Assembly: GCF_029227855.1 (NCBI RefSeq) | Contig: NZ_CP074356.1 | Origin: Escherichia coli | GTDB lineage: Bacteria > Pseudomonadota > Gammaproteobacteria > Enterobacterales > Enterobacteriaceae | Length of the DNA: 64,000 nucleotides | Strand: one strand, 5' to 3' | Shown here: positions 1 through 64,000 of the stretch, in pieces | Layout of the letters: each line of letters begins with the position of its first letter | How positions within the stretch are numbered: the stretch's first letter is position 1 | Position numbers and translations under genes: made by a program | Notes under the pieces: model-generated | Database searches by the model: none | Told to the model about the DNA's origin: nothing | What the model saw: the letters and a program-made list of their open reading frames with translations, nothing else

Positions 1-102
1 GACACTGCGCTGGATCGTCTGATGCAGGGTGCACCGGCACCGCTGGCTGCAGGTAACCCGGCATCTGATGCCGTTAACGATTTGCTGAACACACCAGTGT
101 AA
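1..102 (+). CDS. C-terminal end of head scaffolding/protease gene (lambda C/Nu3-like); 5' end lies outside the window
   Basis: Open frame from window start to TAA at 100-102; lies immediately upstream of D as in the lambda head operon; only 33 codons visible. Confidence 0.55.
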   Translation, partial: DTALDRLMQGAPAPLAAGNPASDAVNDLLNTPV

Positions 103-111
103 GGGATGTTT

Positions 112-444
112 ATGACGAGCAAAGAAACCTTTACCCATTACCAGCCGCTGGGCAACAGTGACCCGGCTCATACCGCAACCGCGCCAGGCGGATTGAGTGC
201 GAAAGCGCCTGCAATGACCCCGCTGATGCTGGACACCTCCACCCGTAAGCTGGTTGCGTGGGATGGCACCACCGACGGTGCTGCTGTCGGCATTCTTGCT
301 GTTGCTGCTGACCAGACCAGCACCACGCTGACGTTCTACAAGTCCGGCACGTTCCGTTATGAGGATGTGCTCTGGCCGGAGGCTGCCAGCGACGAGACGA
401 AAAAACGGACCGCGTTTGCCGGAACGGCAATCAGCATCGTTTAA
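112..444 (+). CDS. D: head decoration protein D (lambda gpD)
   Basis: ORF 106-444; product from ATG 112 begins [11 protein letters not shown] and matches lambda gpD over its length (110 aa). Confidence 0.93.
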
Positions 445-499
445 CCTTACCCTTCATCACTAAAGGCCGCCTGTGCGGCTTTTTTTACGGGATTTTTTT

Positions 500-775
500 A
501 TGTCGATGTACACAACCGCCCAGCTGCTGGCGGCAAATGAGCAGAAATTTAAGTTTGATCCGCTGTTTCTGCGTCTCTTTTTCCGTGAGAGCTATCCCTT
601 CACCACGGAGAAAGTCTATCTCTCACAAATTCCGGGGCTGGTAAACATGGCGCTGTACGTTTCGCCGATTGTTTCCGGTGAGGTTATCCGCTCCCGTGGC
701 GGCTCCACCTCTGAATTTACGCCGGGATATGTCAAGCCGAAGCACTTAGCATGGCTTTCTGAGGCTTTCGTGTAG
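500..775 (+). pseudogene. E: major capsid protein E, 5' fragment (first ~82 codons), interrupted at 735-744 by an inserted element
   Basis: From ATG 500 the product MSMYTTAQLLAANEQKF...GYVKPKH is lambda gpE N-terminus; after the core at 735-744 the frame continues into unrelated sequence and stops at 775. Confidence 0.92.
735..744. repeat. attL core / target-site direct repeat (AGCCGAAGCA)
   Basis: Identical 10-mer recurs at 11864-11873; prophage E sequence resumes exactly after the right copy. Confidence 0.85.
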
Positions 776-872
776 CTGCTGGTTTTTACACTTAATCTTT
801 TGATAATAAAGAATAAGTTTATCTGGCGCTTTCACTGAATTTTCCTCGTTATCTGTGTGTTGCAATCATCTC

Positions 873-892
873 TGTATTGCAGCTTGTATTGC
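873..892 (+). promoter_or_regulatory. tandem TGTATTGC motifs (TGTATTGCAGCTTGTATTGC), putative integrase arm-type binding sites overlapping the int 5' region
   Basis: Near-identical 20-mer (TGTATTGCAGCATGTATTGC) recurs at 11769-11788 just inside the other att core. Confidence 0.5.
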
Positions 893-907
893 TTTTTGGG
901 GCTAAAA

Positions 908-2143
908 ATGGCTGGCGAGAACAAACTGAGCGACAAAGCGCTTAAAGGATATCTGGGGAAACCCAGAGAAAAGCAGATCACCATTGCTGATGGAAAGGGG
1001 CTTTCTATTCGTGTGAGTACTAAAGGGGCTGTGAGCTTTGTTTTCTTCTACAGGTTAGCAGGTGGCCGGGCTGCTCCGGTCTGGCTAACGTTGGGTAAAT
1101 ATCCTGATATGTCACTCAAACAGGCAAGGGAAAAGCGCGACGAGTGCCGTGGTTGGTTGGCTGACAAACGTGATCCGCGTATCCAGATTAAGATTCAGGC
1201 TGAAGAACGCTTAAAGCCGGTCACAGTGGAGGATGCACTAAATTACTGGTATGAAAATTACTGTAAGGTGCGTCGTAAAACTCATGCTGTAACGCTTGGC
1301 AGATTTCGAAAGCATATCTTTCCCTATATCGGTCATTTGCCCGTAAATGACACTCACCTATATGAATAGCTGGACTGTTTTGACCGAATTAAACGTAATG
1401 CACCAGTTATGGCGGCGTATGTTTTTTCTGACACTAAATTAGCTCTTCGTTTTTGTCGGGTACGCCAGTACGCGACGTGTGATGCTTTAAAGGATTTGCG
1501 CATGAGTGATGTGGGGCAGATTGCAGGTAAGCGGGATCGGGTTCTGGATGAGGTCGAACTCGGCCAGCTCTGGAAGGCAATTTTTGTCGAGCCTGATTTA
1601 AAACTAATGTCTGAATACACGCGAAAAATGTTTGTGCTTTGTACAGTATTTGGATGTCGAATGAGTGAAGCCCGATTATCAGAATGGAGCGAATGGGATC
1701 TCGAAAGTTGGGTTTGGACTGTGCCAAAAGATCACTCAAAAACTGGTGTTGAAATCGTCAGACCAGTACCTGAAATTCTACGACAGTGGGTAACGGATGT
1801 TCACGAAGAGACAAAACATACTGGTTATGTGCTGGGAAGTCTGCGAATTAGAGAAAGCGTAAGCAAGATTGGGGGGAAAATCGGTAAACGTTTGGGCCAT
1901 GAAAAACAATGGTCACTACACGACCTTAGAAGAACGCTATCTACTCATCTAAGTGATCTCGGTGTTGAATTTTATGTAGTAGAACAACTGTTAGGCCATG
2001 CGCTACCTGGCGTGGCAGGTGTTTACAACCGGAGTAAGTTTATGGCTAAAAAACTGGATGCTCTGGAACTCTGGACTACATATCTCAATAGCATCGCAGC
2101 TGCTGATTCAAAAGTGACAATCCTCAAACAAAAGGCTGGTTAG
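908..2143 (+). pseudogene. int: P4-type tyrosine integrase interrupted by an in-frame amber codon (TAG at 1367-1369)
   Basis: ORFs 857-1369 and 1409-2143 are in the same frame, separated by one TAG; N-terminal arm-binding region (MAGENKLSDKALKGYLGK...) and C-terminal catalytic region with HDLRRT, LLGHA and VYNRS (Tyr) motifs. Confidence 0.85.
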
Positions 2144-2144
2144 C

Positions 2145-2375
2145 ATGAAAAAAATGGCAATTGTTGATAAAAAGGGTCTGGAGTACATTCCTAACATTGA
2201 CCGAATGATCCGTGAGAAAGAATGTCGGGAGCTAACTACTCTTGCGAACAGCACACGCTGGAAGCTGGAGAAGGAAGGAAAATTTCCTAAGCGGATCAAG
2301 ATTGGTTCCACTGCTGTTGCATATCGTCTTTCAGAAGTGCAGGCATGGATTCGAGGTGAGTGGGAAACAACTTAA
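2145..2375 (+). CDS. alpA: AlpA-family HTH transcriptional regulator / excisionase-like protein
   Basis: 76-aa product with AlpA-type HTH (RIKIGSTAVAYRLSEVQAWI); immediately downstream of int as in P4-like and PICI elements. Confidence 0.8.
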   Translation: MKKMAIVDKKGLEYIPNIDRMIREKECRELTTLANSTRWKLEKEGKFPKRIKIGSTAVAYRLSEVQAWIRGEWETT

Positions 2376-2382
2376 CTATTAG

Positions 2383-3213
2383 GTGGGCATTGTGGCTATA
2401 TTTCATTATACAGATCTTTTTGGTTTGAAAGGTATATTAGACTCTAATTCTTTATGGGCTACAAACATATATTTCTTAAATGATAAAGAGGAGTCTAACC
2501 ATGGATGTGAATGCTTTCGAAATACAATTAAAATAGTTGATGACAATATCATTCCAAAAGATAAGAAAACTATTTTGCTCAAGTCTCTTGACATGTATGA
2601 GAAAGGGAGGTTACAAAAAGAAAAAGGGATTGATAAACATGTTTATAGCATCTCTTTTTGTAAGGAAAACGATAAGTTAAGTCAGTGGAGAGGTTACGGA
2701 AATAAACAGGGTGTTTGCATTGAGTTTGATGCGGATGAACTTGTGAGCTTTTCTCAAAATATTTATTTAAATTGTGTTGCACATGATGTTATATATTCAA
2801 ATAATAACGATATTACTAAGATGAGTAAGGAGTTGGGAGAGTTTTTTTCTTGTAATGGTATTAATATTAAAGAAATGAATGATCATTTTGTAACAATGGT
2901 CTCTACGTATCAATTTATATCTAAATACATCCCATTTTTTAAACATCCTAGTTTTATCGAAGAGAATGAATTTAGATTGGTATTTACTCCGTGGATGCAA
3001 ATGCCAGATGTGCACTTCAGAATAAATAATAATGGGATCATCCCTTATATCATCATTGATAATAAAGATAATAGAAAGTTACCAATTAAAAGCATTACAA
3101 TTGGCCCGACAAACGATTATGATTTCATTGAGGCTGGTATAAAAATGTTCTTGGATTCAAGAGGATTTAGTTCTGTGGAAATTAAATCCTCATCAATTCC
3201 ATTCAGGGGGTAA
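2383..3213 (+). CDS. uncharacterised 276-aa protein, AT-rich accessory gene (candidate defence/abortive-infection cargo)
   Basis: Long ORF with GTG start at 2383 (alternative GTG at 2392 has AGGTGG 5 nt upstream); visibly AT-rich relative to int and primase; no confident family match by eye. Confidence 0.6.
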   Translation: MGIVAIFHYTDLFGLKGILDSNSLWATNIYFLNDKEESNHGCECFRNTIKIVDDNIIPKDKKTILLKSLDMYEKGRLQKEKGIDKHVYSISFCKENDKLSQWRGYGNKQGVCIEFDADELVSFSQNIYLNCVAHDVIYSNNNDITKMSKELGEFFSCNGINIKEMNDHFVTMVSTYQFISKYIPFFKHPSFIEENEFRLVFTPWMQMPDVHFRINNNGIIPYIIIDNKDNRKLPIKSITIGPTNDYDFIEAGIKMFLDSRGFSSVEIKSSSIPFRG

Positions 3214-3344
3214 GGATTAACACTTTTAATCTATGATATTATAAAAATGGTGGATAAAGGCGACCAGAATTGGTCGCCAATGTGAGTATATAGTTAGCCT
3301 TAATCAGAATACGAGGTTATCGCCTGATAGGCAATGTGAACAGT

Positions 3345-3701
3345 TCAATATTTAGGTGGTTCAACAAGAGCGTTTATCATTGCTCTCAAATTATCGCGAA
3401 CACTTATCCAAGTCTGTTCTGCTCGTTCTAACTCATCAGTGTACAACTTTAATGTTTTATCTATGCCATATGTGGCTATTAAATTTATAGCTTCTTGTAA
3501 TTTTTCAGGATTATTCCTTCTTGGGGGAGTGAATATACCACGGATTTTTCCGGTAATTAAAGCTTTACGGTGTCTACATAGAATACCTTTACTTCCTGCT
3601 GGACAATTACAAGTCATGATTAGCGAGCCAGAATCGTTTGATACAGTGACTATGTATACATCCAAACTACTGCTACTTGTTGCGAAGAATTCGTATTTCA
3701 T
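3345..3701 (-). CDS. SWIM-type zinc-finger protein (118 aa)
   Basis: CxC...CxH motif (CNCPAGSKGILCRH); AAGGAG Shine-Dalgarno about 8 nt upstream of the ATG; downstream of the Arc-like gene on the same strand. Confidence 0.6.
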   Translation of the reverse strand: MKYEFFATSSSSLDVYIVTVSNDSGSLIMTCNCPAGSKGILCRHRKALITGKIRGIFTPPRRNNPEKLQEAINLIATYGIDKTLKLYTDELERAEQTWISVRDNLRAMINALVEPPKY

Positions 3702-3728
3702 GTGTTAGCTCCTTGACTTCAATTATTC

Positions 3729-3920
3729 TTATCCTTTTGGTTCAATACCGCGCCGTAGCAGCTCTTTGCGCCCTAATTCTTTAAGCCAGTTGGCTAGGCT
3801 TATGCCGTCGCTCTGCGCTTCTTTGTCGAATTGCTCTTTTAGCTCTGGAGAAATTCGCATTCTGAATTGTGGAGATTGCCCATCACCCTTAGGACTTTTA
3901 TCGCGTTTGATCGTTGACAA
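3729..3920 (-). CDS. Arc/MetJ-type ribbon-helix-helix DNA-binding protein (candidate satellite repressor)
   Basis: C-terminal part ...PQFRMRISPELKEQFDKEAQSDGISLANWLKELGRKEL resembles Arc repressor; start uncertain (TTG at 3920 with AGGTGG upstream, or ATG further in; ORF track gives 3729-4043); divergent from the + strand operon that starts at 4060. Confidence 0.55.
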   Translation of the reverse strand: MSTIKRDKSPKGDGQSPQFRMRISPELKEQFDKEAQSDGISLANWLKELGRKELLRRGIEPKG

Positions 3921-4059
3921 GTGACCACCTATTGAATTAGCCTTTTCATTGTTAGGTGACCACCTTAACACGGGGGCACTTAAAAAAGCAAAGCCCGAAG
4001 GTGCTGGGAACACCAACGGGCTTCTAACCACCAACGATAGCAACAGTATCGAGGTAGCT

Positions 4060-4263
4060 ATGAGAAATCATACCACACACCCGCAAGGGCGGGACCCGCA
4101 CAACCTGAATAAATACATCTGGCGTTTTATCGCCTTGAGTACGGCACAACCGCGCATGATTACCATCGAGGCCATCAGCGAACAGGAAGCCCGCCAGCAA
4201 TCCCCAACTGGCTGCGTGATGGTATTCGCCGCCCGTATTCGTCAGGAGGTGTGCCGTGCTTAA
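4060..4263 (+). CDS. hypothetical small protein (first gene of operon leading to primase)
   Basis: ATG 4060 preceded by GAGG; in frame with ORF 3949-4263. Confidence 0.45.
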   Translation: MRNHTTHPQGRDPHNLNKYIWRFIALSTAQPRMITIEAISEQEARQQSPTGCVMVFAARIRQEVCRA

Positions 4264-4441
4264 AACCTTCCGTGTATTTGCCCGAGCTGTTAACCCACTG
4301 GGCCACACAATTGGTATCACTCAGAACGTGAAGGCTGTTAATGTTCAGACGGCTATTGCTGCGGTGAGAAGCGAATCATCAGAATATGGCTTATCACAAG
4401 TCATTATTTCAGCAGTGTATGAATTAAAAGAGGTGCATTAA
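4256..4441 (+). CDS. hypothetical small protein (61 aa)
   Basis: ORF whose start overlaps the upstream stop (translational coupling). Confidence 0.4.
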   Translation: MLKTFRVFARAVNPLGHTIGITQNVKAVNVQTAIAAVRSESSEYGLSQVIISAVYELKEVH

Positions 4442-4632
4442 TGCAGGAAATCACATTACACGAAGCCGCTGAACGTGCGCACCAGACAGAAATTATTTGC
4501 CGCCTTCTTGAGGTATACCCGAACAAAATTACAGATGCTGATATATCCGCGCTGGCGAGCCTACTGGCGCGCCTTTCGGGAAGTGTCGCTAGTTTCCTGA
4601 TTGAGGAAGAAAGTAAGCTGGTGGGGGATTAA
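4441..4632 (+). CDS. hypothetical small protein (63 aa)
   Basis: ATG overlaps upstream stop (TAATG); co-directional operon. Confidence 0.45.
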   Translation: MQEITLHEAAERAHQTEIICRLLEVYPNKITDADISALASLLARLSGSVASFLIEEESKLVGD

Positions 4633-4854
4633 ATGAATACAGAACGGGAAGTCTTTTTTAAATTGTTAGCATGTGCAGAAAGTTCATTAACTTTAAATAA
4701 TTCAGCAAAAGCAATATTAAATATGTGGCTTGATTGCATAAATGACAATGAAGATGCAAATATTGCTTATGGCCTGTTGTCACTTATTGATGAATCAGCA
4801 GAAAAACTCAATGACGCAATAAATAGTGCCCTGCTATCAAATAAGTCGAGTTAA
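4633..4854 (+). CDS. hypothetical small protein (73 aa), AT-rich
   Basis: ORF directly abutting the upstream stop. Confidence 0.4.
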   Translation: MNTEREVFFKLLACAESSLTLNNSAKAILNMWLDCINDNEDANIAYGLLSLIDESAEKLNDAINSALLSNKSS

Positions 4855-4871
4855 GTCGAGGAATAAATAAT

Positions 4872-5171
4872 ATGGAAATGAAAAATTCTGGCTTTATTGC
4901 CAGCGGCCCCGCTCGGCCTGAATTTATGAACGGCGATATTTACCGCGATAAATACGGCGGCACGGTAACGATTAAAGGCGTGGCAGAACGGCGCATCACT
5001 TACCGCCGTGAGGGGTATAGCTATGACTGCGTGATGCCTGTTTATCAGTTCCGGCGTGATTTTTCCCTGGTATATGCCGCACCCCGCAGTAAGCCCATCA
5101 GCAGGGAAAAAGCGCGGGGAAACATCCAGAAAATGAAAAGCATGATTAACGCATTCAGGGGCAAAAAATGA
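4872..5171 (+). CDS. hypothetical protein (99 aa)
   Basis: ORF whose stop overlaps the primase start. Confidence 0.45.
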   Translation: MEMKNSGFIASGPARPEFMNGDIYRDKYGGTVTIKGVAERRITYRREGYSYDCVMPVYQFRRDFSLVYAAPRSKPISREKARGNIQKMKSMINAFRGKK

Positions 5172-6919
5172 AACTGGCACCGAACTTAAAAAAACAGCCA
5201 CGCGACAGACTGACAGAGGTAATCATCTTTGCAGGTAGTGATGCGTGGAGCCATGCGAAAGAGTGGCGGGAATGGGCGGGTAAACATATTGCCGCCGACG
5301 ATGTGCCGCCTGTCGTGCTGGCTGATGAGCAACTGAAAAATATCACCGATTACCGGATCATTGATGAAGATCGTCAGTGTGTGCGTGTTTACCGCGCAGG
5401 ACATATCACAGAGCACAGCATGACGCAGATTGTTACGTTACTGGCTGTGGCTGGAGTGAAGACCGTACACGAATACGCGGGGATTACTGACACCAGCCCA
5501 GTGGATTTATCCGAGCAGTTGCCGCGACTCAAAGAGGAATGCGAGCGTGGGGAAAGTCTGGTGCTTAATCTTCCGACGAAGCAAAAGGCGCAACTTTCAC
5601 AGATGGCAGACAGTGAACGTGCACAACTACTTGCCGATCGCTTTGATGGTGTGTGTGTTCATGCAGAAAGTGAAATCGTCCACGTATGGCGCGGCGGGGT
5701 ATGGTGTCCGGTCAGCACAATGGAGCTGAGCCGCGAAATGGTGGCGATCTATTCAGAGCACAGGGCCACGTTCAGCAAACGTGTAATCAATAACGCCGTG
5801 GAAGCGTTAAAAGTTATTGCCGACCCCATGGGGGAGCCGTCCGGTGATTTGCTACCGTTCACTAATGGTGTGCTTAACCTGAAAACGGGGGAATTTTCTC
5901 CGCACTCGCCGGAGCACTGGAGCACCACGCACAATGGCATTGAGTACACGCCACCAGTAGCAGGGGAAAACATCCGCGATAATGCGCCAAATTTCCATAA
6001 ATGGCTTGAACATGCTGCAAGAAAAGACCCGCGCAAGATGATGCGTATATGTGCCGCGTTATACATGATTATGGCGAACCGCTACGACTGGCAGATGTTC
6101 ATTGAGGCCACCGGAGACGGGGGAAGCGGTAAGAGTACATTTACCCATATTGCCACCCTGCTTGCTGGCAAACAGAACACCGTAAGCGCGGAGATGACAT
6201 CACTCGATGATGCAGGAGGGCGCGCGCAGGTTGTCGGGAGTCGTCTTATCGTCCTTGCCGATCAGCCGAAATATACGGGGGAAGGCACGGGCATCAAGAA
6301 AATCACGGGAGGCGATCCCGTTGAAATTAACCCGAAATATGAGAAGCGATTCACGACGATAATAAGGGCGGTGGTACTGGCAACCAATAACGACCCGATG
6401 ATCTTTACCGAACGGGCCGGAGGTGTGTCACGCCGTCGGGTGATTTTCCGGTTCGACAACATTGTAAGGGAGGACGAAAAAGACAAGGAATTACCGGAAA
6501 AGATAGCGGCAGAAATCCCCGTAATTATCCGCCGCTTGCTGGCTAATTTTGCTGACCCTGAAAAGGCACGGGCTTTATTACTGGAACAGCGTGACGGTGA
6601 TGAAGCTCTGGCAATAAAGCAGCAAACGGATCCGGTTGTTGAGCTTTGCGCGGCGCTGGAGTTTCTGGAGGAAGCTCGTGGGCTAATGATGGGCGGTGGT
6701 GGTGACACCGTGAAGTACACGACCAGAAACAGCCTTTACCGTGTCTATATGGCCTTCATGGCATACACAGGAAAGGGGAAATGTTTGAGCGTGAATGAGT
6801 TCGGAAAGGCTATGAGGTCAGCGGCGAAAGTTTACGGATATGAATATATTACGCGAAAAGTTAAGGGAGTCACGCAGACCAACGCAACGACTACTGATGA
6901 TTGCGATGCGTTTTTATAA
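5168..6919 (+). CDS. P4-alpha-type replication primase/helicase (phage/plasmid primase, P4 family C-terminal domain)
   Basis: 583-aa product with Walker A GDGGSGKST and surrounding blocks typical of P4-family primase C-terminal domains; followed by iterons. Confidence 0.85.
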   Translation: MKLAPNLKKQPRDRLTEVIIFAGSDAWSHAKEWREWAGKHIAADDVPPVVLADEQLKNITDYRIIDEDRQCVRVYRAGHITEHSMTQIVTLLAVAGVKTVHEYAGITDTSPVDLSEQLPRLKEECERGESLVLNLPTKQKAQLSQMADSERAQLLADRFDGVCVHAESEIVHVWRGGVWCPVSTMELSREMVAIYSEHRATFSKRVINNAVEALKVIADPMGEPSGDLLPFTNGVLNLKTGEFSPHSPEHWSTTHNGIEYTPPVAGENIRDNAPNFHKWLEHAARKDPRKMMRICAALYMIMANRYDWQMFIEATGDGGSGKSTFTHIATLLAGKQNTVSAEMTSLDDAGGRAQVVGSRLIVLADQPKYTGEGTGIKKITGGDPVEINPKYEKRFTTIIRAVVLATNNDPMIFTERAGGVSRRRVIFRFDNIVREDEKDKELPEKIAAEIPVIIRRLLANFADPEKARALLLEQRDGDEALAIKQQTDPVVELCAALEFLEEARGLMMGGGGDTVKYTTRNSLYRVYMAFMAYTGKGKCLSVNEFGKAMRSAAKVYGYEYITRKVKGVTQTNATTTDDCDAFL

Positions 6920-6933
6920 AAAATGGCAATGGT

Positions 6934-7161
6934 TATCTACCTTGTCTACCTGACTGAAAGAAAATACTTTTATTTCAATGTATTAATGCAGGTAGATAAC
7001 TATTTTTCACTGTCTACCTGTTATCTACCTTATCTACCCATTTTTGTAGACAGGTAAGGAGACGGGTAGAGATGAGGTAGACAGCTATTTGGGGCTGTCT
7101 ACCTCCCTGAAACCCGCGCCATTACTGGCCTGATAACTAATCAGGTAGACAAGGTAGACAA
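6934..7161. repeat. replication-origin iterons (about 12 copies of T[GT]TCTACC / GGTAGA[CT]A in both orientations)
   Basis: Dense cluster of the 8-9-bp motif in the non-coding stretch immediately downstream of the primase gene. Confidence 0.75.
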
Positions 7162-7208
7162 GGTGGTGGTGCACAAAAAACTTTTTAAACGAGGGGGTAA
7201 AAATAAAA

Positions 7209-7466
7209 ATGCACACTTCAGGAAAACTGAACAAACATATAAAGCCACATTACCGCGCCCTTGATATGGCTGAACACTGGCTAAGGGTGGCGATTAAGGC
7301 AATAGACCGCAACGCCGGGGAAGGATACGCGAAAGCACATCCCGAACTGATAAGCGCATTCATGACAACGGCGGCTGCAAACTTTGCCACGCTGACCGAA
7401 CGGGAGATTGCTGAAGCGGAGGAAGTGACAACAATCAATATTAAGTCCGGAGAGCAGGCAGCATGA
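7209..7466 (+). CDS. hypothetical protein (85 aa)
   Basis: ORF whose stop overlaps the ssb start (ATGA). Confidence 0.45.
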   Translation: MHTSGKLNKHIKPHYRALDMAEHWLRVAIKAIDRNAGEGYAKAHPELISAFMTTAAANFATLTEREIAEAEEVTTINIKSGEQAA

Positions 7467-7912
7467 CGGCGCAAATATCAGTTTACGGGCGGTTGGTGGA
7501 CGACCCGCAGACAAAACAGACCAGCAAGGGCACCCCCATGACGCTGGCGCGTATGGCGGTATCACTGCCCTGCAGTCAGTCGGATGACGGTCTGGCGACG
7601 TTGTGGTTATCTGTCCTGGCGTTTGGCAGACAAGCCGACGCGCTGGCAAAGCATCACAAAGGCGAACTCCTGAGCGTGGCGGGTAACATGCAGATGAGCC
7701 AGTGGACTGGACAGAACGGCGAAACGCGGCAGGGCTGGCAGGTTATCGCAGACAGCGTAATCAGTGCGCGATCGGTGCGACCGGGCGGCAAAAAAGGCCA
7801 ACAGGGGCAGGCTACTGACGCACTGAACAGAGCAAAACAACAGGCAGATCAGCAAGGAAGCCAGCCACCAGAGGGAGATAATGAGCAATGGGGAGATGAT
7901 ATCCCGTTTTAA
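7463..7912 (+). CDS. ssb: single-stranded DNA-binding protein (SSB)
   Basis: 149-aa product with OB-fold-like N-terminal region and acidic C-terminal tail ending DDIPF. Confidence 0.75.
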   Translation: MTAQISVYGRLVDDPQTKQTSKGTPMTLARMAVSLPCSQSDDGLATLWLSVLAFGRQADALAKHHKGELLSVAGNMQMSQWTGQNGETRQGWQVIADSVISARSVRPGGKKGQQGQATDALNRAKQQADQQGSQPPEGDNEQWGDDIPF

Positions 7913-8128
7913 ATATTGCCAATAAAAAAAGCCGGAAAAAATAAATTTTCCGGCATGCTACATAAATCCCGACCAAAGGGAGTGAAGATATTAACACTAA
8001 TTGTCCGCACTGAAGTTGTCACACCAAAACTTTATACAACATTGCACTCGGTTGCATGTGTTCGCATGACAAATATCGGTGATAGCATATATCCACAATT
8101 ATTTTTAATGAATGCAAAGAGGATGCGT

Positions 8129-9169
8129 ATGGTTGATTTATATTCGCCTACTCAGCTTGTACAGGTAGTTAATGCTGTAGATGTACAAAAACAACTAAAT
8201 GCGTTGTTTACCAGTTTGTTTTTTACTCGCTCGGTAATGTTTGAATCGCGCGATATTATTCTTGATACAATCGACGATCCAAATATCCCAATTGCAGCGT
8301 TTTGTTCTCCTATGGTGGGTAGTAAAGTTTCACGTGACGAAGGGTACGAATCAAAAACAATTCGTCCAGGCTATATGAAGCCGAAAAGCAGCATTGATCC
8401 AAATAAGTTAGCTGTGCGCCCTGCTGGTGTGTCACCTGAGCAATACAATGCTTTTGGGGCGCGTAATATTAAAGTTAAACAGGCGATTGTAAATCAGGCT
8501 AAAGCTATTCGTGCACGTATTGAATGGCTTGCTGTTCAGGCAATCACAACGGGGAAAAATATCATTGAGGGCGATGGTATTGAACGTTATGAGCTGGACT
8601 GGAATATAAAACCACAAAATATCATCACTCAGTCTGGCGGTACTGAGTGGTCAGGTAAGGATAAAGAAACTTTTGATCCAAATGATGATATTGAGAGCTA
8701 CGCAGAATTTAGTGAGGGCGTCACTAATATCATCATTATGGGTGGTAATGTATGGAAGAAATACCGTTCATTCAGAGCGATAAAAGAGGCTTTGGATACC
8801 CGTCGTGGTTCTAATTCCGAACTGGAAACGGCCCTTAAAGACCTTGGTGATTCGGTGAGTTTTAAAGGGTATATGGGCGATGTTGCGATTGTTGTTTACA
8901 GCGGGCGTTATACCGACGAGGACGGAACAGAAAAACATTTCCTTGATCCTGATTTGATGGTGCTTGGCAATACGGCTCTTCAGGGGATTGTCGCCTATGG
9001 CGGTATTCAGGATCCGGAGCTAATCCGAATGGGGCTGACTAAAGCCGAACTTGCACCGAAAAACTATATTGTGCCTGGTGATCCGGCTATTGAATATGTG
9101 CAGACACATTCAGCACCACAGCCAATACCGGCCCGCATCAATCGTTTTGTTACCGTTCGCATTGGCTAA
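8129..9169 (+). CDS. major capsid protein paralogue (lambda gpE-like) encoded by the satellite
   Basis: ORF 7916-9169; from ATG 8129 (GAGG upstream) the product aligns collinearly with the prophage's own E, sharing blocks ITQSGGTEWS, DTRRGS.SELETA.KDLG and GDVAIVVYSG. Confidence 0.85.
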   Translation: MVDLYSPTQLVQVVNAVDVQKQLNALFTSLFFTRSVMFESRDIILDTIDDPNIPIAAFCSPMVGSKVSRDEGYESKTIRPGYMKPKSSIDPNKLAVRPAGVSPEQYNAFGARNIKVKQAIVNQAKAIRARIEWLAVQAITTGKNIIEGDGIERYELDWNIKPQNIITQSGGTEWSGKDKETFDPNDDIESYAEFSEGVTNIIIMGGNVWKKYRSFRAIKEALDTRRGSNSELETALKDLGDSVSFKGYMGDVAIVVYSGRYTDEDGTEKHFLDPDLMVLGNTALQGIVAYGGIQDPELIRMGLTKAELAPKNYIVPGDPAIEYVQTHSAPQPIPARINRFVTVRIG

Positions 9170-9178
9170 GGGGGAGCA

Positions 9179-9520
9179 ATGGCTACTCATTACACTGAAC
9201 TCATGGCTGGCACTGAAGCACTGGTGACTACGCTGGGGATATTTTCAGCTAATAAAGGGGTAATTCCTGCATTTACGCCACTGATGCAGGAAGATGCAAC
9301 AGGTGCACTGGTGGTATGGGATGGTTCGAGCGTAGGTAAAGCGGTTTATGTTTCCGCTGTACAAATCGACACCGCGAAAAAAACACAGGCTCAGGTCTAT
9401 AAGACAGGTGTCTTAAATGTTGATGCTCTGAACTGGCCTGAGTCTGTTAAAGAACTGTCAGTAAAGGTTGCAGCGTTTGTTGGCTCAGGTATTTCTGTTC
9501 AGCCGCTGGCTCGTGTGTAA
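9179..9520 (+). CDS. head decoration protein paralogue (lambda gpD-like) encoded by the satellite
   Basis: 113-aa product alignable with prophage D at 112-444 (LVVWDGSSVGKAV versus [13 protein letters not shown]; shared C-terminal G.AISV region). Confidence 0.75.
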   Translation: MATHYTELMAGTEALVTTLGIFSANKGVIPAFTPLMQEDATGALVVWDGSSVGKAVYVSAVQIDTAKKTQAQVYKTGVLNVDALNWPESVKELSVKVAAFVGSGISVQPLARV

Positions 9521-9531
9521 AGGGGGATACA

Positions 9532-9915
9532 ATGCAGAATGATTACAATGACCTTAAGCCAATTGCCGAAATGATGTACCCGAATCAAGCTGTAGAGGAA
9601 TTAAAAGCTATCGCTGACAAAATGTGTTTAAGCGAGCGCCTTGTTGATATGAATCAGGTGATGGAAATTACAACCCTGAGTCGTCGTACACTGCTAAACC
9701 TTGAGGCTAGTGGAGAGTTCCCGGAGCGTGTGCAGGTTACGGAAGGGCGTAAGGCCTGGTATTTAAGTGAAGTGATCGACTGGATAAATAATATTCCTCG
9801 CGCTTCTGAATATTGCCGCGTACCTGTCCCAAAAAAGCCAGATGCGGCGCTATGCCTCAAGATTGAGCGTGTACGCCGCAATGCACGGGATGGTCGCTAT
9901 AAGCTGATTGGTTGA
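9532..9915 (+). CDS. AlpA-family HTH protein adjacent to cos (candidate packaging-redirection or regulatory protein)
   Basis: 127-aa product with AlpA-type HTH (ITTLSRRTLLNLEASGEFPERVQV) and a basic C-terminal extension; immediately upstream of the cos site. Confidence 0.55.
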   Translation: MQNDYNDLKPIAEMMYPNQAVEELKAIADKMCLSERLVDMNQVMEITTLSRRTLLNLEASGEFPERVQVTEGRKAWYLSEVIDWINNIPRASEYCRVPVPKKPDAALCLKIERVRRNARDGRYKLIG

Positions 9916-9923
9916 TGAAATTA

Positions 9924-9950
9924 GGACCCGCTCTGGCTGGCGGGTCCTTT
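9924..9950 (+). terminator. hairpin terminator-like element after gene 9532-9915
   Basis: GGACCCG...CGGGTCC stem followed by TTT. Confidence 0.4.
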
Positions 9951-10145
9951 CCGGCGATCCAGAACGTTACGGGGCGTCAGGCGCGCAGTTTTTCGCTATT
10001 TGTGAAAATTTTCCTGTTTAAGGCGTTTCCGTTCTTCTTCGCCGTAACTTAATGTTTTTATTAAAAACACCCCCTAAAAAGAAAGGAAACGACAGGTGCT
10101 AAAAACAGGCTTTTTGGCCTCTGTCGTTTCCTTTCTCTGGTTTTG
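9940..10145. other. lambda-type cos site (cosN-equivalent at about 9972-9983; cosB R3-I1-R2-R1 to about 10140)
   Basis: Stretch TTTTCGCTATTTGTGAAAATTTTCCTGTTTAAGGCGTTTCCGTTCTTCTTCG...AAAGAAAGGAAACGACAGGTGCT...GGCTTTTTGGCCTCTGTCGTTTCCTTTCTCTG closely matches the left end of phage lambda (cosB) from memory; cosN 12-mer reads GGGCGTCAGGCG instead of GGGCGGCGACCT; no Nu1 gene follows. Confidence 0.8.
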
Positions 10146-10513
10146 TTGCCATCCGTCGCGGTCTATCACCAGAAAAAATCTTATCCCTGAGTTGAATCAG
10201 GCCCTATTCAGAAGCGGCCAATAACGCGCCGCTAGCTTCACTTCATAGTTATGGCCTACTTCTGCGCCATTGCAATTGCTTTATGCGCCTTGATGGTGGA
10301 ATATAGAGCAAGCAGTTTGCGAATAACAAAGTTTCATATGTTTTTTGCTGTGTGGCTAGACAACTTTACAGCAGAGTTTTGTGTCAGTTCTTTATGTGTG
10401 CAAGCAAGCTTGAGGGGGAATTACTTCTGGCTGTATCTTTGCTTAAGAACAGCAATAATTTAATCATAAGGAAATGTATATAAGCCTGATTAAATTTCAG
10501 GCTTATTGAAATG

Positions 10514-11656
10514 TTAACTCCTTATTAGAGAGTAAATTCCATCCTCTTTAAGGAAGTCTATTACTTCAAAGAATGAGATAAAGAATTCCCAAGAACCAAA
10601 AGCATATGCATGAATTTCGTAAGGTGCAAAATGGAATCTAAATCCATCACTATTTATTGTGAACGAGTCTAAGTTACTATCCATGATACCCGTTGCAAAC
10701 GTACTAATGTCGTCCTCACTTGGTTTTTCACCAGTTTTCTCCCAAAATTCACGAGCTGATTCAGAGATTATTTTTTGTTTTATCTTATTAATCGCTTCTT
10801 GCTCTTTCCCTTCGGTAAATACATCCCATAAACTAAATTTGTATGCGTAGTCATCCTTGGTTATTACGAAATTACTAGTTTCAAAATGACTGTTAGGGTG
10901 TGCTGCTCCCGCACCATACCAATGTACGGAATGAAGGATGCTCATGACATTTTCGTTACAGTATGAGATGTTATAACTTTCATTATAGGAACTAGTGTAA
11001 GTGTGTTTATATTCTTCATCCCAATATGGTGTTCCTGGCCATAGTGATGTGCGTTCAGAAAAAATATGTAAAGCCGCTTTTCCTGAAAAGTAATCACTAA
11101 TGAGTTTTGCTGATTTCGGTAATGTATGGCTTTCAATTCTTGGATATGCTATTTCAATTTCATGCCCTGGGATCTTGTTATATTCTTCCTTGAAAACCTC
11201 GCTGCTAAAGTTAAATGGCCCATAAGTGATACCTTGAGATATTTCAAGTTTTTGTTGCGATGCTGCTAATCTTAAAGATCTAGATAAAATGTCCCAACCA
11301 TCATTTCTCTTAAAATCAATGAATTGGAGCTTGCTTGATATGTAGGCGGGTACTTCGCAATCATCAATAAGTAATGGTATCACGAACACATCATCTGGTT
11401 TGTAATACTTTAGTTTATCAATGGCGTCATTTATTTCGCGGCGAATATAACCATTTTTCTGAGTGCTCACTTTGCTAAGGATAAGGATTATCAAGTTTGA
11501 ATTAGCGAAGTTTTTTTGGATTTCATAATCCCAGTTTACGCCAGCGGGTATATCTTTTACATCCATCCAAGGGGAATATCCTCCACTTTTTAGCCTTTCA
11601 TAGATTTCTTCAGTTATCGTTTCATCTTCTTTTGCATGAGCAAGAAAAATTTTCAT
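10514..11656 (-). CDS. TIR-domain protein with C-terminal domain of unknown function (candidate anti-phage defence gene)
   Basis: 380-aa product; N-terminal about 135 aa looks like a TIR domain (MKIFLAHAKEDE...ILILSKVS...REINDAIDKL); C-terminal about 240 aa unassigned (contains HWYGAGAAHP motif); AT-rich; last gene before attR. Confidence 0.7.
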   Translation of the reverse strand: MKIFLAHAKEDETITEEIYERLKSGGYSPWMDVKDIPAGVNWDYEIQKNFANSNLIILILSKVSTQKNGYIRREINDAIDKLKYYKPDDVFVIPLLIDDCEVPAYISSKLQFIDFKRNDGWDILSRSLRLAASQQKLEISQGITYGPFNFSSEVFKEEYNKIPGHEIEIAYPRIESHTLPKSAKLISDYFSGKAALHIFSERTSLWPGTPYWDEEYKHTYTSSYNESYNISYCNENVMSILHSVHWYGAGAAHPNSHFETSNFVITKDDYAYKFSLWDVFTEGKEQEAINKIKQKIISESAREFWEKTGEKPSEDDISTFATGIMDSNLDSFTINSDGFRFHFAPYEIHAYAFGSWEFFISFFEVIDFLKEDGIYSLIRS

Positions 11657-11768
11657 TGAATATTCCTTTATAATTTAACTAATTAAGTGAAGGAGGCTTT
11701 ACTTGGCTGTGTTAGAAAAAATTCGGTTTGTTTTTTGTACGATGCCAAGAAGGCTTTTCCCTAACCAT

Positions 11769-11788
11769 GTATTGCAGCATGTATTGCT
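11769..11788 (+). promoter_or_regulatory. tandem TGTATTGC motifs (putative integrase arm-type sites, right arm)
   Basis: TGTATTGCAGCATGTATTGC, 19/20 identical to 873-892. Confidence 0.5.
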
Positions 11789-11863
11789 ACGTAATTCTGC
11801 ACCCTCTCATTTATAAAATAAATCTCTGTTAAATCAAGTATCTTTTTTCTATTTGACTCATGT

Positions 11864-11873
11864 AGCCGAAGCA
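11864..11873. repeat. attR core / target-site direct repeat (AGCCGAAGCA)
   Basis: Identical to 735-744; E sequence (HEVNPQMTL...) resumes from this point. Confidence 0.85.
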
Positions 11874-12699
11874 TGAGGTGAATCCGCAGATGACCCTGCG
11901 TCGCCTGCCGGATGAAGATCCGCAGAATCTGGCGGACCCGGCTTACCGCCGCCGTCGCATCATTATGCAGAACATGCGTGACGAAGAGCTGGCCATTGCC
12001 CAGGTCGAAGAGATGCAGGCAGTTTCTGCCGTGCTTAAGGGCAAATACACCATGACCGGTGAAGCCTTCGATCCGGTTGAGGTGGATATGGGCCGCAGTG
12101 AGGCGAATAACATCACGCAGTCCGGCGGCACGGAGTGGAGCAAGCGTGACAAGTCCACGTATGACCCGACCGACGATATCGAAGCCTACGCGCTGAACGC
12201 CAGCGGAGTGGTGAATATCATCGTGTTTGATCCGAAAGGCTGGGCGCTGTTCCGTTCCTTCAAAGCCGTCAAGGAGAAGCTGGATACTCGTCGCGGCTCT
12301 CATTCCGAGCTGGAGACAGCGGTGAAAGACCTGGGCAAAGCGGTGTCCTACAAGGGGATGTATGGCGATGTGGCCATCGTCGTGTATTCCGGACAGTACG
12401 TGGAAAACGGCGTCAAAAAGAACTTCCTGCCGGACAACACGATGGTGCTGGGGAACACTCAGGCACGCGGTCTGCGCACCTATGGCTGCATTCAGGATGC
12501 GGACGCACAGCGCGAAGGCATTAACTCCTCTGCCCGTTACCCGAAAAACTGGGTGACCACCGGCGATCCGGCGCGTGAGTTCACCATGATTCAGTCAGCA
12601 CCGCTGATGCTGCTGGCTGACCCTGATGAGTTCGTGTCCGTACAACTGGCGCAATCGTGGCCCTTCGGGGCCATTTTCTCTCTGTGGAGGAGTCCATGA
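11864..12699 (+). pseudogene. E: major capsid protein E, 3' fragment (about 260 codons), with the lambda stop position read as CAA
   Basis: Product ...EVNPQMTLRRLPDEDPQ...DEFVSVQLA is lambda gpE from about residue 83; 500-744 plus 11874-12654 equals 1026 nt, the lambda E length; frame runs on 15 codons to TGA at 12697-12699. Confidence 0.9.
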
Positions 12700-13091
12700 C
12701 GAAAGATGAACTGATTGTCCGTCTCCGGTCGCTGGGTGAGCAACTGAACCGTGATGTCAGCCTGACGGGGACGAAAGAAGAACTGGCGCTCCGTGTGGCA
12801 GAGCTGGAAGAGGAGCTTGATGACACGGATGACGCTGCCGGTCAGGATACCCCTCTCAGACCGGAAAATGCGCTGACCGGACATGAAAATGAGGTGGTAT
12901 CAGAGCAGCCGGATACCATGATTGATACGGCTGCTCTGGTCACGGTCGTGGCACTGGTGACGCTGCATACTGATGCACTTCACGCCACGCGGGATGAACC
13001 TGTGGCATTTGTGCTGCCGGGAACGGCGTTTCGTGTCTCTGTCGGTGTGGCAGCCGAAATGACAGAACGTGGCCTGGCCAGAATGCAATAA
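12696..13091 (+). CDS. FI: DNA-packaging/head assembly protein FI
   Basis: Product MTKDELIVRLRSLGEQLNRD... matches lambda gpFI. Confidence 0.9.
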   Translation: MTKDELIVRLRSLGEQLNRDVSLTGTKEELALRVAELEEELDDTDDAAGQDTPLRPENALTGHENEVVSEQPDTMIDTAALVTVVALVTLHTDALHATRDEPVAFVLPGTAFRVSVGVAAEMTERGLARMQ

Positions 13092-13102
13092 CGGGAGGCG
13101 CT

Positions 13103-13456
13103 GTGGCTGATTTCGATAACCTGTTCGATGCTGCCATTGCCCGCGCCGATGAAACGATACGCGGGTACATGGGAACGTCAGCCACCATGACATCCGGTGA
13201 GCAGTCCGGCGCTGTGATACGTGGTGTTTTTGATGACCCTGAAAATATCAGCTATGCCGGACAGGGCGTACGCGTTGAAGGCTCCAGCCCGTCCCTGTTT
13301 GTCCGGACTGATGATGTGCGGCAACTGCGGCGTGGAGACACGCTGACCATCGGTGAGGAAAACTTCTGGATAGATCGTGTTTCGCCGGATGATGGCGGAA
13401 GCTGTCATCTCTGGCTTGGGCGGGGCGTACCGCCTGCCGTTAACCGTCGCCGCTGA
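13103..13456 (+). CDS. FII: head-tail joining protein FII
   Basis: Product MADFDNLFDAAIARADETIRGYMG... matches lambda gpFII (117 aa). Confidence 0.9.
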   Translation: MADFDNLFDAAIARADETIRGYMGTSATMTSGEQSGAVIRGVFDDPENISYAGQGVRVEGSSPSLFVRTDDVRQLRRGDTLTIGEENFWIDRVSPDDGGSCHLWLGRGVPPAVNRRR

Positions 13457-13467
13457 AAGGGGGATGT

Positions 13468-14046
13468 ATGGCCATAAAAGGTCTTGAGCAGGCCGTTGAA
13501 AACCTCAGCCGTATCAGCAAAACGGCGGTGCCTGGTGCCGCCGCAATGGCCATTAACCGCGTTGCTTCATCCGCGATATCGCAGTCGGCGTCACAGGTTG
13601 CCCGTGAGACAAAGGTACGCCGGAAACTGGTAAAGGAAAGGGCCAGGCTGAAAAGGGCCACGGTTAAAAATCCGCAGGCCAGAATCAGGGTTAACCGGGG
13701 GGATTTGCCCGTAATCAGGCTGGGTAATGCGCGGGTTGTCCTGTCCCGACGCAGGCGTCGTAAAAAGGGGCAGCGTTCATCCCTGAAAGGTGGCGGCAGC
13801 GTGCTTGTGGTGGGAAACCGTCGTATTCCCGGCGCGTTTATTCAGCAACTGAAAAATGGCCGGTGGCATGTTATGCAGCGTGTGGCCGGGAAAAACCGTT
13901 ACCCCATTGATGTGGTGAAAATCCCGATGGCGGTGCCACTGACCACGGCGTTTAAACAGAATATTGAACGGATACGGCGTGAGCGTCTTCCGAAAGAGCT
14001 GGGCTATGCGCTGCAGCATCAACTGAGAATGGTAATAAAGCGATGA
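13468..14046 (+). CDS. Z: tail terminator/completion protein Z
   Basis: 192-aa product at the lambda Z position with matching length. Confidence 0.85.
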   Translation: MAIKGLEQAVENLSRISKTAVPGAAAMAINRVASSAISQSASQVARETKVRRKLVKERARLKRATVKNPQARIRVNRGDLPVIRLGNARVVLSRRRRRKKGQRSSLKGGGSVLVVGNRRIPGAFIQQLKNGRWHVMQRVAGKNRYPIDVVKIPMAVPLTTAFKQNIERIRRERLPKELGYALQHQLRMVIKR

Positions 14047-14438
14047 AACATACTGAACTCCGTGCAGCCGTACTGGATGCACTGGAGAAGCATGACACCG
14101 GGGCGACGCTTTTTGATGGTCGCCCCGCTGTTTTTGATGAGGCGGATTTTCCGGCAATTGCCGTTTATCTCACCGGCGCTGAATACACGGGCGAAGAGCT
14201 GGACAGCGATACCTGGCAGGCGGAGCTGCATATTGAAGTTTTCCTGCCTGCTCAGGTGCCGGATTCAGAGCTGGATTCGTGGATGGAGTCCCGGATTTAT
14301 CCGGTGATGAGCGATGTCCCGGCACTGTCAGATTTGATCACCAGTATGGTGGCCAGTGGCTATGACTACCGGCGCGACGATGATGCGGGCCTGTGGAGTT
14401 CAGCCGATCTGACTTATGTCATTACCTATGAAATGTGA
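14043..14438 (+). CDS. U: tail terminator protein U
   Basis: 131-aa product [33 protein letters not shown]... matches lambda gpU. Confidence 0.9.
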
Positions 14439-14445
14439 GGACGCT

Positions 14446-15186
14446 ATGCCTGTACCAAATCCAGTAATGCCGGTGAAAGGGGCCGGGACCACACTGTGGG
14501 TTTATAAGGGGAACGGTGACCCTTATGCGAACCCGCTTTCAGACGTTGACTGGTCGCGTCTGGCTAAAGTTAAAGACCTGACGCCCGGCGAACTGACCGC
14601 TGAGTCCTATGACGACAGCTATCTCGATGATGAGGATGCGGACTGGACTGCGACCGGGCAGGGGCAGAAATCTGCCGGAGATACCAGCTTCACGCTGGCG
14701 TGGATGCCCGGAGAGCAGGGGCAGCAGGCGCTGCTGGCGTGGTTTAATGAAGGCGATACCCGTGCCTATAAAATCCGCTTCCCGAACGGCACGGTCGATG
14801 TGTTCCGTGGCTGGGTCAGCAGTATCGGTAAGGCGGTGACGGCGAAGGAAGTGATCACCCGCACGGTGAAAGTCACCAATGTGGGACGTCCGTCGATGGC
14901 AGAAGATCGCAGCATGGTAACAGCGGCAACCGGCATGACCGTGACGCCTGCCAGCACCTCGGTGGTGAAAGGGCAGAGCACCACGCTGACCGTGGCCTTC
15001 CAGCCGGAGGGCGTAACCGACAAGAGCTTTCGTGCGGTGTCTGCGGATAAAACAAAAGCCACCGTGTCGGTCAGTGGTATGACCATCACCGTGAACGGCG
15101 TTGCTGCAGGCAAGGTCAACATTCCGGTTGTATCCGGTAATGGTGAGTTTGCTGCGGTTGCAGAAATTACCGTCACCGCCAGTTAA
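14446..15186 (+). CDS. V: major tail tube protein V
   Basis: From ATG 14446 the product [22 protein letters not shown]... matches lambda gpV (246 aa) including the C-terminal Ig-like region. Confidence 0.92.
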
Positions 15187-15201
15187 TCCGGAGAGTCAGC
15201 G

Positions 15202-15624
15202 ATGTTCCTGAAAACCGAATCATTTGAACATAACGGTGTGACCGTCACGCTTTCTGAACTGTCAGCCCTGCAGCGCATTGAGCATCTCGCCCTGATGAAA
15301 CGGCAGGCAGAACAGGCGGAGTCAGACAGCAACCGGAAGTTTACTGTGGAAGACGCCATCAGAACCGGCGCGTTTCTGGTGGCGATGTCCCTTTGGCATA
15401 ACCATCCGCAGAAGACGCAGATGCCGTCCATGAATGAAGCCGTTAAACAGATTGAGCAGGAAGTGCTTACCACCTGGCCCACGGAGGCAATTTCTCATGC
15501 TGAAAACGTGGTGTACCGGCTGTCCGGTATGTCTGAGTTTGTGGTGAATAATGCCCCTGAACAGACAGAGGACGCCGGGCCCGCAGAGCCTGTTTCTGCG
15601 GGAAAGTGTTCGACGGTGAGCTGA
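15202..15624 (+). CDS. G: tail assembly chaperone G
   Basis: 140-aa product MFLKTESFEHNGVTVTLSELSALQRIEHLALMKRQ... matches lambda gpG. Confidence 0.9.
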   Translation: MFLKTESFEHNGVTVTLSELSALQRIEHLALMKRQAEQAESDSNRKFTVEDAIRTGAFLVAMSLWHNHPQKTQMPSMNEAVKQIEQEVLTTWPTEAISHAENVVYRLSGMSEFVVNNAPEQTEDAGPAEPVSAGKCSTVS

Positions 15625-16040
15625 GTTTTGCCCTGAAACTGGCGCGTGAGATGGGGCGACCCGACTGGCGTGCCATGCTTGCCGGGATGTCATCCACGGA
15701 GTATGCCGACTGGCACCGCTTTTACAGTACCCATTATTTTCATGATGTTCTGCTGGATATGCACTTTTCCGGGCTGACGTACACCGTGCTCAGCCTGTTT
15801 TTCAGCGATCCGGATATGCATCCGCTGGATTTCAGTCTGCTGAACCGGCGCGAGGCTGACGAAGAGCCTGAAGATGATGTGCTGATGCAGAAAGCGGCAG
15901 GGCTTGCCGGAGGTGTCCGCTTTGGCCCGGACGGGAATGAAGTTATCTCCGCTTCCCCGGATGTGGCGGACATGACGGAGGATGACGTAATGCTGATGAC
16001 AGTATCAGAAGGGATCGCAGGAGGAGTCCGGTATGGCTGA
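15202..16040 (+). CDS. T: tail assembly protein G-T fusion (made by -1 frameshift); T portion is 15606-16040
   Basis: ORF 15606-16040 in the -1 frame overlapping the G 3' end; product matches lambda gpT region. Confidence 0.8.
15600..15606 (+). promoter_or_regulatory. programmed -1 ribosomal frameshift slippery site GGGAAAG (G to G-T fusion)
   Basis: Heptamer G GGA AAG near the end of G, with the T frame open downstream, as in lambda. Confidence 0.85.
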
Positions 16041-18594
16041 ACCGGTAGGCGATCTGGTCGTTGATTTGAGTCTGGATGCGGCCAGATTTGACGAGCAGAT
16101 GGCCAGAGTCAGGCGTCATTTTTCCGGTACGGAAAGTGATGCGAAAAAAACAGCGGCAGTCGTTGAACAGTCGCTGAGCCGACAGGCGCTGGCTGCACAG
16201 AAAGCGGGGATTTCCGTCGGGCAGTATAAAGCCGCCATGCGTATGCTGCCTGCACAGTTCACCGACGTGGCCACGCAGCTTGCAGGGGGGCAGAATCCGT
16301 GGCTCATCCTGCTGCAACAGGGGGGGCAGGTGAAGGACTCCTTCGGCGGGATGATCCCCATGTTCAGGGGGCTTGCCGGTGCGATCACCCTGCCGATGGT
16401 GGGGGCCACCTCGCTGGCGGTGGCGACCGGTGCACTGGCGTATGCCTGGTATCAGGGCAACTCAACCCTGTCCGATTTCAACAAAACGCTGGTCCTTTCC
16501 GGCAATCAGGCGGGACTGACGGCAGATCGTATGCTGGTCCTGTCCAGAGCCGGGCAGGCGGCAGGGCTGACGTTTAACCAGACCAGCGAGTCACTCAGCG
16601 CACTGGTTAAGGCGGGGGTAAGCGGTGAGGCTCAGATTGCGTCCATCAGCCAGAGTGTGGCGCGTTTCTCCTCTGCATCCGGCGTGGAGGTGGACAAGGT
16701 CGCTGAAGCCTTCGGGAAGCTGACCACAGACTCGACGTCGGGGCTGACGGCGATGGCACGCCAGTTCCATAACGTGACGGCGGAGCAGATTGCGTATGTT
16801 GCTCAGTTGCAGCGTTCCGGCGATGAAGCCGGGGCATTGCAGGCGGCGAACGAGGCCGCAACGAAAGGGTTTGATGACCAGACCCGCCGCCTGAAAGAGA
16901 ACATGGGCACGCTGGAGACCTGGGCAGACAGGACTGCGCGGGCATTCAAATCCATGTGGGATGCGGTGCTGGATATTGGTCGTCCTGATACCGCGCAGGA
17001 GATGCTGATTAAGGCAGAGGCTGCGTTTAAGAAAGCAGACGACATCTGGAATCTGCGCAAGGATGATTATTTTGTTAACGATGAAGCGCGGGCGCGTTAC
17101 TGGGATGATCGTGAAAAGGCCCGTCTTGCGCTTGAAGCCGCCCGAAAGAAGGCTGAGCAGCAGACTCAACAGGACAAAAATGCGCAGCAGCAGAGCGATA
17201 CCGAAGCGTCACGGCTGAAATATACCGAAGAGGCGCAGAAGGCTTACGAACGGCTGCAGACGCCGCTGGAGAAATATACCGCCCGTCAGGAAGAACTGAA
17301 CAAGGCACTGAAAGACGGGAAAATCCTGCAGGCGGATTACAACACGCTGATGGCGGCGGCGAAAAAGGATTATGAAGCGACGCTGAAAAAGCCGAAACAG
17401 TCCGGCGTGAAGGTGTCTGCGGGCGATCGTCAGGAAGACAGTGCTCATGCTGCCCTGCTGACGCTTCAGGCAGAACTCCGGACGCTGGAGAAGCATGCCG
17501 GAGCAAATGAGAAAATCAGCCAGCAGCGCCGGGATTTGTGGAAGGCGGAGAGTCAGTTCGCGGTACTGGAGGAGGCGGCGCAACGTCGCCAGCTGTCTGC
17601 ACAGGAGAAATCCCTGCTGGCGCATAAAGATGAGACGCTGGAGTACAAACGCCAGCTTGCTGCACTTGGCGACAAGGTTACGTATCAGGAGCGCCTGAAC
17701 GCGCTGGCGCAGCAGGCGGATAAATTCGCACAGCAGCAACGGGCAAAACGGGCCGCCATTGATGCGAAAAGCCGGGGGCTGACTGACCGGCAGGCAGAAC
17801 GGGAAGCCACGGAACAGCGCCTGAAGGAACAGTATGGCGATAATCCGCTGGCGCTGAATAACGTCATGTCAGAGCAGAAAAAGACCTGGGCGGCTGAAGA
17901 CCAGCTTCGCGGGAACTGGATGGCAGGCCTGAAGTCCGGCTGGAGTGAGTGGGAAGAGAGCGCCACGGACAGTATGTCGCAGGTAAAAAGTGCAGCCACG
18001 CAGACCTTTGATGGTATTGCACAGAATATGGCGGCGATGCTGACCGGCAGTGAGCAGAACTGGCGCAGCTTCACCCGTTCCGTGCTGTCCATGATGACAG
18101 AAATTCTGCTTAAGCAGGCAATGGTGGGGATTGTCGGGAGTATCGGCAGCGCCATTGGCGGGGCTGTTGGTGGCGGCGCATCCGCGTCAGGCAGTACAGC
18201 CATTCAGGCCGCTGCGGCGAAATTCCATTTTGCAACCGGAGGATTTACGGGAACCGGCGGCAAATATGAGCCAGCGGGGATTGTTCACCGTGGTGAGTTT
18301 GTCTTCACGAAGGAGGCAACCAGCCGGATTGGCGTGGGGAATCTTTACCGGCTGATGCGCGGCTATGCCACTGGTGGTTATGTCGGTGGCACCGGAAGTC
18401 CGGCACAAATGCGGCGTTCAGAGGGTATCAGATTTGAGCAGAACAACAACGTGGTGATTCAGAACGACGGTACGAATGGTCTGCCAGGTCCACAGATGCT
18501 GAAGGCGGTGTATGACATGGCCCGCAAGGGTGCCCGTGATGAAATTCAGGCACAGATGCGTGATGGTGGTCTGTTCTCCGGAGGTGGACGATGA
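16033..18594 (+). CDS. H: tail tape measure protein H
   Basis: 853-aa product, same length and position as lambda gpH; coiled-coil-rich; C-terminal Gly-rich segment. Confidence 0.92.
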   Translation: MAEPVGDLVVDLSLDAARFDEQMARVRRHFSGTESDAKKTAAVVEQSLSRQALAAQKAGISVGQYKAAMRMLPAQFTDVATQLAGGQNPWLILLQQGGQVKDSFGGMIPMFRGLAGAITLPMVGATSLAVATGALAYAWYQGNSTLSDFNKTLVLSGNQAGLTADRMLVLSRAGQAAGLTFNQTSESLSALVKAGVSGEAQIASISQSVARFSSASGVEVDKVAEAFGKLTTDSTSGLTAMARQFHNVTAEQIAYVAQLQRSGDEAGALQAANEAATKGFDDQTRRLKENMGTLETWADRTARAFKSMWDAVLDIGRPDTAQEMLIKAEAAFKKADDIWNLRKDDYFVNDEARARYWDDREKARLALEAARKKAEQQTQQDKNAQQQSDTEASRLKYTEEAQKAYERLQTPLEKYTARQEELNKALKDGKILQADYNTLMAAAKKDYEATLKKPKQSGVKVSAGDRQEDSAHAALLTLQAELRTLEKHAGANEKISQQRRDLWKAESQFAVLEEAAQRRQLSAQEKSLLAHKDETLEYKRQLAALGDKVTYQERLNALAQQADKFAQQQRAKRAAIDAKSRGLTDRQAEREATEQRLKEQYGDNPLALNNVMSEQKKTWAAEDQLRGNWMAGLKSGWSEWEESATDSMSQVKSAATQTFDGIAQNMAAMLTGSEQNWRSFTRSVLSMMTEILLKQAMVGIVGSIGSAIGGAVGGGASASGSTAIQAAAAKFHFATGGFTGTGGKYEPAGIVHRGEFVFTKEATSRIGVGNLYRLMRGYATGGYVGGTGSPAQMRRSEGIRFEQNNNVVIQNDGTNGLPGPQMLKAVYDMARKGARDEIQAQMRDGGLFSGGGR

Positions 18595-18920
18595 AAACCT
18601 TCCGCTGGAAAGTGAAACCCGGTATGGATGTGGCTTCGGCCCCTTCCGTAAGAAAGGTGCGCTTTGGTGATGGCTATTCCCAGCGAGCGCCTGCCGGGCT
18701 GAACGCTGACCTGAAAACGTACAGCGTGACGCTTTCTGTTCACCGTTGGGAGGCCACGGCGCTGGAGTCGTTTCTGGCTGAGCACGGGGGCTGGAAGGCC
18801 TTTCTGTGGACGCCGCCTTATGAGTGGCGGCAGATAAAGGTGACCTGCGCAAAATGGACGTCGCGGGTCAGTATGCTGCGTGTTGAGTTCAGCGCAGAGT
18901 TTGAACAGGTGGTGAACTGA
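18591..18920 (+). CDS. M: tail tip protein M
   Basis: 109-aa product at the lambda M position with matching length. Confidence 0.88.
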   Translation: MKTFRWKVKPGMDVASAPSVRKVRFGDGYSQRAPAGLNADLKTYSVTLSVHRWEATALESFLAEHGGWKAFLWTPPYEWRQIKVTCAKWTSRVSMLRVEFSAEFEQVVN

Positions 18921-19618
18921 TGCAGGATATCCGGCAGGAAACACTGAATGAATGCACCCGTGCGGAGCAGTCGGCCAGCGTGGTGCTCTGGGAAATCGAT
19001 CTGACAGAGGTCGGTGGAGAACGTTATTTTTTCTGTAATGAGCAGAACGAAAAAGGTGAGCCGGTCACCTGGCAGGGGCGGCAGTATCTGGCGTATCCCA
19101 TTCAGGGGAGTGGTTTTGAACTGAATGGCAAAGGCACCAGTACGCGCCCCATGCTGGCAGTCTCTAACCTGTACGGCATGGTCACCGGGATGGCGGAAGA
19201 CCTGCAGAGTCTGGTCGGCGGAACGGTGGTCAGGCGTAAGGTTTACGCCCGTTTTCTGGATGCGGTGAACTTCGTCAACGGAAACAGCGATGCCGATCCG
19301 GAGCAGGAGGTGATCAGCCGCTGGCGCATCGAACAGTGCAGCGAACTGAGCGCGGTCAGTGCCTCTTTTGTACTGTCCACACCGACGGAAACGGACGGCG
19401 CTGTTTTTCCGGGGCGCATCATGCTGGCCAACACCTGCACCTGGACCTATCGCGGTGATGAGTGCGGTTATAACGGTCCGGCGGTCGCGGATGAATATGA
19501 CCAGCCGACGTCCGATATCACGAAGGATAAATGCAGCAAATGCCTGAGTGGCTGTAAGTTTCGCAATAATGTCGGCAACTTTGGCGGCTTCCTTTCCATT
19601 AACAAACTTTCGCAGTAA
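18920..19618 (+). CDS. L: tail tip protein L
   Basis: 232-aa product at the lambda L position with matching length. Confidence 0.88.
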   Translation: MQDIRQETLNECTRAEQSASVVLWEIDLTEVGGERYFFCNEQNEKGEPVTWQGRQYLAYPIQGSGFELNGKGTSTRPMLAVSNLYGMVTGMAEDLQSLVGGTVVRRKVYARFLDAVNFVNGNSDADPEQEVISRWRIEQCSELSAVSASFVLSTPTETDGAVFPGRIMLANTCTWTYRGDECGYNGPAVADEYDQPTSDITKDKCSKCLSGCKFRNNVGNFGGFLSINKLSQ

Positions 19619-19623
19619 ATCCC

Positions 19624-20367
19624 ATGACAGAGACAGAATCAGCGATTCTGGCGCACGCCCGGCGATGTGCGCCAGCGGAGTCGTGCGGCTTCGTGGTGAG
19701 AACGCCGGAAGGGGAAAGATATTTTCCCTGCGTGAATATCTCCGGTGAGCCGGAGGCGTATTTCCGGATGTCGCCGGAGGACTGGCTGCGGGCAGAGATG
19801 CAGGGTGAGATTGTGGCGCTGGTCCACAGCCACCCCGGTGGCCTGCCCTGGCTGAGTGAGGCTGACAGGCGGCTGCAGGTGCAGAGCGATTTGCCTTGGT
19901 GGCTGGTCTGCCGGGGTGAGATTCATAAATTCCGCTGTGTGCCGCATCTTACCGGGCGGCGCTTTGAGCACGGGGCGACGGACTGTTACACGCTGTTCCG
20001 GGATGCTTATCATCTGGCGGGGATTGAGATGCCGGACTTTCATCGTGAGGATGACTGGTGGTGTAACGGCCAGAATCTCTATCTGGATAATCTGGAGGCC
20101 ACAGGGCTGTATCAGGTGCCGTTGTCAGCGGCGCAGCCGGGCGATGTGCTGCTGTGCTGTTTTGGTTCATCGGTGCCGAATCATGCCGCCATTTACTGCG
20201 GCGACGGTGAGCTGTTGCACCATATTCCTGAACAACTGAGCAAACGAGAGAGGTATACCGACAAATGGCAGCGACGCACACACTCCCTCTGGCGTCACCG
20301 GGCATGGCACGCATCTGCCTTTACGGGGATTTACAACGATTTGGCCGCCGCATCGACCTTCGTGTAA
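19624..20367 (+). CDS. K: tail tip assembly protein K (Mov34/JAB plus NlpC/P60-like)
   Basis: 247-aa ORF; the classical lambda K start would correspond to the internal ATG at 19768; contains HSHP metal-binding-like motif. Confidence 0.8.
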   Translation: MTETESAILAHARRCAPAESCGFVVRTPEGERYFPCVNISGEPEAYFRMSPEDWLRAEMQGEIVALVHSHPGGLPWLSEADRRLQVQSDLPWWLVCRGEIHKFRCVPHLTGRRFEHGATDCYTLFRDAYHLAGIEMPDFHREDDWWCNGQNLYLDNLEATGLYQVPLSAAQPGDVLLCCFGSSVPNHAAIYCGDGELLHHIPEQLSKRERYTDKWQRRTHSLWRHRAWHASAFTGIYNDLAAASTFV

Positions 20368-20912
20368 AAACGGGGGCTGAAGCCATCCGGGCGTTGTCCA
20401 CACAGCTCCCGGCGTTTCGTCAGGAACTGAATGACGGCTGGTATCAGGTGCGCATTGCCGGGCGTGATGCAGGTGAAACCGAATTATCTGCCCGTCTTAA
20501 TGAGCCGCTGGCAAATGGTGCCGTGATCCACATCGTGCCGCGTCTGGCGGGAGCTAAAAGTGGCGGTGTGTTTCAGGTGGTGCTGGGGGCGGCGCTGATT
20601 GCGGTGGCATGGTGGAACCCTGTGGGCTGGCTGGGAGCCGCGGCTGTATCGGGTATGTATGCGGCAGGGGCCAGTATGATCCTGGGCGGAGTGGCGCAGA
20701 TGCTGGCACCGAAAGCCAGGACGCCCACGGCAGCAAGTACAGATAACGGCAAACAGAACACCTATTTCTCCTCACTGGATAACATGGTTGCCCAGGGCAA
20801 TGTTCTGCCCGTTCTGTACGGTGAAATGCGCGTGGGGTCGCGGGTGGTCTCTCAGGAGATCAGCACGGCAGACGAAGGGGATGGTGGTCAGGTTGTGGTG
20901 ATTGGCCGCTGA
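20265..20912 (+). CDS. I: tail tip assembly protein I
   Basis: Product MAATHTLPLASPGMARICLYGDLQRFGRRIDLRVKTG... matches lambda gpI; overlaps the K 3' end as in lambda. Confidence 0.88.
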   Translation: MAATHTLPLASPGMARICLYGDLQRFGRRIDLRVKTGAEAIRALSTQLPAFRQELNDGWYQVRIAGRDAGETELSARLNEPLANGAVIHIVPRLAGAKSGGVFQVVLGAALIAVAWWNPVGWLGAAAVSGMYAAGASMILGGVAQMLAPKARTPTAASTDNGKQNTYFSSLDNMVAQGNVLPVLYGEMRVGSRVVSQEISTADEGDGGQVVVIGR

Positions 20913-20972
20913 TGCAAAATATTTCATGTGAAACCGCCTCCGGGCGGTTTTGTCGTTTATGGAGTATGACGA

Positions 20973-23900
20973 ATGGGCAAAGGAAGCAGTAAGGGGCATA
21001 CCCCGCGCGAAGCGAAGGACAACCTGAAGTCCACGCAACTGCTGAGTGTGATTGATGCCATCAGCGAAGGGCCGATTGAAGGTCCGGTGGATGGATTAAA
21101 AAGCGTGCTGCTGAACAGTACGCCAGTGCTGGACACTGAGGGGAATACCAACATCTCCGGCGTCACGGTGGTGTTCCGGGCCGGTGAGCAGGAGCAGACA
21201 CCGCCGGAGGGATTTGAATCCTCCGGCTCCGAGACGGTGCTGGGTACGGAAGTGAAATACGACACGCCGATCACCCGGACCATCACGTCGGCAAACATTG
21301 ACCGACTGCGTTTTACCTTCGGCGTGCAGGCACTGGTGGAAACCACCTCAAAGGGGGACAGGAATCCGTCGGAAGTCCGCCTGCTGGTTCAGATACAACG
21401 TAACGGTGGCTGGGTGACGGAAAAAGACATCACCATTAAAGGCAAAACCACCTCACAGTATCTGGCCTCGGTGGTGGTGGGTAACCTGCCGCCGCGCCCG
21501 TTCAATATCCGGATGCGCAGGATGACGCCGGACAGCACCACAGACCAACTGCAGAACAAAACGCTCTGGTCGTCATACACCGAAATCATCGATGTGAAAC
21601 AGTGCTACCCGAACACGGCACTGGTTGGCGTGCAGGTGGACTCGGAGCAGTTCGGCAGCCAGCAGGTGAGCCGTAATTATCATCTTCGCGGGCGCATTCT
21701 GCAGGTGCCGTCGAACTATAACCCGCAGACGCGGCAATACAGCGGTATCTGGGACGGAACGTTAAAACCGGCATACAGCAACAACATGGCCTGGTGTCTG
21801 TGGGATATGCTGACCCATCCGCGCTACGGCATGGGGAAACGTCTTGGTGCGGCGGATGTGGATAAATGGGCGCTGTATGTCATCGGCCAGAATTGCGACC
21901 AGTCAGTGCCGGACGGCTTTGGCGGCACGGAGCCACGCATCACCTGTAATGCATACCTGGCCACACAGCGCAAGGCGTGGGATGTGCTCAGTGATTTCTG
22001 CTCGGCGATGCGCTGTATGCCGGTATGGAACGGGCAGACGCTGACGTTCGTGCAGGACCGACCGTCCGATAAGGTGTGGACCTATAACCGCAGTAATGTG
22101 GTGATGCCGGATGATGGCGCGCCGTTCCGCTACAGCTTCAGCGCCCTGAAGGACCGCCATAATGCCGTTGAGGTGAACTGGATTGACCCGGATAACGGCT
22201 GGGAGACGGCGACAGAGCTTGTGGAGGACACGCAGGCCATTGCCCGTTACGGTCGTAACGTCACGAAAATGGATGCTTTTGGCTGTACCAGCCGGGGGCA
22301 GGCACACCGCGCCGGGCTGTGGCTGATTAAAACGGAGCTGCTGGAAACGCAGACCGTGGACTTCAGCGTGGGCGCAGAAGGGCTGCGCCATGTACCGGGT
22401 GATGTTATTGAAATCTGCGATGATGACTATGCGGGGATCAGCATTGGCGGGCGCGTGCTGGCGGTGAACAGCCAGACCCGGACGCTGACGCTCGACCGTG
22501 AAATCACGCTGCCATCCTCCGGTACCACGCTGATAAGCCTGGTTGACGGAAGTGGCAATCCGGTCAGCGTGGAGGTTCAGTCCGTCACCGACGGCGTGAA
22601 GGTAAAAGTGAGCCGTGTTCCTGACGGCGTTGCCGGATACAGCGTATGGGGGCTGAAGCTGCCGACGCTGCGCCAGCGCCTGTTCCGCTGCGTGAGTATC
22701 CGTGAGAACGACGACGGCACGTATGCCATCACCGCCGTGCAGCATGTGCCGGAAAAAGAGGCCATCGTGGATAACGGGGCGCACTTTGACGGCGAACAGA
22801 GTGGCACGGTGAATGGTGTCACGCCGCCAGCGGTGCAGCACCTGACCGCAGAAGTCACTGCAGACAGCGGGGAATATCAGGTGCTGGCGCGATGGGACAC
22901 ACCGAAGGTGGTGAAGGGCGTGAGCTTCCTGCTCCGTCTGACCGTAACAGCGGACGACGGCAGTGAGCGGCTGGTCAGCACGGCCCGGACGACGGAAACA
23001 ACATACCGCTTCAGGCAGCTGGCGCTGGGGAACTACAGGCTGACAGTCCGGGCAGTAAATGCCTGGGGGCAGCAGGGAGACCCGGCGTCGGTATCGTTCC
23101 GGATTGCCGCACCGGCAGCGCCGTCACAGATTGAGCTGACTCCGGGCTATTTTCAGATAACCGCCACGCCGCATCTTGCGGTTTATGATCCGACGGTACA
23201 GTTTGAGTTCTGGTTCTCGGAAAAGCGGATTGCGGATATCAGGCAGGTTGAAACCACAGCACGCTATCTTGGCACGGCGCTGTACTGGATAGCCGCCAGT
23301 ATCAATATCAAACCGGGCCATGATTATTATTTTTACATCCGCAGTGTGAACACCGTTGGCAAATCGGCATTTGTGGAGGCTGTTGGCCAGCCGAGTGATG
23401 ATGCATCCGGCTATCTGAATTTTTTCAAAGGAGAGATAGGGAAAACCCATCTGGCTCAGGAGCTGTGGACGCAGATTGATAACGGTCAGCTTGCGCCTGA
23501 CCTGGCGGAAATCAGAACGTCCATCACGGATGTCAGTAATGAAATCACGCAGACCGTCAATAAGAAACTGGAAGACCAGAGTGCGGCAATCCAGCAGATA
23601 CAGAAGGTTCAGGTTGATACAAATAATAACCTGAACAGCATGTGGGCTGTGAAGCTGCAGCAGATGCAGGACGGACGCCTTTATATCGCGGGTATTGGTG
23701 CCGGTATTGAGAATACCCCTGACGGTATGCAGAGTCAGGTGCTGCTGGCGGCGGACAGGATTGCGATGATTAATCCTGCGAATGGCAACACAAAACCGAT
23801 GTTTGTTGGTCAGGGCGATCAGATATTCATGAACGAAGTGTTCCTGAAATATCTGACGGCTCCCACCATTACCAGCGGCGGTAATCCTCCGGCATTTTCC

Positions 23901-24452
23901 CTGACACCGGACGGGCGGCTGACGGCGAAAAATGCCGATATTAGCGGTAACGTGAATGCGAACTCCGGGACGCTCAACAACGTCACGATTAACGAGAACT
24001 GCCGGGTTCTGGGAAAACTGTCCGCGAACCAGATTGAAGGCGATCTCGTTAAAACAGTGGGCAAAGCTTTCCCCCGGGACTCCCGTGCACCGGAACGGTG
24101 GCCATCAGGGACCATTACCGTCAGGGTTTATGACGATCAGCCGTTTGACCGGCAGATTGTTATTCCGGCGGTGGCATTCAGCGGCGCTAAACATGAGAGA
24201 GAGCATACTGATATTTACTCCTCATGCCGTCTGATAGTGCGGAAAAACGGTGCTGAAATTTATAACCGTACCGCGCTGGATAATACGCTGATTTACAGTG
24301 GCGTTATTGATATGCCTGCCGGTCACGGTCACATGACGCTGGAGTTTTCGGTGTCAGCATGGCTGGTAAATGACTGGTATCCCACAGCAAGTATCAGCGA
24401 TCTGCTGGTTGTGGTGATGAAGAAAGCCACCGCAGGCATCAGTATCAGCTGA
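20973..24452 (+). CDS. J: central tail fibre / host specificity protein J
   Basis: 1159-aa product at the lambda J position with a lambda-like N-terminus. Confidence 0.92.
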
Positions 24453-24471
24453 ATTTTATAACCCATATACG

Positions 24472-24496
24472 GGCGCCAGAAATGGCGCCTTTTTTA
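24472..24496 (+). terminator. rho-independent terminator downstream of J
   Basis: GGCGCCA-GAAA-TGGCGCC hairpin followed by TTTTTTT. Confidence 0.7.
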
Positions 24497-24519
24497 TTGC
24501 AGAAAAGCGAGAGGTAATT

Positions 24520-25119
24520 ATGCGTAAAGTTTGTGCCGCCATTTTTTCCGCAGCCATTTGTCTGGCCGTATCCGGTGCGCCTGCATGGGCATCTGAACAT
24601 CAGTCCACGCTGAGCGCGGGGTATCTTCATGCCTCGACGAACGTTCCCGGCAGCGATGATCTGAACGGGATTAACGTGAAATACCGTTATGAGTTTACGG
24701 ACACACTGGGGATGGTGACGTCATTCAGCTATGCAGGAGACAAGAATCGCCAGCTTACCCGTTACAGCGATACCCGCTGGCATGAAGATTCCGTGCGTAA
24801 CCGCTGGTTCAGCGTGATGGTGGGGCCGTCTGTGCGCGTGAATGAATGGTTCAGCGCGTATGCGATGGCGGGTATGGCTTACAGCCGTGTTTCGACTTTC
24901 TCCGGAGATTATATCCGCGTAACTGACAACAAGGGGAAAACGCACGATGTGCTGACCGGAAGTGATGACGGTCGCCACAGCGACACGTCTCTGGCATGGG
25001 GGGCTGGCGTGCAGTTTAACCCGACCGAATCCGTGGCCATTGATATTGCTTATGAAGGTTCCGGCAGTGGCGACTGGCGCACTGACGGTTTCATCGTGGG
25101 TGTCGGTTATAAATTCTGA
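24520..25119 (+). CDS. lom: outer membrane protein Lom (Ail/PagC family)
   Basis: 199-aa product with signal peptide and beta-barrel pattern, at the lambda lom position. Confidence 0.85.
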
Positions 25120-25146
25120 TTAGCCAGATAACACAGTGTTATGACA

Positions 25147-25172
25147 GCCCGCCGGTTCAGGCGGGCTTTTTT
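25147..25172 (+). terminator. rho-independent terminator downstream of lom
   Basis: GCCCGCC-GGTTCA-GGCGGGC hairpin followed by TTTTTT. Confidence 0.75.
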
Positions 25173-25177
25173 GTGGA

Positions 25178-27583
25178 GTGGATATGGCAGCAGTAAAAAT
25201 CTCAGGTGTGCTGAAAGATGGTGCGGGAAAACCAATACAGAACTGCACTATTCAACTGAAGGCAAAGCGTAACAGCACCACGGTACTGGTGAACACGGTG
25301 GCCTCTGAAAATCCGGATGAAGCCGGGCGTTACAGCATGGATGTTGAGTATGGCCAGTACAGCGTCACCCTGCTGGTTGAAGGTTTTCCGCCTTCGCATG
25401 CCGGGACCATTACCGTCTATGAAGGTTCCAGACCAGGTACGCTGAATGATTTTCTCGGTGCCATGACGGAAGAGGATGTCATGCCGGAGGCATTGCGCCG
25501 TTTTGAGGAAATGGTGGAAGAAGCGGCACGCAACGCCGAAGCCGCCTCTCAGAGCGCAGCGGCGGCAAAGAAATCCGAAACGGCTGCGGCATCATCGAAG
25601 AACGCGGCGAAAACCTCAGAAACGAATGCAGCTAATAGTGCACAGGCGGCAGCGACCTCAAAGACTGCATCGGCAAACTCCGCGACAGCAGCCAAAAAAT
25701 CAGAAACCAACGCGAAAAATAGCGAGACAGCCGCAAAGACGAGCGAAACCAACGCAAAGTCCAGCCAGACGGCAGCGAAAACCAGCGAAACGAATGCCAA
25801 AGCCAGTGAAACTGCGGCAAAAAACAGCCAGGTTGCAGCAGCCCAAAGCGAGAGCGCGGCAGCCGGTTCTGCGACTTCAGCAGCTGGATCAGCAACTGCT
25901 GCGGCTAACAGCCAGAAAGCTGCGAAGACGAGTGAAACTAACGCAAAGTCCAGCCAGACGGCAGCGAAGACCAGCGAAACGAATGCCAAAGCCAGCGAAA
26001 CTGCGGCGAAAAACAGCCAGGTTGCAGCAGCCCAAAGCGAGAGCGCGGCAGCTGGTTCTGCAAGCGCGGCGGCTGCTTCTGCCACTGCATCAGCCAACAG
26101 TCAAAAAGCGGCAAAAACCAGTGAAACCAATGCAAAGACAAGCGAGACTGCAGCGGCGAACTCGGCGAAAGCATCGGCAGCAAGCCAGACAGCAGCTAAA
26201 GCAAGTGAAGACGCAGCCAGAGAGTATGCAAGTCAGGCAGCAGAGCCGTATAAATATGTCTTACAGCCACTGCCTGATGTGTGGATACCGTTTAACGATT
26301 CACTGGATATGATTACGGGCTTTTCGCCGTCATATAAAAAAATTGTTATTGGTGATGATGAAATAACGATGCCTGGCGACAAGGTTGTTAAGTTTAAACG
26401 CGCATCAACTGCCACATATATCAATAAATCAGGCGTATTTAGTGTTGCTAAAATTGATGAGCCACGATTTGAAAAAGAAGGTTTATTGATTGAAGGACAG
26501 CGCACTAACTATTTTGTTAAATCCAATACTCCCGCTGAATGGACGAGTACCAGCAATATCGATAAAACTAATAATGGTGTTGATGAATTTGGTTTTTCAT
26601 ATGCCAAAATGCGAACAAAAGATAATATGACAGGACAATCATCTGCACTTAGTCTGCATACATGCAGTGCATCCCGGGGGATTGATGTTAGTGGCGATAA
26701 TAAGTATTGCACTGTTTCATGCAGGGTTAAAGCTCCTGATGGTCTTCGTTGTCGTTTGCGTTTTGAAAAATACGATGGGTCGGTTTATACATTTTTAGGA
26801 GATGCTTATTTAACTTTCGGAACTCTGATAATAGAAAAAACTGGCGGAGCAGCCAATAGAATAGCAGCTACTGCAACTAAAGATCCGGTTACAGGGTGGA
26901 TTTTCTATGAGGCAACTATAGAAGCTGTTGAAGGTGAAGCCTTAATTGGCGCAATGATTCAGTATGCGCCGAAAAAAGGTGGTATAACTGAAGCGGGAGA
27001 TTATATTTACCTTGCAACACCACAATTTGAAAACGGCGGATGTGCTTCATCTTTTGTTATTACGACAACTGCACCCGCAACCCGCTCCAGTGATATGGTG
27101 ACGATCCCAACTGAAAATAATATCTATAATAGACCGCTTACGTGTCTTGTCGAGGTCAATAGAAATTGGGGCGATATTCCTCCTAATGTAGCACCGCGTA
27201 TTTTTGATTTTTCTGGTGTGCCACCTATTGAGTCAATTACATACGCTTTTAACACAACTGAGAAATATTACGGTCAGCTTTATATACAAACTTATAAAGC
27301 GTCGACAAGTACTTACGTTTCTAGTGTGTTTGCTGGTCGAACTGATGTTCGAAAATTCATTGGTGGTTTTAATATTTATTCTGATGGTACTAAACGAGTA
27401 GTTTCTAACGGTGAGGCTACTAAAACTATGAAAACGGAGTGGACGGGCGTAAAAACACGGACCTTTATTCGAATTGGAGGTCAAGCCACATCGGGAACTC
27501 GTCATCTATTCGGCCATTTGAGAAATCTTCGTCTCTGGCATAAAGAATTAACTGATGCGCAAATGGGGGAGAGTATTAAATGA
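25178..27583 (+). CDS. stf: side tail fibre protein (Stf-like) with a divergent AT-rich C-terminal receptor-binding region
   Basis: 801-aa product; lambda Stf-like N-terminus (MAVKISGVLKDGAGKPIQNCTIQLKAKRN...); Ala/Lys/Ser/Thr-rich repeats; C-terminal half has different composition. Confidence 0.85.
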   Translation: MDMAAVKISGVLKDGAGKPIQNCTIQLKAKRNSTTVLVNTVASENPDEAGRYSMDVEYGQYSVTLLVEGFPPSHAGTITVYEGSRPGTLNDFLGAMTEEDVMPEALRRFEEMVEEAARNAEAASQSAAAAKKSETAAASSKNAAKTSETNAANSAQAAATSKTASANSATAAKKSETNAKNSETAAKTSETNAKSSQTAAKTSETNAKASETAAKNSQVAAAQSESAAAGSATSAAGSATAAANSQKAAKTSETNAKSSQTAAKTSETNAKASETAAKNSQVAAAQSESAAAGSASAAAASATASANSQKAAKTSETNAKTSETAAANSAKASAASQTAAKASEDAAREYASQAAEPYKYVLQPLPDVWIPFNDSLDMITGFSPSYKKIVIGDDEITMPGDKVVKFKRASTATYINKSGVFSVAKIDEPRFEKEGLLIEGQRTNYFVKSNTPAEWTSTSNIDKTNNGVDEFGFSYAKMRTKDNMTGQSSALSLHTCSASRGIDVSGDNKYCTVSCRVKAPDGLRCRLRFEKYDGSVYTFLGDAYLTFGTLIIEKTGGAANRIAATATKDPVTGWIFYEATIEAVEGEALIGAMIQYAPKKGGITEAGDYIYLATPQFENGGCASSFVITTTAPATRSSDMVTIPTENNIYNRPLTCLVEVNRNWGDIPPNVAPRIFDFSGVPPIESITYAFNTTEKYYGQLYIQTYKASTSTYVSSVFAGRTDVRKFIGGFNIYSDGTKRVVSNGEATKTMKTEWTGVKTRTFIRIGGQATSGTRHLFGHLRNLRLWHKELTDAQMGESIK
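25560..26220 (+). repeat. intragenic tandem repeats within stf (about 186-bp unit duplicated at about 25735-25920 and 25921-26106, plus shorter degenerate repeats)
   Basis: Near-identical DNA blocks encoding ...KTSETNAKSSQTAAKTSETNAKASETAAKNSQVAAAQSESAAAGSA... twice. Confidence 0.8.
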
Positions 27584-27861
27584 AAGATTTAACACTCAAA
27601 TTTGCAGACAGGGCCGACTTTTCGGCCTTTATGGAGAGCATTGGCTATTATGATGACGAGTCGATGCAGGATGATATTCTTATTGACGTGATAGGTAATG
27701 TGTACAAAGAAACCGGAGAACTGACTGAAGATGGCGAACCGGTATGTGTTAAGGAAGACGGATATTTTGTAAACGTGCGCATCATTAATGATTCGCAAAT
27801 ATCGTCAATATTCGATGAATACGTGGTTGCTGTTGAGCATCAACTTCGTGGCTGGATGTGA
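27580..27861 (+). CDS. hypothetical protein (93 aa) between the two tail fibre genes
   Basis: ORF starting at the stf stop overlap (ATGA); acidic product; function not assignable. Confidence 0.45.
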   Translation: MKDLTLKFADRADFSAFMESIGYYDDESMQDDILIDVIGNVYKETGELTEDGEPVCVKEDGYFVNVRIINDSQISSIFDEYVVAVEHQLRGWM

Positions 27862-27870
27862 GGAAGAAAA

Positions 27871-28911
27871 ATGGCTACATCGACAGTAATTCCTGATGAC
27901 ATCAAAACGCTAAAATCCGACGTTAGCAAATTAAAAAACGATCAAGGAAGCTACGCAACAAAATTATATGTAGACAGCAAAGATGAAATCGTTGGTGACT
28001 GGTCTGTTTCATGGTATCAGCAGGTATTGCCAACTAGCGGAGCTATATTTGGGAGAAAACTCCGCTCAACTCACAGGACGGCAGGTGTTGAGGATGCGTA
28101 TTGCGAACTATACCTCAAAAAATGGATAGACAGTCCAGGTAACGCAATGGCGCGCCTTAACCTGAACGATAACGGGACAAACATTTGCTGGGACTTTACC
28201 AACCTTTATGGCGGTACGATGATTTTTCCCGGTGACAGCGGATACCTCAAAATGGGTAACTGCCTTATGTCATACAGCAAGCGTGGAAGTAACGCGCTTA
28301 TTAAATTTGATTACACCGACACATTACAGATCAAATATGCCAATCATGGGTCAACCATGACATTAAACACACAGGGAACCGCTTATGCTGGTGTTACTGC
28401 TCAATTGTGGGGCAACTCCAGCCGTCCTGTTGTTTATGAAGTCGGTGTTGATGGTGGCGCTTATATGTTCTATGCGCAGAAAAATACCGATAACACCTAT
28501 ATGTTAAGCGTTAATGGTGCATGTCATGCCACCGCATTTAACCAGCATTCCGACCGGGATCTGAAAGACAACATTCAGGTGATCGATAATGCAACCGACC
28601 GCATCCGTAAAATGAACGGCTATACATACACGCTTAAAGAAAACGGTATGCCCTATGCTGGTGTCATTGCACAGGAAGCTCTGGAAGCAATCCCAGAAGT
28701 TGTAGGTTCCGCAATGAAATATCAGGACGGTGCGAGCGGATCGGAAGGTGAAGAAGGTGAACGTTATTACACAGTAGATTATTCTGGTGTTACTGGCTTG
28801 CTTGTTCAGGTAGCCAGAGAGTCAGACGACAGAATAACAGCACTGGAAGAAGAAAACGCAGAATTAAGACAAAGATTATCTGCAATTGATGCGGCGCTTG
28901 CGTCTAAATAA
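27871..28911 (+). CDS. tail fibre/spike protein with C-terminal intramolecular chaperone (endosialidase-chaperone-like) domain
   Basis: 346-aa product; C-terminal region (SDRDLKDNIQVIDNATDRIRKMNGYTYTLKE...YAGVIAQEA...LEEENAELRQRL) is typical of self-cleaving tail-fibre chaperone domains. Confidence 0.7.
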   Translation: MATSTVIPDDIKTLKSDVSKLKNDQGSYATKLYVDSKDEIVGDWSVSWYQQVLPTSGAIFGRKLRSTHRTAGVEDAYCELYLKKWIDSPGNAMARLNLNDNGTNICWDFTNLYGGTMIFPGDSGYLKMGNCLMSYSKRGSNALIKFDYTDTLQIKYANHGSTMTLNTQGTAYAGVTAQLWGNSSRPVVYEVGVDGGAYMFYAQKNTDNTYMLSVNGACHATAFNQHSDRDLKDNIQVIDNATDRIRKMNGYTYTLKENGMPYAGVIAQEALEAIPEVVGSAMKYQDGASGSEGEEGERYYTVDYSGVTGLLVQVARESDDRITALEEENAELRQRLSAIDAALASK

Positions 28912-28917
28912 TATTAA

Positions 28918-28940
28918 GGGGCCGAGCGCCCCGTTTTATT
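28918..28940 (+). terminator. hairpin terminator-like element after the tail fibre gene
   Basis: GGGGC-CGAGC-GCCCC followed by GTTTTATT. Confidence 0.5.
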
Positions 28941-29247
28941 GGGTAGGATGAAAATGGATATAACACCTTTCCTTCATGCGCTTTGTGCTGTGGCTGCGCA
29001 GCTACTGATTGGTCTTTTTACCGGGAACTGGGCTTACGGGGCGATAGCCGGTTGTACGTTCTTCATTGCGCGTGAACACACCCAGGCAGAATATCGCTGG
29101 ATCGAAATGTTCGGGCATGGCAAGCGAATGAATATGCCGTGGTGGGGCGGTTTTGATCCACGCGCGTGGGATGTGGCAAGCCTGATGGATTTTGCTGTGC
29201 CGGTGGTGGCGTGTCTGCTGGTCTGGCTGTTGGTTAATCGTGGGTGA
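28939..29247 (+). CDS. hypothetical small membrane protein (102 aa)
   Basis: ORF with two hydrophobic segments; prophage accessory region. Confidence 0.45.
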
Positions 29248-29459
29248 AAAAAGGTGGGCTGTATATGCAACGGAGGAAGAAACCACGTTGCTGGAAGCCT
29301 GGAAGAAGTATCGGGTGTTGCTGAACCGTGTTAATACAACAACTGCACCGGATATTGAATGGCCAACAGTACCCATTATCGAATAGTGCATTACGAACTG
29401 CAGGATATTATATGGGATAATATTCTGCAGTTTATTGGGGCTGTATTTTAAAAAGGTGT

Positions 29460-30791
29460 TTATTTTGAGTGAATTATCACCTTGTTTTTTCCGGTTCTTT
29501 TGGCTTGATATAACGCTTTGTCGGCATTGACTAACATTTCAGATGGACTGAGATTATTCTCTTTTGAAGCAAAGCAACCAATACTGACAGTTATTTTCTC
29601 AGGTCCATGCGATAATAATTTTTCCGAGCATTGCTCTTCAATGTTTTTTCTGATTCGCTCTGCAATTGATAGCAAGAGTTTTTGAGTATTACCTTTAATG
29701 ATAATACCGAACTCCTCACCGCCTAAGCGCCCTAATATATCCTCTTTCCTGATGGATTTTTTTATTATTCTGGTAACCATTACTATGACTTGATCACCCA
29801 TATGATGCCCCCATTTGTCATTGATGCTTTTGAAACTGTCAATATCTAACATTATTACTGAGAAATCATGGTGTTTTGATATATTCTTCAATGAGTCAAT
29901 AAAGTATCTTCTATTGTATGTATTCGTTAGTGGATCATGAATTGCCATATGATTAGCATGATTTAATTTCCTGAAAACATAATACATGAGTGTTGAAATG
30001 ATATAAATCATTGATATCAATTCAAGAAATTTTGTCATGTACCATGCAGGATGGGATTTATCAATAAAATACAATAAAATTAGATTATTGCATACTGACA
30101 CTATACTAATAAGTATTATACACAACCATATTTTTGAGTAATTACGTATGCTGATGCATGAGCTGATAAGTAATACAAGCCAAAATACTGATATTATTTT
30201 GGTGTACACGATATTCCACGTCGACAAATGACGATTCAGCGAGTATTGTATAATATTAAGACTATATTTTATATGGTCACTGCTTAGATTTTTTGCTACA
30301 AACGGAGTAATAAAAAGAATTAATATTGACAAAACAACAATTATTATGTTTCTTTTATCTTCTAAAATACTTTTATTTTTAACATTGGTGGAATAAACAG
30401 CCAGAAAGATTATAGATATAAAGCTGAACTGACGGAATAGATAATATATTGCGATATCATTTGATTTCTGATAGATTGTAGATAAATCGTTACCTAACGG
30501 AGATAAAGAAATAATAGCCACTTCTAATAAATAATACGTGTTGCTCAAAAACGCGAATGAAAGAATTAAGAGATAACTTTGTCTCTGATTAGAAACATAG
30601 TAAAGCAATAGAAAAATAAAAATCATCAGGTTTATGAAAAAAAGCCCAATAATGAAAACACTATAACTTATTTGTGTTGTTTGTGTTATGTATATTCCAT
30701 TATTTTCATGCAGTAACAAAAATATAATAGAGATGCATGAAAATAAAAAGATGAAGATTTTTATTTTTATAGGTACCTGGTTGATAATCAT
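29460..30791 (-). CDS. membrane-anchored GGDEF-domain protein (putative diguanylate cyclase), prophage cargo
   Basis: 443-aa product; multi-helix hydrophobic N-terminal part and C-terminal GGDEF domain with RLGGEEF motif; strongly AT-rich. Confidence 0.75.
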   Translation of the reverse strand: MIINQVPIKIKIFIFLFSCISIIFLLLHENNGIYITQTTQISYSVFIIGLFFINLMIFIFLLLYYVSNQRQSYLLILSFAFLSNTYYLLEVAIISLSPLGNDLSTIYQKSNDIAIYYLFRQFSFISIIFLAVYSTNVKNKSILEDKRNIIIVVLSILILFITPFVAKNLSSDHIKYSLNIIQYSLNRHLSTWNIVYTKIISVFWLVLLISSCISIRNYSKIWLCIILISIVSVCNNLILLYFIDKSHPAWYMTKFLELISMIYIISTLMYYVFRKLNHANHMAIHDPLTNTYNRRYFIDSLKNISKHHDFSVIMLDIDSFKSINDKWGHHMGDQVIVMVTRIIKKSIRKEDILGRLGGEEFGIIIKGNTQKLLLSIAERIRKNIEEQCSEKLLSHGPEKITVSIGCFASKENNLSPSEMLVNADKALYQAKRTGKNKVIIHSK

Positions 30792-31040
30792 GTACGCACC
30801 TGAGAATGATATATATATAATATGTATCGCTACAAATAACGATAATTTCTTACTGGTGATAGTATACTATTATTCTGGTTAATCGCTGTCAAATTGATGA
30901 TTTTGGTTAGTATTGCAATAGCGAAGGGTTTGATCCGGTAAGACTGGCTAGGCAAGGCTATACCAAAAAATCAGTGTAGGTTCAGAAAACGATGCACCAT
31001 ACAATCATCAATAATTTCAAATTGTCCATTGTGCATAAAT

Positions 31041-31084
31041 CATAAAGAAAACCGCAGCACGTCGTATGCAAGAACGTGCTGCGG
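31041..31084 (-). terminator. orphan rho-independent terminator-like hairpin (minus strand)
   Basis: CCGCAGCACG...CGTGCTGCGG stem followed on the minus strand by TTTTCTTTAT; no minus-strand ORF upstream of it. Confidence 0.4.
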
Positions 31085-31383
31085 TTGGCTGGTGAGCTTT
31101 CGATAGTGCGAGTATTGAATGATTTCCAGACGTTACCGATTTTATATAACTGCAGTGGAATTATTCAACACACAGGCAAAACGGAATAAGCTGAGAAAAA
31201 AGCGTGCTTTCCCAATCTGGGGCAAATCACGTCTGAATGACACCTGAAAACAGGTGGTAGCCTCAAGAAGGCTTGGAATATTCTTCTTTAATGTTATGTA
31301 ATTCATTGATTTTTCTTGTACGATTTTAAGACATTTATTCCAAGAAAAATTTTTAACTCTTTGATTTTTCGACTCTGTATCAT

Positions 31384-31445
31384 CGGTCTCGAAAACCGGA
31401 GTAGGGGCAACTCTACCGGGGGTTCAAATCCCCCTCTCTCCGCCA
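31384..31445 (+). tRNA. 3' fragment of a tRNA-Ser gene (anticodon arm to CCA end; 5' part missing), likely prophage att remnant
   Basis: CGGTCTCGAAAACCGGAGTAGGGGCAACTCTACCGGGGGTTCAAATCCCCCTCTCTCCGCCA matches the 3' part of E. coli tRNA-Ser (CGA anticodon, serU-like) from memory; no matching 5' acceptor strand upstream. Confidence 0.7.
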
Positions 31446-32114
31446 CTTTATCAATGACTTATCTCCCGACTTCCCGCCTTGCTTTTCCTAAACAGAACAA
31501 TCGTAGAATATTCTTGAAGGGTTAGATCGTCACTGTTTTCTGTTCGATACTGTGACATTCAGCACTTGATTCGCTATGGATCTGACAGGAAGGTTTCGAG
31601 CGAAAATCTGCAATTATTCAGTCGTTTTCTTATCGGTCACCATTATTCTTTTAGACATTGATCCTACAAAGCTGCCGCAAAGTTGGTGGTGGGAACTGAA
31701 GTTGCGTAGAGAAGGGGGCAATAATTGAGCAAAAAAAGGAACGCGGCCGTCAGATTAAAGCCGCGGGACAAAGTCCATAATTTCCAAGAGTTGTTGAATT
31801 TCCCAGCTTTTTTGAAAGCCTTTGTATCATACTAACAAGTAAAAAAGGTTTAAATACCAAAATTAACCTATATTTCTGGTTAGCTTTACCATGACAGATG
31901 ACTTGCTCCTGGAGACATTGGCGCAGCCAGTCTGTATTGGTGAGTTGTGTATTTATTGTTCGCCGTTTTCTCAGTTTTTTTCTACAGACGTAATAAAAAA
32001 GACACGTCTCAAGCATGAGCGTGTCTGAGTTTGTCTTATTTATTTGTCTTGGTAAATTATTGTCGTTACTACCAGGCACTGTTCTGTTAAATAATTGAAG
32101 TCAGCGCAAAAAAA

Positions 32115-32765
32115 TCAATGAAACATCATCTCCTCGACCACTTCTTCGCTACTCAACTGATAGGGATAATACGTTGGCCAGTTTTCCATTTCATTTAATA
32201 AAGATTGTTGTGAATCATTACCCATAAAAATGTGAAAATGAGATGATTTTCGTGGTGCATTTATATGATCGCTAAATTGAATATATTTAGGGGCTTTGCT
32301 TTCAGGATCTTTACATTCGAATAAGTAACGAACACCTTTCTTGCCTGATTTATAGGTGAGTATTTTGTATCCATCGTAATCATATTTACAGGATGTTGTT
32401 TCATTATTTCTATGGAATTCAACAATGCCGTCCTCAATGCCAATCATCTCGATATCTGTCACATAACCTTTGCGATAATAATCTTTAATTTCAGCAAATG
32501 TTTTGGTTTTATCTGCATCCGCTTTTTTCTGAAAGACGGGGTCAAGTTTGCCACTTTGCAGTAAAGGATAAACGGATTGCCAGACTCCATCCCAGTCACT
32601 GAGCATTCGATTTTGTACATTGGCATCATCAAAAACACCATTAGCAGCTTTTTGTTCGATCTCTGTTAAAGGTTTGCCGTGTGAGTGATGACCATGCGAA
32701 AAGGCAGGAGCGCTAACAATAAAGACGCCTAAAGCAACAGCCAGTTTATGAAGACGAATCGCCAA
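32115..32765 (-). CDS. zinT: zinc/cadmium-binding periplasmic protein ZinT
   Basis: 216-aa product with signal peptide and His-rich HGHHSHG motif; matches E. coli ZinT (YodA). Confidence 0.9.
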
Positions 32766-32954
32766 AACAGTTTCCTCCAGAGTTAATGTATATGATATGT
32801 AATGTTATATTGTAACATATAACAAAATGCAACAACTCTTAGGAGACAAGAGAATAGTTCTCACAGGTGTGCTTATCTATCTTATTGAAATAAAATAAAT
32901 TATGTCGATGATTTGAGGTTGATGACAAACGAAACATAACTTGATGTGATCTGC

Positions 32955-32995
32955 GTAGGCCGGATAGGGCGCTCGCGCCGCATCCGGCAGGGATA
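32955..32995. repeat. REP (repetitive extragenic palindrome) element
   Basis: TAGGCCGGATAGGGCGCTCGCGCCGCATCCGGCAG palindromic unit in the zinT-msrQ intergenic region. Confidence 0.7.
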
Positions 32996-33021
32996 ACGCG
33001 TACTTTGTCGGCAATATGAAG

Positions 33022-33657
33022 TTATAGAGATAATTTGTTGTGAACCTGCTTGCGTAACCGGTTGAAAAGGGAAAGCAACTTCTTATACCGTAAGGCTAAA
33101 AGCAGTACCGCCAGCCCAGCGTAGATGAGTGGCTGCGGTGAAATAATCTTCACTGACCACAGATAATGTATTGGGGCCAGGATCGCGACAAGATAGACGA
33201 AGTTATGCAACTGTTGCCAGTGCTTGCCGAGTTTTCGCTGCATCGCCTGGGTTGAAGTAAACGCTAAAGCAAGCAAAATAACCCAGCTGATAATTCCTAA
33301 CGTTAAATAAGGCCGGGTAATTAACTCCTTACCTAATAACGCCAGATTATTCACGCCCAGCTCCAGTAATGCGTAACTGGTTAAATGCAGTGTCGCCCAG
33401 GCAAAGCACCATAAGCCTAACAGGCGGCGAGTGCGTATCAATAACGGCTGTTTTGCGTAGCGTGCCAGAGGTGTGATTAACAAGGTCGCCAGCAAAAATT
33501 TCAGTGCAGTGCGACCAGTAAAATGCTGAATATCTTTCACTGGATCGGCACCCAGTCCACCGTGATTGATCGCCCAGACCAGCCAGAGAAACGGCAACAA
33601 TCCGGCAAGATGCAGGCAAACTTTCATCCATGTCACCTGTTTTGCTGTCAGACGCAT
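33022..33657 (-). CDS. msrQ: methionine sulfoxide reductase haem-binding membrane subunit MsrQ
   Basis: 211-aa polytopic membrane protein matching E. coli MsrQ (YedZ); adjacent to msrP. Confidence 0.9.
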
Positions 33658-34668
<1,011 letters not shown>

Positions 34669-34770
34669 TCACACTTTTTTGTCTTTAGCCAGAAAGAGCC
34701 GTTTACTGTTAATCTGTCAGGGAGTGTCCTCCCTAACAGTAGCAGAGATCTGCTTTTACATATTTATGCA

Positions 34771-35184
34771 TTAACTGCCACGATAGGTTGAATACCCATA
34801 TTGGCTAAGTAATAAAGGCACATGATAATGCTCGTTCACTTTATTAATATGAAATTCAACGGGGATCTCAGGGAAGAAACTTTCAAGATTTTGTTTCTTG
34901 AAATAGTCCCCGGTTTTAAATACGACACGGTAATCGCCCGTAGTCGCAGTTTGCTCGGGCCACAGTGCCTTAATTCGTCCATCCTTATCTGTTTTGGCGG
35001 TATTAAGTTGTAACCAGCCGTTATCCGCTTTCTTTTCAAGAGTGACTGTCACGTCGGCAGCGGGTTTTCCTGTTTGCTGGTTCAAAATGTGCACGCTAAG
35101 AATGTTTTGTTGTGCAGCATAGACCAAAGAAGGTAATGAAAATGCAGCCGTTACTACGGAGAGTACTAAATAACGCTTTAACAT
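34771..35184 (-). CDS. hiuH: 5-hydroxyisourate hydrolase (transthyretin-like)
   Basis: 137-aa product ending YRGS, matches E. coli HiuH (YedX). Confidence 0.9.
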
Positions 35185-35316
35185 GTTTATATCCTTGTCA
35201 TGTGAATGAGTTTTGAGGATAGCGAAAAAACGTCTAGGGTAACCTTACAGCAGCATTACAATTTTGTAATGAACCAGGCTGTTTCTATAACATATGATTT
35301 ATGGCATATTATTTTC

Positions 35317-35988
35317 ATGAAGATTTTACTTATTGAAGATAATCAAAGGACCCAGGAGTGGGTAACGCAGGGGCTTTCCGAAGCGGGTTATGTCATTGAT
35401 GCCGTTTCTGATGGCAGAGATGGGCTTTATCTTGCGCTGAAGGATGATTATGCATTGATCATTCTGGATATTATGCTTCCGGGTATGGATGGCTGGCAGA
35501 TCTTACAAACGTTAAGAACAGCAAAGCAAACCCCTGTTATTTGCCTTACTGCAAGGGATTCTGTCGATGACAGAGTCAGAGGGCTGGACAGTGGAGCAAA
35601 TGATTATCTGGTAAAACCTTTTTCATTTTCTGAGTTGCTGGCAAGGGTTCGGGCACAATTAAGGCAACATCACGCTTTGAATTCAACATTAGAAATCAGT
35701 GGCTTAAGAATGGACTCTGTTAGTCAAAGTGTGAGCAGGGACAATATCAGTATTACACTGACGCGCAAGGAGTTTCAGTTACTTTGGCTACTGGCCTCCA
35801 GAGCTGGCGAGATTATCCCCAGAACGGTTATTGCGAGTGAAATTTGGGGAATCAACTTTGATAGTGATACCAATACGGTGGACGTCGCCATTCGCAGGCT
35901 CCGCGCAAAAGTTGATGATCCTTTTCCTGAAAAGCTAATCGCCACAATCCGGGGGATGGGCTATTCATTCGTAGCGGTAAAAAAATAA
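35317..35988 (+). CDS. hprR: two-component response regulator HprR (OmpR family)
   Basis: From ATG 35317 the product MKILLIEDNQRTQEW... (223 aa) matches E. coli HprR (YedW). Confidence 0.9.
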   Translation: MKILLIEDNQRTQEWVTQGLSEAGYVIDAVSDGRDGLYLALKDDYALIILDIMLPGMDGWQILQTLRTAKQTPVICLTARDSVDDRVRGLDSGANDYLVKPFSFSELLARVRAQLRQHHALNSTLEISGLRMDSVSQSVSRDNISITLTRKEFQLLWLLASRAGEIIPRTVIASEIWGINFDSDTNTVDVAIRRLRAKVDDPFPEKLIATIRGMGYSFVAVKK

Positions 35989-37346
35989 TGAAAAGATTAT
36001 CTATAACCGTCCGTTTAACCTTGCTTTTTATATTGCTGCTGTCTGTTGCTGGCGCTGGAATTGTCTGGACTCTCTATAATGGCCTGGCAAGTGAGTTGAA
36101 ATGGCGCGATGATACAACACTCATTAACCGGACAGCGCAGATCAAGCAGTTGTTAATTGATGGGGTAAATCCAGATACGTTACCTGTGTACTTTAACCGG
36201 ATGATGGATGTTAGTCAGGATATCTTGATCATTCATGGTGATAGCATCAACAAAATTGTTAACCGGACGAATGTCAGTGATGACATGTTAAATAACATAC
36301 CTGCTACTGAGACAATCAGCGCAGCTGGCATTTACAGAAGCATTATTAATGATACAGAGATAGATGCTTTACGAATTAATATTGATGAAGTTTCGCCATC
36401 ATTAACGGTTACTGTGGCTAAATTGGCTTCAGCCAGACATAACATGCTTGAACAGTATAAAATTAATAGCATTATAATTTGCATTGTCGCCATTATACTT
36501 TGCTCAGTATTAAGTCCGCTGTTAATCAGAACGGGGTTACGAGAGATCAAAAAGTTGAGTGGTGTAACGGAAGCGCTGAATTATAACGATAACCGGGAGC
36601 CTGTTGAGGTTAGCGCATTACCGAGAGAACTAAAACCTCTTGGGCAGGCGTTGAATAAAATGCACCAAGCCTTAGTCAAAGATTTTGAACGCCTAAGTCA
36701 ATTTGCTGACGATCTCGCTCATGAACTTAGAACGCCAATTAATGCATTACTGGGTCAGAATCAGGTTACGCTCAGTCAAACCAGAAGTATCGCTGAATAT
36801 CAAAAAACAATTGCCGGAAACATTGAAGAGCTGGAAAATATTTCGCGGTTAACAGAGAACATACTGTTTCTTGCCAGGGCAGATAAAAACAATGTTTTGG
36901 TGAAACTGGATTCGCTTTCTCTCAATAAGGAAGTCGAAAATTTGTTGGACTATCTTGAATACCTTTCAGACGAGAAAGAGATTTGCTTTAAGGTCGAGTG
37001 CAATCAGCAAATTTTTGCGGATAAAATTTTACTGCAACGAATGTTATCGAATCTTATTGTTAACGCTATTCGATATTCACCAGAAAAATCGCGCATTCTT
37101 ATAACCAGTTTTCTTGATACCAACGGCTCTCTTAATATTGATATCGCCAGCCCTGGAACGAAAATTAATGAGCCTGAAAAACTCTTCCGTAGATTTTGGC
37201 GCGGAGATAATTCGCGTCATTCCGTAGGTCAGGGACTTGGTCTTTCTTTAGTCAAAGCGATTGCCGAATTGCATGGAGGAAGTGCTACGTATCACTATCT
37301 CAATAAGCTTAATGTGTTCCGGATTACGTTACCGCAAAGAAATTAA
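35988..37346 (+). CDS. hprS: two-component sensor histidine kinase HprS
   Basis: 452-aa product with two TM segments, H-box (HELRTP) and ATPase domain; matches E. coli HprS (YedV). Confidence 0.9.
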   Translation: MKRLSITVRLTLLFILLLSVAGAGIVWTLYNGLASELKWRDDTTLINRTAQIKQLLIDGVNPDTLPVYFNRMMDVSQDILIIHGDSINKIVNRTNVSDDMLNNIPATETISAAGIYRSIINDTEIDALRINIDEVSPSLTVTVAKLASARHNMLEQYKINSIIICIVAIILCSVLSPLLIRTGLREIKKLSGVTEALNYNDNREPVEVSALPRELKPLGQALNKMHQALVKDFERLSQFADDLAHELRTPINALLGQNQVTLSQTRSIAEYQKTIAGNIEELENISRLTENILFLARADKNNVLVKLDSLSLNKEVENLLDYLEYLSDEKEICFKVECNQQIFADKILLQRMLSNLIVNAIRYSPEKSRILITSFLDTNGSLNIDIASPGTKINEPEKLFRRFWRGDNSRHSVGQGLGLSLVKAIAELHGGSATYHYLNKLNVFRITLPQRN

Positions 37347-37453
37347 CATAGGGCTTCAGTACGCCATAAATTAACCGTGAAAAAACGCAGCCACGTCGTG
37401 AGTACTAACGCAGCTGCGATTGATTATGCGCTTACATTCAAACGTAACAGGGA

Positions 37454-38305
37454 TTAACCCGCGTAAGCTGCCAGCATTTCCTGCGCCGCCAGTTTACCCA
37501 ACGCATTCGCTGCGAAAGGACTGTCGCCGGTGAGAACTTTACGGTCCTTATGTACTCGCCCGGTGATGTCGTCATTAATAATGTTCATGCCCATTTTCTT
37601 CAGCTCTTCGCCGAAGTACCAGGTGAGATGACCCGGCATATAGCCTATCTCTGGCGTTTGTTTGTCTGCGGCGTCTGGGAATGCGCAAATGGAATAACCA
37701 TTCAGTGGGTTATCGCCGTGGCGAAGCGCCAGAAAAGCCGCCGGGCCGTGGCAAAGGGAGATAACAAAACGGTCATTTTTGATTGCCCACTGTAAAGCGG
37801 CAGCCACGTCCTGGCTTTCAGGTAAACCAATAAGTGCGCCATGACCACCAGGAACAAAGATTGCTGCATATTCGCTGTCTGCGTTGAGGCTGGCGACAAC
37901 ATCCGCGAGTTTCTTCGGATTGCGGAACAACGATTTATGCTGCTCAAAGAATGGCATTACTTTTTCATCTTTGTGCGGCATAGCCCAGTATTCAAACTTG
38001 GTCATCAGACCGGAAATGGTCGCCACTTCGAATTCGAAACCTGCAGCGTGGAGATGATACAACGGCAGCAACGTTTCAATCGGATGGTTACCGGTCGAGA
38101 ACAGTTTTCCGTTATCGGTCGGCAAATAACGTTCGTCCGCGGCGATCACCAGAATTTTATGTTTACCGCGATACGGTTTTGGATAGTCCACGCCATCAAG
38201 ATCAGAGACAGGACTGGTATATTGGCTAAGCGAATATTCTGAAGGGAAGAATGCATTATCTTCAGCAATATCGACCTGCGGATTTTTACTTGTTTGAACA
38301 GTCAT
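37454..38305 (-). CDS. hchA: glyoxalase III / chaperone Hsp31
   Basis: 283-aa product MTVQTSKNPQVDIAEDNAFFPSEYS... matches E. coli HchA. Confidence 0.92.
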   Translation of the reverse strand: MTVQTSKNPQVDIAEDNAFFPSEYSLSQYTSPVSDLDGVDYPKPYRGKHKILVIAADERYLPTDNGKLFSTGNHPIETLLPLYHLHAAGFEFEVATISGLMTKFEYWAMPHKDEKVMPFFEQHKSLFRNPKKLADVVASLNADSEYAAIFVPGGHGALIGLPESQDVAAALQWAIKNDRFVISLCHGPAAFLALRHGDNPLNGYSICAFPDAADKQTPEIGYMPGHLTWYFGEELKKMGMNIINDDITGRVHKDRKVLTGDSPFAANALGKLAAQEMLAAYAG

Positions 38306-38812
38306 AGTGTATTCCTTATTGTTGCTTAGTTAGGGTAGTCACTATATTTGCGACTGAGCTGGTCGCTATTTTTAACCAGGCTGGAAAATTGAGTCAATAT
38401 ATCGAAAGCGGTAGTCGGCGGGTGTAAGTATGTAATGATGATGCTGCACTGGTGTTGAATATTATTCACGCCAAATTTTCCTTATTGAGCTACGTCGTCG
38501 CAAGTGGCCTCAATGATTTTAGACCATTATCAGAGGTACGGGGCGGCGGGGAGAGATTTAGTGCTGTGGAATATTGTGGTGCTGATGAATATTTATATCC
38601 CGGATTGGTAGAGAAAAAGCTTTTTCTATGCACTTTTTTTGCAAATATTTCTGTATGGGAGGCGGTTTTGTTGCAGATTAATTCATAAAGAAATGCATTT
38701 GGGTGTTGGCTGGAAGAGTCGCGGGTAGATGTTATTGTGCCAGCAGGGGCAGGGTAAGGTACTGTATCGATATGCTTTGGCAATTGCATGTGCCGCAGAG
38801 GGAGATGAAATG

Positions 38813-38856
38813 CCAATAAAAAAGCCTGAGTTCGATGAGGGACGAACTCAGGCTAG
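38813..38856 (-). terminator. rho-independent terminator downstream of the porin gene
   Basis: AGCCTGAGTTCG...CGAACTCAGGCT hairpin followed on the minus strand by TTTTTTATT. Confidence 0.7.
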
Positions 38857-38896
38857 TGTTAACTTTTACAGTAACACGCCGCGGCGCGTTGGCTGA

Positions 38897-40090
38897 TTAG
38901 AACTGGTAGACTAAGCCCACAGCAACGATATCATCGGTAGCGATGCCGTTTGCTTTGTAGAAGTCGTCGTCGTTGTCCAGCAGGTTGATTTTGTAATCAA
39001 CGTAGGTGGACATGTTTTTGTTGAAGTAGTAAGTCGCACCAATATCAACGTATTTAACCAGATCTTTATTGGTGTAACGTGGGTCGCCGTTGCCGTCATG
39101 AGCCCAACCACCTAAATCCTTACCTTTAGATTGCAGGTAAGCGATGGACGGGCGTAGGCCGAAGTCGAACTGATACTGAGCAACAACTTCAAAGTTTTGG
39201 GTTTTGTTCGCAATACCACCTCTGTCAATGTCGTTATTGTCTTTTCCGCTGCCATATGCAGTCATATTACGTGTTTCTGCATACATTGCCGCTAAATAGA
39301 CATTATTCGCATCATATTTAGCACCGACTGTCCATGCTTCAGCTGTTTCACCACCAGCATATTTATTCGAGCGTTGCTCACCTAAACCAGTAGCACGTTG
39401 GTTATCAGTACGGTCAGAGTTTGAATATGCAGCCCCGAGGCTTAACCCGAAGTCAAAGTCATAGGAAGTGGACATACCGAAACCGTCACCATTTTCTTTA
39501 GACAGTTTACGATTATTACCATTACCAGAACCTTCTTGATCCCAAAGCCCACCCGATCCTTCATTATTACCCTGATATTGCAGAGCAAAGTTCAGGCCAT
39601 CGACCTGACCAAAGAAGCCATTGTTACGGTAGGTTGCAACACCATTAGCACGACCGTTCATGAAGTTGTCGGCACCAGCATAGGTATCGCCACCAAATTC
39701 TGGCAGCATATCGGTCCATGCTTCGATGTCATATACGACACCGTAGTTACGACCATAGTCGAAAGTACCATTCTGACCAAAGCCTAAACCTGCAAATGCC
39801 AGACGCGTTGCGGTATTACCTTTGTCGCTTTCAGGACCGTTTGCGCCAATGTTAAATTCCCACTGACCATAACCAGTGAATTGGTCAGCGATCTGAGTTT
39901 CACCTTTGAAACCGATACGGGCATATGACATGTCGCCATCGCTGCCAGCATCATCAGAGAAGTAGTGCAGGCCCGCTACTTTTCCGTACAAATCCAGTTT
40001 ATTACCATCTTTATTATAGACTTCAGCCGCATTTGCTGCGCCAGCAACTAATAACGCCGGGACCAGCATTGCCAGAACTTTTCTTTTCAT
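38897..40090 (-). CDS. yedS: OmpC/OmpF-family outer membrane porin (yedS-type, apparently intact)
   Basis: From ATG 40090 the product [37 protein letters not shown]... with C-terminal ...VGLVYQF; position between hchA and yedR. Confidence 0.85.
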
Positions 40091-40638
40091 TATGTATTCC
40101 CTTGTGATTATAATCTTCATGAATATATCAATAAGTGCCGTTATCCAAAAAAAAAGCACATTTGGATACTATTCTATGAAGTTCATTTTATTTTAAAGAT
40201 TACATGTAACAAATGTATTTAAAAGATTTCAAAATGTTTCTAATTTATTTAATATAATTCAGAATTATGAATTCTAAATATAAATATTCATGAAAATTAT
40301 AAATGTATATCAATATGTTATGAGTTGAGTGGAAACATGGGGGGTATCAATGAGTGTTGCGCCAAACGGCTGGTGTGATCACGCGCACATTAATGAAGGC
40401 ATAAAAAAAGCCGGCATCATGCCGGCCCAAAAAATATAAACAAGACGATAAAAGGCTAATAACGGAGGCATCATGACACAGAAAAATAAAAAGGTATAAT
40501 TGTAATCAGTGCTAATATATTGATTGAATGAATTAATAAAGCCGATATCAAAGATAAATAAAATCGCTCAAAACGATTTTTCCTGTATTCACTGCCATTG
40601 CGCAAAAGTTATCTATTTGTTCAAAAAATGATTGAGTC

Positions 40639-41022
40639 TTGACTGGCTCATCCAATGTGGAAAAATGTGACTTTTATCACATAATAGTACTAAGTCTGAA
40701 TTTTCCGGGTTATCTCAAAATGGAATACGGTTCGACAAAGATGGAAGAGAGACTCTCTCGCAGCCCTGGCGGCAAATTGGCTTTGTGGGCTTTCTATACA
40801 TGGTGTGGCTATTTTGTCTGGGCAATGGCGCGTTACATCTGGGTGATGAGCCGGATCCCCGATGCCCCCGTGTCGGGATTTGAAAGCGATTTAGGCTCTA
40901 CCGCGGGAAAGTGGTTAGGGGCACTGGTCGGATTTTTATTTATGGCTCTGGTCGGGGCATTGTTAGGCAGCATTGCCTGGTATACCCGACCTCGTCCCGC
41001 ACGTAGCAGACGCTATGAATAA
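40639..41022 (+). CDS. yedR: inner membrane protein YedR (start uncertain; alternative ATG at 40720)
   Basis: Product ...MEYGSTKMEERLSRSPGGKLALWAFYTWCGYFVWAMARY... with two hydrophobic helices. Confidence 0.7.
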   Translation: MTGSSNVEKCDFYHIIVLSLNFPGYLKMEYGSTKMEERLSRSPGGKLALWAFYTWCGYFVWAMARYIWVMSRIPDAPVSGFESDLGSTAGKWLGALVGFLFMALVGALLGSIAWYTRPRPARSRRYE

Positions 41023-41061
41023 AAACTGCTAAGGTTGCGACTCTTTGGCAACGGGGCGCGT

Positions 41062-41757
41062 ATGGACGTACAACACTGGCAGGCACAGTTCGAAAACTGG
41101 TTGAAAAACCATCATCAGCACCAGGACGCGGCCCATGACGTATGTCATTTTCGCCGTGTCTGGGCTACGGCACAGAAGCTGGCGGCAGATGACGATGTCG
41201 ATATGCTGGTGATTTTAACCGCCTGTTATTTTCACGATATTGTGAGCCTGGCGAAAGATCATCCGCAACGGCAGCGTTCTTCAATCCTGGCGGCAGAAGA
41301 GACGCGTCGCCTGCTCCGTGAAGAGTTCGTGCAATTTCCGGCGGAGAAAATCGAGGCCGTTTGTCATGCCATTGCCGCTCACAGTTTCAGCGCGCAAATC
41401 GCCCCCTTAACAACGGAAGCTAAAATCGTCCAGGATGCGGATCGGCTGGAAGCCCTGGGGGCGATTGGCCTGGCGCGCGTGTTTGCCGTTTCAGGGGCAT
41501 TGGGCGTGGCGCTGTTTGATGGCGAAGATCCGTTCGCACAGCATCGCCCGCTGGATGATAAACGCTACGCGCTGGATCATTTCCAGACTAAGTTGCTGAA
41601 GCTACCGCAAACCATGCAAACCGCAAGAGGCAAGCAGCTGGCGCAGCACAACGCGCAATTTTTAGTCGAGTTTATGGCGAAGCTCAGTGCCGAACTGGCG
41701 GGGGAGAATGAAGGTGTCGATCACAAGGTGATAGATGCGTTTTCACCCGCGGGCTGA
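41062..41757 (+). CDS. yedJ: HD-domain phosphohydrolase YedJ
   Basis: From ATG 41062 the product [21 protein letters not shown]... (231 aa) with HD motif. Confidence 0.88.
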
Positions 41758-41823
41758 GCGCGTGGCCCTAAATGGCTGTAATTATGTTAACCTGTCGGCC
41801 ATCTCAGATGGCCGGTTAAATCT

Positions 41824-43242
41824 ATGCAGGAAAATATATCAGTAACCGATTCATACAGCACCGGGAATGCCGCACAGGCAATGCTGGAGAAACTGCTGCA
41901 AATTTATGATGTTAAAACGCTGGTGGCGCAGCTTAATGGTGTGGGTGAGAATCACTGGAGCGCGGCAATTTTAAAACGTGCACTGGCGAATGACTCGGCA
42001 TGGCACCGTTTAAGTGAGAAAGAGTTCGCCCATCTGCAAACGTTGTTACCCAAACCACCGGCACATCATCCGCATTATGCGTTTCGCTTTATCGATCTAT
42101 TCGCCGGAATTGGCGGCATTCGTCGCGGTTTTGAATCGATTGGCGGACAGTGCGTGTTTACCAGCGAATGGAACAAACATGCGGTTCGCACTTATAAAGC
42201 CAACCATTATTGCGATCCGGCGACGCATCATTTTAATGAAGATATCCGCGACATCACCCTCAGCCATAAAGAAGGCGTGAGTGATGAGGCGGCGGCGGAA
42301 CATATTCGTCAACACATTCCTGAACACGATGTATTACTGGCGGGTTTTCCTTGTCAGCCATTTTCGTTGGCTGGCGTATCGAAAAAGAACTCGCTCGGGC
42401 GGGCGCACGGTTTTGCCTGCGATACCCAGGGCACGCTGTTCTTTGATGTGGTGCGCATTATCGACGCGCGTCGTCCGGCGATGTTTGTGCTCGAAAACGT
42501 CAAAAACCTGAAAAGTCACGATAAAGGAAAAACGTTCCGCATCATCATGCAGACGCTGGACGAACTGGGCTATGACGTGGCTGATGCAGAAGATAACGGG
42601 CCAGACGATCCGAAAATCATCGACGGCAAACATTTTCTGCCGCAGCACCGTGAACGCATCGTGCTGGTGGGGTTTCGTCGCGATCTGAATCTGAAAGCCG
42701 ATTTTACCCTGCGTGATATCAGCGAATGTTTCCCTGCGCAGCGAGTGACGCTGGCGCAGCTGCTGGACCCGATGGTCGAGGCGAAATATATCCTGACGCC
42801 GGTGCTGTGGAAGTACCTCTATCGATATGCGAAAAAACATCAGGCGCGCGGTAACGGCTTCGGTTATGGAATGGTTTATCCGAACAATCCGCAAAGCGTC
42901 ACGCGTACGCTGTCTGCGCGTTATTACAAAGATGGCGCGGAAATTTTAATCGATCGCGGCTGGGATATGGCCACGGGTGAAAAAGACTTTGACGATCCGC
43001 TGAATCAGCAACATCGTCCACGTCGGTTAACGCCTCGTGAATGTGCGCGCTTAATGGGTTTTGAAGCGCCGGGAGAAGCGAAATTCCGCATTCCGGTTTC
43101 GGACACTCAGGCCTATCGCCAGTTCGGTAACTCGGTGGTCGTACCGGTCTTTGCCGCGGTGGCAAAACTGCTTGAGCCAAAAATCAAACAGGCGGTGGCG
43201 TTGCGTCAGCAAGAGGCACAACATGGCCGACGTTCACGATAA
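41824..43242 (+). CDS. dcm: DNA cytosine-5 methyltransferase Dcm
   Basis: 472-aa product with C5-MTase motifs (FAGIGG, PCQPFS, ENV, QFGNSV). Confidence 0.93.
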
Positions 43243-43693
43243 GGCCACTCGCAGCAAAAATATGCGCGCGATTGCCACGCGTGATACGGCGATTGAGAAG
43301 CGCCTCGCCAGTCTGTTAACCGGGCTGGGCCTGGCGTTTCGCGTTCAGGACGCCAGTCTGCCCGGACGCCCGGATTTTGTCGTTGATGAATATCGCTGCG
43401 TGATATTTACCCACGGCTGCTTCTGGCACCATCATCACTGCTATTTGTTTAAAGTGCCTGCGACTCGAACCGAGTTCTGGCTGGAGAAGATAGGTAAAAA
43501 TGTTGAACGCGATCGCCGCGATATCAGTCGCTTGCAGGAACTCGGCTGGCGCGTATTGATTGTCTGGGAGTGTGCGTTACGTGGGCGCGAGAAGCTGACG
43601 GATGAAGCGCTTAGCGAGCGTCTGGAAGAGTGGATCTGCGGCGAAGGTGCCAGCGCGCAGATCGACACGCAGGGGATTCATTTACTCGCTTGA
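43223..43693 (+). CDS. vsr: very-short-patch repair endonuclease Vsr
   Basis: From ATG 43223 the product [28 protein letters not shown]... (156 aa); overlaps the dcm 3' end as in E. coli. Confidence 0.92.
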
Positions 43694-44602
43694 TGCGTCC
43701 TGAATAACGGGCGCAACTACGGGTTTTGCCGGGAAGAGATATTTTCCCAACGTGACCAGTAACACCGCGAAGACAATCACGCCGAGCGCCAGCCATTCAA
43801 TCTTCGACAGCGTCTCTCCGCCCAGTCCCGTACCCAGCAAGACCGCGACCACCGGGTTAACGTAGGCGTAGCTGGTGGCGAGAGCCGGACTGACGTTGCG
43901 GATTAAATACATATAAGCGTTAATGGCGATAATCGAACCAAACAGCGCCAGATAGCCGACCGCAAGGAAGCCTGAAAGGGAAGGGAGCGCCGTCAGTTTT
44001 TCACCCGCAATCATCGACGCGATCATTAACACCACGCCTGCCGCCAGCATCTCAATCGCACCCGCCATCATCCCTACAGGTAAGGTAATGCGCGAGCCAT
44101 AAACCGAGCCAAACGCCCAGCTAATCGAGCCGATTAAAATCAGAATCGCGCCCCACGGATTGCCGCTTAAATTTCCACCGCTATTGAGCATGATGATTCC
44201 GGCAAGCCCAATGGCGATACCCACCCATTCCAGTTTGCGCGTTTTAATGCCAAACAGGCGGCTGAAGCACAGGGTAAAGAGGGGCACGGTTGCAACCACT
44301 ACGGCGGCGATGCCGGAAGGAACATTTTGATGCTCGGCAACCGTCACCATGCCATTACCGACAGCCAATAATAACAGGCCAATCAGTGCGGCATTGAGCA
44401 GCGGACGTAGCGGGGGGAGTTTGTGTCCGCGTAGTAGCAAAAATGCCAGCAATAAAATACCGGCTGCCAGGAATCGAACGCCCGCCATCATTAACGGCGG
44501 CCAGCTTTCCACGCCAATCCGAATGACAAAATAGGTTGAGCCCCAAATGATATACAACGCAAACAGCGCGCCAAAAAGCGGTAACAACTGGCGGAAACGC
44601 AT
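43682..44602 (-). CDS. yedA: EamA/DMT-family transporter YedA
   Basis: 306-aa ten-helix membrane protein at the conserved position. Confidence 0.88.
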   Translation of the reverse strand: MRFRQLLPLFGALFALYIIWGSTYFVIRIGVESWPPLMMAGVRFLAAGILLLAFLLLRGHKLPPLRPLLNAALIGLLLLAVGNGMVTVAEHQNVPSGIAAVVVATVPLFTLCFSRLFGIKTRKLEWVGIAIGLAGIIMLNSGGNLSGNPWGAILILIGSISWAFGSVYGSRITLPVGMMAGAIEMLAAGVVLMIASMIAGEKLTALPSLSGFLAVGYLALFGSIIAINAYMYLIRNVSPALATSYAYVNPVVAVLLGTGLGGETLSKIEWLALGVIVFAVLLVTLGKYLFPAKPVVAPVIQDASSE

Positions 44603-44774
44603 AATCCCTCACGGTGGAAATAAAAAGGTGGTTCATAGTAAACGTGAAAATCATTCTGCTGGCGAGAGATATAATTGCACTTGATTGTTAAAAAAATGTT
44701 GACCTGTGAAGCAAGTATCAGAGCTGCCGTTTTTGCTTCATACTTACACCCTTCAACAATAAAAATGAGAGGGA

Positions 44775-45692
44775 ATGCTTTTGGCCGGGAGTAGTTTACT
44801 GACGTTGCTCGATGATATCGCCACACTGCTGGACGATATCTCCGTGATGGGCAAACTGGCGGCGAAGAAAACCGCCGGTGTATTAGGGGATGACTTATCG
44901 CTCAATGCGCAACAAGTTTCAGGCGTGCGGGCCAACCGGGAACTTCCCGTGGTCTGGGGCGTGGCGAAAGGATCGCTGATCAATAAAGTGATTCTGGTGC
45001 CGCTGGCGCTGATCATCAGTGCGTTTATCCCGTGGGCGATTACGCCACTGTTGATGATTGGCGGCGCGTTTCTCTGCTTTGAAGGGGTAGAGAAAGTGCT
45101 GCATATGCTGGAGGCGCGTAAACATAAAGAAGATCCGGCGCAGAGTCAGCAGCGTCTGGAGAAGCTGGCGGCGCAGGATCCGCTGAAGTTTGAAAAAGAC
45201 AAAATAAAAGGGGCGATTCGTACCGATTTTATATTGTCTGCGGAAATCGTCGCCATCACGCTGGGGATTGTGGCAGAAGCGCCGTTGCTTAATCAGGTGC
45301 TGGTGCTTTCAGGCATCGCGCTGGTAGTGACCGTGGGCGTCTACGGTCTGGTAGGGGTTATCGTTAAGATTGATGACCTGGGGTATTGGCTGGTGGAAAA
45401 ATCCAGCGCGCTGATGCAGGCATTAGGTAAAGGGTTATTGATCATTGCGCCCTGGTTGATGAAGGCGTTATCGATTGTCGGCACGCTGGCGATGTTCCTC
45501 GTCGGCGGCGGGATTGTGGTACATGGTATTGCGCCGCTGCATCACGCCATTGAACATTTCGCCGGGCAGCAAAGTGCGGTGGTGGCGATGATATTACCGA
45601 CTGTTATAAATCTGATTCTTGGATTTATCATCGGCGGCATCGTGGTGCTGGGAGTGAAAGCAGTAGCGAAAATGCGCGGTCAGGCACATTAA
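44775..45692 (+). CDS. yedI: DUF808 inner membrane protein YedI
   Basis: 305-aa membrane protein at the conserved position. Confidence 0.85.
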
Positions 45693-45770
45693 TACTCGCA
45701 CTGGCTATTATGCAAAATTCGCCATCTTCAACTAAGGTGAACAAGTTTCACTCGAAAAAAGGAGGCGAGT

Positions 45771-45953
45771 ATGAGCTTTATGGTTAGTGAGGAAGTTACG
45801 GTTAAAGAGGGCGGCCCGCGGATGATTGTCACCGGATACTCCAGCGGTATGGTTGAGTGTCGTTGGTATGACGGTTACGGGGTCAAGCGGGAAGCTTTTC
45901 ATGAAACCGAGCTTGTTCCGGGGGAGGGGAGTCGTTCTGCGGAAGAAGTTTGA
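45771..45953 (+). CDS. yodC: small protein YodC
   Basis: 60-aa ORF MSFMVSEEVTVKEGGPRMIVTGYSSGMVECRWYDGYGVKREAFHETELV... Confidence 0.8.
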   Translation: MSFMVSEEVTVKEGGPRMIVTGYSSGMVECRWYDGYGVKREAFHETELVPGEGSRSAEEV

Positions 45954-46123
45954 AAGGGTATCATTTACACCAGGCCGGATCACATCCGGCCTGGTGTGCC
46001 AATGCCTGCAATGAATGATAGTCGCGTCTTATCATGCCACCATTATAAAATTATCGCTGTTTTGCGGTACGTTATCGCCGGGTTATGCCAGAATCATAAA
46101 AAAGCAGGTTGGGAGTCGTCAGG

Positions 46124-48648
<2,525 letters not shown>

Positions 48649-48827
48649 TTACCAGGATGATTCTCAAAACAGCACAAATTATCAAAGATGATTTTTTCGG
48701 GAGCGATCCCGTTGACGCCAGAGCCACCAAGGGGTGACGCGCGTCACATTTCTATTCATAAGTAGCGTTAATCATTCATATCACGAATATTTTCTTGTCA
48801 GCGAAAAAAATTGCGGATAAGGTGATG

Positions 48828-48914
48828 AACACATCAGATTTCCTGGTGTAACGAATTTTTTAAGTGCTTCTTGCTTAAGCAAGTTTCATCCCGACCCCCT
48901 CAGGGTCGGGATTT
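48828..48914 (+). ncRNA. dsrA: DsrA small regulatory RNA
   Basis: AACACATCAGATTTCCTGGTGTAACGAATTTTTTAAGTGCTTCTTGCTTAAGCAAGTTTCATCCCGACCCCCTCAGGGTCGGGATTT matches E. coli DsrA including the terminal GC-rich hairpin and T-run. Confidence 0.9.
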
Positions 48915-48927
48915 TTTTATTGTGCAT

Positions 48928-49155
48928 TCAACGATTCACTTCAGAGACGCTGAAGTCATGAATATCCAGTTCGAAGGCATCCGCCAATTCACGCCATGTA
49001 TGATATTCACGTCCATCGACGCTAACGTGTTCAGAATCGTTCTGGCTGCGATGAACTTCGCTTTCGCTAATTTCATTGATCGCCGCCAGCAGGGCATCGA
49101 CATCGACGCTGACCTCACGTTTTGCGGTATCGCTGTACTCTTTTGCGGTTTTCAT
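48928..49155 (-). CDS. yodD: stress-induced small protein YodD
   Basis: From ATG 49155 the product MKTAKEYSDTAKREVSVDVDALLAAINEISESEVHRS... (75 aa). Confidence 0.85.
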   Translation of the reverse strand: MKTAKEYSDTAKREVSVDVDALLAAINEISESEVHRSQNDSEHVSVDGREYHTWRELADAFELDIHDFSVSEVNR

Positions 49156-49227
49156 CATCTTTCCTCGCAACCGTTACTCTGTTGTTGCCGCCAGTCGTTA
49201 AGTCCGCCTGGCATCTCTTAAGTATAG

Positions 49228-49506
<279 letters not shown>

Positions 49507-49549
49507 TCTAATTCAGCCTGACTGGTGGGAAGCCACCAGTCAGAATGTG

Positions 49550-50173
49550 TTAGCGCATGTTGACAAAAATACCATTAGTCACATTATCCGTCAGTCGGAC
49601 GACATGGTAGATAACCTGTTTATTATGCGTTTTGATCTTACGTTTAATATTACCTTTATGCGATGAAACGGTCTTGGCTTTGATATTCATTTGGTCGGAG
49701 ATTTGAATGGTTCCCTGACCTGCCATCCACATTCGCAACATACTCGATTCGGTTCGGCTCAATGATAACGTCGGCATATTTAAAAACGAGGTTATCGTTG
49801 TCTCTTTTTTCAGAATATCGCCAAGGATATCGTCGAGAGATTCCGGTTTAATCGATTTAGAACTGATCAATAAATTTTTTCTGACCAATAGATATTCATC
49901 AAAATGAACATTGGCAATTGCCATAAAAACGATAAATAACGTATTGGGATGTTGATTAATGATGAGCTTGATACGCTGACTGTTAGAAGCATCGTGGATG
50001 AAACAGTCCTCATTAATAAACACCACTGAAGGGCGCTGTGAATCACAAGCTATGGCAAGGTCATCAACGGTTTCAATGTCGTTGATTTCTCTTTTTTTAA
50101 CCCCTCTACTCAACAGATACCCGGTTAAACCTAGTCGGGTGTAACTACATAAATCCATAATAATCGTTGACAT
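49550..50173 (-). CDS. rcsA: colanic acid capsule regulator RcsA (LuxR-type HTH)
   Basis: 207-aa product [32 protein letters not shown]... with C-terminal LuxR HTH. Confidence 0.92.
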
Positions 50174-50462
50174 GGCATACCCTCACTCAATGCGTAACGA
50201 TAATTCCCCTTACCTGAATATTTCATCATGACTAAACGGAACAACATGGGTCACCTAATGCGCCACTCTCGCGATTTTTCAGGCGGACTTACTATCCCGT
50301 AAAGTACTGTATAATTTGCCTGGAATTGTCTTAAAGTAAAGTAAATGTTGCGATATGTGAGTGAGCTTAAAACAAATATTTCGCCGCAGGAGTATCCTGG
50401 AAGATGTTCGTAGGTATTATTTTTCGGATAATCCTTAGGATAACATGATAAACGTTACGGAA

Positions 50463-51248
50463 TTATATTAATGGCAATTCACTAATAATATCAGCCAGCA
50501 AATTAAACATCTCACTGAATAAATGTTCGCAAAAAGGCGCAATTAACGGCATTAATGCCGCCATTAAAGAGATACCGACAGTCAGAGTTAATGGAAATCC
50601 AATAACAAAAATGGATAATTGCGGGGCCATACGATTCAGTAAACCTAATGCCAGATTCAGGGTCAGCAGCAGAGTAATGAGCGGTAACGCCAGCATCAGC
50701 CCGTTAAGGAAAATCAAACTCCCTGCTTTGGTGAGTGCCAGAAACGCATTGCTGTTCAACGGTTCGCCACCAATTGGCAGGGTGTGAAAGGTATCGACCA
50801 GCAGTGAAATCAACCATAAATGACCGTTAAATGTCAGGAACAGCAGTAACGCCAGCATATCCATGATACGCGCTAAAACGGGCATATTGAGATGGCTGGC
50901 CGGATCGACAAACGTCGCAAATGACAGCCCCATTTGCAGACCGATAATTTCACCAGCGGTTCGCACAGCGGCAAAGGCAAATTGCATGGTAAAACCAAGC
51001 GCAATGCCGATCAGGATCTGCTGCACGGCCAGCCACAGAGCAAAGAACGAAAAAACAGGAACATCGTTGGCAGGTAATGATGGGGCAATAGCGAACGTGA
51101 TCATCATTGCCAGACCCAGTTTTACCCGTTTCGGCACGCTGCGTTCGCTCAGAATTGGCGCGGTAGAAATGAGCGCCAGCACGCGCAGTAACGGCCAGAA
51201 GTACAGACTTAGCCAGGATAGCCATTGATCGCTTGTCACCTGCAACAT
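50463..51248 (-). CDS. fliR: flagellar export apparatus protein FliR
   Basis: 261-aa polytopic membrane protein; last gene of fliLMNOPQR. Confidence 0.92.
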
Positions 51249-51256
51249 TGTACGGG

Positions 51257-51526
51257 CTACCCGATGATATACGGCAGGTTAGTGAACAAGGTGCGGACGT
51301 AATCCAGCAACAGATTGAGCATCCACGGTCCGGCAATAATAATGGCGATAAATACGGCGATGATTTTCGGAATAAACGACAGCGTCATTTCGTTAATCTG
51401 CGTGGCGGCCTGCAAAATACTGATGATAAGGCCCGTGACCAACGCCACCAGCAACAGCGGGGCAGCCAGTGCCAGCGCGACTTTCATCGCTTCAGTCCCC
51501 ATCATCATGACCGATTCAGGTGTCAT
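51257..51526 (-). CDS. fliQ: flagellar export apparatus protein FliQ
   Basis: 89-aa two-helix membrane protein. Confidence 0.92.
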
Positions 51527-51535
51527 TTTGCCTCT

Positions 51536-52273
51536 CTAGCTGTAAAAGCTCTGCGCCAGCGAACCGACCAGCAATTGCCAGCCATCCACCAGTACAAACA
51601 GCATCAGTTTAAAGGGCAGAGCAATGGTGGCTGGGGGAACCATCATCATCCCCAATGCCATCAACACGCTGGCAATCACCAGGTCGATAATCAAAAAAGG
51701 AATGAAAATCGTGAAGCCTATCTGAAATGCGGTTTTCAACTCGCTGGTCACGTAGGCCGGGAGCAAAATGCGCATCGGCACGGCTTCAGGTCCCTGCAAC
51801 GGGCCGGTATTCGCTAGTCTGGCAAACAACCCTAAATCCGCCTCACGGGTCTGACGCAGCATAAACTCACGTAGCGGCTGCGCCCCTTTTTCCAGCGCCT
51901 CCTGCATTGATATTTTCTCTTCGCTAAATGGCTGGTACGCATCGACATAAATTTTGTCGATCACCGGCGACATAATAAAAAAGGTCAAAAACAGTGCCAG
52001 CCCCAGCAATACCTGGTTAGGTGGCGCGGAGGGTGTTCCCAGTGCGTTACGCAATAAACCAAAAACAATGATGATGCGGGTGAAACTGGTCATCATCAGT
52101 AAAATTGCCGGAATAAACGTCAACGAGGTAATGAACACCAGCGTCTGCACCGGGAGCGACCAGCTTTGTCCACCGCCAGGCAGCGGCTGGCTGGTGATAC
52201 CCGGCAGTTGCGCGAAGGCGAGGGGCGTAACCAGCCAGAGAAGGACAGGTGCGACAGACAACAAACGACGCAT
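51536..52273 (-). CDS. fliP: flagellar export apparatus protein FliP
   Basis: 245-aa product with signal sequence and conserved FliP core. Confidence 0.92.
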
Positions 52274-52641
52274 CAGGATCTCCCGCTACGCTTAAGCAAG
52301 TTTTTCATGACCGACTGAAAATCGGTCTGCGGTATCTCTTCCGTTGGTGCTGAAGGGGGAAGTTTATGCAGCAGATTGATTTGCCCAGCGGTAACGCCGA
52401 GCACCAGCCGTGCATCTTCCACATCGACCACCACGACCCGTTCACGCGCGCCCAGCGAAGCACTGGCGCTAATTTTCAGACCGTTAACGCCAGTGCGTTT
52501 CGGGGCAAATCCCAGCCGTTTTACCAGCCAGGCAGCAGCGAGGATCAGGGCAATAATGGCGATGAGTGCGCCGCTCACCTGCAGCAGTGGCGCAGCAGAA
52601 ACCGGCGCGGAAGATTGCACAGTAGCGTGGTTATTCATCAC
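52273..52641 (-). CDS. fliO: flagellar protein FliO
   Basis: 122-aa single-TM protein between fliN and fliP. Confidence 0.88.
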
Positions 52642-53054
52642 TAACGGCTCAGGCGGCGCATCCGCTCAGACGGAGTAATGATATCGGTGATCCGCACGCC
52701 ATATTTATCAGCGACTACGACAACTTCGCCCTGAGCAATTAAATAACCGTTGATCAGAATATCCAGCGGTTCGCCCGCCAGACCGTCCAGCGCCACGACG
52801 GACCCTTGCGTCAGACGCAACAGCTCTTTGATGGTCATCCGCGTACGGCCCAGCTCGACGGTCAGCTTGACCGGAATATCCATAATCAGGTCGATATCCT
52901 GCAACGTTCCGCTGACATCACCACCGCCAAATTGCTGGAACACCGCGTCGGCAGCGCTTTTGCTGCTGGTTGATTTTTGTTCGCTCAACGCTTCAGCCCA
53001 CAGATCGTCCATTGCACCGTTGTTGTCATCGGCCGGATTATTCATGTCACTCAT
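52641..53054 (-). CDS. fliN: flagellar motor switch protein FliN
   Basis: 137-aa product MSDMNNPADDNNGAMDDLWAEALSEQ... with SpoA-like C-terminus. Confidence 0.92.
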   Translation of the reverse strand: MSDMNNPADDNNGAMDDLWAEALSEQKSTSSKSAADAVFQQFGGGDVSGTLQDIDLIMDIPVKLTVELGRTRMTIKELLRLTQGSVVALDGLAGEPLDILINGYLIAQGEVVVVADKYGVRITDIITPSERMRRLSR

Positions 53055-54055
53055 TTGGGCTGTTCCTCGTTCAGAGAATTTAAAATCGGGTTAATCAAAT
53101 GTTCTATCCGTAACGCATATTGACCGTTGAGGGTGCCGTACTGACTGGTCAGCACCGGGACACCGTCAACATGGGCGATGATGCGGTCGGGTTTTTCTAT
53201 CGGCAGGACGTCACCTGGTTTCAGTTTTAAAATCTGCGACAGACGTAGCGAGATATCGGCAAAGTTGGCGACCAGCTCCAGCTGTGAATGCTGCACCTGG
53301 CGCACCAGGTTATCGCGCCAGTTCTGATCTTCATTACGCGAGTTTTCCAGCGGCGGGTTAACCAACAATTCCCGTAGCGGCTCGATCATGCTGAATGGCA
53401 GGCAGATATTAAATTCGCCGGTCAGGTTGCCAATCTCCACATGGAACGGCGTGTTAACCACAATGTCATTTGGTGAGGTGGTGATATTGGTAAATTTCAC
53501 CTGCATTTCCGAACGCACGTACTCAACTTCCAGCGGATTAATCGCCTTCCAGGCATCGCTATAGCCTTCAAGCGCCAGCTTTAACATGCGGTTGATGACG
53601 CGCTGTTCGGTATGGGTAAACTCGCGACCTTCCACTTTGGTCGGGAAGCGTCCATCGCCGCCAAACAGGTTATCCACGGCGATAAACACCAGACTCGGCG
53701 AGAACACCACCAGCCCAGTGCCGCGCAGCGGTTTCAGATGGATAAGGTTCAGGTTGGTCGGCACCGGCAGGTTGCGGGCAAATTCATGGTACGGCTGAAT
53801 GCGGATGGCCCCGACGGTAATGTCCGGGCTACGGCGCAGCAGGTTGAACAGCCCCATACGAAAATGGCGGGCAAAGCGCTCATTAATGATTTCCAGCGCC
53901 TGCAAACGTTCGCGCACAACCCGTCGTTGGGTATTCGGATCGTACGGACGAATGTCACTTTCGCCGCTAACACTGGCTGTCGGTTCGTCTTTGACTTCGC
54001 TGTCGCCATTCAACAGCGCATCAATTTCAGCTTGAGAAAGAATACTATCGCCCAT
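53051..54055 (-). CDS. fliM: flagellar motor switch protein FliM
   Basis: From ATG 54055 the product MGDSILSQAEIDALLNGD... (334 aa). Confidence 0.92.
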   Translation of the reverse strand: MGDSILSQAEIDALLNGDSEVKDEPTASVSGESDIRPYDPNTQRRVVRERLQALEIINERFARHFRMGLFNLLRRSPDITVGAIRIQPYHEFARNLPVPTNLNLIHLKPLRGTGLVVFSPSLVFIAVDNLFGGDGRFPTKVEGREFTHTEQRVINRMLKLALEGYSDAWKAINPLEVEYVRSEMQVKFTNITTSPNDIVVNTPFHVEIGNLTGEFNICLPFSMIEPLRELLVNPPLENSRNEDQNWRDNLVRQVQHSQLELVANFADISLRLSQILKLKPGDVLPIEKPDRIIAHVDGVPVLTSQYGTLNGQYALRIEHLINPILNSLNEEQPK

Positions 54056-54059
54056 GTCG

Positions 54060-64000: not shown

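Follow-up and report, generated by a model that had tools for sequence, protein, structure and literature searches.

A diverged capsid and decoration gene pair in a satellite embedded in the capsid gene of a lambda-like Escherichia coli prophage

What does a phage satellite gain from shell genes of its own when it sits inside the shell gene of its helper? The question is raised by a 64-kb stretch of Escherichia coli DNA (the window, meaning the whole stretch analysed), in which an 11.1-kb satellite element (745-11873) lies within capsid gene E of a lambda-like prophage and carries homologues of both E and the decoration gene D, here called E' and D'. A preliminary description had held that the element possesses a second, diverged E-type and D-type pair while splitting the helper copy of E, and that account stands, the pair being intact. 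It adds nothing to the published description, in which the arrangement is already known. What is added here is the purifying selection on the pair, its satellite-only clade, its reversed gene order and its occurrence at sites other than E.

The satellite and its helper prophage

As the preliminary description had recognised, helper E is disrupted by the element. The break follows codon 82 and coincides with a direct repeat of 10 bp, AGCCGAAGCA, found within the 64-kb window only at the two borders of the element (Table 1). With E split at a 10-bp att repeat, as in helper-embedded PICIs, and a helper-type cos unaccompanied by terminase, the element is a helper-embedded PICI of the 11capE type at the published site E:Phage_cap_E:80 (PMC10111431), and its attL junction was found in 172 of 5426 complete E. 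coli genomes. The organisation is that of a Gram-negative PICI of 10-20 kb, with int and alpA, an accessory and immunity zone, a primase with a downstream ori, and a late zone, in the order int-alpA-accessory-icd-primase-ori-SSB-E'-D'-alpA2-cos-cargo. The position of the putative ori agrees with that of the PICI ori described earlier (PMC6092414). P4-like immunity RNAs (C4/isrK) gave no Rfam match at the gathering threshold in 1-13000, and neither did any other Rfam family; these RNAs occur in "several" helper-embedded PICIs and hence are not strictly defining (PMC10111431). Apart from E' and D', the ORFs of the element serve integration, replication, regulation or cargo, and neither the ORF list nor a PHROG profile search gave a portal, protease/scaffold, terminase or head-tail connector among them. 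The cargo at the 3' hotspot varies from copy to copy. A search for exact or near-exact lambda cosN gave no match, and the sequence was read as a cos with an altered cosN: the 12-mer at 9972-9983 is GGGCGTCAGGCG rather than GGGCGGCGACCT, with 5 of 12 positions different.

Table 1. Features of the satellite and of the flanking helper genes (window coordinates)
Feature	Coordinates	Strand	Basis or remark
Helper head decoration gene D, 110 aa	112..444	+	RefSeq "head decoration protein" in equivalent prophages
Helper capsid gene E, 5' fragment, codons 1-82	500..744	+	rebuilt E alignment
attL core AGCCGAAGCA	735-744	+	final 10 bp of E 5' fragment
Tyrosine integrase, nonsense-inactivated	908..2143	+	in-frame stop in codon 154
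alpA (excisionase/regulator)	2145..2375	+	PHROG 2790/66; RefSeq annotation
DUF2971 protein, variable accessory zone	2383..3213	+	weak PADLOC match (PDC-S31, 1.3e-4)
SWIM zinc-finger protein, accessory	3345..3701	-	ORF and annotation
Icd-like cell-division inhibitor gene, P4-like immunity region	4060..4263	+	RefSeq annotation of identical copy L001, offset 5256
DUF4222 protein	4872..5171	+	profile match and annotation
Primase/replicase (D5-type, DUF5906)	5168..6919	+	PHROG 864, 2.9e-161
Putative replication origin	6930..7165	.	many direct and inverted iterons TGTCTACCT / AGGTAGACA, adjoining the 3' side of the primase gene
Small conserved protein (phrog_1231)	7209..7466	+	PHROG
Single-stranded DNA-binding protein	7463..7912	+	PHROG 44, 1.9e-37
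E', major-capsid-protein homologue, 346 aa, Phage_cap_E	8129..9169	+	BLASTP, Pfam, PHROG and PDB matches
D', head-decoration homologue, 113 aa, HDPD	9179..9520	+	BLASTP, Pfam, PHROG and PDB matches
Second AlpA-family HTH protein (alpA2)	9532..9915	+	PHROG 2790, 3.2e-49; PDB 8C3T AlpA, 2.2e-9
Lambda-type cos: cosQ, cosN, cosB R3-R2-R1	9930..10150	+	alignment with helper and lambda cosQ/cosB
TIR-domain protein, cargo	10514..11656	-	TIR models, 2e-17; variable 3' hotspot
attR core AGCCGAAGCA	11864-11873	+	repeat search
Helper capsid gene E, 3' fragment	11874..12699	+	codons 83-341 end at 12651

Two lesions distinguish the present copy. Codon 154 of the integrase gene (1367-1369) is TAG here, whereas it is TGG, and the gene open, in locus L001 and in 33/33 IMG/VR copies. 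The stop codon of helper E at 12652-12654 is replaced by CAA, which adds 15 residues; TAA is kept there in 24/24 other composites as well as in L001 and L002. Rebuilt from its two fragments, helper E differs from lambda E at 3 of 341 residues. The nonsense codon in the integrase makes excision of the element and rebuilding of helper E unlikely, and in the present genome this copy probably cannot excise nor helper E be restored. With helper E split, E' is the only complete shell gene in the window.

Homology, selection and distribution of E' and D'

The proposed kinship of the two pairs is borne out by formal alignment. E' aligns end to end and collinearly with helper E rebuilt from 500-744 and 11874-12651 (147 of 349 identities, 42%; 12 gap positions; BLASTP E=6e-86), and D' aligns with helper D (40 of 106 identities, 38%; E=1e-17). 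Residues 12-343 of E' cover positions 4-327 of the 329-position Pfam model Phage_cap_E (PF03864, 1.2e-41), and D' matches HDPD (PF02924, 5.3e-15); the PHROG profiles are major head protein (PHROG 29, 2e-89) for E' and head decoration (1.3e-25) for D'. Among solved structures, E' matches 3BQW (2.7e-121) and, over residues 12-345, lambda gpE (7VI9, 4.7e-77), whereas D' is nearer phage 21 SHP (1TD0, 4.7e-16) than lambda gpD (7VII/1C5E, 1e-11). The full-length matches of E' to solved structures settle its fold, and these comparisons taken together show E' and D' to be, by homology, genuine full-length members of the lambda gpE and gpD/SHP families. Conservation along E' is uneven, with the N-terminal ~130 residues 13-30% identical to E and a central block 63-73%. 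The N-terminal part of HK97-fold proteins usually touches the scaffold and neighbouring capsomers, and E', diverged in this part, may not fit the helper scaffold and portal.

E' starts at ATG 8129 behind an AGAGGA ribosome-binding site, a start shared by the identical RefSeq copies; the 7916 start of the gene region in the preliminary description is just the first in-frame TTG of a mechanically called ORF. D' begins 9 nt past E' with its own ribosome-binding site (GGGGGAG), and alpA2 begins 11 nt past D'. The ribosome-binding sites are strong, and E', D' and alpA2 probably make up one operon, with alpA2 last. The unit lies directly upstream of the satellite cos. A promoter scan gave no sigma-70-like promoter upstream of E' on the plus strand, and a hairpin at 7931-7954 scores as a terminator on the minus strand only. 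That alpA2 might be Rpp was considered and rejected, its PDB match being AlpA (8C3T) and not RppC; the 137-aa counterpart of alpA2 in a CFT073-type island (L005) had no PDB match.

Both genes evolve under constraint. The dN/dS of E' is 0.08 at a dS of 1.28 (window versus L003) and 0.04-0.05 in closer pairs, and that of D' is 0.06-0.10. The preliminary description had allowed that similarity might prove insignificant or the genes inactive pseudogenes; the similarity is significant, and E' is open in 79/79 and D' in 78/78 copies among IMG/VR loci, in a scan with a single-protein query that recovered only copies 97-100% identical and so serves to count intact copies rather than to find distant relatives. 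The substitution rates thus show the pair to be under strong purifying selection, as expected of genes that are selectively maintained.

The pair also has a history of its own. E' and E have reached saturation at synonymous sites, and the G+C content of the capsid module is 0.40-0.48 versus 0.57-0.58 for the helper late genes. The closest phage to E' among 50,697 records is at 42%. Full-length homologues of E' (n=104) fall into 45 with at least 50% identity and others with at most 42%, and 16 fixed differences are specific to the E' clade. As judged from these comparisons, E' and D' form an old, satellite-only lineage separate from phage E and are no recent copy of the present helper. Among the 45 is an E::E' chimera (P0043). 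The single chimeric ORF, on metagenome scaffold_2787 (L093) of ENA sample ERZ28600228, would, if real, suggest that parts of E and E' are interchangeable.

The window-type pair is found in ~7% of complete E. coli genomes, and the E'/D' pair is conserved across Escherichia, Salmonella, Serratia, Edwardsiella, Lelliottia and Cedecea; the contexts checked in other genera were PICIs in 4/4 cases. E'-D' modules with 95-98% nucleotide identity occur in PICIs at chromosomal cspD/clpS, where nothing is interrupted, and near-identical modules are also present in PICIs at chromosomal roxA/phoQ. More distant versions reside in PICIs at chromosomal fis sites, in a portal-gene-embedded PICI whose helper has D and E intact, and in a Salmonella PICI embedded in the tail-sheath gene of a P2-like prophage, the head system of which is unrelated. 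No P2-type cos was found in this last PICI; its cos, though divergent, looks lambda-like in architecture. The link drawn in the preliminary description between carriage of the pair and disruption of E is therefore unspecific.

Possible roles of the pair

We tentatively favor the view that E' and D' are the late-zone capsid module of an 11capE-like PICI, a shell and cement pair made late for full-size heads built on helper machinery. While the satellite is embedded, E' and D' could be produced by read-through of the helper late transcript, which is conceivable since all genes are co-oriented, and after excision they could come from the satellite's own AlpA-dependent transcription. The matched shell subunit and cement would then enter or build full-size lambda-type heads, borrowing the helper portal, protease/scaffold, terminase, head-completion proteins and tails. 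The gain for the satellite would be a supplementary source of shell protein, useful under certain conditions, neither a device for size redirection nor a specific spare for E. Proteins of the gpD type bind only expanded gpE lattices, and the presence of a co-diverged D' beside E' in every lineage suggests a lattice of this kind on the part of E'. The pair may have a structural role in full-size heads. In EcCICFT073, the closest studied relative, deletion of the capsid homologue c1499 or the decoration homologue c1500 left both lambda interference and transfer by a resident helper unchanged (PMC6092414), and c1499 showed no phenotype in its authors' hands (PMC6092414; PMC6893505), so any structural contribution would be dispensable under laboratory conditions.

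It is less probable that E' and D' constitute a satellite-lineage shell that assembles on the helper portal and scaffold and that, in integrase-dead composites, E' permanently replaces the split E. If that is the case, such PICIs would be a minimal step from the classical type, which takes over entire heads, towards the capsid-forming type, and the prophage in integrase-dead composites would rely on the capsid gene of its parasite. An unlikely alternative, raised when these elements were described (PMC10111431), is that E' stands in for the split helper E as long as the satellite stays integrated, allowing heads to form before or without excision. E is split here, E' is co-oriented within the late operon and, with the integrase dead, is the sole complete shell gene in the window. 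Moreover, E is the most frequent site of helper-embedded PICIs, and 11capE was first found in a search for islands carrying a homologue of their target gene (PMC10111431). The distribution of the module argues otherwise: at cspD/clpS no gene is interrupted, and its occurrence at the fis, portal and sheath sites, with helper D and E intact in the portal case, indicates that the pair is not specifically a spare for a split E. A spare copy of E also leaves the carriage of D' unexplained, helper D being intact, and the helper E fragments are open in 28/28 and 24/24 composites with a normal stop, so that selection appears to maintain the restoration of E by excision.

We likewise consider it doubtful that the pair interferes with head assembly of the helper or other lambda-type phages, whether by poisoning it with non-productive mixed capsomers or by titrating the portal, scaffold or D-binding sites, thereby lowering helper yield or protecting the host. 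PICIs generally interfere with their helpers (PMC6092414). A conserved central block, a strongly diverged N-terminal third and clade-specific fixed differences are the pattern that might be expected of a subunit that docks in capsomers yet differs at lattice contacts. A poison has no obvious need for a matched decoration protein, though, and none of E', D', alpA2 and the small conserved protein matched a defence model in PADLOC. Deletion of c1499 or c1500 restored no lambda plaques on EcCICFT073 cells, although interference by Rpp could mask a second mechanism there. More remote still is the suggestion of the preliminary description that E', like Ccm, alters the triangulation number to give small heads fitting an 11-kb genome. 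The capsid homologue of satellite SaPIbov5 does redirect head size (PMC6893505), PmCI172, which likewise has a capsid homologue, makes small heads (PMC6092414), and by rough scaling only, a lambda-type shell would hold about one 11.1-kb copy at T=3 and about two at T=4. The analogy had already failed for the closest studied relative, since the DNA packaged by EcCICFT073 with lambda as helper is phage-sized, its deletions are without effect, and its authors excluded size redirection (PMC6092414; PMC6893505). A normal lambda head can accommodate four 11.1-kb copies, 44.5 kb in all, and a retained gpD-type cement would be expected of a full-size, fully filled lambda shell. Finally, the absence of a laboratory phenotype for c1499 and the decay of the present copy, with its integrase nonsense codon, might point to leftovers of late-gene capture that have lost their function. 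That reading is effectively refuted by the selection analysis (dN/dS 0.04-0.10 over dS up to 1.3), together with the uniformly intact copies and the retention of the pair across six genera.

Strong purifying selection and a satellite-only clade sharpen the question of what E' and D' do without answering it. The naturally locked copy in the window, with its dead integrase and split E, offers a convenient natural test of head-building by E'.

Comparison with known systems

Among the closest known systems is Eco567.11capE, founding member of the helper-embedded PICIs (Tommasini, Mageeney and Williams 2023, PMC10111431). Like the window element, it is ~11 kb long, lies inside and co-oriented with a lambda-like E at E:Phage_cap_E:80, and has a 10-bp att identity block, an int-alpA-primase backbone, a helper-like cos with no terS and its own E-family capsid gene, which differs at the att-equivalent position. 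The match to 11capE (NRG857c) was made from the description in that paper and from the 172 genomes that share the junction. The window copy departs from 11capE in its int, interrupted by a nonsense codon, and in its helper E, which is devoid of its stop codon. Its cargo is a TIR protein, and other 11capE-type copies carry other genes.

No late genes are more frequent in Gram-negative PICIs than capsid and decoration homologues, which 21 of 29 reference islands possess (PMC10111431) and which were described in 2018 as c1499 and c1500 of EcCICFT073 (Fillol-Salom et al.; PMC6092414). In that island, which lambda and phi80 mobilise, both families recur with their order and position unchanged, past the replication module and before cos; identity between E' and the CFT073-type capsid homologue is 56%. 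Judged from its name and N-terminal sequence, 3BQW is probably the crystallised c1499 protein. EcCICFT073 is chromosomal with a non-lambda cosB that requires Rpp, whereas the window element is helper-embedded, has the R elements of a lambda-type cosB and carries an AlpA-type gene instead of Rpp after D'. A literature search on c1499, 3BQW, 11capE and satellite-encoded capsid proteins gave no functional work beyond the 2018, 2019 and 2023 publications.

The homology of E' and D' to lambda gpE and gpD and phage 21 SHP is collinear over the full length, and their Pfam families are shared. The satellite order E'-D' is the reverse of lambda D-E, and the pair, at 42% and 38% identity to lambda-type E and D, is unaccompanied by a portal, protease or scaffold. 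Ccm of SaPIbov5 is, like E', a capsid-protein homologue of a cos-packaged satellite. It is 23% identical to the capsid protein of its helper and causes small isometric heads to be made in place of prolate ones, and its deletion restores phage titres (PMC6893505). The studied relative of E' neither resizes heads nor restores phage titres on deletion, and Ccm has no decoration partner. The capsid-forming PICIs, to which the preliminary description had also likened the element, similarly encode a major capsid protein of their own. They encode a whole head module of terminase, portal, protease, capsid protein and head-tail connectors, and the analogy fails for the window element, which carries just the shell subunit and its cement.

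A second capsid and decoration gene pair

The window begins inside a late operon, that of a lambda-like prophage (the helper) whose gene E is split by a PICI, an insert of 11.1 kb bracketed by a 10-bp direct repeat, AGCCGAAGCA, at 735-744 and 11864-11873 that has no other copy in the 64 kb. The G+C content of the insert ranges from 0.30 to 0.54, versus 0.57-0.58 in the flanking helper late genes (1-500 and 12001-13000). When rebuilt, the helper E differs from that of lambda at only three residues, and the tail genes downstream appear intact as judged by ORF length.

The preliminary description stated that the element carries a second, diverged E/D-type pair while splitting the helper copy of E, and this is borne out, with similarity far beyond what chance would give. 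E' (346 aa) is collinear with the prophage E over its full length (42% identity, E = 6e-86), and D' (113 aa) aligns with the prophage D (38% identity, E = 1e-17). Profile searches agree, as E' passes the Pfam family Phage_cap_E (1.2e-41, with the whole model covered), D' passes HDPD (5.3e-15), and PHROG assigns the two to major head and head decoration, respectively. The matches of E' to solved structures include 3BQW, described as a 'putative capsid protein of prophage' (2.7e-121), and lambda gpE (4.7e-77), and those of D' include phage 21 SHP (4.7e-16) and lambda gpD (1e-11). The pair had been placed at 7916-9520, and its beginning needs correction. Position 7916 is just the upstream TTG of a mechanical ORF; the true start of E' is the ATG at 8129, which follows an AGAGGA ribosome-binding site and is the start given in RefSeq for identical copies.

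Features of the helper and the embedded element
Feature	Position	Strand	Remarks
Helper gene D	112-444
Helper gene E	starts 500, resumes 11874		broken after codon 82
Tyrosine integrase, P4-family	908-2143		first gene of insert, alpA next
Accessory genes DUF2971 (+) and SWIM zinc-finger (-)	2383-3701	+ / -	variable zone after alpA; faint PADLOC candidate matches only
Icd-like gene			after accessory genes
DUF4222 gene, then D5-type primase			upstream of probable origin
Iteron array	6930-7165		9-nt direct and inverted copies, TGTCTACCT / AGGTAGACA, dense; directly after primase gene
Small conserved gene and SSB			between probable origin and E'
E', D', then second AlpA-type gene	E' 8129-9169, D' 9179-9520		late zone, upstream of cos
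Lambda-type cos site	9930-10150		after second AlpA-type gene
TIR-domain protein	10514-11656	-	380 aa, TIR N-terminal; PADLOC TIR models 2e-17, ThsB-like 1e-4

The iteron array is the probable satellite replication origin. The stretch between cos and attR is variable, holding the TIR gene here and different genes in other copies of the element, and the TIR-domain protein is likely anti-phage cargo. The element cos aligns with the cosQ and cosB of the helper and of lambda, and its cosN 12-mer (9972-9983) is GGGCGTCAGGCG rather than GGGCGGCGACCT, with 5 of 12 positions differing. This allele is consistent across E-embedded copies, including those that share a genome with a helper of the lambda allele; in strain 10, whose E' and D' DNA is identical to that of the window, helper and embedded satellite have different cosN alleles. 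Another cosN allele, GGGCGGAAGGCG, is present in the real phages PhiR46_1 and YDC107_1 as well as in some PICIs, which brings the alleles in circulation among these PICIs to three.

Two lesions distinguish the window copy. Of the 411 integrase codons, number 154 (1367-1369) is the nonsense codon TAG, where the RefSeq-annotated copy L001 and 33 of 33 IMG/VR copies read TGG with the frame open, and the window element is probably unable to excise. The helper E stop at 12652-12654 reads CAA, not TAA, which adds 15 residues (to 12699) and is unique among 26 copies compared; TAA is present in all 24 other composites of helper and embedded PICI, in L001 and in the comparison locus L002. Given both lesions, the composite is probably locked and starting to decay.

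Ancestry and distribution of E' and D'

The frame is open in 79 of 79 full-length E' copies and 78 of 78 D' copies in 80 IMG/VR loci, and the Nei-Gojobori dN/dS values for E' are 0.08 (at dS = 1.28, window vs the comparison locus L003) and 0.04-0.05 for closer pairs, and those for D' are 0.06-0.10. By these sequence measures, E' and D' are functional genes. They are not recent copies of the helper genes, since E' and E are saturated with differences at synonymous sites, no identical run of at least 12 nt is common to the two, the G+C content of the module is unlike that of the helper genes, and the order E' then D' reverses the lambda order D then E.

The pair forms a satellite-only lineage. 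No phage protein more than 42% identical to E' was found among 50,697 records, and the 104 full-length homologues recovered from a search of 5.8 billion proteins fall into 45 at 50% identity or above (a set that includes the chimera P0043) and others at 42% or below, with a gap between. Divergence from phage E is uneven, with 13-30% identity in the N-terminal ~130 residues and 63-73% in a central block (alignment columns 166-285), and 16 positions are fixed differently between the two clades.

Three homologues are unusual. P0005 (463 aa) and P0080 (470 aa) combine Phage_cap_E and HDPD in one ORF as apparent capsid-decoration fusions, of which one belongs to the E' clade with 85% identity and the other has 42%; the fusions could be genuine, or frameshifts in sequencing could have produced them. 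P0043, an intact 342-aa ORF on an ENA metagenome scaffold (L093 2801-3829), begins with ~218 codons of lambda-type E and continues as E' to its end, with portal, protease and D upstream, D' and the second AlpA-type gene downstream, and an uninterrupted att core. The two parts join within the conserved LDTRRGS block, at ~8 nt of microhomology, and the sequence would fit either a true E/E' recombinant or an assembly chimera.

Of 5426 complete E. coli genomes, 394 have the E'-D' pair (coverage of at least 80%) and 172 have the attL junction between E fragment and element; in over half of the carriers, therefore, the module lies in another context. Such contexts include a location between cspD and clpS, in PICIs with 96% and 83% nucleotide identity, and a CFT073-type island between roxA and phoQ, where E' has 56% protein identity and a RepA helicase takes the place of the primase. 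In other genera, all four E'-clade genes placed in context lie in PICIs, each with a decoration gene next. The PICI of Serratia plymuthica adjoins fis, as does that of Lelliottia sp. (L091 10001-12752), a larger captured head module in which an S49 (gpC-like) protease gene follows E'-D'. The Lelliottia PICI also has a Phage_HCP-domain gene near alpA. In Edwardsiella tarda (L090 765-12681; E' 60% identical), a lambda-like prophage with intact D and E of its own has its portal gene split by the PICI, so that the carried capsid pair does not match the interrupted gene. In Salmonella enterica (L092 3526-15165; E' 58% identical), a PICI with the E'-D'-alpA module interrupts a P2-like prophage in its tail-sheath gene and is flanked by N- and C-terminal sheath fragments. 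The cos region of this PICI is lambda-like in appearance, not P2-like.

Possible roles and published relatives

The evidence favors a maintained accessory role for E' and D', probably a structural one. E' and D' may be a shell subunit and its matching cement protein, which would enter or build heads of full size on helper machinery. The main argument for this reading is that the sole known role of a gpD-type protein is to bind the expanded gpE-type lattice, and D' is kept beside E' in every lineage.

The preliminary description tied carriage of the pair to disruption of E. Since the module is also present at sites in the chromosome and in portal and sheath genes, it belongs to the PICI late zone in general and is not a device bound to insertion in E. 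The same sites weaken the published 'back-up copy' idea, in which E' is a spare for the interrupted E (PMC10111431), as do the helper E fragments of other composites, which are open with the normal TAA in 28 of 28 and 24 of 24 cases and thereby indicate that selection maintains restoration of E by excision. The pair had also been likened to capsid-forming PICIs and to Ccm of SaPIbov5. The former analogy fails because the element has no portal, protease, terminase or connector. Size redirection like that of Ccm is excluded for the nearest studied relative, EcCICFT073, which encodes the capsid homologue c1499 and the head decoration homologue c1500: the analogy was explicitly tested there and the size of the packaged DNA was that of the phage, deletion of c1499 or c1500 neither restored lambda plaques nor changed transfer, and the authors report no phenotype for c1499 (Fillol-Salom et al. 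2018, PMC6092414). A later review repeats the result (Dokland 2019, PMC6893505), and we found in the literature no later functional work on c1499, 3BQW, 11capE or satellite capsid proteins. E' and D' could alternatively act in interference, an effect that Rpp-type interference would mask in the published knock-outs.

Both the element and its capsid and decoration genes have been published before. Eco567.11capE is an 11-kb PICI that has a 10-bp att identity block and interrupts gene E in a lambda-like prophage, and 201 elements were assigned to the site E:Phage_cap_E:80 in the study that introduced the name helper-embedded PICI (Tommasini, Mageeney and Williams 2023, PMC10111431). The 14 helper-embedded sites described there are all in cognates of lambda late genes, and the tail-sheath site in S. 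enterica falls outside them. Eco567.11capE 'bears its own capsid gene', which belongs to the family of E and differs at the att-equivalent position (PMC10111431), and the window E' agrees with this description, having AAGCCGAAAAGCA where E has AAGCCGAAGCA.

Follow-up and report, generated by a model that had tools for sequence, protein, structure and literature searches.

A probably functional lambda-type cos site with a variant cohesive-end sequence in a helper-embedded phage satellite of Escherichia coli

The segment at positions 9941-10146 of the window, that is, of the whole 64-kb stretch of Escherichia coli DNA analyzed here, is a complete and probably functional lambda-type cos site carried by an 11.1-kb helper-embedded PICI (HE-PICI). 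The unmodified terminase of the helper phage would cut this site, and its cosN would not be a determinant of specificity. The cosQ, cosN and cosB subsites that define a lambda-type cos are all present, and on these grounds the site belongs to this class, with cleavage itself predicted. The general kind of element, a satellite that carries the packaging signal of its helper instead of terminase genes, is already known, and both the family and its cos-like block have been published. The private cohesive end of the satellite and its strict pairing with a helper-type cosB are unreported, and we consider them a modestly interesting lead.

The carrier is an HE-PICI of the 11capE type (capE group), as defined by insertion site and gene layout. 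It spans 11,129 bp from core to core and is inserted in gene E of a lambdoid prophage, with cos near its right end. The following features of the element and its immediate flanks were identified.

[quoted passage not shown]
735-744, no strand assigned: attL core AGCCGAAGCA, a 10-bp identity block in agreement with the one described for 11capE (PMC10111431)
908-2143, plus strand: satellite tyrosine integrase with a premature stop (alignment to the intact gene of the relative L001, and translation)
2145-2375, plus strand: small HTH regulator in the AlpA position, immediately 3' of int (open reading frame; RefSeq annotation of relatives)
5168-6919, plus strand: satellite DNA primase, replication module (open reading frame; annotation of relatives)
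7463-7912, plus strand: single-stranded DNA-binding protein (phrog_44, E = 1.9e-37)
8129-9169, plus strand: the satellite's own major capsid protein homolog (phrog_29, E = 2e-89; about 41-45% identical to the helper E by tblastn)
9179-9520, plus strand: the satellite's own head decoration protein homolog, gpD-like (phrog_49, E = 1.3e-25)
9532-9915, plus strand: 127-aa AlpA-domain protein (PF05930 over residues 36-85; PDB 8c3t, E = 2e-9)
10514-11656, minus strand: TIR-domain cargo gene, located in the variable slot that separates cos from attR (RefSeq annotation of relatives; PADLOC TIR models, E = 2e-17)
11864-11873, no strand assigned: attR core AGCCGAAGCA, a direct repeat of the attL core
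11866-12654, plus strand: 3' portion of gene E of the prophage, starting at codon 80 (95.4% identity by BLASTN over E nt 238-1026)

Gene E is interrupted at codon 80, where the att cores lie: gene D and the 5' portion of E flank the element on the left, and the remaining part of E, together with the tail genes, flanks it on the right; in relatives, head genes lie upstream and tail genes downstream of the insertion. The gene order int-alpA-...-pri-ssb-capsid-decoration-AlpA-like-cos is that of the RefSeq-annotated relatives, which are 99% identical over most of the element, and of the published description of 11capE. In a set of 5,426 complete E. coli genomes, the closest matches had 99.2-99.6% identity with partial coverage, or 99.4% over the cargo end. 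Downstream of cos, a 70-aa open reading frame (10251-10463) yielded no family or structure match, and a 380-aa frame on the minus strand, which had been considered as an integrase candidate, was rejected as such, being the TIR-domain protein listed above.

The prototype of the group, 11capE of E. coli NRG857c, is an 11-kb element without terS that lies in gene E at the 10-bp identity block; 201 relatives occupy this site (Tommasini, Mageeney and Williams 2023, PMC10111431). The satellite in the window resembles it in size (about 11 kb), in its location in gene E and its 10-bp block, in its co-orientation with the late genes, in the possession of int, alpA, a primase and a capsid gene of its own, in the lack of terS, and in the cos-like block; it differs from 11capE in carrying a TIR-domain cargo gene and a truncated integrase. 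In 11capE, a 258-bp, 90%-identical match to the helper was found at the position of the lambda cos, and packaging with the helper's cos machinery was presumed (PMC10111431). Here this block is dissected into its subsites, whereas a difference in the cohesive ends is unmentioned in that paper.

Local alignment of positions 9860-10260 with the joined ends of the lambda genome (NC_001416) matched lambda cos (48472-48502 joined to 1-176) to positions 9941-10146 with 185/208 identities; the gaps consist of two offsetting 1-nt gaps and a single 1-nt deletion. BLASTN against deposited phages yielded E = 6e-67 for lambda and values up to 6e-80 for other lambdoid phages. The parts of the site are as follows.

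9923-9948, plus strand: stem-loop closing the 127-aa gene, the 3' arm of which includes cosQ (RNA fold of -20.3 kcal/mol, z = -2.3; kept in all relatives)
9942-9948, plus strand: cosQ, GGGTCCT, the packaging termination signal, identical to lambda 48473-48479 and located about 23 bp upstream of the top-strand nick position
9972-9983, plus strand: 12-nt cohesive-end sequence of cosN, GGGCGTCAGGCG, aligned to lambda bp 1-12 (GGGCGGCGACCT)
10021-10036, plus strand: cosB R3, AGGCGTTTCCGTTCTT, a TerS site that has the same sequence as lambda bp 50-65 and the lambda spacing from cosN (extent of R3 as in PMC9026076)
10037-10079, plus strand: R3-R2 interval, which in lambda holds the IHF site I1; equal in length to that of lambda, with six substitutions and an identical core, TAACTTAATGTTTTTATT
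10080-10095, minus strand: cosB R2, AGAAAGGAAACGACAG, identical to lambda and inverted relative to R3 and R1
10121-10136, plus strand: cosB R1, CTGTCGTTTCCTTTCT, identical to lambda

By homology, nicks are predicted before position 9972 on the top strand and after position 9983 on the bottom strand. The satellite and lambda cohesive-end sequences differ in five of the 12 bases (positions 6, 8, 9, 10 and 12), whereas bp 1-5, that is, the left half including G2, and C11 are the same. The CG dinucleotides on either side of both nick positions are kept as well, so that the pattern ACG/GGGCG.....C./CGC (slashes, nick positions) is retained. The lambda homology ends at position 10146 (lambda bp 176), 14 bp short of the position of the Nu1 start codon. 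A tblastn search of the 64-kb window with lambda Nu1, two types of satellite TerS and gpA yielded no significant match to terminase genes (best E = 0.07), and no second cos-like site was detected in the window. A scan for promoters and terminators around cos revealed nothing above the shuffle expectation. In these respects, the initial annotation is borne out: it had recognized the similarity to the left end of lambda DNA, which is far beyond chance, the inverted R2/R1 pair, a 12-nt overhang unlike that of lambda, the end of the homology near the start of Nu1, and the lack of a terminase gene, and had regarded the site as a satellite-borne cos that hijacks the terminase of a helper.

From this anatomy and by homology to known systems, we infer the following route of packaging. 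After induction, the satellite would excise and replicate from its own primase and origin, producing concatemers. The helper TerS (Nu1), together with IHF, would bind R3, R2 and R1 of the satellite, which are identical to those of the helper, and the helper TerL (gpA), thus positioned, would introduce nicks 12 bp apart at the satellite cosN. The DNA would then be translocated into capsids, and packaging would terminate at a cosQ/cosN further downstream when the head has almost filled. The packaged form would presumably be a multimer; four 11.13-kb units amount to 44.5 kb, in keeping with the lambda-size head and packaging range. Unmodified Nu1 and gpA would recognize the site through the cosB shared with the helper. 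Lambda or phi80 packages PICIs that contain cos but lack terS, exemplified by EcCICFT073, as DNA of phage size (PMC6092414).

Could the site instead be a decaying relic of a captured phage fragment, functionless today? The integrase gene of this copy contains a nonsense codon (TGG to TGA at 1367-1369, codon 154; intact in relatives), and the homology to lambda breaks off abruptly where Nu1 was lost, both of which are compatible with such decay. We nevertheless consider this highly improbable: all functional subsites are intact and exactly spaced; the captured phage block is almost exactly a minimal cos, from cosQ through R1; and cosQ, cosN and the R sites are conserved over 38 relatives, which represent 23 distinct cos haplotypes, while the flanking DNA varies. 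Because of the nonsense codon in the integrase, this copy of the satellite may no longer be mobile, in which case the satellite, and hence the helper, would be immobilized in this strain. The interrupted E gene of the prophage also lacks its normal stop codon, and, given this loss together with the truncated integrase, the satellite/helper pair in this strain may be decaying.

The window begins in gene D, so that the cos of the resident prophage lies outside it; the helper cos was therefore read, along with that of the satellite, in four related composites (NZ_CP018206, NZ_CP048330, NZ_CP195389 and NZ_AP025677). In each of the four, the helper cosN is that of lambda, GGGCGGCGACCT, and the cosN of the embedded satellite is GGGCGTCAGGCG, whereas helper and satellite do not differ in cosQ or the R sites, and cosB as a whole is near-identical. 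The two cos sites are in the same orientation, 15.2-15.3 kb apart. Nu1 of one of the helpers is 100% identical to lambda Nu1.

The initial annotation had further suggested that the altered cosN could create packaging specificity, provided that the helper cos is not identical. The helper cos indeed differs from that of the satellite in all four composites; the specificity itself is not supported. A scan of IMG/VR with GTTACGGGGCGTCAGGCGCGC had at first suggested strict satellite specificity of the variant (23 of the 23 contigs were satellites), which was rejected because shorter and degenerate cos patterns found four copies in phage context. With TACGGGGCGTCAGGCGCG, 53 IMG/VR contigs were detected, of which 48-49 are satellites (about 92%) and four are ordinary lambdoid proviruses, all four of them predicted proviruses from IMG/VR. 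Nu1 is in view in three of these four proviruses and is 98-99% identical to that of lambda. In one of the four, L096, where gene E is intact, gpA is in view as well and is 99.4% identical to that of L005, a helper with the lambda cosN. The deposited phage genome PhiR46_1 has a third allele, GGGCGGAAGGCG, which shares the right half AGGCG with the satellite, and its gpA is 99.5% identical to the same L005 reference. The exact GGGCGTCAGGCG allele is absent from the deposited phage collection, the closest being GGGCGGAAGGCG in PhiR46_1 and YDC107_1. More broadly, a survey of lambda-like cos sites in IMG/VR revealed at least seven overhang alleles, and the form GGGCG.....C. fits all of them.

Published mutational data are in line with such variation. 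The constrained positions are the left half of cosN, cosQ, the flanking CG and C11, whereas cosN bp 7-12 can be mutated with minimal effect (Feiss et al. 2015, PMC4669245), and the changes in the satellite cosN (bp 6, 8, 9, 10 and 12) fall mostly in this tolerant right half. Natural right-half variants include N15 and phiD326, at bp 9 and 12, and Gifsy-1, at bp 8, 9 and 11 (PMC4669245); none of the published cosN mutants tested equals the satellite allele. The lambda TerL acts equally well on the lambda and N15 cosN, and TerS bound at R3 positions the nuclease (PMC4669245; PMC9026076). In this natural variation, the same TerL works on different cosN alleles (PMC4669245), as we propose for the satellite in the window; the satellite allele is distinct from these variants in that it differs at five positions, including bp 6, and occurs mainly in satellites inside a helper with the lambda allele.

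An alternative is that the diverged cosN is a different substrate, one that lambda-type terminase cuts poorly or that calls for a modified or partner-assisted nuclease, so that packaging becomes specific. The number of changed overhang positions, among them the central position 6, and the strong association of the allele with satellites in IMG/VR, along with its absence from the deposited phages, speak for this possibility. It appears unlikely, however, given that neither a TerL nor a TerS gene is present in the element or the window; that five gpA sequences over three cosN alleles are 98.6-99.5% identical, with no substitution co-varying with the allele; that the site retains G2, C11 and the CG dinucleotides on its flanks; and that, in the published work cited above, bp 7-12 are tolerant, TerL does not discriminate between cosN alleles and nicking is placed by the R3-bound TerS. 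We therefore regard GGGCGTCAGGCG as a natural cosN allele that a lambda-type TerL can be expected to cut, and non-complementary cohesive ends, rather than altered recognition, as the likelier consequence of the variant.

Among lambdoid cos-type satellites without terminase genes, the Rpp-type PICIs of Gram-negative bacteria, for instance EcCICFT073 (Fillol-Salom et al. 2018, 2019; Murialdo and Feiss 2022), are a close parallel: there, too, capsid and decoration homologs adjoin cos, and the helper TerS and TerL are both needed. EcCICFT073, however, has a helper-like cosQ and cosN and an unrelated cosB that is read by an Rpp-TerS heterodimer (PMC6739421, PMC9026076). The satellite in the window is its mirror image, with a helper-type cosB, a different cosN and no Rpp homolog detected by PDB matching; the combination that defines the Rpp type, a cosB unlike and a cosN and cosQ like those of the helper, is not what is found here. 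No co-oriented gene of Rpp size follows cos, and the neighboring proteins have no PDB match to RppC, on the assumption that RppC is present in the PDB copy searched. The cos-type SaPIs, such as SaPIbov5, likewise have a cos without terminase and rely wholly on the helper terminase (PMC6092414), but they belong to Gram-positive hosts, have an unrelated cos and an HNH-dependent terminase, and are described with the cos of the helper, not with a variant overhang.

The 127-aa protein encoded immediately upstream of cos might act as an Rpp-like packaging redirector at or near cosQ/cosN on behalf of the satellite. Its gene lies at -433 to -53 from cosN in every satellite locus that reaches that far upstream and is always the last before cos, and the protein contains a winged-HTH domain, a fold class common to the DNA-binding domains of TerS and Rpp (PMC6739421). 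Yet a phmmer search against all PDB chains, presumed to include RppC (6HLK, 6HN7), matched only an AlpA protein, apart from chance-level matches (E above 0.3); the best family matches are to excisionase/regulator families (phrog_2790, PF05930); the architecture, with a 35-aa N-terminal extension, is unlike that of Rpp; and, the satellite cosB being of the helper type, no new DNA specificity is needed. We consider a packaging role of this protein improbable.

The consequence of the variant cosN that we consider likelier concerns the ends of the packaged DNA. The predicted duplex energies, calculated with DNA nearest-neighbor parameters, are -18.7 and -19.0 kcal/mol for the matched ends; hybrids between satellite and helper overhangs are predicted to reach only about -9 kcal/mol, in a shifted register. 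For comparison, the two-base mismatch between lambda and N15, which already lowers the viable yield fourfold (PMC4669245), has a predicted energy of -15.3 kcal/mol. The satellite and helper overhangs are non-complementary and their predicted hybrids weak, and hence the satellite DNA should circularize only with itself. In an unexcised composite of 61 kb, the length reported for that of 11capE (PMC10111431), about 45 kb would separate the satellite cos from the next helper cos; the corresponding molecule would be of packageable length but would have mismatched ends.

To see how cosN and cosB vary across the family, we used 76 satellite relatives from IMG/VR that were sampled via the adjacent 127-aa protein and thus blind to cosN. 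A lambda-type cosB is present in 38 of these, and all 38 have the GGGCGTCAGGCG cosN; the insertion site was readable in 26 and is gene E in each. The other 38 have an unrelated cosB along with a TerS of their own, and their cosN is mostly that of lambda (GGGCGGCGACCT in 30, GGGCGTCAGGCG in six, GGGCGGAAGGCG in one and GGGCGGCTGACG in one); the readable insertion sites in this set are the portal gene B (10 loci) and gene E (seven loci). Where tested, their TerS is about 35% identical to Nu1, with a divergent DNA-binding end and a more conserved C-terminal half. For the association between cosN and cosB, Fisher's test gives p = 2e-13, not corrected for relatedness, and none of the 76 loci keeps both the lambda cosN and the lambda cosB. 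As a falsification test, a synthetic query composed of the satellite left flank, the lambda cosN and the lambda cosB was searched in the 5,426 E. coli genomes. It produced 127 full-length matches, the best of them only 96.5% identical, and no satellite with both the lambda cosN and the lambda cosB was found among the top-ranked of these. Two of the best matches, L266 and L267, were both read; they have phage-like flanks on both sides of cosN and yet the exact variant 12-mer.

This pattern may result from selection for a cos distinct from that of the helper, or from shared descent. Under the first explanation, selection keeps the cohesive ends of the satellite non-complementary to those of the helper, so that the two cos differ in at least one subsite. 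The rationale is that the satellite lies within its helper in the same orientation and has the same cosB, and that, with incompatible ends, neither the ~45-kb hybrids nor co-resident satellite and helper molecules can join or circularize. This is a real possibility, albeit one that falls short of being probable; it adds to the preferred account of packaging by the helper terminase, in that it addresses why cosN differs. It draws on the contrast between helper and satellite cosN in all four composites, on the occurrence of the variant in every satellite with a lambda-type cosB and of the lambda cosN in 30 of the 38 with an unrelated one, and on the lack of a counterexample in the synthetic-query search, with the variant 12-mer kept in L266 and L267. 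The large difference in predicted energy between matched and hybrid ends, and the spacing of the cos sites, which leaves about 45 kb to the next helper cos, point the same way, as does the presence of GGGCGTCAGGCG on satellite backbones with two primase types that are only 48% identical. Against this, the cos configurations largely track two lineages of the adjacent gene (98-100% vs 94-95% identity), so that the counts do not represent independent events; the homology shared with phages has cosN at its left edge, and linkage alone could preserve the allele; and what the satellite, rather than the helper, would gain is not obvious.

Generalizing tentatively, and granting that the rule may well fail, we suggest that the cos of an embedded satellite must be orthogonal to that of its helper in at least one subsite: satellites that share the helper cosB would keep the private ends GGGCGTCAGGCG, and those that keep the lambda ends would carry their own TerS and a foreign cosB. 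The group described here in any case adds a contrast to the known systems, in that Rpp-type islands keep the cut site and change the TerS-binding site, whereas the 11capE-type group has an altered overhang next to an unchanged TerS-binding site. If the pattern reflects selection, the sticky-end sequence bears on how a nested parasite avoids, or causes, mispackaging. If the orthogonality rule is true, the private ends would block the formation of viable hybrid chromosomes that run from the satellite cos to the helper cos, or the joining of helper and satellite ends, and the cohesive-end sequence would be an unrecognized axis along which phages and their satellites conflict or are compatible.

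In some close relatives of the satellite, a terS gene is retained immediately 3' of the same cos (positions 11161-11712 of the relative L002; 1522-2073 of both L266 and L267). The TerS of L002 is near-identical to lambda Nu1 across residues 1-100, which comprise the DNA-binding and core portion, and strongly diverged from it across residues 101-183, the TerL-binding half; the protein has the appearance of a chimeric small terminase. In the portal gene B of lambda-type helpers, at codon 273/274, a sister group of satellites is inserted (for example, L264 10418-21329, NZ_AP045067). These elements have cosQ and cosN as in lambda, combined with an unrelated cosB, and encode their own TerS, which is about 35% identical to Nu1. 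This sequence arrangement suggests that the helper TerL would be redirected via the satellite-encoded TerS.

Immediately 3' of the 127-aa AlpA-domain protein gene, the window contains a hairpin (9923-9948; 10-bp stem, -20.3 kcal/mol), with cosQ located within its 3' arm. Every satellite relative conserves the hairpin, one pair of which alternates between A-U and G-U, and it is missing upstream of the cos sites of phages. Possibly it acts as a terminator that overlaps the packaging termination signal. On the other side of cos, between cos and attR, the window carries the following gene:

10514-11656, minus strand: TIR-domain protein of 380 aa (PADLOC TIR models, E = 2e-17)

In the relatives, this slot is occupied by other genes, namely, a 311-aa hypothetical protein, a DUF2971 protein or a TerS, and because the gene content differs among the relatives, it is the variable cargo position of the island. 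This position possibly serves anti-phage defence.

The satellite integrase gene (908-2143) contains a premature stop at 1367-1369 (TGG to TGA, codon 154), whereas the relatives encode an unbroken integrase of 411 aa. With the truncated integrase, the window copy is probably unable to excise, in which case the helper capsid gene would stay split for good. The prophage gene E has also lost its usual stop (12652-12699; TAA to CAA after ...VSVQLA), and its reading frame runs 15 codons further; this may be a further sign of helper degeneration in this strain, or else a polymorphism. Separately, in E. coli IAI39 (L154; NC_011750 532000-545500), a satellite of the window type is left stranded: the left arm of the helper is missing (lysis genes, cos, and everything from Nu1 to the 5' portion of E), and a shortened integrase gene directly adjoins a tRNA-Arg region and an IS3 element.

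Seven or more different overhang alleles occur at the lambda-like cos sites in IMG/VR (L032-L150 and L184-L263): GGGCGGCGACCT, GGGCGGCGTCCG, GGGCGGAAGGCG, GGGCGTCAGGCG, GGGCGGCAGACG, GGGCGGCTGACG and GGGCGACGACCT. Base pairs 1-5 and C11 are unchanged in all seven alleles listed. These alleles widen the natural cosN variation given by Feiss et al. 2015 (PMC4669245).

Follow-up and report, generated by a model that had tools for sequence, protein, structure and literature searches.

A TIR gene at the 3′ end of a helper-embedded satellite

The window, a stretch of 64,000 nucleotides of Escherichia coli DNA, contains an element that the earlier note had taken for a satellite and that could be identified more closely as a capsid-E helper-embedded PICI (PMC10111431; Table 1). 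It has the PICI gene order, is inserted in the same orientation as a lambda-like gene E, and is bounded by a 10-bp identity block of the sort described for capE helper-embedded PICIs (PMC10111431); its organisation, its target (lambda-like capsid gene E) and its 10-bp core are those of PICI 11capE from that study. The genes run in the order int (interrupted by a nonsense codon), HTH, DUF2971 cargo, a regulatory zone, primase, SSB, the element's own capsid and decoration genes, alpA and the TIR cargo. As had been proposed, the TIR gene is convergent with the core genes, since int, pri, ssb, capsid, decoration and alpA all lie on the plus strand and the TIR gene on the minus strand, and it is the last gene before attR, the core of which lies 208 bp past its start codon. 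Between the TIR gene and attR every ORF fell short of 40 aa, save one antisense ORF spanning the junction, and in the RefSeq record of E. coli IAI39 no gene is annotated between alpA and the TIR gene.

Table 1. Positions of the satellite, the TIR gene and their features in the window.
Feature	Position	Strand	Remarks
Helper-embedded PICI, ~11.1 kb	745..11863	+	Type of PMC10111431
attL core, AGCCGAAGCA	735..744	+	End of N-terminal fragment of capsid gene E
attR core, AGCCGAAGCA	11864..11873	+	Within lambda-like major capsid gene E
Gene E fragments	473-775 and 11878-12699		C-terminal part runs to 12699
TIR cargo cassette	10329..11845	.	DNA exclusive to TIR-bearing elements
CDS of 380-aa TIR-DUF4163/DUF3298 protein	10514..11656	-	Stop codon included, ATG start
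Shine-Dalgarno-like AAGGA	11664..11668	-	Putative, by eye from sequence; ATG 7 nt downstream
Possible own promoter, TTGATT, 16 nt, TATAAA	11808..11837	-	Weak candidate, by eye
Hairpin, 10-bp stem	10480..10506	-	8 nt past stop codon
TIR domain, residues 1-125	11282..11656	-	Flavodoxin-like fold, beta-alpha repeats
Codon GAA of E74, putative catalytic glutamate	11435..11437	-	Codon read in sequence
PdaC/DUF4163-like half, residues 143-256	10889..11230	-	Weak Pfam PdaC, invariant columns, fold matches
Invariant motif W-Y-G-A-G-A-A-H-P-N, residues 246-255	10892-10921	-	Closes PdaC/DUF4163-like half
DUF3298 half, residues 257-380	10517..10888	-	Pfam DUF3298
Invariant loop P345-Y346-x4-Y351-x2-G354	10595-10624	-	Inside DUF3298 half

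Comparison with the sister elements L013-L017 showed that homology is lost at 10005-10328 to the left of the gene and picks up again at 11846 to its right. Of 5426 complete E. coli genomes, 15 have the segment 10300-11900, which spans the cassette, with an identity of 99.8-99.9%, and 364 have the satellite core. Other genes fill the same slot in other elements, for example the PADLOC candidate PDC-S31/DUF2971, so the position suspected of holding cargo is a true variable slot. The second cargo gene of this PICI, DUF2971, lies at its 5′ end, and the siting of immune genes at either end, 5′ or 3′, is a published pattern for PICIs (PMC11364771), in whose immune hotspots cargo has the same 3′-end position as here. 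By contrast, in the report on helper-embedded PICIs (PMC10111431) the downstream zone is said to consist of late genes that were captured, not of defence cargo; a TIR or DUF3298 gene is mentioned in neither of the two papers. The AT-richness remarked on earlier was borne out (the GC content is 0.356 in the gene, 0.478 in the element core and 0.576 in the prophage on either side), and the gene is horizontally acquired.

Translation of the ORF gave the expected 380-aa product, which is near-identical to RefSeq WP_000688840.1 (‘TIR domain-containing protein’). A chance ORF was discounted because more than 110 full-length homologues (23-71% identity) keep its length and architecture, and on this comparison we regard the gene as real. 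A consensus promoter scan under a stricter rule returned no site upstream of the gene, the by-eye candidate of Table 1 included. The hairpin beyond the stop codon has a computed folding energy of -13.5 kcal/mol (z -4.27), a stability reached by none of 200 shuffled sequences, and is likely to be a terminator, though its U tract is poor.

The N-terminal domain is a TIR related to those of SPARTA

The TIR-like domain seen earlier at the N-terminus was recovered by profile, by sequence comparison with the PDB and by fold, which is that of a flavodoxin-like TIR. Pfam TIR_2 (PF13676) matched residues 3-122 with an E of 5.3e-21, and a second TIR family, PF01582, matched the same protein at 3e-4. The best PADLOC match of the TIR part was Aga_TIR-PNTD (1.6e-17), and its PDB sequence matches were the SPARTA structures 8z92, 8ifk and 8fex (4e-8 to 3e-6); the SPARTA matches from both sources were confined to residues 2-118. 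The PADLOC ThsB models scored far below these SPARTA TIRs, at 8.5e-5 (over 57 residues) to 6e-3, the NCBIfam model for Thoeris type III ThcB4 gave 16 bits against a cut-off of 220, and Pfam ThsB_TIR gave an E of 0.27. Conservation of the catalytic glutamate had been singled out for checking: E74 is invariant in 113 homologues, as are F4, W30, D32, G39, W42 and S61, and in the PDB sequence alignment it pairs with E77 of the SPARTA TIR-APAZ protein. The latter is the closest TIR by both sequence and profile, and SPARTA depletes NAD(P)+ after oligomerisation. Judged from its sequence, the protein is probably an NAD-destroying TIR enzyme.

The C-terminal part is a predicted cytoplasmic module of DUF4163-DUF3298 fold

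The approximately 240 C-terminal residues had been thought unassignable, which proved incorrect. The HMM and structure search that the earlier note had suggested for this part returned a match to DUF3298 (PF11738) at residues 278-362 (E 2.5e-10), an annotation that is precomputed on nearly all the homologues, and matches to 3cyg, 5jen, 3s5t and 4e72, giving a two-lobed, RsiV-like DUF4163-DUF3298 receptor fold like that of 3CYG and 5JEN. The match to PdaC/DUF4163 (PF13739) was weak (E 0.024); this family reached E≤0.001 in 11 of 33 relatives and is recorded for some homologues, e.g. P0013 and P0019. In the predicted structure the relative orientation of the TIR and C-terminal domains was uncertain (pTM 0.66).

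The invariant loop in the DUF3298 half aligned with Y255-E256-V-A-P259-G260-Y261-M-G263 of RsiV, a loop that touches the active site of lysozyme (PMC5014341). The DUF3298 fold is not by itself specific for any ligand, and lysozyme binding is a property of RsiV and not of the family: MPT64, which has the same fold, is without it and is reported as membrane-binding (PMC6553557). In RsiV the domain forms the extracellular part of the protein, and 3CYG, BF2082, PA4972, MPT64 and the PdaC N-terminal domain are also extracytoplasmic; all are only 12-19% identical to the present module, which by contrast is fused to an enzyme. Secreted DUF3298 relatives have leaders, whereas here a hydrophobic leader or signal peptide is absent and the TIR domain itself forms the N-terminus. 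For these two reasons the module is predicted to be cytoplasmic, unlike RsiV, PdaC and MPT64.

The same module is joined to different effectors

Clustered at 50% identity, proteins of TIR-DUF3298 architecture fall into at least 89 clusters, which are spread over the Proteobacteria. A word-indexed search with the C-terminal half alone retrieved TIR fusions only, but an exhaustive profile search also revealed fusions to HNH and DUF4062: the best 150 representatives of the C-terminal profile comprised 89 full-length TIR, 4 HNH and 1 DUF4062 fusions. HNH-PdaC-DUF3298 is a family of its own with 456 clusters, and the DUF3298/DUF4163 family as a whole numbers 12,175 representative clusters at E≤0.001. 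Pairwise identity to the present C-terminal domain was 22-28% for cytoplasmic effector-fused forms and 23-36% for secreted DUF3298 proteins; with all at about 22-36%, a separate clade of effector-fused sensor domains was not supported. That HNH or DUF4062 can take the place of TIR on this module fits the built-in sensor that had been suspected, and a sensor is what we take the module to be. The homologues occur in soil, water and plant-associated Burkholderia, Xanthomonas, Sphingomonas and Collimonas, and also in metagenomes and viral contigs.

TIR-DUF3298 genes were found in prophages, integrative islands and defence islands. They occupy moron positions of prophages (L002/L003 and L008), adjoin AbiTii and an integrase gene (L004-L007), or lie in integrative elements beside two reverse-transcriptase (RVT_1) genes (L011), an AAA_23/SMC-like ATPase (L010) or a YobI-type ATPase (L012); one island has a MobA/MobL relaxase gene and is probably conjugative (L009), and 16 viral loci with homologues came from IMG/VR. 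The HNH sister at L019 sits among methyltransferases, DpnII-MboI, GmrSD, NERD and SIR2 with DUF87. The statement that no partner gene is adjacent could be extended, since none is conserved over 19 diverse loci: in an all-against-all comparison of the neighbours at these loci no family was common to more than three, and the sole recurrent neighbour was restricted to a divergent clade and lacked a PADLOC match. A PADLOC scan of nine other ORFs of the satellite gave weak matches only. DUF2971, which in three places lies close to relatives, was considered as a partner and rejected: it is 7 kb away here and absent from IAI39, and only 3 of the 15 genomes with the TIR gene have it as well.

Comparison with known defence systems

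Because no full-length model for a TIR-DUF3298 protein exists in PADLOC, NCBIfam or PHROG, which match its TIR part only, the assignment to defence rests on genomic context and domain logic. In the literature no paper was found that ties DUF3298 to phage defence, pairs it with TIR or names WP_000688840; the DefensePredictor text and its 12 supplements contained nothing on TIR-DUF3298, and a domain-centric screen (NAR 2026) leaves single-gene systems out.

Membership of SPARTA was rejected, as the protein has no APAZ domain, no Argonaute ORF lies nearby and the C-terminus is DUF3298; for want of APAZ and Argonaute, the nucleic-acid-guided sensing of SPARTA cannot apply. Thoeris was rejected because the ThsB models were not passed and ThsA or an equivalent is absent from both cassette and element, and CBASS TIR-SAVED and retron-TIR because their defining partner domains or genes are absent. 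Profile matches to the TIR effectors of Thoeris, CBASS and CRISPR systems were weak and limited to the TIR part; the SAVED, STING and CARF domains of TIR-SAVED, TIR-STING and Cat1 are lacking here, and no cyclase, ThsA or CRISPR genes lie nearby.

A precedent is SpbK of the Bacillus subtilis element ICEBs1, a single mobile-element-borne TIR NADase that acts by abortive infection and is switched on by binding of a phage portal protein (PMC11984713). In both cases a TIR and a non-TIR sensing domain, the latter putative here, are joined in one protein that is carried by a mobile element and has no partner. The domain order is reversed, the TIR being C-terminal in SpbK and N-terminal here, and the sensor here is of the DUF4163-DUF3298 fold. 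Sequence homology between the two was not detected beyond the generic TIR fold, and SpbK was absent from the PDB sequence search at E≤10.

Proposed function and alternatives

These comparisons point, with moderate probability in our estimation, to a single-protein abortive-infection defence in which binding of a ligand to the sensor activates the TIR NADase. The gene would be exchangeable cargo in the accessory hotspot at the 3′ end of the helper-embedded PICI. The cytoplasmic DUF4163-DUF3298 ‘saddle’ would sense a ligand that arises in the course of infection, a phage protein being the likeliest candidate; binding would gather the TIR domains, the way in which known TIR NADases are activated, and the TIR would then hydrolyse NAD+ by means of E74, so that the infected cell stops before the phage cycle is completed, with phage resistance as the expected outcome. 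Were the trigger a late protein common among phages, the element's own helper would be expected to set off the TIR protein.

A narrower form of this proposal, possible though rather unlikely, makes the sensor a receptor for phage muramidase, that is, for an endolysin or lysozyme-fold protein that builds up in the cytoplasm late in infection, with the contact firing the TIR NADase. The P-Y346...Y351...G loop would enter the active-site cleft of the enzyme, as the RsiV loop does at E35 of lysozyme, and in the sister families it is the HNH nuclease or the DUF4062 domain that such a contact would fire.

The TIR might instead work as in Thoeris, producing a signalling nucleotide, such as a cADPR isomer, for an effector encoded elsewhere in the genome, with DUF3298 still the sensor. 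The weak ThsB, ThcB4 and ThsB_TIR matches given above lean that way, and ThsB proteins of Thoeris are indeed TIR sensors with variable non-TIR parts. We nevertheless consider such a system very unlikely, as ThsA, a caspase-like protein or another effector neither adjoins the gene here nor is conserved in the 19 loci, and the cassette travels as one gene among unrelated mobile elements, a mode of spread that a split two-part system would not survive. The NAD-depleting TIRs of the SPARTA type score far above ThsB, and TIR is exchangeable with HNH, a direct-acting effector. That last point also bears on a host-directed virulence factor of the TcpC/BtpA kind, acting on Toll-like receptor signalling or NAD+ of an animal host, since HNH in place of TIR in a large sister family would make no sense for TLR mimicry. 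Structural likeness to such proteins is generic among TIRs, the protein begins with its TIR and lacks a signal peptide and a secretion motif, and the homologues are common in environmental bacteria, metagenomes and viral contigs; this reading is extremely improbable.

To each of two further functions we give a slight chance. The protein could serve the satellite in its relations with its own helper or with competitors, for instance by binding the helper's endolysin to time lysis, by killing cells with a failed composite, or as an addiction or exclusion module. This would suit a gene that lies in a satellite within the helper's late operon, on the strand opposite to late read-through transcripts; domains of the RsiV type are able to bind a muramidase and inhibit it, and some PICI-borne systems target helper-type structural steps (PMC11364771). 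However, only 15 of the 364 satellite-core genomes have the gene, which hence is no part of the satellite's own biology, homologues are also known from ordinary prophages, from conjugative or integrative elements and from islands that have no satellite, and a plain lysozyme inhibitor would need no invariant catalytic glutamate in a TIR. The other function is that of a non-immune stress or toxin module, an NADase answering a signal from within the cell, for example precursors or turnover products of the cell wall. Two carriers of the domain, PdaC and RsiV, have been characterised, and both deal with peptidoglycan or its hydrolase; the invariant His, Asn and Tyr are common to the secreted members, hinting at a common class of ligand. 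A housekeeping stress sensor would sit in core genomes, however, whereas this gene is AT-rich, patchily distributed and horizontally acquired, and is carried by mobile elements in immune hotspots and defence islands.

If the protein is indeed an abortive-infection defence, it would add a widespread and compact (1.1 kb) one-gene system. One-gene anti-phage defence as a general kind is already known, and what is most likely new is the type of sensor, which had not before been tied to immunity; its fold has been known only from extracytoplasmic proteins, one of them the bacterial lysozyme receptor RsiV. For the large DUF3298/DUF4163 family the defence reading would also provide a first clue to function, and the occurrence of one sensor on at least three effector domains (TIR, HNH and DUF4062) offers a natural experiment on what the sensor detects. 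To our knowledge, lysozyme sensing has so far been known only as an envelope-stress signal in Firmicutes; were the muramidase version correct, it would be a widespread antiviral trigger and a new sensor class in bacterial immunity. The location of the gene raises the question of how a satellite in the helper's late operon keeps an abortive-infection gene from acting against that helper. With DUF2971 at one end and TIR-DUF3298 at the other, the element shows that helper-embedded PICIs, like other PICIs, have cargo at either end and that this cargo assorts independently.

A TIR domain joined to an RsiV-like receptor module

The earlier note had described an AT-rich gene for a 380-aa protein, convergent with the core genes of the satellite and last in the element, and ORF calling and re-translation agreed with this on every point. 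The gene is on the minus strand, convergent with the core genes because these are all on the plus strand, has a GC content of 0.356 (vs 0.478 for the satellite core and 0.576 for the flanking prophage) and is the final gene before the right end of the element. The TIR-like N-terminus recognised in that note corresponds to Pfam TIR_2 at residues 3-122 (E 5.3e-21). Top among the PADLOC models was the TIR of short-Argonaute TIR-APAZ proteins (1.6e-17), with SAVED-TIR (9e-8) and ThsB (8.5e-5 and worse) far behind, and all of these matches ended near residue 120. SPARTA TIR-APAZ chains were also the best matches in a sequence search of the PDB (4e-8 to 3e-6, residues 2-118), where E74, in the string R-R-E-I-N, was paired with SPARTA E77, the catalytic glutamate. 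E74 proved to be invariant in an alignment of 113 full-length homologues, as were F4, W30, D32, G39, W42 and S61.

The C-terminal part of about 240 residues, left unassigned in the earlier note, can be placed: Pfam DUF3298 matched residues 278-362 (E 2.5e-10) and, weakly, PdaC/DUF4163 matched 166-256 (E 0.024). DUF4163 plus DUF3298 is also the composition of the anti-sigma factor RsiV, whose contacts with lysozyme include Y255 and Y261 to the catalytic E35 and S169 to D52 (PMC5014341). Using an offset of 14 between the RsiV chain numbering and the residue numbers of that paper, the C-terminal profile pairs F-D-E-Y255-E-V-A-P259-G260-Y261-M-G263 of RsiV with F-A-P-Y346-E-I-H-A-Y351-A-F-G354 of the TIR-DUF3298 family; across the 113 homologues Y346 and Y351 show no variation, and P345 and G354 almost none. 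MPT64, which shares the fold, does not bind lysozyme, and in the profile alignment it lacks tyrosines at the positions matching Y346 and Y351. A second block, W-Y-G-A-G-A-A-H-P-N (residues 246-255), was also invariant in the 113 homologues and, since 3CYG and 3S5T (G-G-A-H-G) as well as secreted relatives have a related block, it is a family-wide feature. Unlike RsiV, PdaC and MPT64, the 380-aa protein lacks both a signal peptide and a membrane segment, and the TIR domain is its N-terminus, so that the module is cytoplasmic.

Relatives and their genomic neighbourhoods

A word-indexed search gave 131 clusters (90% identity), almost all of about 380 aa with TIR_2 and DUF3298; among the named sources are E. 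coli, Cedecea, Enterobacter, Pantoea, Yersinia, Cronobacter, Salmonella, Azonexus, Burkholderia, Collimonas, Pseudomonas, Xanthomonas, Delftia and Sphingomonas. When a profile of the C-terminal half was searched exhaustively against 1.84 billion representatives, 171 matches were obtained at E<=1e-30 and 12,175 at E<=1e-3. The best 150 comprised 89 full-length and 8 partial TIR fusions, 36 short fragments, 4 HNH fusions and 13 others, which included a DUF4062 fusion (P0170) and several secreted proteins. A search begun from one HNH-PdaC-DUF3298 member gave 456 clusters, nearly all of about 320-335 aa with the HNH nuclease N-terminal (P0235, P0256, P0257, P0269, P0272-P0389; table), spread over groups as distant as Binatia, cyanobacteria, Chlorobi and Pseudomonas. 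The HNH and DUF4062 fusions have the appearance of sister candidates for single-gene defence. Pairwise identity to the C-terminal domain of the TIR protein is about 22-36% for the relatives with HNH, DUF4062 or a signal peptide alike, and this simple measure does not show a separate clade of cytoplasmic fusions.

This HNH family is uncharacterised, and its neighbourhoods resemble defence islands: one member (L019) lies near methyltransferases, a DpnII-MboI enzyme, GmrSD, NERD, SIR2+DUF87 and ThiF, and another (L018) beside NYN, DUF2971 and a further TIR gene. TIR-DUF3298 genes were found in prophages of Burkholderia (L002/L003, an opposite-strand moron between the small terminase and upstream phage genes) and Xanthomonas (L008), next to an AbiTii gene and an integrase in Cronobacter (L004-L007), in three different integrative elements of Yersinia (L010-L012; neighbours include two RVT_1 reverse transcriptases, an AAA_23/SMC-like ATPase and a YobI-type ATPase) and in a probably conjugative Sphingomonas island with a MobA/MobL relaxase gene and a DUF2971 gene (L009). 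Sixteen viral loci from IMG/VR (L021-L036) also carry relatives. The claim that no partner gene is adjacent held: when ORFs lying up to 3 kb from the gene were compared all against all, no neighbour family was common to more than 3 of the 19 loci. The sole recurrent neighbour, an ORF of 177-260 aa without a PADLOC match, directly adjoins the gene at three otherwise unrelated loci of a divergent TIR-DUF3298 clade (about 25% identity to the protein of the window), and could serve that clade alone as a partner or an antagonist.

A widespread Salmonella enterica allele (P0019, 307 aa, 379 member sequences) is missing some 70 residues at the N-terminus, roughly half of its TIR domain, and has the DUF4163-DUF3298 part whole. 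Either the copy has decayed and become fixed in a clone, or the allele is a variant reduced to the sensor.

Variable cargo of a helper-embedded satellite

Features of the element, its surroundings and related loci (window coordinates unless a compared locus, L, is named)
Feature	Position	Strand	Remark
lambda gpD-like gene	106-444		upstream of element
lambda gpE-like major capsid gene, first ~80 codons	473-775		upstream of element
int (satellite integrase)	857-2143	+	core gene
5' cargo, DUF2971 protein	2383-3213	+	Pfam 3.2e-11; GC 0.31; weak PADLOC PDC-S31 match
protein beside 5' DUF2971 gene, opposite strand	3345-3701	-	SWIM zinc finger per CP048330 annotation; weak PDC-S62 match
primase	5168-6919	+	core gene
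SSB	7463-7912	+	core gene
capsid homologue	7916-9169	+	core gene
decoration homologue	9179-9520	+	core gene
alpA	9532-9915	+	core gene
TIR gene, 380 aa	10514-11656	-	ORF call, re-translation
lambda gpE-like major capsid gene, remainder	11878-12699		resumes beyond right end of element
177-260-aa ORF, L009	7099-7632		adjoins TIR-DUF3298 gene
177-260-aa ORF, L032	7230-7943		adjoins TIR-DUF3298 gene
177-260-aa ORF, L033	5243-6025		adjoins TIR-DUF3298 gene
HNH-PdaC-DUF3298, L018	8001-9005		HNH N-terminal
HNH-PdaC-DUF3298, L019	8001-8999		HNH N-terminal

Capsid-E helper-embedded PICIs are described as elements of about 11 kb in gene E of a lambdoid helper, co-oriented with it and with a 10-bp identity block (Tommasini, Mageeney and Williams 2023, PMC10111431); that paper mentions neither a TIR gene nor defence cargo. 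The element of the window matches this group, having a split gene E and the 10-bp AGCCGAAGCA at both ends (735-744 and 11864-11873). Lambda-type head-tail and tail genes follow the capsid remainder, according to the annotation of the identical region of E. coli IAI39. Compared with the intact 411-aa integrase of a near-identical element in E. coli CP048330, the integrase here has a nonsense codon at 1367-1369 (TGG to TAG, G-to-A at 1368) that breaks it into two ORFs, and because of this the copy in the window is probably incapable of excision and locked in place. If so, capsid gene E of the helper would stay interrupted for good.

The TIR gene is variable cargo of this satellite. The core from capsid through decoration to alpA (8300-9915, counted at >=80% coverage) was present in 364 of 5426 complete E. 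coli genomes, and the TIR region (10300-11900) in only 15, at 99.8-99.9% identity and always adjoining the truncated capsid gene; these strains came from chicken, dog, human, river, soil and waste water. Homology to sister elements, which share the core and carry other genes in the 3' slot, ends between 10005 and 10328 and restarts at 11846, 18 bp short of the attR core, which places the TIR cassette at about 10329-11845. In L013 the slot holds a 311-aa protein for which Pfam gave no significant match; in L014, IS66, a small terminase and a DUF2971 protein that matches PADLOC candidate PDC-S31 (7.6e-26); in L015, a DUF3892 protein together with several hypothetical ones; and in L016 and L017, a small terminase with a hypothetical protein. 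Published work describes a pattern in which PICIs carry immune systems at their 5' and 3' ends (PMC11364771). Of the 35 E. coli genomes that have the DUF2971 cargo of the 5' end, only 3 belong to the 15 with the TIR gene, and therefore the two slots assort independently. L014 is itself another helper-embedded PICI, and in L009 and L018, too, a DUF2971 gene is found close to a TIR- or HNH-DUF3298 gene.

Three further observations concern the architecture of the element. A 21-bp direct repeat, TGTATTGCAGCNTGTATTGCT, occurs once near either end (873-893 and 11768-11788, about 130 bp inside attL and 80 bp inside attR; chance expectation, none), the right-hand copy being within the TIR-specific cassette and outside the DNA shared with sister elements; the repeats are possibly arm-type binding sites of the integrase. 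Just downstream of alpA, a 57-bp near-perfect palindrome, AGAAAGGAAACGACAG ... CTGTCGTTTCCTTTCT (10080-10136), coincides with the end of homology to some sister elements (10089, 10146); it could act as a terminator in both directions, or as a signal for recombination or packaging, at the edge of the cargo slot. In IAI39 (L001 1673-4247) the same satellite and TIR gene are bordered on the left by tRNA-Arg, a partial integrase and an IS3 element in place of the left half of the helper; evidently the early region and head genes were deleted, fusing the satellite to a tail-gene remnant.

Proposed function and trigger

Taken together, the data make it reasonably likely that the TIR-DUF3298 protein is a single-protein abortive-infection defence, in which the cytoplasmic receptor-type domain would detect something arising on infection and the TIR domain, activated by induced proximity, would degrade NAD+. 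We prefer such depletion over signalling, as the TIR is closest to SPARTA-type TIRs, an effector gene is absent and the TIR is interchangeable with HNH, a direct-acting effector. The closest functional precedent is SpbK of ICEBs1, also a single TIR protein on a mobile element, whose NADase is turned on by binding of the SPbeta portal protein (PMC11984713). Already known are single-protein sensor-TIR defences carried by mobile elements, the satellite type and the idea of immune cargo at PICI ends, and the candidate, well supported and easily testable and with a neat sensor hypothesis, is in principle unsurprising. The TIR-DUF3298 family, the DUF4163-DUF3298 receptor fold in a cytoplasmic effector fusion and the large HNH sister family are not described in PADLOC 2.0, NCBIfam, PHROGs or the searchable literature.

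The proposed trigger is a phage-derived ligand, probably a protein. Endolysins accumulate in the cytoplasm before holin action, and a phage muramidase is a concrete, testable candidate because the invariant tyrosine loop aligns with the lysozyme-plugging loop of RsiV and the non-binder MPT64 lacks the two tyrosines. These features are suggestive; however, the comparison consists of one binder and one non-binder, the ligand of RsiV is a C-type lysozyme and not a phage-type enzyme, and the loop is conserved too in family members without a known ligand. We consider a muramidase an unlikely trigger. Helper late transcription is reported to read into helper-embedded PICIs (PMC10111431). The satellite sits within the late operon of the helper and the TIR gene is antisense to its late transcription, which may silence the gene during helper induction; alternatively, the helper may lack the trigger.

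Follow-up and report, generated by a model that had tools for sequence, protein, structure and literature searches.

Loss of the stop codon of a satellite-split capsid gene E in a lambda-like prophage of Escherichia coli: a private and probably neutral change

Main finding

The capsid gene E of the lambda-like prophage described here carries CAA where its TAA stop codon is expected, owing to a T-to-C transition at base 12652 of the window (the whole stretch of DNA analysed, 64,000 nucleotides long) that is real and private to this lineage. The explanation proposed, and the probable one, is that this private stop-loss arose by neutral drift in a composite of helper prophage and embedded satellite that had become locked. 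It can be set out in three steps. The transition would cause the E frame to read through the spacer between E and FI, adding 15 unselected residues; since E is already split at codons 79-82 by a satellite of 11.1 kb, the loss would have no present consequence; and a nonsense codon in the satellite integrase (W153*) would remove the enzyme needed to rebuild E, which would then be free to decay. We infer from this arrangement that the stop-loss mutation was neutral. The features on which the argument is built are collected in Table 1.

Table 1. Features of the split E gene, the embedded satellite and the E-FI junction (window coordinates)
Feature	Position	Strand	Basis or remark
E 5' part, codons 1-82, up to the left identity-block copy	500..744	+	lambda alignment
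Left copy of the 10-bp attachment identity block AGCCGAAGCA, E codons 79-82	735..744	+
Helper-embedded PICI (HE-PICI) of 11.1 kb, "11capE" type, in E and co-oriented with it	745..11863	+	boundaries by lambda alignment; Pfam
Tyrosine integrase gene with in-frame TAG at 1367-1369 (TGG to TAG, W153*; changed base 1368)	908..2143	+	alignment and translation against MRSN346647
Satellite E-like capsid gene	8129-9169
Satellite D-like decoration gene	9179-9520
TIR_2 + DUF3298 cargo gene, right end of the satellite	10514-11656	minus	sole gene of the satellite with this orientation
Right copy of the 10-bp identity block AGCCGAAGCA	11864..11873	+
E 3' part, codons 79/82 to 341, from the right identity-block copy	11864..12651	+	lambda E alignment, starting at locus position 1063
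CAA codon replacing the E stop; changed base 12652, T to C	12652..12654	+	alignment with relatives
Remainder of the read-through, 14 sense codons and TGA	12655..12699	+	normal E-FI intergenic spacer, not evolved coding sequence
GC-rich hairpin with UUCG loop, then a T-rich run; now within the extended frame	12657..12674	+	E-FI spacer
Intact FI gene; start codon overlapping the new E stop (ATGA)	12696..13091	+	ORF

The E-FI junction

In the frame of E, window 12640-12699 has the sequence GTA CAA CTG GCG CAA TCG TGG CCC TTC GGG GCC ATT TTC TCT CTG TGG AGG AGT CCA TGA. With CAA in the place of the stop, the frame stays open for 15 codons (QSWPFGAIFSLWRSP) until a TGA (12697-12699) that shares bases with the ATG of FI (12696-12698), and the open reading frame 11878..12699 has the translated C-terminal end ...VSVQLAQSWPFGAIFSLWRSP before its stop. 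The earlier note had described exactly this, and both the sequence and the alignment with lambda agree with it. Its statement that lambda E ends 44 nt before the FI start also matches the coordinates of NC_001416, where E occupies 6135..7160 and FI starts at 7202, so that the first base of TAA lies 44 nt before the FI ATG and the spacer measures 41 nt; and it is true, as the note held, that a restored E would bear a tail of 15 amino acids, the rejoined gene being otherwise intact. In the alignment, both lambda and phage 2H10 have TAA opposite the CAA of the window, and the two closest E. coli prophages, YZLc1-3 and PS_131_S11, have T at 12652 in an ungapped comparison, this base being the sole mismatch of a 701-base query against them (99.9% identity). 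T occupies the position in all of the aligned relatives (125/125).

The added residues have no coding history of their own: because the 15 codons are the normal E-FI spacer, the tail peptide is the accidental translation of a regulatory RNA, that is, of the hairpin and the ribosome-binding site, the Shine-Dalgarno sequence of FI (GGAGGAG) lying 3' of the hairpin and the T-rich run. When TAA is disregarded, all 120 IMG/VR relatives listed have this frame open as far as the same TGA, so that among the relatives sampled any loss of TAA would give the same extension of 15 residues. An outer position of the hairpin stem varies between A and G among these 120 loci, while the core GGCCCTTCGGGGCCAT was fixed in the search pattern and its constancy in the 120 loci is thus not independent.

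Distribution of the variant among relatives

A single-base difference cannot be tested against chance alone, and its significance comes from the comparison with relatives. In 5,426 complete E. coli genomes, a megablast search with a 31-mer specific for the CAA version, which only a CAA-bearing sequence can seed, gave no match; the result is meaningful because the corresponding TAA control 31-mer matches perfectly at 2,072 places in 1,540 genomes of the same set. Among 50,697 phage records, too, megablast found nothing with the CAA-specific 31-mer, and an 89-base query spanning the site has no 100% match among 4,068 places in the 5,426 complete E. coli genomes. By exact-pattern scans, the CAA version is absent from IMG/VR and from metagenome contigs, and its only three matches in GTDB genomes are chance occurrences in unrelated bacteria. 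When the codon was left free in the pattern, IMG/VR yielded at least 120 loci, and all 120 among the matches listed read TAA, followed by at least 17 haplotypes of the spacer among those 120.

The same picture is obtained at the protein level. Searched against 5.8 billion clusters, the extended protein of 356 residues has no homologue that covers more than 341 residues and none with the tail, and a 72-aa C-terminal query found only short fragments and chimeras, all with the VSVQLA end. The length of the E family is tight at about 341 aa, with the C-terminus ...VSVQLA, and the longer matches represent N-terminal extensions, internal insertions or E-FI deletion fusions. Among the last, P0048 and P0049 (441 aa, in-frame, from public assemblies) have ...VSVQLA joined directly to ...LRVAELEE of FI, the product that a deletion between the copies of AACTGGCG in E and in FI would be expected to give (the region corresponds to window 12646-12800); P0051 and P0135 are further E-FI fusions.

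Two readings had been left side by side in the earlier note, a natural variant and the early decay of an already disrupted gene, the former to be judged by whether lambda or close relatives share the extended frame. None was found to do so in the collections searched, and neither CAA nor the extended frame occurs in any relative, prophage, IMG/VR locus, metagenome or protein collection; a shared natural variant was therefore dropped, the stop-loss being a singleton across the E. coli, phage, IMG/VR, metagenome and protein searches. Decay is the best reading, with an amendment: E is not simply dead, since its split by an HE-PICI is a reversible one under which the gene is normally subject to selection (PMC10111431). 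Decay is plausible in this particular copy because the satellite integrase carries a private nonsense mutation of its own.

The split capsid gene and its satellite

From position 1 to 744, the window follows lambda nu3/D and the 5' 245 nt of E collinearly, and from 11864 onward it does the same for the rest of lambda E, FI and the tail genes. The insert between the two halves of E measures 11,119 bp and is flanked by the direct repeat AGCCGAAGCA. When rejoined, the 341 residues are 99% identical to lambda gpE, with three residue differences in addition to the stop, and differ from the E protein of PS_131_S11 only at K215 (the lambda state) and by *342Q. The homology to the lambda-type major capsid protein E extends over the full length, and the database matches carry PF03864 (Phage_cap_E). 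What is lacking is the single uninterrupted ORF of about 341 codons ending in ...VSVQLA and a stop, as the gene is split by 11.1 kb at codons 79-82 and has CAA for its stop. The E 3' fragment is without the native start, and it is not translated from upstream because an in-frame TAG (11861-11863), on the satellite side, immediately precedes it. As it stands, E is a gene remnant and not a functional member of its family.

The satellite belongs to a known type. The 11capE HE-PICIs, of which 201 instances have been reported (PMC10111431), are elements of about 11 kb in the E gene of lambdoid prophages, with a 10-bp identity block at the site named Phage_cap_E_80 (Tommasini, Mageeney & Williams 2023, PMC10111431). 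Upon induction, the composite excises and replicates, and then the satellite excises, restoring E (PMC10111431). In the window, the island lies co-oriented within the late genes of a lambda-like prophage, all its genes but the TIR gene being on the same strand, and its attL and attR share a short identity block near position 80 of E, matched to the published block by length and site name. Pfam assignments give the gene order tyrosine integrase, AlpA, DUF2971, D5-type primase, SSB, Phage_cap_E capsid homologue, lambda-D-type decoration protein, a second AlpA-like HTH protein and, on the minus strand, TIR-DUF3298; this comprises int and alpA, a variable zone, a primase/replication zone and a late zone with a capsid gene. 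From its domains, the TIR_2 + DUF3298 protein is likely to be anti-phage defence cargo.

Fifteen complete E. coli genomes share this satellite/E junction, those of IAI39 and MRSN346647 among them. The islands of these two strains are otherwise 97-98% identical to the one described here, with no megablast match to window 4256-7255, the central replication module (D5-type primase at 5168-6919 and small upstream ORFs), which indicates a putative mosaic swap of this module. At about window 2385, where the DUF2971 gene is annotated to begin, a G-run is one G shorter than in MRSN346647; either the start has moved to the GTG at 2383 or the first 8 codons are frameshifted. IAI39 (L008, 1573-4147) keeps the satellite/E junction but has undergone rearrangement on the left side; it lacks the prophage head genes, and what remains borders on tRNA-Arg. 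Its satellite integrase is interrupted by an IS3 element, and its primase contains an internal stop. This copy represents a more advanced state of decay, in which the E TAA is still kept.

In the 11capE system, both halves of E are expected to be under selection because excision of the satellite normally rebuilds the gene. Ten other sampled loci with the identical attR junction have an intact E 3' half of 262 codons ending in VSVQLA and a stop, and TAA is kept in L008 and L009, which have the same satellite in E; the retention of both halves and the stop in other copies is what a need to rebuild E upon excision would lead one to expect.

The satellite integrase and the state of the composite

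Compared with its counterpart on the MRSN346647 copy of the island, the satellite integrase shows about 99% identity; its nonsense codon falls between the N-terminal domains (arm-binding and SAM-like) and the catalytic domain (Pfam). The codon is TGG in all relatives that have this segment (7/7), and a 31-mer specific for the TAG version matched nothing in 5,426 E. coli genomes. On this basis, the integrase is predicted to be non-functional. Given the nonsense codon, excision would fail: the satellite is probably locked in place, and its excision is probably impossible now unless an integrase is supplied in trans. The E stop would then have been released from selection, because without integrase the satellite should not excise and E would not be rebuilt. 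Partial amber suppression, or another integrase acting in trans, could still permit excision.

Decay of the prophage is at an early stage and at most incipient, since all its tail genes within the window are intact, being full-length ORFs by comparison with the annotations of relatives. The state of the helper is judged from the genes in the window only, the upstream part of the prophage (regulation, terminase, portal) lying outside it. The right end of the prophage, at about 31384, falls within the tRNA-Ser gene adjoining zinT (the counterpart in JNEC-KY178 is L131, 750-839), and in JNEC-KY178, the nearest chromosome, the tRNA-Ser/zinT site is empty of prophage. Of the stop-loss and the integrase mutation, either may have come first; had it been the stop-loss, the extended gpE would once have been expressed and tolerated. 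In YZLc1-3 (L003, 2714-5329), the closest prophage relative, E is broken near its 5' end by the IS66-family element ISCro1 and there is no satellite.

Alternative explanations

Among the alternatives to neutral drift, a tolerated or functional variant is unlikely. According to this explanation, the change arose in an active composite, and either gpE with the tail assembles or the ATGA overlap couples the translation of FI to that of E. It is favoured by the otherwise intact state of the rejoined E, by the position of the new stop, whose overlap with the FI ATG is the classic arrangement for ATGA coupling, and by the in-frame E-FI fusions in public databases, which indicate that changes at the E C-terminus do occur in sequenced DNA. 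Against it stands the constancy of TAA in all 120 IMG/VR loci listed and in the 2,072 E. coli copies in spite of the variation of the spacer, which argues for purifying selection on the stop and suggests that a functional E is under selection against read-through. In addition, the length of the family and its ...VSVQLA end are conserved, the tail is merely a hairpin and a ribosome-binding site translated, the variant is a singleton, and translation from the native start cannot, in the present state, reach the E 3' fragment.

A sequencing or assembly error, with T as the true base and E ending normally, is quite improbable. A base that is unique among thousands of relatives is indeed what an artefact would produce. 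The accuracy of the assembly can be estimated from the chromosomal flank, where window 31384-64000 has 5 mismatches in 32,617 bases, and no gaps, against the independent complete genome JNEC-KY178, so that the substitution error rate would be at most about 1.5e-4 per base. Eight private alleles, 12652 among them, occur in the 8,781 prophage and satellite positions that are covered by at least 20 relatives, so that real private divergence in the prophage is estimated at about 9e-4 per base, several-fold above the ceiling from the flank, and the change at 12652 would be part of this ordinary background divergence. Moreover, its context, GGCGCAATC, is not a homopolymer. Five of the private changes are in tail genes, three of them non-synonymous (14915, 15948 and 16732, giving V T157M, T-frame P115S and H P234S) and two synonymous (15393 and 16434). 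A reading of relaxed selection from the private alleles was discarded, five coding changes being too few for a conclusion.

Very little probability is given to a stop-loss that is not neutral, whether it favours the satellite, the tailed gpE poisoning or altering the helper capsid, or is regulatory, ATGA coupling FI to E. If it were so, an integrase in trans or amber suppression would lead to excision and to a gpE with a hydrophobic tail of 15 residues, and an altered assembly of the helper capsid would favour the satellite's own E and D homologues. Finally, gene conversion, with the C imported from the satellite's own E-like capsid gene, has next to no probability and was ruled out: a paralogous capsid gene does lie 3.5 kb upstream, but its 3' end (…GTTACCGTTCGCATTGGCTAA) carries a TAA of its own and does not resemble CTGGCGCAATCG, the one further near-match within the window, at an unrelated place on the chromosome, has a single mismatch, and across the E-FI junction the window departs from the closest relatives at one base only.

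Significance

Neutral drift in a locked composite thus remains the reading proposed for the stop-loss, which taken alone is of little weight: a single private substitution, in a gene not currently expressible. Together with the private nonsense codon of the integrase, it probably marks a composite that has been immobilised and is starting to decay. Of more general bearing is the strict conservation of the gpE stop codon across thousands of lambda-like prophages in spite of a varying spacer.

Comparison with known systems

With respect to lambda, the E 3' part, the spacer hairpin, the FI ribosome-binding site and FI itself are collinear here and 96-97% identical, whereas E differs in having CAA for TAA, 15 extra open codons and the 11.1-kb insertion. 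The satellite resembles the 11capE (E_Phage_cap_E_80) HE-PICIs in its size of 11.1 kb, its position at codons 79-82, its 10-bp block, its order of int-alpA, replication and capsid genes and its own E homologue. Unlike them, it has a nonsense codon in the integrase and a helper E without its stop, and the composite is located at tRNA-Ser/zinT and not at icd. The stop-loss is ordinary and nothing new in kind, and the satellite type has already been published. As in other decaying prophage genes, a one-base change converts the stop into a sense codon, the frame reads through to the next in-frame stop and the gene is no longer expressed as a unit; compared with an ordinary prophage stop-loss, nothing is distinctive except that the gene affected is split in a system that is normally reversible.

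What the first reader, a model, noticed from the sequence alone, without database searches (positions are those of the whole stretch)
29460..30791. Prophage-borne membrane GGDEF protein at the prophage end
A strongly AT-rich gene for a polytopic membrane protein with a C-terminal GGDEF domain (RLGGEEF) lies between the tail-fibre genes and the att remnant, i.e. inside the prophage. It could alter host c-di-GMP signalling (motility, biofilm, phage receptors) as a lysogenic-conversion function, and the flagellar regulon is encoded nearby.
Basis: partly seen in the sequence, partly recalled or inferred. Interest (0 to 1): 0.45.

Follow-up and report, generated by a model that had tools for sequence, protein, structure and literature searches.

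The report
Known prophage-carried diguanylate cyclase DgcX
The gene is dgcX, an already described membrane enzyme that makes the biofilm signal c-di-GMP and travels at the tail end of lambda-like prophages in E. coli; here it sits in a less common integration site, so the finding is correct but not new.

Summary
Window 29460-30791 (- strand) is an intact 443-aa ORF with 29.7% G+C. It has a MASE4 membrane domain and a GGDEF domain, with GGEEF at residues 357-361 and an RxxD I-site at 348-351.

It is dgcX (Richter et al. 2014). Two published dgcX primers match the window exactly, and the catalytic glutamates carry the published numbering (E359/E360). The protein differs at 7 of 443 residues from the allele at the lambda attachment site.

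The gene lies inside the prophage. A 62-nt copy of the 3' part of tRNA-Ser (serU), the attR, lies at 31384-31445. Prophage-free genomes such as K-12 match only from 31384 onward.

Closely related prophages at the same site lack the gene. It sits in a ~1.66-kb AT-rich block inserted between the stop of a tail-fibre-assembly gene remnant and its downstream hairpin, which is a classic moron.

770 of 5,426 complete E. coli genomes carry dgcX:
- 595 at attB-lambda
- 86 at argW
- 42 at the Rac site
- 29 at serU, as here

Published work already shows that DgcX represses motility and raises cellulose through its GGEEF site.

The parts
29460..30791 (-). dgcX coding sequence (443 aa plus stop): MASE4-GGDEF inner-membrane diguanylate cyclase
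   Evidence: ORF. Pfam MASE4 + GGDEF. Published dgcX primers match exactly at 30778-30800 and 30818-30842. 100% identical to WP_032201758.1 in strain 20.
29970..30674 (-). MASE4 membrane sensor domain (residues 40-274)
   Evidence: PF17158, 122.9 bits, profile positions 4-237 of 239. Hydrophobic segments.
29481..29945 (-). GGDEF catalytic domain (residues 283-437)
   Evidence: PF00990, 151 bits. TIGR00254, 162 bits. Closest solved chains are a GGDEF/receiver protein (6zxm) and PleD, E about 1e-24.
29709..29723 (-). A-site GGEEF (residues 357-361; E359 and E360)
   Evidence: Same residue numbers as the published E359A/E360A mutants (PMC10459773).
29739..29750 (-). I-site RxxD (RKED, residues 348-351), five residues upstream of GGEEF
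   Evidence: R348 and D351 are invariant in 17 relatives.
30864..30892 (-). Best sigma-70-like promoter match upstream of dgcX (TTGACA, 17 nt, TAGTAT; 10 of 12)
   Evidence: Consensus scan only. The total number of sites in the region is not above shuffles. It lies within the upstream stretch shared with the allele whose -412..+18 fragment drove strong lacZ expression (PMC4287979).
29395..29433 (.). AT-rich perfect hairpin between the tfa remnant and the dgcX stop; probable terminator
   Evidence: -20.8 kcal/mol on the + strand (z -5.5) and -15 kcal/mol on the - strand (z -7.6). Part of the block that is also conserved downstream of the 67% homologue.
29267..29386 (+). 3' remnant of a tail-fibre-assembly (tfa) gene that travels with dgcX
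   Evidence: Annotated as a partial tfa in strain 20 and at the other sites. 94-97% identical to the 3' end of intact tfa genes. An intact tfaR abuts dgcX in strain 1500.
29387..31043 (.). The dgcX moron proper (about 1.66 kb, 30.5% G+C): hairpin, dgcX and about 250 bp of upstream region
   Evidence: In 'empty' lambdoid prophages the tfa stop is followed within a few bases by the sequence at window 31044-31144 (L018). A same-type prophage at serU without dgcX resumes homology at 31079 (L008). G+C.
31050..31086 (.). G+C-rich hairpin that follows the tfa stop in prophages lacking dgcX; right-hand conserved flank of the moron
   Evidence: -29.3 and -24 kcal/mol on the + and - strands. 93% identical to L018 5126-5227. 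On the - strand it is followed by a U-rich tract.
31384..31445 (+). attR: displaced 3' part of tRNA-Ser (serU); host DNA starts here
   Evidence: Alignment with intact serU. ARAGORN finds no complete tRNA in the window. Prophage-free genomes match only from 31384.
1..31383 (+). Right-hand part of a lambda-like prophage integrated at serU (head, tail, J, lom, tail fibres). The left end lies outside the window, and an insertion at about 745-11863 splits the major capsid gene.
   Evidence: Collinear with the annotated prophage of strain 20.

Best explanation
The ORF is dgcX, the accessory diguanylate cyclase first described in E. coli O104:H4. It is carried as a moron at the tail-fibre end of a lambda-like prophage, here one integrated into tRNA-Ser (serU).

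**Shown here**
- The protein has an intact MASE4 membrane domain and a GGDEF domain with GGEEF A-site and RxxD I-site.
- It lies on the phage side of attR.
- It occupies a discrete, AT-rich block of about 1.66 kb, inserted between the stop codon of a tail-fibre-assembly gene and the hairpin that normally follows it.
- Otherwise homologous prophages at the same site lack the block.
- The same block occurs at at least four chromosomal sites.

**Taken from published experiments on near-identical alleles**
- The gene is transcribed from its own strong sigma-70/sigma-S promoter, independently of prophage induction.
- The enzyme represses flagellar motility, stimulates cellulose and supports curli/CsgD, all dependent on the GGEEF motif.

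**Inferred**
- In this strain the membrane-anchored enzyme dimerises and condenses 2 GTP into c-di-GMP.
- It is feedback-inhibited through the I-site.
- An unknown signal sensed by MASE4 modulates it.
- It raises the lysogen's c-di-GMP pool, which is lysogenic conversion towards sessility.
- It spreads between co-resident lambdoid prophages by homologous recombination through its conserved flanks: the tfa 3' end on one side and the roughly 100-bp hairpin region on the other.
For: **Identity**
- Primers dgcX-u-18 and dgcX-d-(-62) from PMC4287979 Table S3 match exactly at 30778-30800 and 30818-30842.
- GGEEF is at residues 357-361, so E359/E360 match the published mutants (PMC10459773).
- The protein differs at 7 of 443 residues from the attB-lambda allele, none in the A- or I-site.
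- That allele's upstream flank contains the O104:H4 -412 primer sequence.

**Domains.**

**Inside the prophage**
- attR lies at 31384-31445, and prophage-free genomes match only from 31384.
- At attB-lambda the core GCTTTTTTATACTAA and a lambda-like P arm also lie beyond dgcX.

**Moron**
- Presence/absence is polymorphic in the same prophage type at the same site (L008; H170 and H171).
- The empty site is seen in L018.
- The block is 30.5% G+C against 50.5% for the prophage.
- It has a promoter-like site and a hairpin.

**Spread**
- 770 of 5,426 genomes carry it.
- Junction counts are 595 at attB-lambda, 86 at argW, 42 at Rac/sitD and 29 at serU.
- A tfa remnant or an intact tfa lies 74 bp from the dgcX stop at all four sites.

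**Function**
- PMC4287979: highest expression of any E. coli DGC gene, partly RpoS-dependent.
- PMC10459773: cellulose goes up and motility down on overexpression; this is abolished by E360A and by E359A/E360A; the deletion mutant is slightly more motile.
Against: - No enzymology, c-di-GMP measurement or phenotype exists for this allele or this strain.
- In Fec101 the chromosomal deletion had only minor effects on biofilm (PMC10459773), so the physiological contribution may be small.
- The promoter-like site is a consensus match, and the total number of such matches in the region is not above shuffles.
- The terminator scan called no site; the hairpins were found by folding.
- No deposited phage genome (50,697 records) and no PLSDB plasmid carries the gene, so packaging of dgcX into virions is undocumented.
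- In this window the prophage's capsid gene is split, so this copy is probably not mobile by its own phage.
- The recombination route of spread is inferred from the flanks only.
Confidence: 0.9

Rival explanations
1. dgcX is not phage cargo. [quoted passage not shown]
For: [quoted passage not shown]
- No phage record contains it.
- At argW and at some attB-lambda sites it sits among decayed prophage remnants.
Against: - At serU and at attB-lambda the att core lies beyond dgcX, so the gene is within the att-bounded element.
- It is inserted exactly between a phage gene (tfa) and that gene's downstream hairpin.
- It always keeps a tfa fragment at its 3' side.
- Prophage-free genomes have nothing at this position.
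- An ancient capture by specialised transduction is not excluded as the origin.
Confidence: 0.06
2. The protein is not an active cyclase in this strain. It would be a degenerate c-di-GMP-binding or scaffold protein like its paralogue CdgI (YeaI), or a decaying passenger of a defective prophage.
For: - The closest chromosomal relatives include CdgI, whose A-site is degenerate (P0017 reads LEGDVF; PMC5635695).
- The prophage here is defective.
- Deletion phenotypes in Fec101 are weak (PMC10459773).
Against: - The ORF is full-length with GGEEF and RxxD intact.
- 766 of 770 carriers keep at least 80% of the gene, and 595 are at least 99% identical.
- The seven differences from the attB-lambda allele avoid the motifs.
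- GGEEF-dependent phenotypes are published for DgcX (PMC10459773).
Confidence: 0.04
3. The selected function serves the phage rather than the host. High c-di-GMP in the lysogen would remodel the surface (matrix, flagella, c-di-GMP-dependent glycans such as the NfrB product) and so change adsorption of competing phages, a superinfection-exclusion-like role.
For: - The gene occupies the classic accessory slot after the tail-fibre genes.
- Three diverged lineages of the same protein type (100%, 67% and 51% identity) all sit at lambdoid prophage ends or remnants. This suggests a long association with phages.
- c-di-GMP controls the phage N4 receptor glycan through NfrB (PMC8669469, PMC8669472).
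Against: - There is no direct evidence.
- DgcX matches no PADLOC model.
- Raising c-di-GMP would sensitise cells to N4 rather than protect them.
- The adjacency of the 67% homologue to nfrBA-ybcH is explained by the argU prophage site.
- The gene persists in heavily decayed prophages, which fits host benefit.
Confidence: 0.12

Closest known systems
DgcX of E. coli O104:H4 / EAEC 55989 (Richter et al. 2014, PMC4287979; Cimdins-Ahne et al. 2023, PMC10459773)
   Same: - It is the same gene.
- Published primers match exactly.
- It has the same 443-aa MASE4-GGDEF architecture.
- GGEEF has E359/E360 and the RxxD site lies 5 residues upstream.
- About 98% amino-acid identity.
- It lies next to lambdoid tail-fibre genes.
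   Different: - **Integration site.** This copy is at serU, next to the zinT side. The sites described in the papers I could read are attB-lambda (ybhC/ybhB), ydaW-uspF and argW-dsdC. Only 29 of 770 carriers have the serU configuration.
- **Sequence.** There are 7 amino-acid differences from the attB-lambda allele.
- **Upstream region.** Homology ends about 250-357 bp upstream, so the published -412 primer site is absent.
DgcT (YcdT) and CdgI (YeaI), the chromosomal MASE4-GGDEF paralogues of E. coli K-12
   Same: They share the same two-domain architecture. The I-site is invariant, and DgcT also has GGEEF.
   Different: - Identity is only 34-39%.
- They sit at fixed chromosomal loci. For example, the Citrobacter relative P0014 sits at the yeaI position between yeaH and yeaJ.
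- They are not prophage-borne.
[quoted passage not shown]
- dgcT is very weakly expressed, whereas dgcX is strongly expressed (PMC4287979).
Lambdoid phage morons in the region after the tail-fibre genes (e.g. lom and bor of lambda; moron concept of Juhala/Hendrix, from my own knowledge)
   Same: - It is an autonomous block of deviating composition inserted between two phage features.
- It is present or absent among otherwise homologous prophages.
- It is expressed from the repressed prophage.
- It alters the host phenotype.
   Different: - The cargo is a second-messenger synthase with a membrane sensor domain rather than an outer-membrane or surface protein.
- It is transcribed convergently to the tail genes.

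Membership tests
GGDEF-domain diguanylate cyclases (PF00990 / TIGR00254) | GGDEF domain match above the curated cut-off | tested here: met
   PF00990 151 bits against 23.8, full length 1-161. TIGR00254 162 bits against 37.4.
GGDEF-domain diguanylate cyclases (PF00990 / TIGR00254) | Intact GG(D/E)EF active-site motif | tested here: met
   GGEEF at residues 357-361. G358 is invariant, and G357, E360 and F361 are at least 90% conserved among 17 relatives.
GGDEF-domain diguanylate cyclases (PF00990 / TIGR00254) | Allosteric I-site RxxD five residues upstream of the A-site (subclass with product inhibition) | tested here: met
   RKED at residues 348-351. R348 and D351 are invariant.
GGDEF-domain diguanylate cyclases (PF00990 / TIGR00254) | Synthesis of c-di-GMP from GTP | not testable with these tools
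   Only indirect and published: GGEEF-dependent cellulose and motility phenotypes of DgcX from another strain (PMC10459773).
MASE4 membrane sensor domain (PF17158) | Match to the MASE4 profile over its length, within a polytopic hydrophobic N-terminus | tested here: met
   122.9 bits against 28.4, profile positions 4-237 of 239. Hydrophobic segments within residues 1-273.
DgcX (Richter et al. 2014) | Sequence identity with the gene named dgcX in O104:H4 | tested here: met
   - Two of four published primers match exactly, and a third has 2 mismatches at the 3' end of the gene.
- 98% identity to the attB-lambda allele, whose flank holds the fourth primer.
DgcX (Richter et al. 2014) | Location directly next to lambdoid prophage DNA | tested here: met
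   Tail-fibre genes and a tfa remnant lie immediately downstream, and attR lies beyond the gene.
DgcX (Richter et al. 2014) | Very strong sigma-70/sigma-S-dependent expression | not testable with these tools
   The first ~250-357 bp upstream are conserved with the allele used for the published lacZ fusion. A 10-of-12 promoter-like site lies at 30864-30892. Activity was not measured.
Phage moron | Present or absent between otherwise homologous phage genomes, at a gene boundary | tested here: met
   L008, H170 and H171 have the same prophage type at serU without it. In L018 the tfa stop abuts the hairpin directly.
Phage moron | Nucleotide composition unlike the surrounding phage genome | tested here: met
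   30.5% G+C against 50.5%.
Phage moron | Own promoter and terminator | tested here: inconclusive
   - There is a promoter-like site, and a strong hairpin by folding.
- The terminator scan called nothing, and promoter-like sites are not enriched over shuffles.
- A published lacZ fusion shows an autonomous promoter for the attB-lambda allele (PMC4287979).
Known anti-phage defence systems (PADLOC-DB) | Match to any defence-protein model | tested here: not met
   No PADLOC family at E <= 0.001.

The most novel reading that the evidence does not exclude
DgcX-type MASE4-GGDEF genes may not be a single recently 'hitchhiking' gene. They may instead be an old, diversified family of lambdoid-phage morons.

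Three lineages sit at the tail-fibre end of lambdoid prophages or their remnants:
- the window's type;
- a 67%-identical type beside an intD-integrase remnant at argU;
- a 51%-identical type beside a Rac-type stf/tfa/pin module.

All three have about 30% G+C. This would point to a long-selected role for phage-encoded c-di-GMP synthesis. One possibility is control of surface structures that other phages use as receptors.
Probability: 0.2. Interest if true: 0.45.

Novelty: already known. Interest (0 to 1): 0.15.

Why it matters
DgcX is regarded as a contributor to the strong adherence and biofilm phenotype of enteroaggregative and O104:H4 outbreak E. coli. Knowing that a strain carries it is therefore useful for annotation.

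This analysis adds small refinements rather than a discovery:
- The gene lies on the phage side of the att core at both serU and attB-lambda. It is therefore true prophage cargo, a moron inserted between tfa and its hairpin, and not flanking DNA.
- serU is a minority fourth site, in 29 of 770 carriers.
- The conserved flanks offer a simple recombination route between co-resident lambdoid prophages.
- Diverged relatives occupy equivalent prophage-end positions.

None of this changes the understanding of c-di-GMP signalling.

Tried and rejected
1. **The -412 primer.** The published dgcX -412 primer does not match the window, even with 3 mismatches. I first took this as possible non-identity. It is explained instead: that primer lies in the attB-lambda-specific stretch beyond the shared block.
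2. **Phage and plasmid collections.**
   - DNA search (blastn 'distant') against 50,697 phage records gave no match.
   - Protein search gave only GGDEF-domain hits below 40% identity, none covering the MASE4 part.
   - PLSDB plasmids matched only the tfa and hairpin flanks.
3. **A functional link to the Nfr system.**
   - A 67% homologue lies directly downstream of nfrBA-ybcH.
   - DGC genes are linked to nfr operons in pseudomonads (PMC8669469).
   - I rejected this as the likely reason for the adjacency. The gene is followed by an intD-type integrase 3' remnant and argU, so it is the leftover end of an argU prophage.
   - HMM searches with the 55-aa integrase remnant found nothing. The DNA match to annotated integrase genes settled it.
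4. **Family libraries.** NCBIfam has no DgcX-specific model, only generic GGDEF hits below the equivalog cut-offs. PADLOC gave nothing. PHROGs matched GGDEF-domain families of unknown function only.
5. **A paper I could not read.** Povolotsky & Hengge 2016 (J Bacteriol 198:111), the main comparative study, is not held. I cannot say whether the serU site is mentioned there.
6. **Flagellar neighbourhood.** I rejected the fli genes as meaningful context. They are nearby because serU lies about 20 kb from the fli cluster in all E. coli.
7. **Structure prediction.** I did not run it, because the protein is a known, characterised family member.

Full report
**1. The observation**

Window 29460-30791 on the minus strand is a 443-codon ORF starting with ATG. 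Pfam assigns residues 40-274 to MASE4 (122.9 bits, cut-off 28.4) and residues 283-437 to GGDEF (151 bits, cut-off 23.8). NCBIfam's generic GGDEF model agrees, and no equivalog model reaches its cut-off.

GGEEF occupies residues 357-361 (window 29709-29723). An RxxD I-site (RKED) occupies residues 348-351, five residues upstream.

The gene is 29.7% G+C. The prophage part of the window is 50.5% and the host part 49.1%. A hydropathy scan gives about 7-8 hydrophobic segments in residues 1-273. Every element of the description is confirmed.

**2. What the gene is**

The window is E. coli. The gene is 100% identical to a 'sensor domain-containing diguanylate cyclase' of strain 20 and occurs in 770 of 5,426 complete E. 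coli genomes.

It is dgcX, the extra diguanylate cyclase described in the 2011 O104:H4 outbreak strain (PMC4287979). The evidence:
- Primer dgcX-u-18 from that paper's Table S3 matches the window exactly at 30778-30800, across the start codon.
- Primer dgcX-d-(-62) matches exactly at 30818-30842.
- Primer dgcX-u-1310 matches the 3' end of the gene with two mismatches.
- The catalytic glutamates fall at positions 359 and 360. These are the residues mutated as E359A and E360A in the functional study of DgcX (PMC10459773).
- The protein differs at 7 of 443 residues from the allele at the lambda attachment site. None of the seven lies in the A- or I-site.

The fourth primer (-412) does not match. 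That is explained: its sequence lies in a stretch specific to the attB-lambda context, outside the block shared between sites.

**3. Where it lies**

In strain 20 the gene order is: yersiniabactin island, asnT, mtfA, serU, integrase, a lambda-like prophage (Q, lysis, terminase, head, tail, J, lom, tail fibres), partial tfa, dgcX, then yodB, zinT and msrQP.

The window starts inside this prophage and is collinear with it. Downstream of dgcX, at 31384-31445, lies a 62-nt copy of the 3' part of serU with two mismatches to the intact gene. ARAGORN finds no complete tRNA in the window.

Genomes without a prophage here (K-12 MG1655, DH1, B and most others) match the region only from window 31384 onward, under an annotated tRNA-Ser. 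Window 31384 is therefore the phage-host junction (attR), and dgcX is inside the att-bounded element.

All serU-site carriers listed have the tail-fibre genes next to dgcX.

**4. Anatomy of the insert**

The block shared with the other three chromosomal sites runs from about 29266-29292 to 31147-31148.

Two comparisons narrow the true insert:
- A prophage of the same type at the same site in strain CREC-U1 (L008) has the same tail-fibre module but no dgcX. Homology with the window stops at 29232 and resumes at 31079. H170 and H171 show the same pattern.
- In a lambdoid prophage with an intact tfa and no dgcX (L018), the tfa stop codon is followed within a few bases by the sequence found at window 31044-31144. 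That sequence contains a G+C-rich hairpin.

So dgcX sits in a block of about 1.66 kb (about 29387-31043, 30.5% G+C). The block is inserted between the tfa stop and its downstream hairpin. It contains:
- an AT-rich perfect hairpin at 29395-29433;
- the gene itself;
- about 250 bp of upstream DNA, with a 10-of-12 sigma-70-like site at 30864-30892.

This fits the definition of a phage moron. The promoter and terminator calls are only pattern-level evidence. Promoter-like sites are not enriched over shuffles, and the terminator scan called nothing.

**5. Distribution**

Junction-spanning queries count the sites among the 770 carriers:

| Site | Genomes |
|---|---|
| attB-lambda (next to ybhB) | 595 |
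| argW-dsdC island | 86 |
| Rac site (next to sitD/uspF) | 42 |
| serU, as in this window | 29 |
| Total of the four | 752 |

A tfa remnant or an intact tfaR lies 74 bp from the dgcX stop at all four sites.

At attB-lambda the core GCTTTTTTATACTAA, preceded by a lambda-like P arm, lies beyond dgcX. The gene is on the phage side of attR there as well.

This sharpens the published wording. One paper says 'adjacent to' prophages, hitchhiking by specialised transduction (PMC4287979). [quoted passage not shown]

The conserved flanks (tfa 3' end and hairpin region) suggest transfer between co-resident lambdoid prophages by homologous recombination. That is an inference.

No deposited phage genome and no PLSDB plasmid carries the gene.

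**6. Relatives**

Full-length MASE4-GGDEF relatives are confined to Escherichia and Citrobacter. This agrees with PMC10459773.

In an alignment of 17 sequences:
- R348 and D351 of the I-site and G358 are invariant.
- G357, E360 and F361 are at least 90% conserved.
- The exceptions are a CdgI-like sequence (LEGDVF) and one divergent sequence.

It is also the residue shown to dominate activity (PMC10459773).

Contexts of the more distant relatives:

| Relative | Identity | Context |
|---|---|---|
| P0010 | 67% | Between ybcH-nfrA-nfrB and folD; followed by an intD-type integrase 3' remnant and argU, so it is the remaining end of an argU prophage |
| P0013 | 51% | Between uspF and ynaE/pin/tfa/stf of a Rac-type prophage |
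| P0014 (Citrobacter) | 41% | At the yeaI position |

The position of the 51% gene relative to attR was not resolved. The two more divergent Escherichia lineages have about 30-31% G+C.

**7. How it most likely works**

- **Shown here:** intact catalytic and allosteric motifs, a membrane sensor domain, a location inside the prophage, and moron structure.
- **Published for near-identical alleles:**
  - A -412..+18 fragment drives higher lacZ expression in K-12 than any other E. coli DGC promoter. It is active in growth and is further induced through RpoS (PMC4287979).
  - Overexpression enhances the rdar morphotype, induces csgD-independent cellulose and represses swimming.
  - E360A and the double mutant abolish these effects.
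  - Deletion slightly raises motility and has little effect on the rdar morphotype (PMC10459773).
- **Inferred:** in this lysogen the enzyme adds to the c-di-GMP pool and pushes the cell towards sessility. An unknown MASE4 signal and I-site feedback modulate it.

The fli genes at 50463-60913 and dgcQ nearby are there because of where serU lies on the chromosome. They carry no weight as evidence.

**8. Verdict**

The gene and its role are already in the literature. What is added here is a minority integration site, exact moron boundaries, a site census, and prophage-end contexts for diverged relatives. Interest is low.

**9. In passing**

The prophage's lambda-type major capsid gene is split by an insertion of about 11.1 kb (window about 745-11863). 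The insert carries:
- an integrase split into two ORFs;
- a D5-type primase-helicase and an SSB;
- its own major capsid (E-type) and head-decoration genes;
- an AlpA regulator;
- a TIR-domain protein with PADLOC TIR hits.

It recurs with the same flanks in 25 genomes. It looks like a phage satellite integrated inside a prophage. That kind of event has been mentioned in the literature (PMC10085698). It also implies that this dgcX-bearing prophage cannot build its own capsid.

Noticed in passing
window ~745-11863 (flanks 473-775 and 11878-12699): An insertion of about 11.1 kb splits the prophage's lambda-type major capsid gene. It encodes:
- an integrase in two ORFs (857-1369 and 1409-2143);
- a DUF2971 protein and a SWIM protein;
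- a D5-type primase-helicase (5168-6919) and an SSB;
- its own E-type major capsid (7916-9169) and head-decoration protein (9179-9520);
- AlpA;
- a TIR+DUF3298 protein (10514-11656, - strand) with PADLOC TIR hits.

Iteron-like repeats lie at 6928-7161. The element with the same flanks recurs in 25 complete E. coli genomes.

It looks like a capsid-encoding phage satellite that targets the capsid gene of a helper-type prophage. Satellites inside prophages are mentioned in PMC10085698, but I did not check whether this element or this target is described.
   Followed up: partly
L010 8001-9335 (E. coli CP057162.1), also L009 and L011: A 67%-identical DgcX-like gene lies directly downstream of, and co-oriented with, nfrB-nfrA-ybcH, the c-di-GMP-dependent glycan system needed for phage N4. 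It is followed by an intD-type integrase 3' remnant and argU. The adjacency is therefore probably what is left of an argU prophage. A functional pairing with NfrB was not excluded.
   Followed up: partly
L012 8001-9341 (E. coli AATBKR010000001.1): A 51%-identical MASE4-GGDEF gene (cluster of 106 sequences; close relatives in E. albertii) lies between uspF and ynaM/ynaE/pin/tfa remnant/stf of a Rac-type prophage. It is convergent with the tail genes, like dgcX. Its position relative to the Rac attR was not resolved.
   Followed up: partly
window 31893-32114: yodB (cytochrome b561 homologue), present between attR and zinT in strain 20, is absent here. The window and L006-L008 share a shorter sequence instead. 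It looks like a lineage-level polymorphism of the host flank, unrelated to dgcX.
   Followed up: no
window 25178-27583: The first tail-fibre gene (801 aa) contains long, near-perfect Ala/Ser/Thr-rich tandem repeats (KTSETNAKSSQTAAKTSETNAKASETAAKNSQVAAAQSESAAAGS...). In related prophages this part of the gene aligns in several broken, overlapping pieces.
   Followed up: no
L002 8284-9334 (strain 20, outside the window): In the 100%-identical relative, the serU prophage's integrase is annotated as frameshifted. This is another sign that serU-site dgcX prophages are decaying. The prophage there also carries an AbiH-family abortive-infection gene, hokD and iraM.
   Followed up: no

Follow-up and report, generated by a model that had tools for sequence, protein, structure and literature searches.

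A hairpin without an upstream gene at a serU prophage junction of Escherichia coli is probably the terminator end of a lambdoid phage boundary block

At the edge of an E. coli prophage lies a terminator-like hairpin that follows no gene, and its sequence resembles that of the hairpin downstream of yedL in the same stretch of DNA. This raises the question of what the first hairpin belongs to and why the two are alike. To address this, we analyzed a 64-kb window of E. coli DNA (the whole stretch considered here), in which both copies lie; the hairpin at the prophage junction is referred to as copy 1 and that at yedL as copy 2. In the reading we favor, to which we assign a probability of about 0.7, copy 1 is the terminator end of a 96-nt boundary block of Escherichia lambdoid phages, and the yedL copy is a remnant of that block. 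The two hairpins and their immediate surroundings are placed as follows.

31050-31086, minus strand: copy 1 hairpin, with 5' arm 31050-31061, 13-nt loop 31062-31074 and 3' arm 31075-31086
31040-31049, minus strand: U-rich terminator tail of copy 1, recognized from the sequence, which together with the two outer U residues of the stem reads UUUUCUUUAUGA
63003-63065, minus strand: copy 2, a probable 63-nt relic of the block, consisting of ~25 nt of left flank, the hairpin (63026-63060) and 5 nt more

When aligned by eye, positions 31041-31084 and 63016-63059 were identical at 37 of 44 bases, and BLAST matched the yedL region (63017-63065) to the counterpart of the copy 1 locus in another genome (L001, 99.5% identical to copy 1) with 83.7% identity over 49 nt. 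The degenerate 30-mer GCAGCNCGTCGNATGCAAGAANGTGCTGCG occurred exactly twice in the window and matched in none of 100 dinucleotide-preserving shuffles. Furthermore, a profile of the phage block gave only two significant sites across the window, one at 31049-31144 (E = 1e-31) and the other at copy 2 (E = 4e-7). The kinship of the two hairpins, proposed in the first-pass annotation, was therefore borne out, with ~84% identity over 44 to 49 nt, no matching shuffle and two profile sites. A third, weaker look-alike was noted at the hchA terminator (37383-37422).

The stem of copy 1 comprises 12 bp (AACCGCAGCACG / CGTGCTGCGGTT), and its loop reads TCGTATGCAAGAA on the plus strand. As minus-strand RNA, copy 1 folded with -24.5 kcal/mol (z = -5.2) and the stem was followed by the U tract UUUUCUUUAU, in agreement with the earlier description of a terminator-like element on this strand; the plus-strand fold was stronger (-29.6 kcal/mol). 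In copy 2, the arms occupy 63026-63036 and 63050-63060 and enclose a loop at 63037-63049. Because of C.A mismatches, this copy folded poorly on the yedL (minus) strand in the present strain (-11.1 kcal/mol, z = +0.6), and the same site pairs better in E2348/69 (-14.7 kcal/mol). A U-rich tract directly after the stem on the minus strand was seen in copy 1, in the yedL copy and in a further copy beside ykgJ in K-12, described below. With 13 nt, the loop of copy 1 exceeds the ~3 to 8 nt of a textbook intrinsic terminator, which is why a simple consensus terminator scan of 30600-32200 did not call it.

The prophage occupies the window from position 1 to ~31383. These features lie around its right end:

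31384-31445, plus strand: 3' fragment of serU (tRNA-Ser, anticodon CGA, with CCA end), recognized from the sequence and taken as attR
31190-31235, minus strand: weak hairpin with a six-U run between attR and the block, fold -9.7 kcal/mol (z = -0.3)
31139-31168, minus strand: promoter-like site (TTGAAT, 18-nt spacer, TAAAAT) from a consensus scan, 9 of 12 matches
29460-30791, minus strand: AT-rich cargo gene for a MASE4-GGDEF diguanylate cyclase, an open reading frame with Pfam matches to GGDEF (3e-44) and MASE4 (2e-35)

No intact tRNA gene was found in the window. In a genome with a 99.5%-identical junction, the prophage measures ~47.8 kb, and an intact serU together with a minus-strand integrase gene lies at its far left end, which places copy 1 ~300 nt inside attR, at the end opposite to int. 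The location at a prophage junction was correctly noted before, and so was the lack of an upstream gene: no minus-strand open reading frame longer than 54 aa precedes zinT, ~1 kb away. To the right of attR follow zinT and msrQ, while to the left of copy 1 lie tail-fibre genes, a tail-fibre assembly remnant and the diguanylate cyclase gene, which is directly downstream of the hairpin on the minus strand. This gene has a promoter-like site of its own at 30892-30864 (TTGACA, 17-nt spacer, TAGTAT, 10 of 12 consensus matches). The copy 1 prophage carries no dinI-like gene and no effector locus, and has the diguanylate cyclase cargo gene instead.

The promoter-like site at 31139-31168 was seen at copy 1 only; its -10 element, TAAAAT, forms the right edge of the block, and its -35 element lies outside, in a flank that varies by class. 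Seven promoter-like sites were found in the scanned region against 5.2 expected. The weak hairpin at 31190-31235 is possibly the first terminator of a serU-type integration module. It was rejected as a strong equivalent of tI, its fold being no better than those of shuffled sequences. The segment 31189-31384 is found at 98 to 99.5% identity in phages ev099, PhiR70_1 and mEp332, and the ev099 match was uninformative as evidence for an attP site, since ev099 carries the serU fragment together with host flank.

Copy 1 turned out to be the left end of a larger unit, a non-coding block of 96 nt (31050-31145) situated ~240 nt inside attR; its remaining part is given here.

31087-31145, minus strand: 59-nt tail of the block, GGCTGGTGAGCTTTCGATAGTGCGAGTATTGAATGATTTCCAGACGTTACCGATTTTAT, lying 5' of the hairpin in minus-strand RNA and delimited by ungapped conservation

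Positions 31037-31144 of the window matched 216 phage records with 88 to 95% identity, including HK97, HK106, mEp460, HK75, many Stx1 and Stx2 phages, VT1-Sakai, PPompW and PPyecE, and the sequence on either side of the block in the window matched other phages or none. We also scanned viral contigs, anchoring the search only on the loop and GGCTGG, so that GGCTGG was the sole fixed part of the tail. At least 120 loci were recovered, with 79 distinct variants among the matches listed. Among these 79, the loop and ~70 nt beyond it, as far as CCGATTTTAC, were at least 90% identical and ungapped, the 59-nt tail likewise, and the 5' arm covaried with the 3' arm. Homology ended sharply at both edges, ~12 nt left of the loop and immediately past CCGATTTTAC, and many kinds of flanks were found on both sides among relatives. 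One viral contig carried two tandem blocks, one on either side of a cargo cassette.

Of 5426 complete E. coli genomes, 5414 contained matches to a 60-nt query from the block, at a median of four places each and mostly in prophage context. In 100,044 species representatives, an exact 29-mer of the block was found in Escherichia only, plus one 3-kb MAG contig. The repeat is real and non-random, and of an ordinary kind, namely a phage-borne terminator or boundary block plus its relic.

We then compared the stems of 40 distinct hairpins, in whose alignment a one-base bulge was placed by hand. Compensatory double changes were found in 8 of the 12 stem pairs, and 90.6% of the cells were paired; none of 500 column shuffles reached the observed values, and slid controls gave 24 to 50% pairing. 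The stem has been kept through double changes also in the chromosomal copy of K-12 and in the diverged homologue of lambda. The hairpin structure is under selection. As to the strand, 36 wobble cells were specific to minus-strand RNA and 17 to plus-strand RNA, a bias that favors the minus strand and is only suggestive, because the counted sequences are related. A T-rich tail follows the stem on the minus strand in about one-quarter of the 79 phage variants listed, and on the plus strand in none. Since the U tract is not conserved among variants, termination alone cannot explain the near-invariant loop and 59-nt tail; this near-invariance could reflect a function as RNA, use as an att site, or recombination that is frequent where modules meet. 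A coding reading of the block, suggested by a PGAP "capsid protein" fragment at 31073-31144, was rejected, as a stop codon interrupts the frame in variants reading GGCTGGTTAAC and the stem covariation is unlike that of coding sequence.

The neighbors of the block in relatives differ from one class to another. In HK97, the order is tfa, block (20936-21039), annotated sib site (21042-21091), att core and int. In lambda, a diverged homologous hairpin with a compensatory stem change lies 17 nt past the tfa stop and is convergent with ea47. Prophages of the dusA type carry an invertible tail-fibre segment, pin, the block, a minus-strand gene for an 82-aa DinI-family protein, and int beside dusA; the stop codon of the DinI-family gene lies 9 nt from the end of the block (locus L128), two LexA-box-like sites precede the gene, and this junction was present in 713 genomes. 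In phages of the IntS/argW type, int (385 to 393 aa) follows the block after 72 to 96 nt, and K-12 homology to these phages starts ~22 nt past the block and runs into intS; we read this stretch as the probable argW 3' end plus intS. PPompW, from STEC, has nleC, the block and dinI in this order, with an Stx2 phage integrated just beyond, and on other contigs the cargo right of the block is of a defence-like or unknown kind. Convergent genes around the block were the commonest context, in 56 of 120 loci among the matches listed. From these neighborhoods, we take the block to be the constant element between a rightward late (tail-fibre) region and a leftward dinI/att/int side. Neither of two attachment-site assignments was retained. 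As attP of an IntS-type integrase the block was rejected because the argW/intS homology begins only ~22 nt past it, and as attP of the dusA-type integrase (365 aa) because att lies on the far side of that integrase. The block was likewise rejected as the terminator of chromosomal dinI, which in K-12 has a different terminator and lacks the block.

The yedL copy lies next to another set of phage-like genes:

63065-63544, minus strand: yedL, encoding a GNAT acetyltransferase, from the open reading frame and the annotation of its E2348/69 orthologue; copy 2 lies just past its stop codon
61450-62596, both strands: decayed prophage remnant with an intG fragment and yedN, from open reading frames and the PGAP annotation in E2348/69

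The intG fragment is on the minus strand and adjoins fliE; at the corresponding position of E2348/69, an integrase fragment has likewise been annotated by PGAP. The yedN gene (61793-62596, plus strand) matches DUF5503 and counts as an effector-like pseudogene. E2348/69 lacks both yedN and yedM and has kept the hairpin and the integrase fragment. When 61500-63600 was compared by BLAST with all fetched phage loci, only 63003-63065 matched, with 78 to 89% identity, and no phage homology was found in this interval outside those 63 nt. The similarity ends exactly at the yedL stop codon, and the ~25-nt left flank is typical of one class of phage variants. The polarity of the remnant, with int (minus strand) on the left and the block relic in plus orientation on the right, is that of the copy 1 prophage, and PPompW shares with it the order of effector, then block. 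In our reading, a decayed lambdoid prophage (intG-yedM-yedN) has left its right end behind as the yedL terminator, which would make the latter phage-derived.

A further copy provided transcript evidence. In K-12, the 312-bp spacer between ykgJ and ecpE aligned over the whole block and consists of a short segment on the ykgJ side, the block, and a frameshifted DinI-like remnant of ~184 bp that ends with ...EWFNH just before the block. The MG1655 term-seq data of Adams et al. (2021, PMC7815308) list, under three conditions, a minus-strand 3' end classed as "orphan" at 304212/304213. The 61-nt context of this end is the block hairpin, in the same orientation as the minus strand of the window, and the end falls 4 to 5 nt past the stem, inside UUCUCUUU. 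Its Rho score is 1.44 ("No") and its intrinsic terminator score 2.78, where values of at least 3.0 suggest an intrinsic terminator (PMC7815308). At the yedL copy, no 3' end is listed in the same table. As minus-strand read counts are generally high in the table and coverage around 304212/304213 is low, we do not read the K-12 RNA as abundant.

These data bear on two suggestions of the first-pass annotation. A look for transcript 3' ends at the motif had been proposed there, and such an end is mapped at the K-12 homologue on the matching strand (PMC7815308). A common intergenic repeat at which no transcript ends had been named there as the outcome that would speak against the idea; the first half of this holds, in that the block recurs as a phage-borne element and is found in all but 12 of 5426 genomes, but the second does not, given the mapped 3' end in K-12.

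How, then, would the hairpin work in the phage? In our favored reading, the block sits between the tail-fibre or cargo region and a leftward-transcribed integration side made up of a dinI-like gene, attP and int. Read on the minus strand, it would present a conserved 59-nt leader, the stem-loop and, in this prophage, a U tract, and would end leftward transcripts. In the circular phage, transcripts of int are expected to cross attP and then the weak U6 hairpin (31190-31235), the 59-nt tail and the copy 1 hairpin. In many relatives, the leftward transcripts would come from the dinI-like gene, putatively under SOS control, which stops 9 nt short of the block. Integration at serU would move int to the opposite prophage end, ~47 kb off, and it is this separation of the hairpin from int that gives copy 1 the look of an orphan. 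In the lysogen, the hairpin would have zinT (minus strand) on one side and the diguanylate cyclase gene on the other, and could there block read-through into the prophage. Copy 1 itself thus probably terminates transcription and may shield the diguanylate cyclase gene from read-through out of zinT and attR. Prophage topology and the shuffling of modules would then explain the apparently orphan terminator. The earlier suggestion that the hairpin is what a gene lost at the junction left behind holds in part: the upstream (dinI-like) gene of relatives is absent here and int is at the other end, but hairpin and 59-nt tail together form a module conserved in phages.

Several properties argue against a terminator. 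The loop has 13 nt, the K-12 score of 2.78 is below 3.0, the U tract is not conserved, and the K-12 term-seq counts are unremarkable in view of the strand bias of the table and the low local coverage. In addition, in the CssrB model of Rfam this hairpin forms the 3' end of an RNA read from the plus strand. The block resembles intrinsic terminators in its GC-rich stem, its minus-strand U tail and the Rho-independent 3' end at the K-12 homologue, but differs from them in the conserved sequence of its 13-nt loop, the unconserved U tract and a 59-nt leader as conserved as the hairpin. The arrangement is also reminiscent of tI/sib of lambda, a minus-strand terminator beyond attP that is downstream of int in the circular phage and apart from it in the prophage, although sib has no sequence homology to the block. 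That the hairpin is itself the sib site was rejected, as HK97 has sib annotated as a separate element to the right of the block.

The block could instead be foremost a target of recombination, whose conservation and sharp edges result from repeated integration or recombination, an explanation that is compatible with a terminator and to which we give slightly less than even odds. Under the name attB-in-PP_2, Nakamura et al. (2021, PLoS Pathog, PMC8112680) described an att sequence of 96 bp found where lambda-like prophages end on the right; it shares 78% identity with the ykgJ/ecpE spacer, is bordered by homologous flanks (184 and 29 bp), adjoins effector loci and dinI, and in some strains has prophages integrated in it. 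Our block is also 96 nt long and lies in the ykgJ-ecpE spacer beside a dinI-like remnant of ~184 bp; the PPompW, PPyecE and VT1-Sakai records carry it between an effector gene and dinI. Judged by length, position, dinI-side flank and phage records, rather than by the published sequence, the block is very probably attB-in-PP_2. Copy 1 is likewise at a right prophage end, but its prophage lacks dinI and an effector locus. The sharp loss of homology at both edges, with varied flanks, and the contig with two tandem blocks around a cargo cassette fit a recombination target as well. However, the one full copy in the window is unoccupied, with no inserted element or phage, the integrases beside the block use other sites (dusA, argW, lambda attB), and recombination alone does not predict compensatory stem changes. 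Nakamura et al. consider the sequence solely as an attachment site of chromosomal origin and make no mention of a hairpin, covariation, a terminator or a dinI 3' UTR (PMC8112680). Beyond this literature, attB-in-PP_2 appears from our data to be a structured unit that supplies phage dinI-like genes with their 3' UTR and terminator, having a covarying stem, an invariant loop and a K-12 copy with a mapped 3' end.

Such a unit might also be an RNA in its own right. A minus-strand sRNA of ~85 to 95 nt, made from its own promoter (-10 TAAAAT) or processed from a dinI-like 3' UTR and ending at the hairpin, would account for a near-invariant 59-nt leader joined to a covarying terminator hairpin, for the two-hairpin fold predicted for the dinI-like 3' UTR (z = -3.7), for the promoter-like TTGAAT/TAAAAT site in the window, and for the "orphan" 3' end in K-12 despite poor expression of the upstream ecp operon. 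We nevertheless regard it as rather unlikely, given that the -35 element lies outside the block in flanks that differ among classes of relatives, that Rfam 15 gave no minus-strand family match, the 3' hairpin of CssrB being the sole family matched, and that covariation was not seen in the first helix (GGCUGG/CCAGCC). In the EPEC RIL-seq supplement, ykgJ, ecpE and yedL are named only in expression and annotation tables and do not occur in the interaction tables, and the Cappable-seq supplements yielded no TSS hit in either coordinate system. PasB, an EPEC prophage sRNA considered for its distribution and neighboring Rfam hits, was rejected, since the block does not contain its probe sequence AATCCCGCAGTGATCGCGGAGCT. 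The block could further be a functional phage RNA, either derived from the dinI 3' UTR or free-standing, with a sequence-specific 13-nt loop, that doubles as an integration target in the manner of tRNA and sRNA genes, though we hold this combined idea to be quite improbable. If it were true, the ykgJ-ecpE copy would be an RNA gene that is active in almost every E. coli and has been missed.

Alternatively, the hairpin might act in plus-strand RNA, closing off the late (tail-fibre) operon or a CssrB-like RNA. The Rfam CssrB model (RF02799), from Shigella flexneri 301 between SF2021 and SF2022, matched the plus strand at 30988-31083 by way of its 3' hairpin (44.1 bits, E = 6e-8), and its 3' stem-loop with the ~15 nt before it is near-identical to our hairpin. 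CssrB gave a Northern band of ~180 nt in Shigella (PMC3071730), the lambda homologue lies 17 nt past tfa with a somewhat T-rich plus-strand tail, and the plus-strand fold of copy 1 is the stronger one (-29.6 kcal/mol). But the CssrB score of 44.1 is below the gathering threshold of 76, only the hairpin aligns, with ~120 model positions missing from the match in the window, and the CssrB 3' end was predicted rather than mapped (PMC3071730). The yedL and ykgJ copies scored 16.7 and 22.4 bits with the same model. Moreover, CssrB runs on the strand opposite to that of our favored reading, where the K-12 3' end is mapped; a T-rich plus-strand tail was seen in 0 of the 79 variants listed, with the conserved GGCTGGTGA in its place, and in the window the tail-fibre genes and the hairpin have a minus-strand gene between them. 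A role on the plus strand is, in our view, very unlikely. That the copies are alike by chance, through convergence of GC-rich terminators or as a REP/BIME/ERIC-type repeat, is exceedingly improbable: terminator stems are short and GC-rich, and the hchA terminator is a weaker look-alike, but no shuffle (0/100) matched, and the identity spans the 13-nt loop and the ~25-nt left flank. REP and ERIC elements number tens to hundreds of copies per genome, whereas the block has about four, in phage context.

Under the boundary-block reading, the block marks the right ends of decayed prophages, as at yedL and in the ykgJ-ecpE spacer, and is therefore a handy landmark for prophage ends and cargo slots.

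In the viral contig L024 (IMGVR_UViG_2737471817_000007), two same-orientation copies of the block, the 96-nt non-coding lambdoid-phage element, were found 1.77 kb apart (1772-3574), with genes for a peptidase-like and an HTH protein between them. More cargo is present on each side of this two-block unit, and the arrangement resembles an array of cassettes assembled at the block. In one dusA-type prophage (L129, E. coli PK8217, 1379-3278), the block was absent, and the interval from tfa to the dinI-like phage gene instead holds a retron-like defence pair, made up of a SLATT-domain gene and one for a reverse transcriptase. The window itself contains a cargo gene, with the tail-fibre assembly remnant on one side and the block on the other:

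Window 29460-30791, minus strand, AT-rich MASE4-GGDEF diguanylate cyclase gene (cargo)

This gene is intact in the window (443 aa), and its counterpart in a near-identical prophage (NZ_CP123240) is annotated as frameshifted by RefSeq. In another dusA-type prophage (L128), two LexA-box-like sites, TACTGTGTTTGTATACAGTA and AACTGTATGGATAAACAGTG, were located between int and the dinI-like gene (3866-3926), so that a transcript terminated at the block would be predicted to be SOS-induced in phages with these sites.

RefSeq/PGAP annotation of related genomes places a protein fragment over the non-coding block:

Window 31073-31144, plus strand, 24-codon "capsid protein" pseudogene fragment

Since this frame is interrupted by a stop codon in some phage variants, the "capsid protein" call is probably an artefact that homology-based annotation has spread. 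A plasmid copy of the block is likewise annotated by RefSeq/PGAP, as "nucleocapsid protein".

Part of the attR region was also present in sequenced phages. The segment equal to window 31189-31384 was found in the b region of the lambda-like phages ev099, mEp332, and PhiR70_1, and the stretch concerned in the first of these is:

Phage ev099 (NC_049953) 3001-3300, stretch with the segment equal to window 31189-31384

All three phages also carry the serU 3' fragment (the tRNA-Ser remnant that forms attR in the window) and host sequence past it; apparently, a former attR and its chromosomal flank were packaged into these genomes. No convincing ORF was observed in the approximately 670 nt separating the serU fragment from zinT in the window (31446-32114), and since the corresponding interval in K-12 is occupied by yodB, the window strain may have lost this gene or may carry it in decayed form.

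A look-alike of the block was noted at the hchA terminator:

Window 37383-37422, hchA terminator (spacer between the convergent genes hprS and hchA)

Its minus-strand sequence folds into a good hairpin with UUUUUU after it (-20.7 kcal/mol, z = -2.4), and the terminator has AAACGCAGCCACGTCGT in common with the block consensus, except for one missing C. Because the block profile matched it with an E-value of only 0.23, this resemblance may reflect either another old block relic or coincidence. In K-12, Rfam IS009 matched the yagU-ykgJ spacer adjoining ykgJ (L004, 3500-3609) with 112 bits, just below the gathering score of 117, the match being clipped by the search range. The sRNA EcsR2 has been reported from this spacer (PMC4350180).

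Follow-up and report, generated by a model that had tools for sequence, protein, structure and literature searches.

Islands that integrate into tRNA genes leave a characteristic pair of endpoints: the tRNA gene that is split by a tyrosine-integrase element is restored by the element's own copy, and the island is delimited by the regenerated gene at one end and the displaced fragment at the other, which is the principle exploited by Islander (PMC4383910). In Escherichia coli, the prophage loci of STEC O145:H28 include the serine tRNA gene serU (PMC7067040). A lambdoid prophage at this gene has been deposited as Escherichia phage SerU-LTIIb (GenBank KU052038.1), in which a 62-nt piece at the side-tail-fibre end is annotated as a pseudo tRNA-Ser (9169-9230). 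The same 62-nt piece is present at positions 31384-31445 of the stretch analysed here, a window of 64,000 nucleotides from the E. coli contig NZ_CP074356.1 (assembly GCF_029227855.1), and SerU-LTIIb shows approximately 95% identity to window positions 31261-31892. The two loci differ in their surroundings: in the SerU-LTIIb strain, yodB follows the fragment and genes for the LT-IIb toxin are present, whereas the window prophage has a diguanylate cyclase as cargo and lies in a yodB-less backbone. The orientation of the window prophage is that of phage lambda, whose tail/b-region end likewise faces attR, but the integrase family and the site (serU) are different from those of lambda.

Our comparison very probably identifies 31384-31445 as the displaced 3' part of the chromosomal serU gene, where it forms the attR junction of a lambdoid prophage that has serU as its integration site. 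A displaced tDNA fragment at a known prophage site is an ordinary, textbook by-product of phage integration and is already known as such; the window fits the Islander principle, as it is described in the source cited above, with no essential difference. The features on both sides of the junction are as follows.

1..31383, + strand: right-hand approximately 31.4 kb of the probable lambdoid prophage in serU, colinear with the serU prophages of strains MLI121 (L003) and Ec-U3 (L005), satellite aside
31189..31383, + strand: probable phage-side arm of attR, non-coding and AT-rich, absent from prophage-free genomes, whose match begins at 31384
31384..31445, + strand: probable displaced 3' 62 nt of the serU tRNA-Ser(CGA), attR identity block (62/62 identity to intact serU)
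31446..32114, no strand: native serU-zinT chromosomal spacer, yodB-less allele (alignment with K-12 and 2017.15.02CC)
32115..32765, - strand: zinT, the first chromosomal gene right of the junction (Pfam ZinT, E = 4e-83; annotated as zinT in the matching genomes)
40403-40492, - strand: rseX sRNA gene, full length (Rfam)
48828-48914, + strand: DsrA sRNA gene, full length (Rfam)

The sequence of 31384-31445 on the + strand is CGGTCTCGAAAACCGGAGTAGGGGCAACTCTACCGGGGGTTCAAATCCCCCTCTCTCCGCCA. It was aligned with the serU loci of the prophage-free E. coli strain 2017.15.02CC (locus L001, 2973-3062) and of K-12 (L002, 2973-3062), in both of which a tRNA-Ser of 90 nt is annotated between mtfA and zinT/yodB. 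The fragment corresponds to positions 29-90 of the 90-nt serU tRNA-Ser(CGA) in all 62 bases, the terminal CCA included, and identity to the reference loci runs on past the CCA into the downstream flank. The initial annotation, which had described an approximately 62-nt 3' part of a tRNA-Ser ending in CCA and devoid of a 5' acceptor strand, was therefore accurate. In addition to the larger part of the anticodon stem-loop, the fragment comprises the variable and T arms, the 3' strand of the acceptor stem, and CCA; the 5' 28 nt of serU, and with them the 5' strand of the acceptor stem and the D arm, are missing, such that its first base is the second one of the anticodon stem. In the intact gene, the anticodon stem-loop reads CCGGT-CTCGAAA-ACCGG with the anticodon CGA, on the basis of which we assign the gene to serU; one GenBank record also names the gene at this site tRNA-Ser-CGA.

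Searches for a complete tRNA gene, which the initial annotation had named as the result that would contradict it, yielded none: ARAGORN detected no tRNA gene in the whole 64-kb window, and Rfam at gathering thresholds detected only DsrA and rseX there. A permissive Rfam scan of 31200-31600 gave only partial T-arm-type matches and no tRNA call. Neither an intact serU nor the 5' half of serU was found within the window. The 3' 25-mer of the fragment occurs once in the window and in none of 100 shuffles. As the acceptor 5' strand and the D arm are missing, the fragment can form neither a full cloverleaf nor a paired acceptor stem and cannot be a functional tRNA.

The two flanks of the fragment are of different origins. 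The AT-rich DNA directly upstream of 31384 is unrelated to the 5' half of serU, and the base at 31383, which corresponds to tRNA position 28, is T, whereas the intact chromosomal gene has C there. The arm at 31189..31383 is 98-99.6% identical to the phages ev099, mEp332, and PhiR70_1. Across 5426 complete E. coli genomes, the match of those devoid of the prophage begins at window position 31384 (query position 585); thus, the edge of the identity block coincides exactly with the break in strains with an empty site (attB). The colinearity of the window with prophage-free chromosomes starts at 31384 itself and extends over at least 2.6 kb, through zinT and msrQ, to 34000 or beyond, and the gene order right of the junction (zinT, msrQ, msrP, hiuH, and hprRS) is that of annotated genomes. 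DsrA and rseX are ordinary chromosomal features, and their presence confirms the right half of the window as core chromosome. The occupied 200-bp junction (31285-31484) is covered to at least 80% in 880 of the 5426 complete genomes, among which the best match over the junction region is approximately 98.7-98.9%. The proposal that the fragment is an attR-type remnant marking the right junction of a prophage is thus supported, with phage DNA to its left and the native serU-downstream chromosome to its right, and the comparison with prophage-free strains recommended in that annotation places the start of their match exactly at the first base of the fragment. These data fix the right boundary of the prophage within the 62-bp block and the integration site as serU; for annotation purposes, the DNA left of 31384 is mobile and that right of 31445 is core chromosome.

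The window begins in prophage head genes, with position 1 falling in the C-terminus of the S49 head protease, and the attL end of this genome is therefore located outside the window. Judging from the map of strain MLI121, the intact serU and the integrase of this genome would lie approximately 25 kb left of the window start. MLI121 (NZ_CP117016.1) and Ec-U3 (NZ_CM192149.1) share the attR junction, the diguanylate cyclase cargo, and the tail module of the window at approximately 97-99% identity, but identity falls to 80-95% in parts of the J/tail-fibre region, both strains lack the satellite found in the capsid gene of the window prophage (described below), and Ec-U3 has an IS66 nearby. At the far end of the prophage, both of these closest relatives have asnT, mtfA, an intact, regenerated tRNA-Ser, and a tyrosine integrase gene that ends approximately 27 nt after the tRNA (within ~30 nt). 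Comparison of the MLI121 attL with the window attR and the empty attB revealed a direct repeat of exactly 62 bp that diverges at once on both sides, and the attL/attR identity within MLI121 and within Ec-U3 comprises exactly the same 62 bp. The two copies are 44.4 kb apart in MLI121.

At the population level, serU is intact and joined to its mtfA-side flank in 5419 of the 5426 complete genomes (99.9%). Set against the 880 occupied junctions, this number means that genomes bearing the fragment almost always keep an intact copy as well. The seven genomes without an intact, flank-joined serU include H143, which has only the 62-nt piece. The prophage integrase is marked as frameshifted by PGAP in both MLI121 (L004, 23356-24406) and Ec-U3 (L005, 40025-41075), for which reason excision may no longer be possible. 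An integrase ORF of 341 aa with the conserved C-terminal GH...Y region remains in these two strains, and from its sequence the defect may be limited to the extreme C-terminus.

Further evidence was obtained from free phages. The complete genomes of Citrobacter phage Chris1 (ON041214.1, circular) and Klebsiella phage KpF5 (OR327748.1) contain an identical 62-bp block directly beside the integrase gene, as would be expected of attP, and their integrases are 58-59% identical to that of the MLI121 prophage. These phages have hosts different from that of the window prophage, and their phage arms cannot be aligned with the window's arm at the DNA level. At tRNA position 28, the attP of both has T, as does the window at position 31383; the T at 31383 fits the make-up expected of an attR, namely phage arm, identity block, and chromosomal flank. 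Two other candidates, vB_EcoM-606R7 and vB_EcoS-689R5, match the integrase and the whole tRNA and were rejected as attP evidence; at least vB_EcoM-606R7 is a record of a prophage region that also contains chromosomal genes (mtfA and ybtQ). In Chris1, which is an unrelated serU-type phage, a GGDEF/EAL gene (L010, 571-2130) is located across attP from the integrase gene, and c-di-GMP enzymes may be a recurrent cargo at the serU att site.

From these arrangements, the following course of integration can be proposed. The attP of the phage would hold the serU sequence from the second base of the anticodon stem (position 29) onwards, CCA included, beside the gene for a tyrosine integrase, which would recombine attP with attB inside the 62-bp block. 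Because the identity block begins in the anticodon stem, the crossover probably takes place in or near the anticodon loop. Such a position has precedent among other tRNA-targeting integrases, which fall into tRNA sublocation classes. The phage copy would complete the 5' part of serU at the integrase end, yielding an intact functional gene at attL, while the original 3' part would end up at the tail-fibre/cargo end, displaced by approximately 45-55 kb but still adjoining its native flank and zinT. The fragment would then be both a scar of integration and a substrate for excision.

Copies of the junction also occur in phages that do not use serU. The 535-bp segment 31189-31723 of the window, in which the 62 nt are preceded by the phage arm and followed by 278 bp of the host flank downstream of serU, is matched at 98-99.6% identity by ev099 (L006, 3001-3535), mEp332 (L007), and PhiR70_1. 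In ev099, the lambda att core GCTTTTTTATACTAA is present just downstream of the integrase gene, the integrase shares 23% identity with the serU-type integrase, and its N-terminus presumably represents that of a lambda Int, as which it reads. In these lambda-Int phages, the serU block is part of the b-region, and the lambda attP core and the lambda-like Int are located approximately 2 kb beyond it. We therefore rejected ev099 and mEp332 as examples of a free-phage attP: they have a lambda-like Int and a lambda att core, and their serU block is followed by host flank rather than by an integrase gene. The same block was found in a prophage remnant at the lambda attachment site, adjoining ybhB-bioA, in strain MS 124-1 (L030, 5797-5858). 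The most likely source of this fossil is an ancient imprecise excision with subsequent module exchange, and the ev099 copy has the layout expected when host DNA is taken from the attR side, as in imprecise excision of the lambda-bio type. It is very unlikely that the fossil is instead a maintained 340-bp homology cassette for recombination with serU or serU-resident prophages; if it were, it would offer lambda-Int phages a route for the exchange of tail/cargo modules or for secondary integration. The fossil block is followed by a gene for an AraC-family regulator and by transposase remnants, and the AraC segment adjoining the fossil is present in approximately 630 complete E. coli genomes. Since fossil copies occur in lambda-type phages, a serU fragment alone is no proof of a serU junction; a tRNA fragment should be accepted as an att junction only when the native chromosomal flank of the tRNA is present outside it.

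These fossils raise the alternative that 31384-31445 is itself a passenger in phage DNA and that the prophage is really integrated elsewhere, as the lambda-Int phages carrying 31189-31723 and the copy beside ybhB-bioA in MS 124-1 might suggest. However, chromosomal homology in the window does not end at +278: starting at 31384, it extends colinearly across zinT and msrQ up to 34000 or beyond, and further right the gene order is that of annotated chromosomes, with DsrA and rseX also in place. Moreover, the AraC/transposase block is absent after the fragment in the window, and the relatives with the same left-hand DNA have their attL at serU. The long colinear chromosomal flank excludes this reading for the window for practical purposes, and we consider it extremely unlikely. 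A functional or otherwise unusual truncated tRNA-like RNA has even less to recommend it: the anticodon stem-loop and CCA are indeed kept, as are the variable and T arms, but no tRNA was detected by ARAGORN or Rfam, and the 5' acceptor strand and the D arm are absent. Chance resemblance is ruled out by the identity in 62 of 62 bases together with the lack of any match in the shuffles, and the probability of either explanation is negligible.

It could also be argued that serU was cut by a deletion or rearrangement, such as one that removed the left end of the prophage together with the 5' part of serU, and that no intact copy exists in this genome. The left prophage end lies outside the window, seven of the 5426 complete genomes, including H143, have no intact serU joined to its flank, and there are signs of prophage decay, namely the satellite in the capsid gene, a nonsense codon in the satellite integrase, and the frameshifted prophage integrase of the relatives, all of which would be compatible with such an event. 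A random deletion, however, would not be expected to have its breakpoint exactly at tRNA position 29, which is the edge of both the attP block and the attL/attR identity, and the intact gene is kept in 99.9% of genomes. We therefore regard this course of events as improbable and retain the interpretation of the fragment as the attR-side remnant of integration into serU.

The chromosomal side of the junction explains a further peculiarity. The initial annotation had placed the fragment approximately 670 bp from zinT, had placed additional genes between zinT and serU in K-12, and had suspected a difference in the local backbone. The measured distance from the CCA of the fragment to the zinT stop codon is 669 bp, yodB is present between serU and zinT in K-12, and yodB is absent from the window, in agreement with all three points. 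The first ~447 bp after serU (31446-31892) are common to the window and K-12, and the following ~220 bp (~31893 to 32114) stand in place of approximately 1 kb of K-12 DNA that holds yodB. The yodB-less allele of the window is also found in the prophage-free strain 2017.15.02CC, and in ST131 and further strains, the match is likewise yodB-less and in one piece. Because the same allele occurs in prophage-free strains, the spacing is unrelated to the integration; on these alignments, the short serU-zinT distance is a common chromosomal yodB-less allele and not damage caused by the phage.

On the phage side, the head genes at the left of the window are followed by tail genes and then by cargo beside attR, and the position of J shows that the late/tail end is the one on the side of the fragment.

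20973..24452, + strand: tail tip protein J, 1159 aa (from the ORF list; annotated as gpJ in the colinear relatives)
29460..30791, - strand: MASE4-GGDEF diguanylate cyclase, 443 aa, prophage cargo beside attR (Pfam GGDEF, 3.2e-44; MASE4, 1.8e-35)

Tail-fibre genes are located between J and the diguanylate cyclase gene, and a sensor domain-containing diguanylate cyclase is annotated at the matching place in MLI121. Compared with MLI121, the region 24300-27500, which spans the end of J, lom, and the DNA up to the tail fibre, is a mosaic with 80-95% identity in pieces, and 27500-32000 is approximately 99% identical. The mosaic pattern suggests module exchange in host-range genes.

The major capsid gene of the prophage is interrupted by a satellite, the components of which are listed below.

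735..11873, + strand: helper-embedded phage-inducible chromosomal island (HE-PICI; ~11 kb) interrupting the major capsid gene of the prophage at codon ~79-82, flanked by the 10-bp repeats AGCCGAAGCA
10514-11656, - strand: TIR_2 + DUF3298 protein, 380 aa, in the right-end cargo slot of the satellite (Pfam)
11761-12303, - strand: ORF of 180 aa with no Pfam match, partly overlapping the resumed capsid frame

The flanking repeats are located at 735-744 and 11864-11873. The satellite encodes an integrase, a DUF2971 protein, a D5-type primase, an SSB, its own Phage_cap_E capsid and decoration proteins, AlpA, and the TIR_2 + DUF3298 cargo; its int, primase, and AlpA genes are on the + strand, as is the capsid gene. 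A doubled TGTATTGC motif is present at 873-892, where it starts 133 bp from the centre of the left att, and again at 11768-11787, where it ends 81 bp from the centre of the right att. For the published HE-PICI site E:Phage_cap_E:80, the corresponding distances of the motif from the att centre are 132±2 and 81±2 bp (PMC10111431). The element at 735-11873 agrees with this site in both the definition of the insertion site and the distances of the doubled motif and, by its sequence, matches the published class of helper-embedded PICIs at E:Phage_cap_E:80 (PMC10111431). The decoration and capsid genes at 9179-9915 are not those of the prophage itself, and 10514-12303 is not an IS; both belong to the inserted HE-PICI.

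At the DNA level, the satellite is approximately 99% identical to elements that occupy this site in other genomes, and its integrase was identified by Pfam domains. Related loci are at most ~99.4% identical in parts and differ in their combinations of cargo and primase. The satellite primase and the TIR protein are each present in thousands of contigs. The primase protein occurs in >2600 index blocks, and lambdoid head genes surround it in all ten places listed. The satellite integrase gene (908-2143) is interrupted by a nonsense codon at aa 154; in relatives, the protein is intact and comprises 411 aa. The composite of prophage and satellite is probably immobile, in which case the tRNA fragment at the right junction would be a permanent scar. 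In relatives of the satellite, the cargo slot at the right end is occupied by GmrSD + HEPN, AF_1680, or DUF2971 genes, and from these gene contents the slot looks like a hotspot for defence genes.
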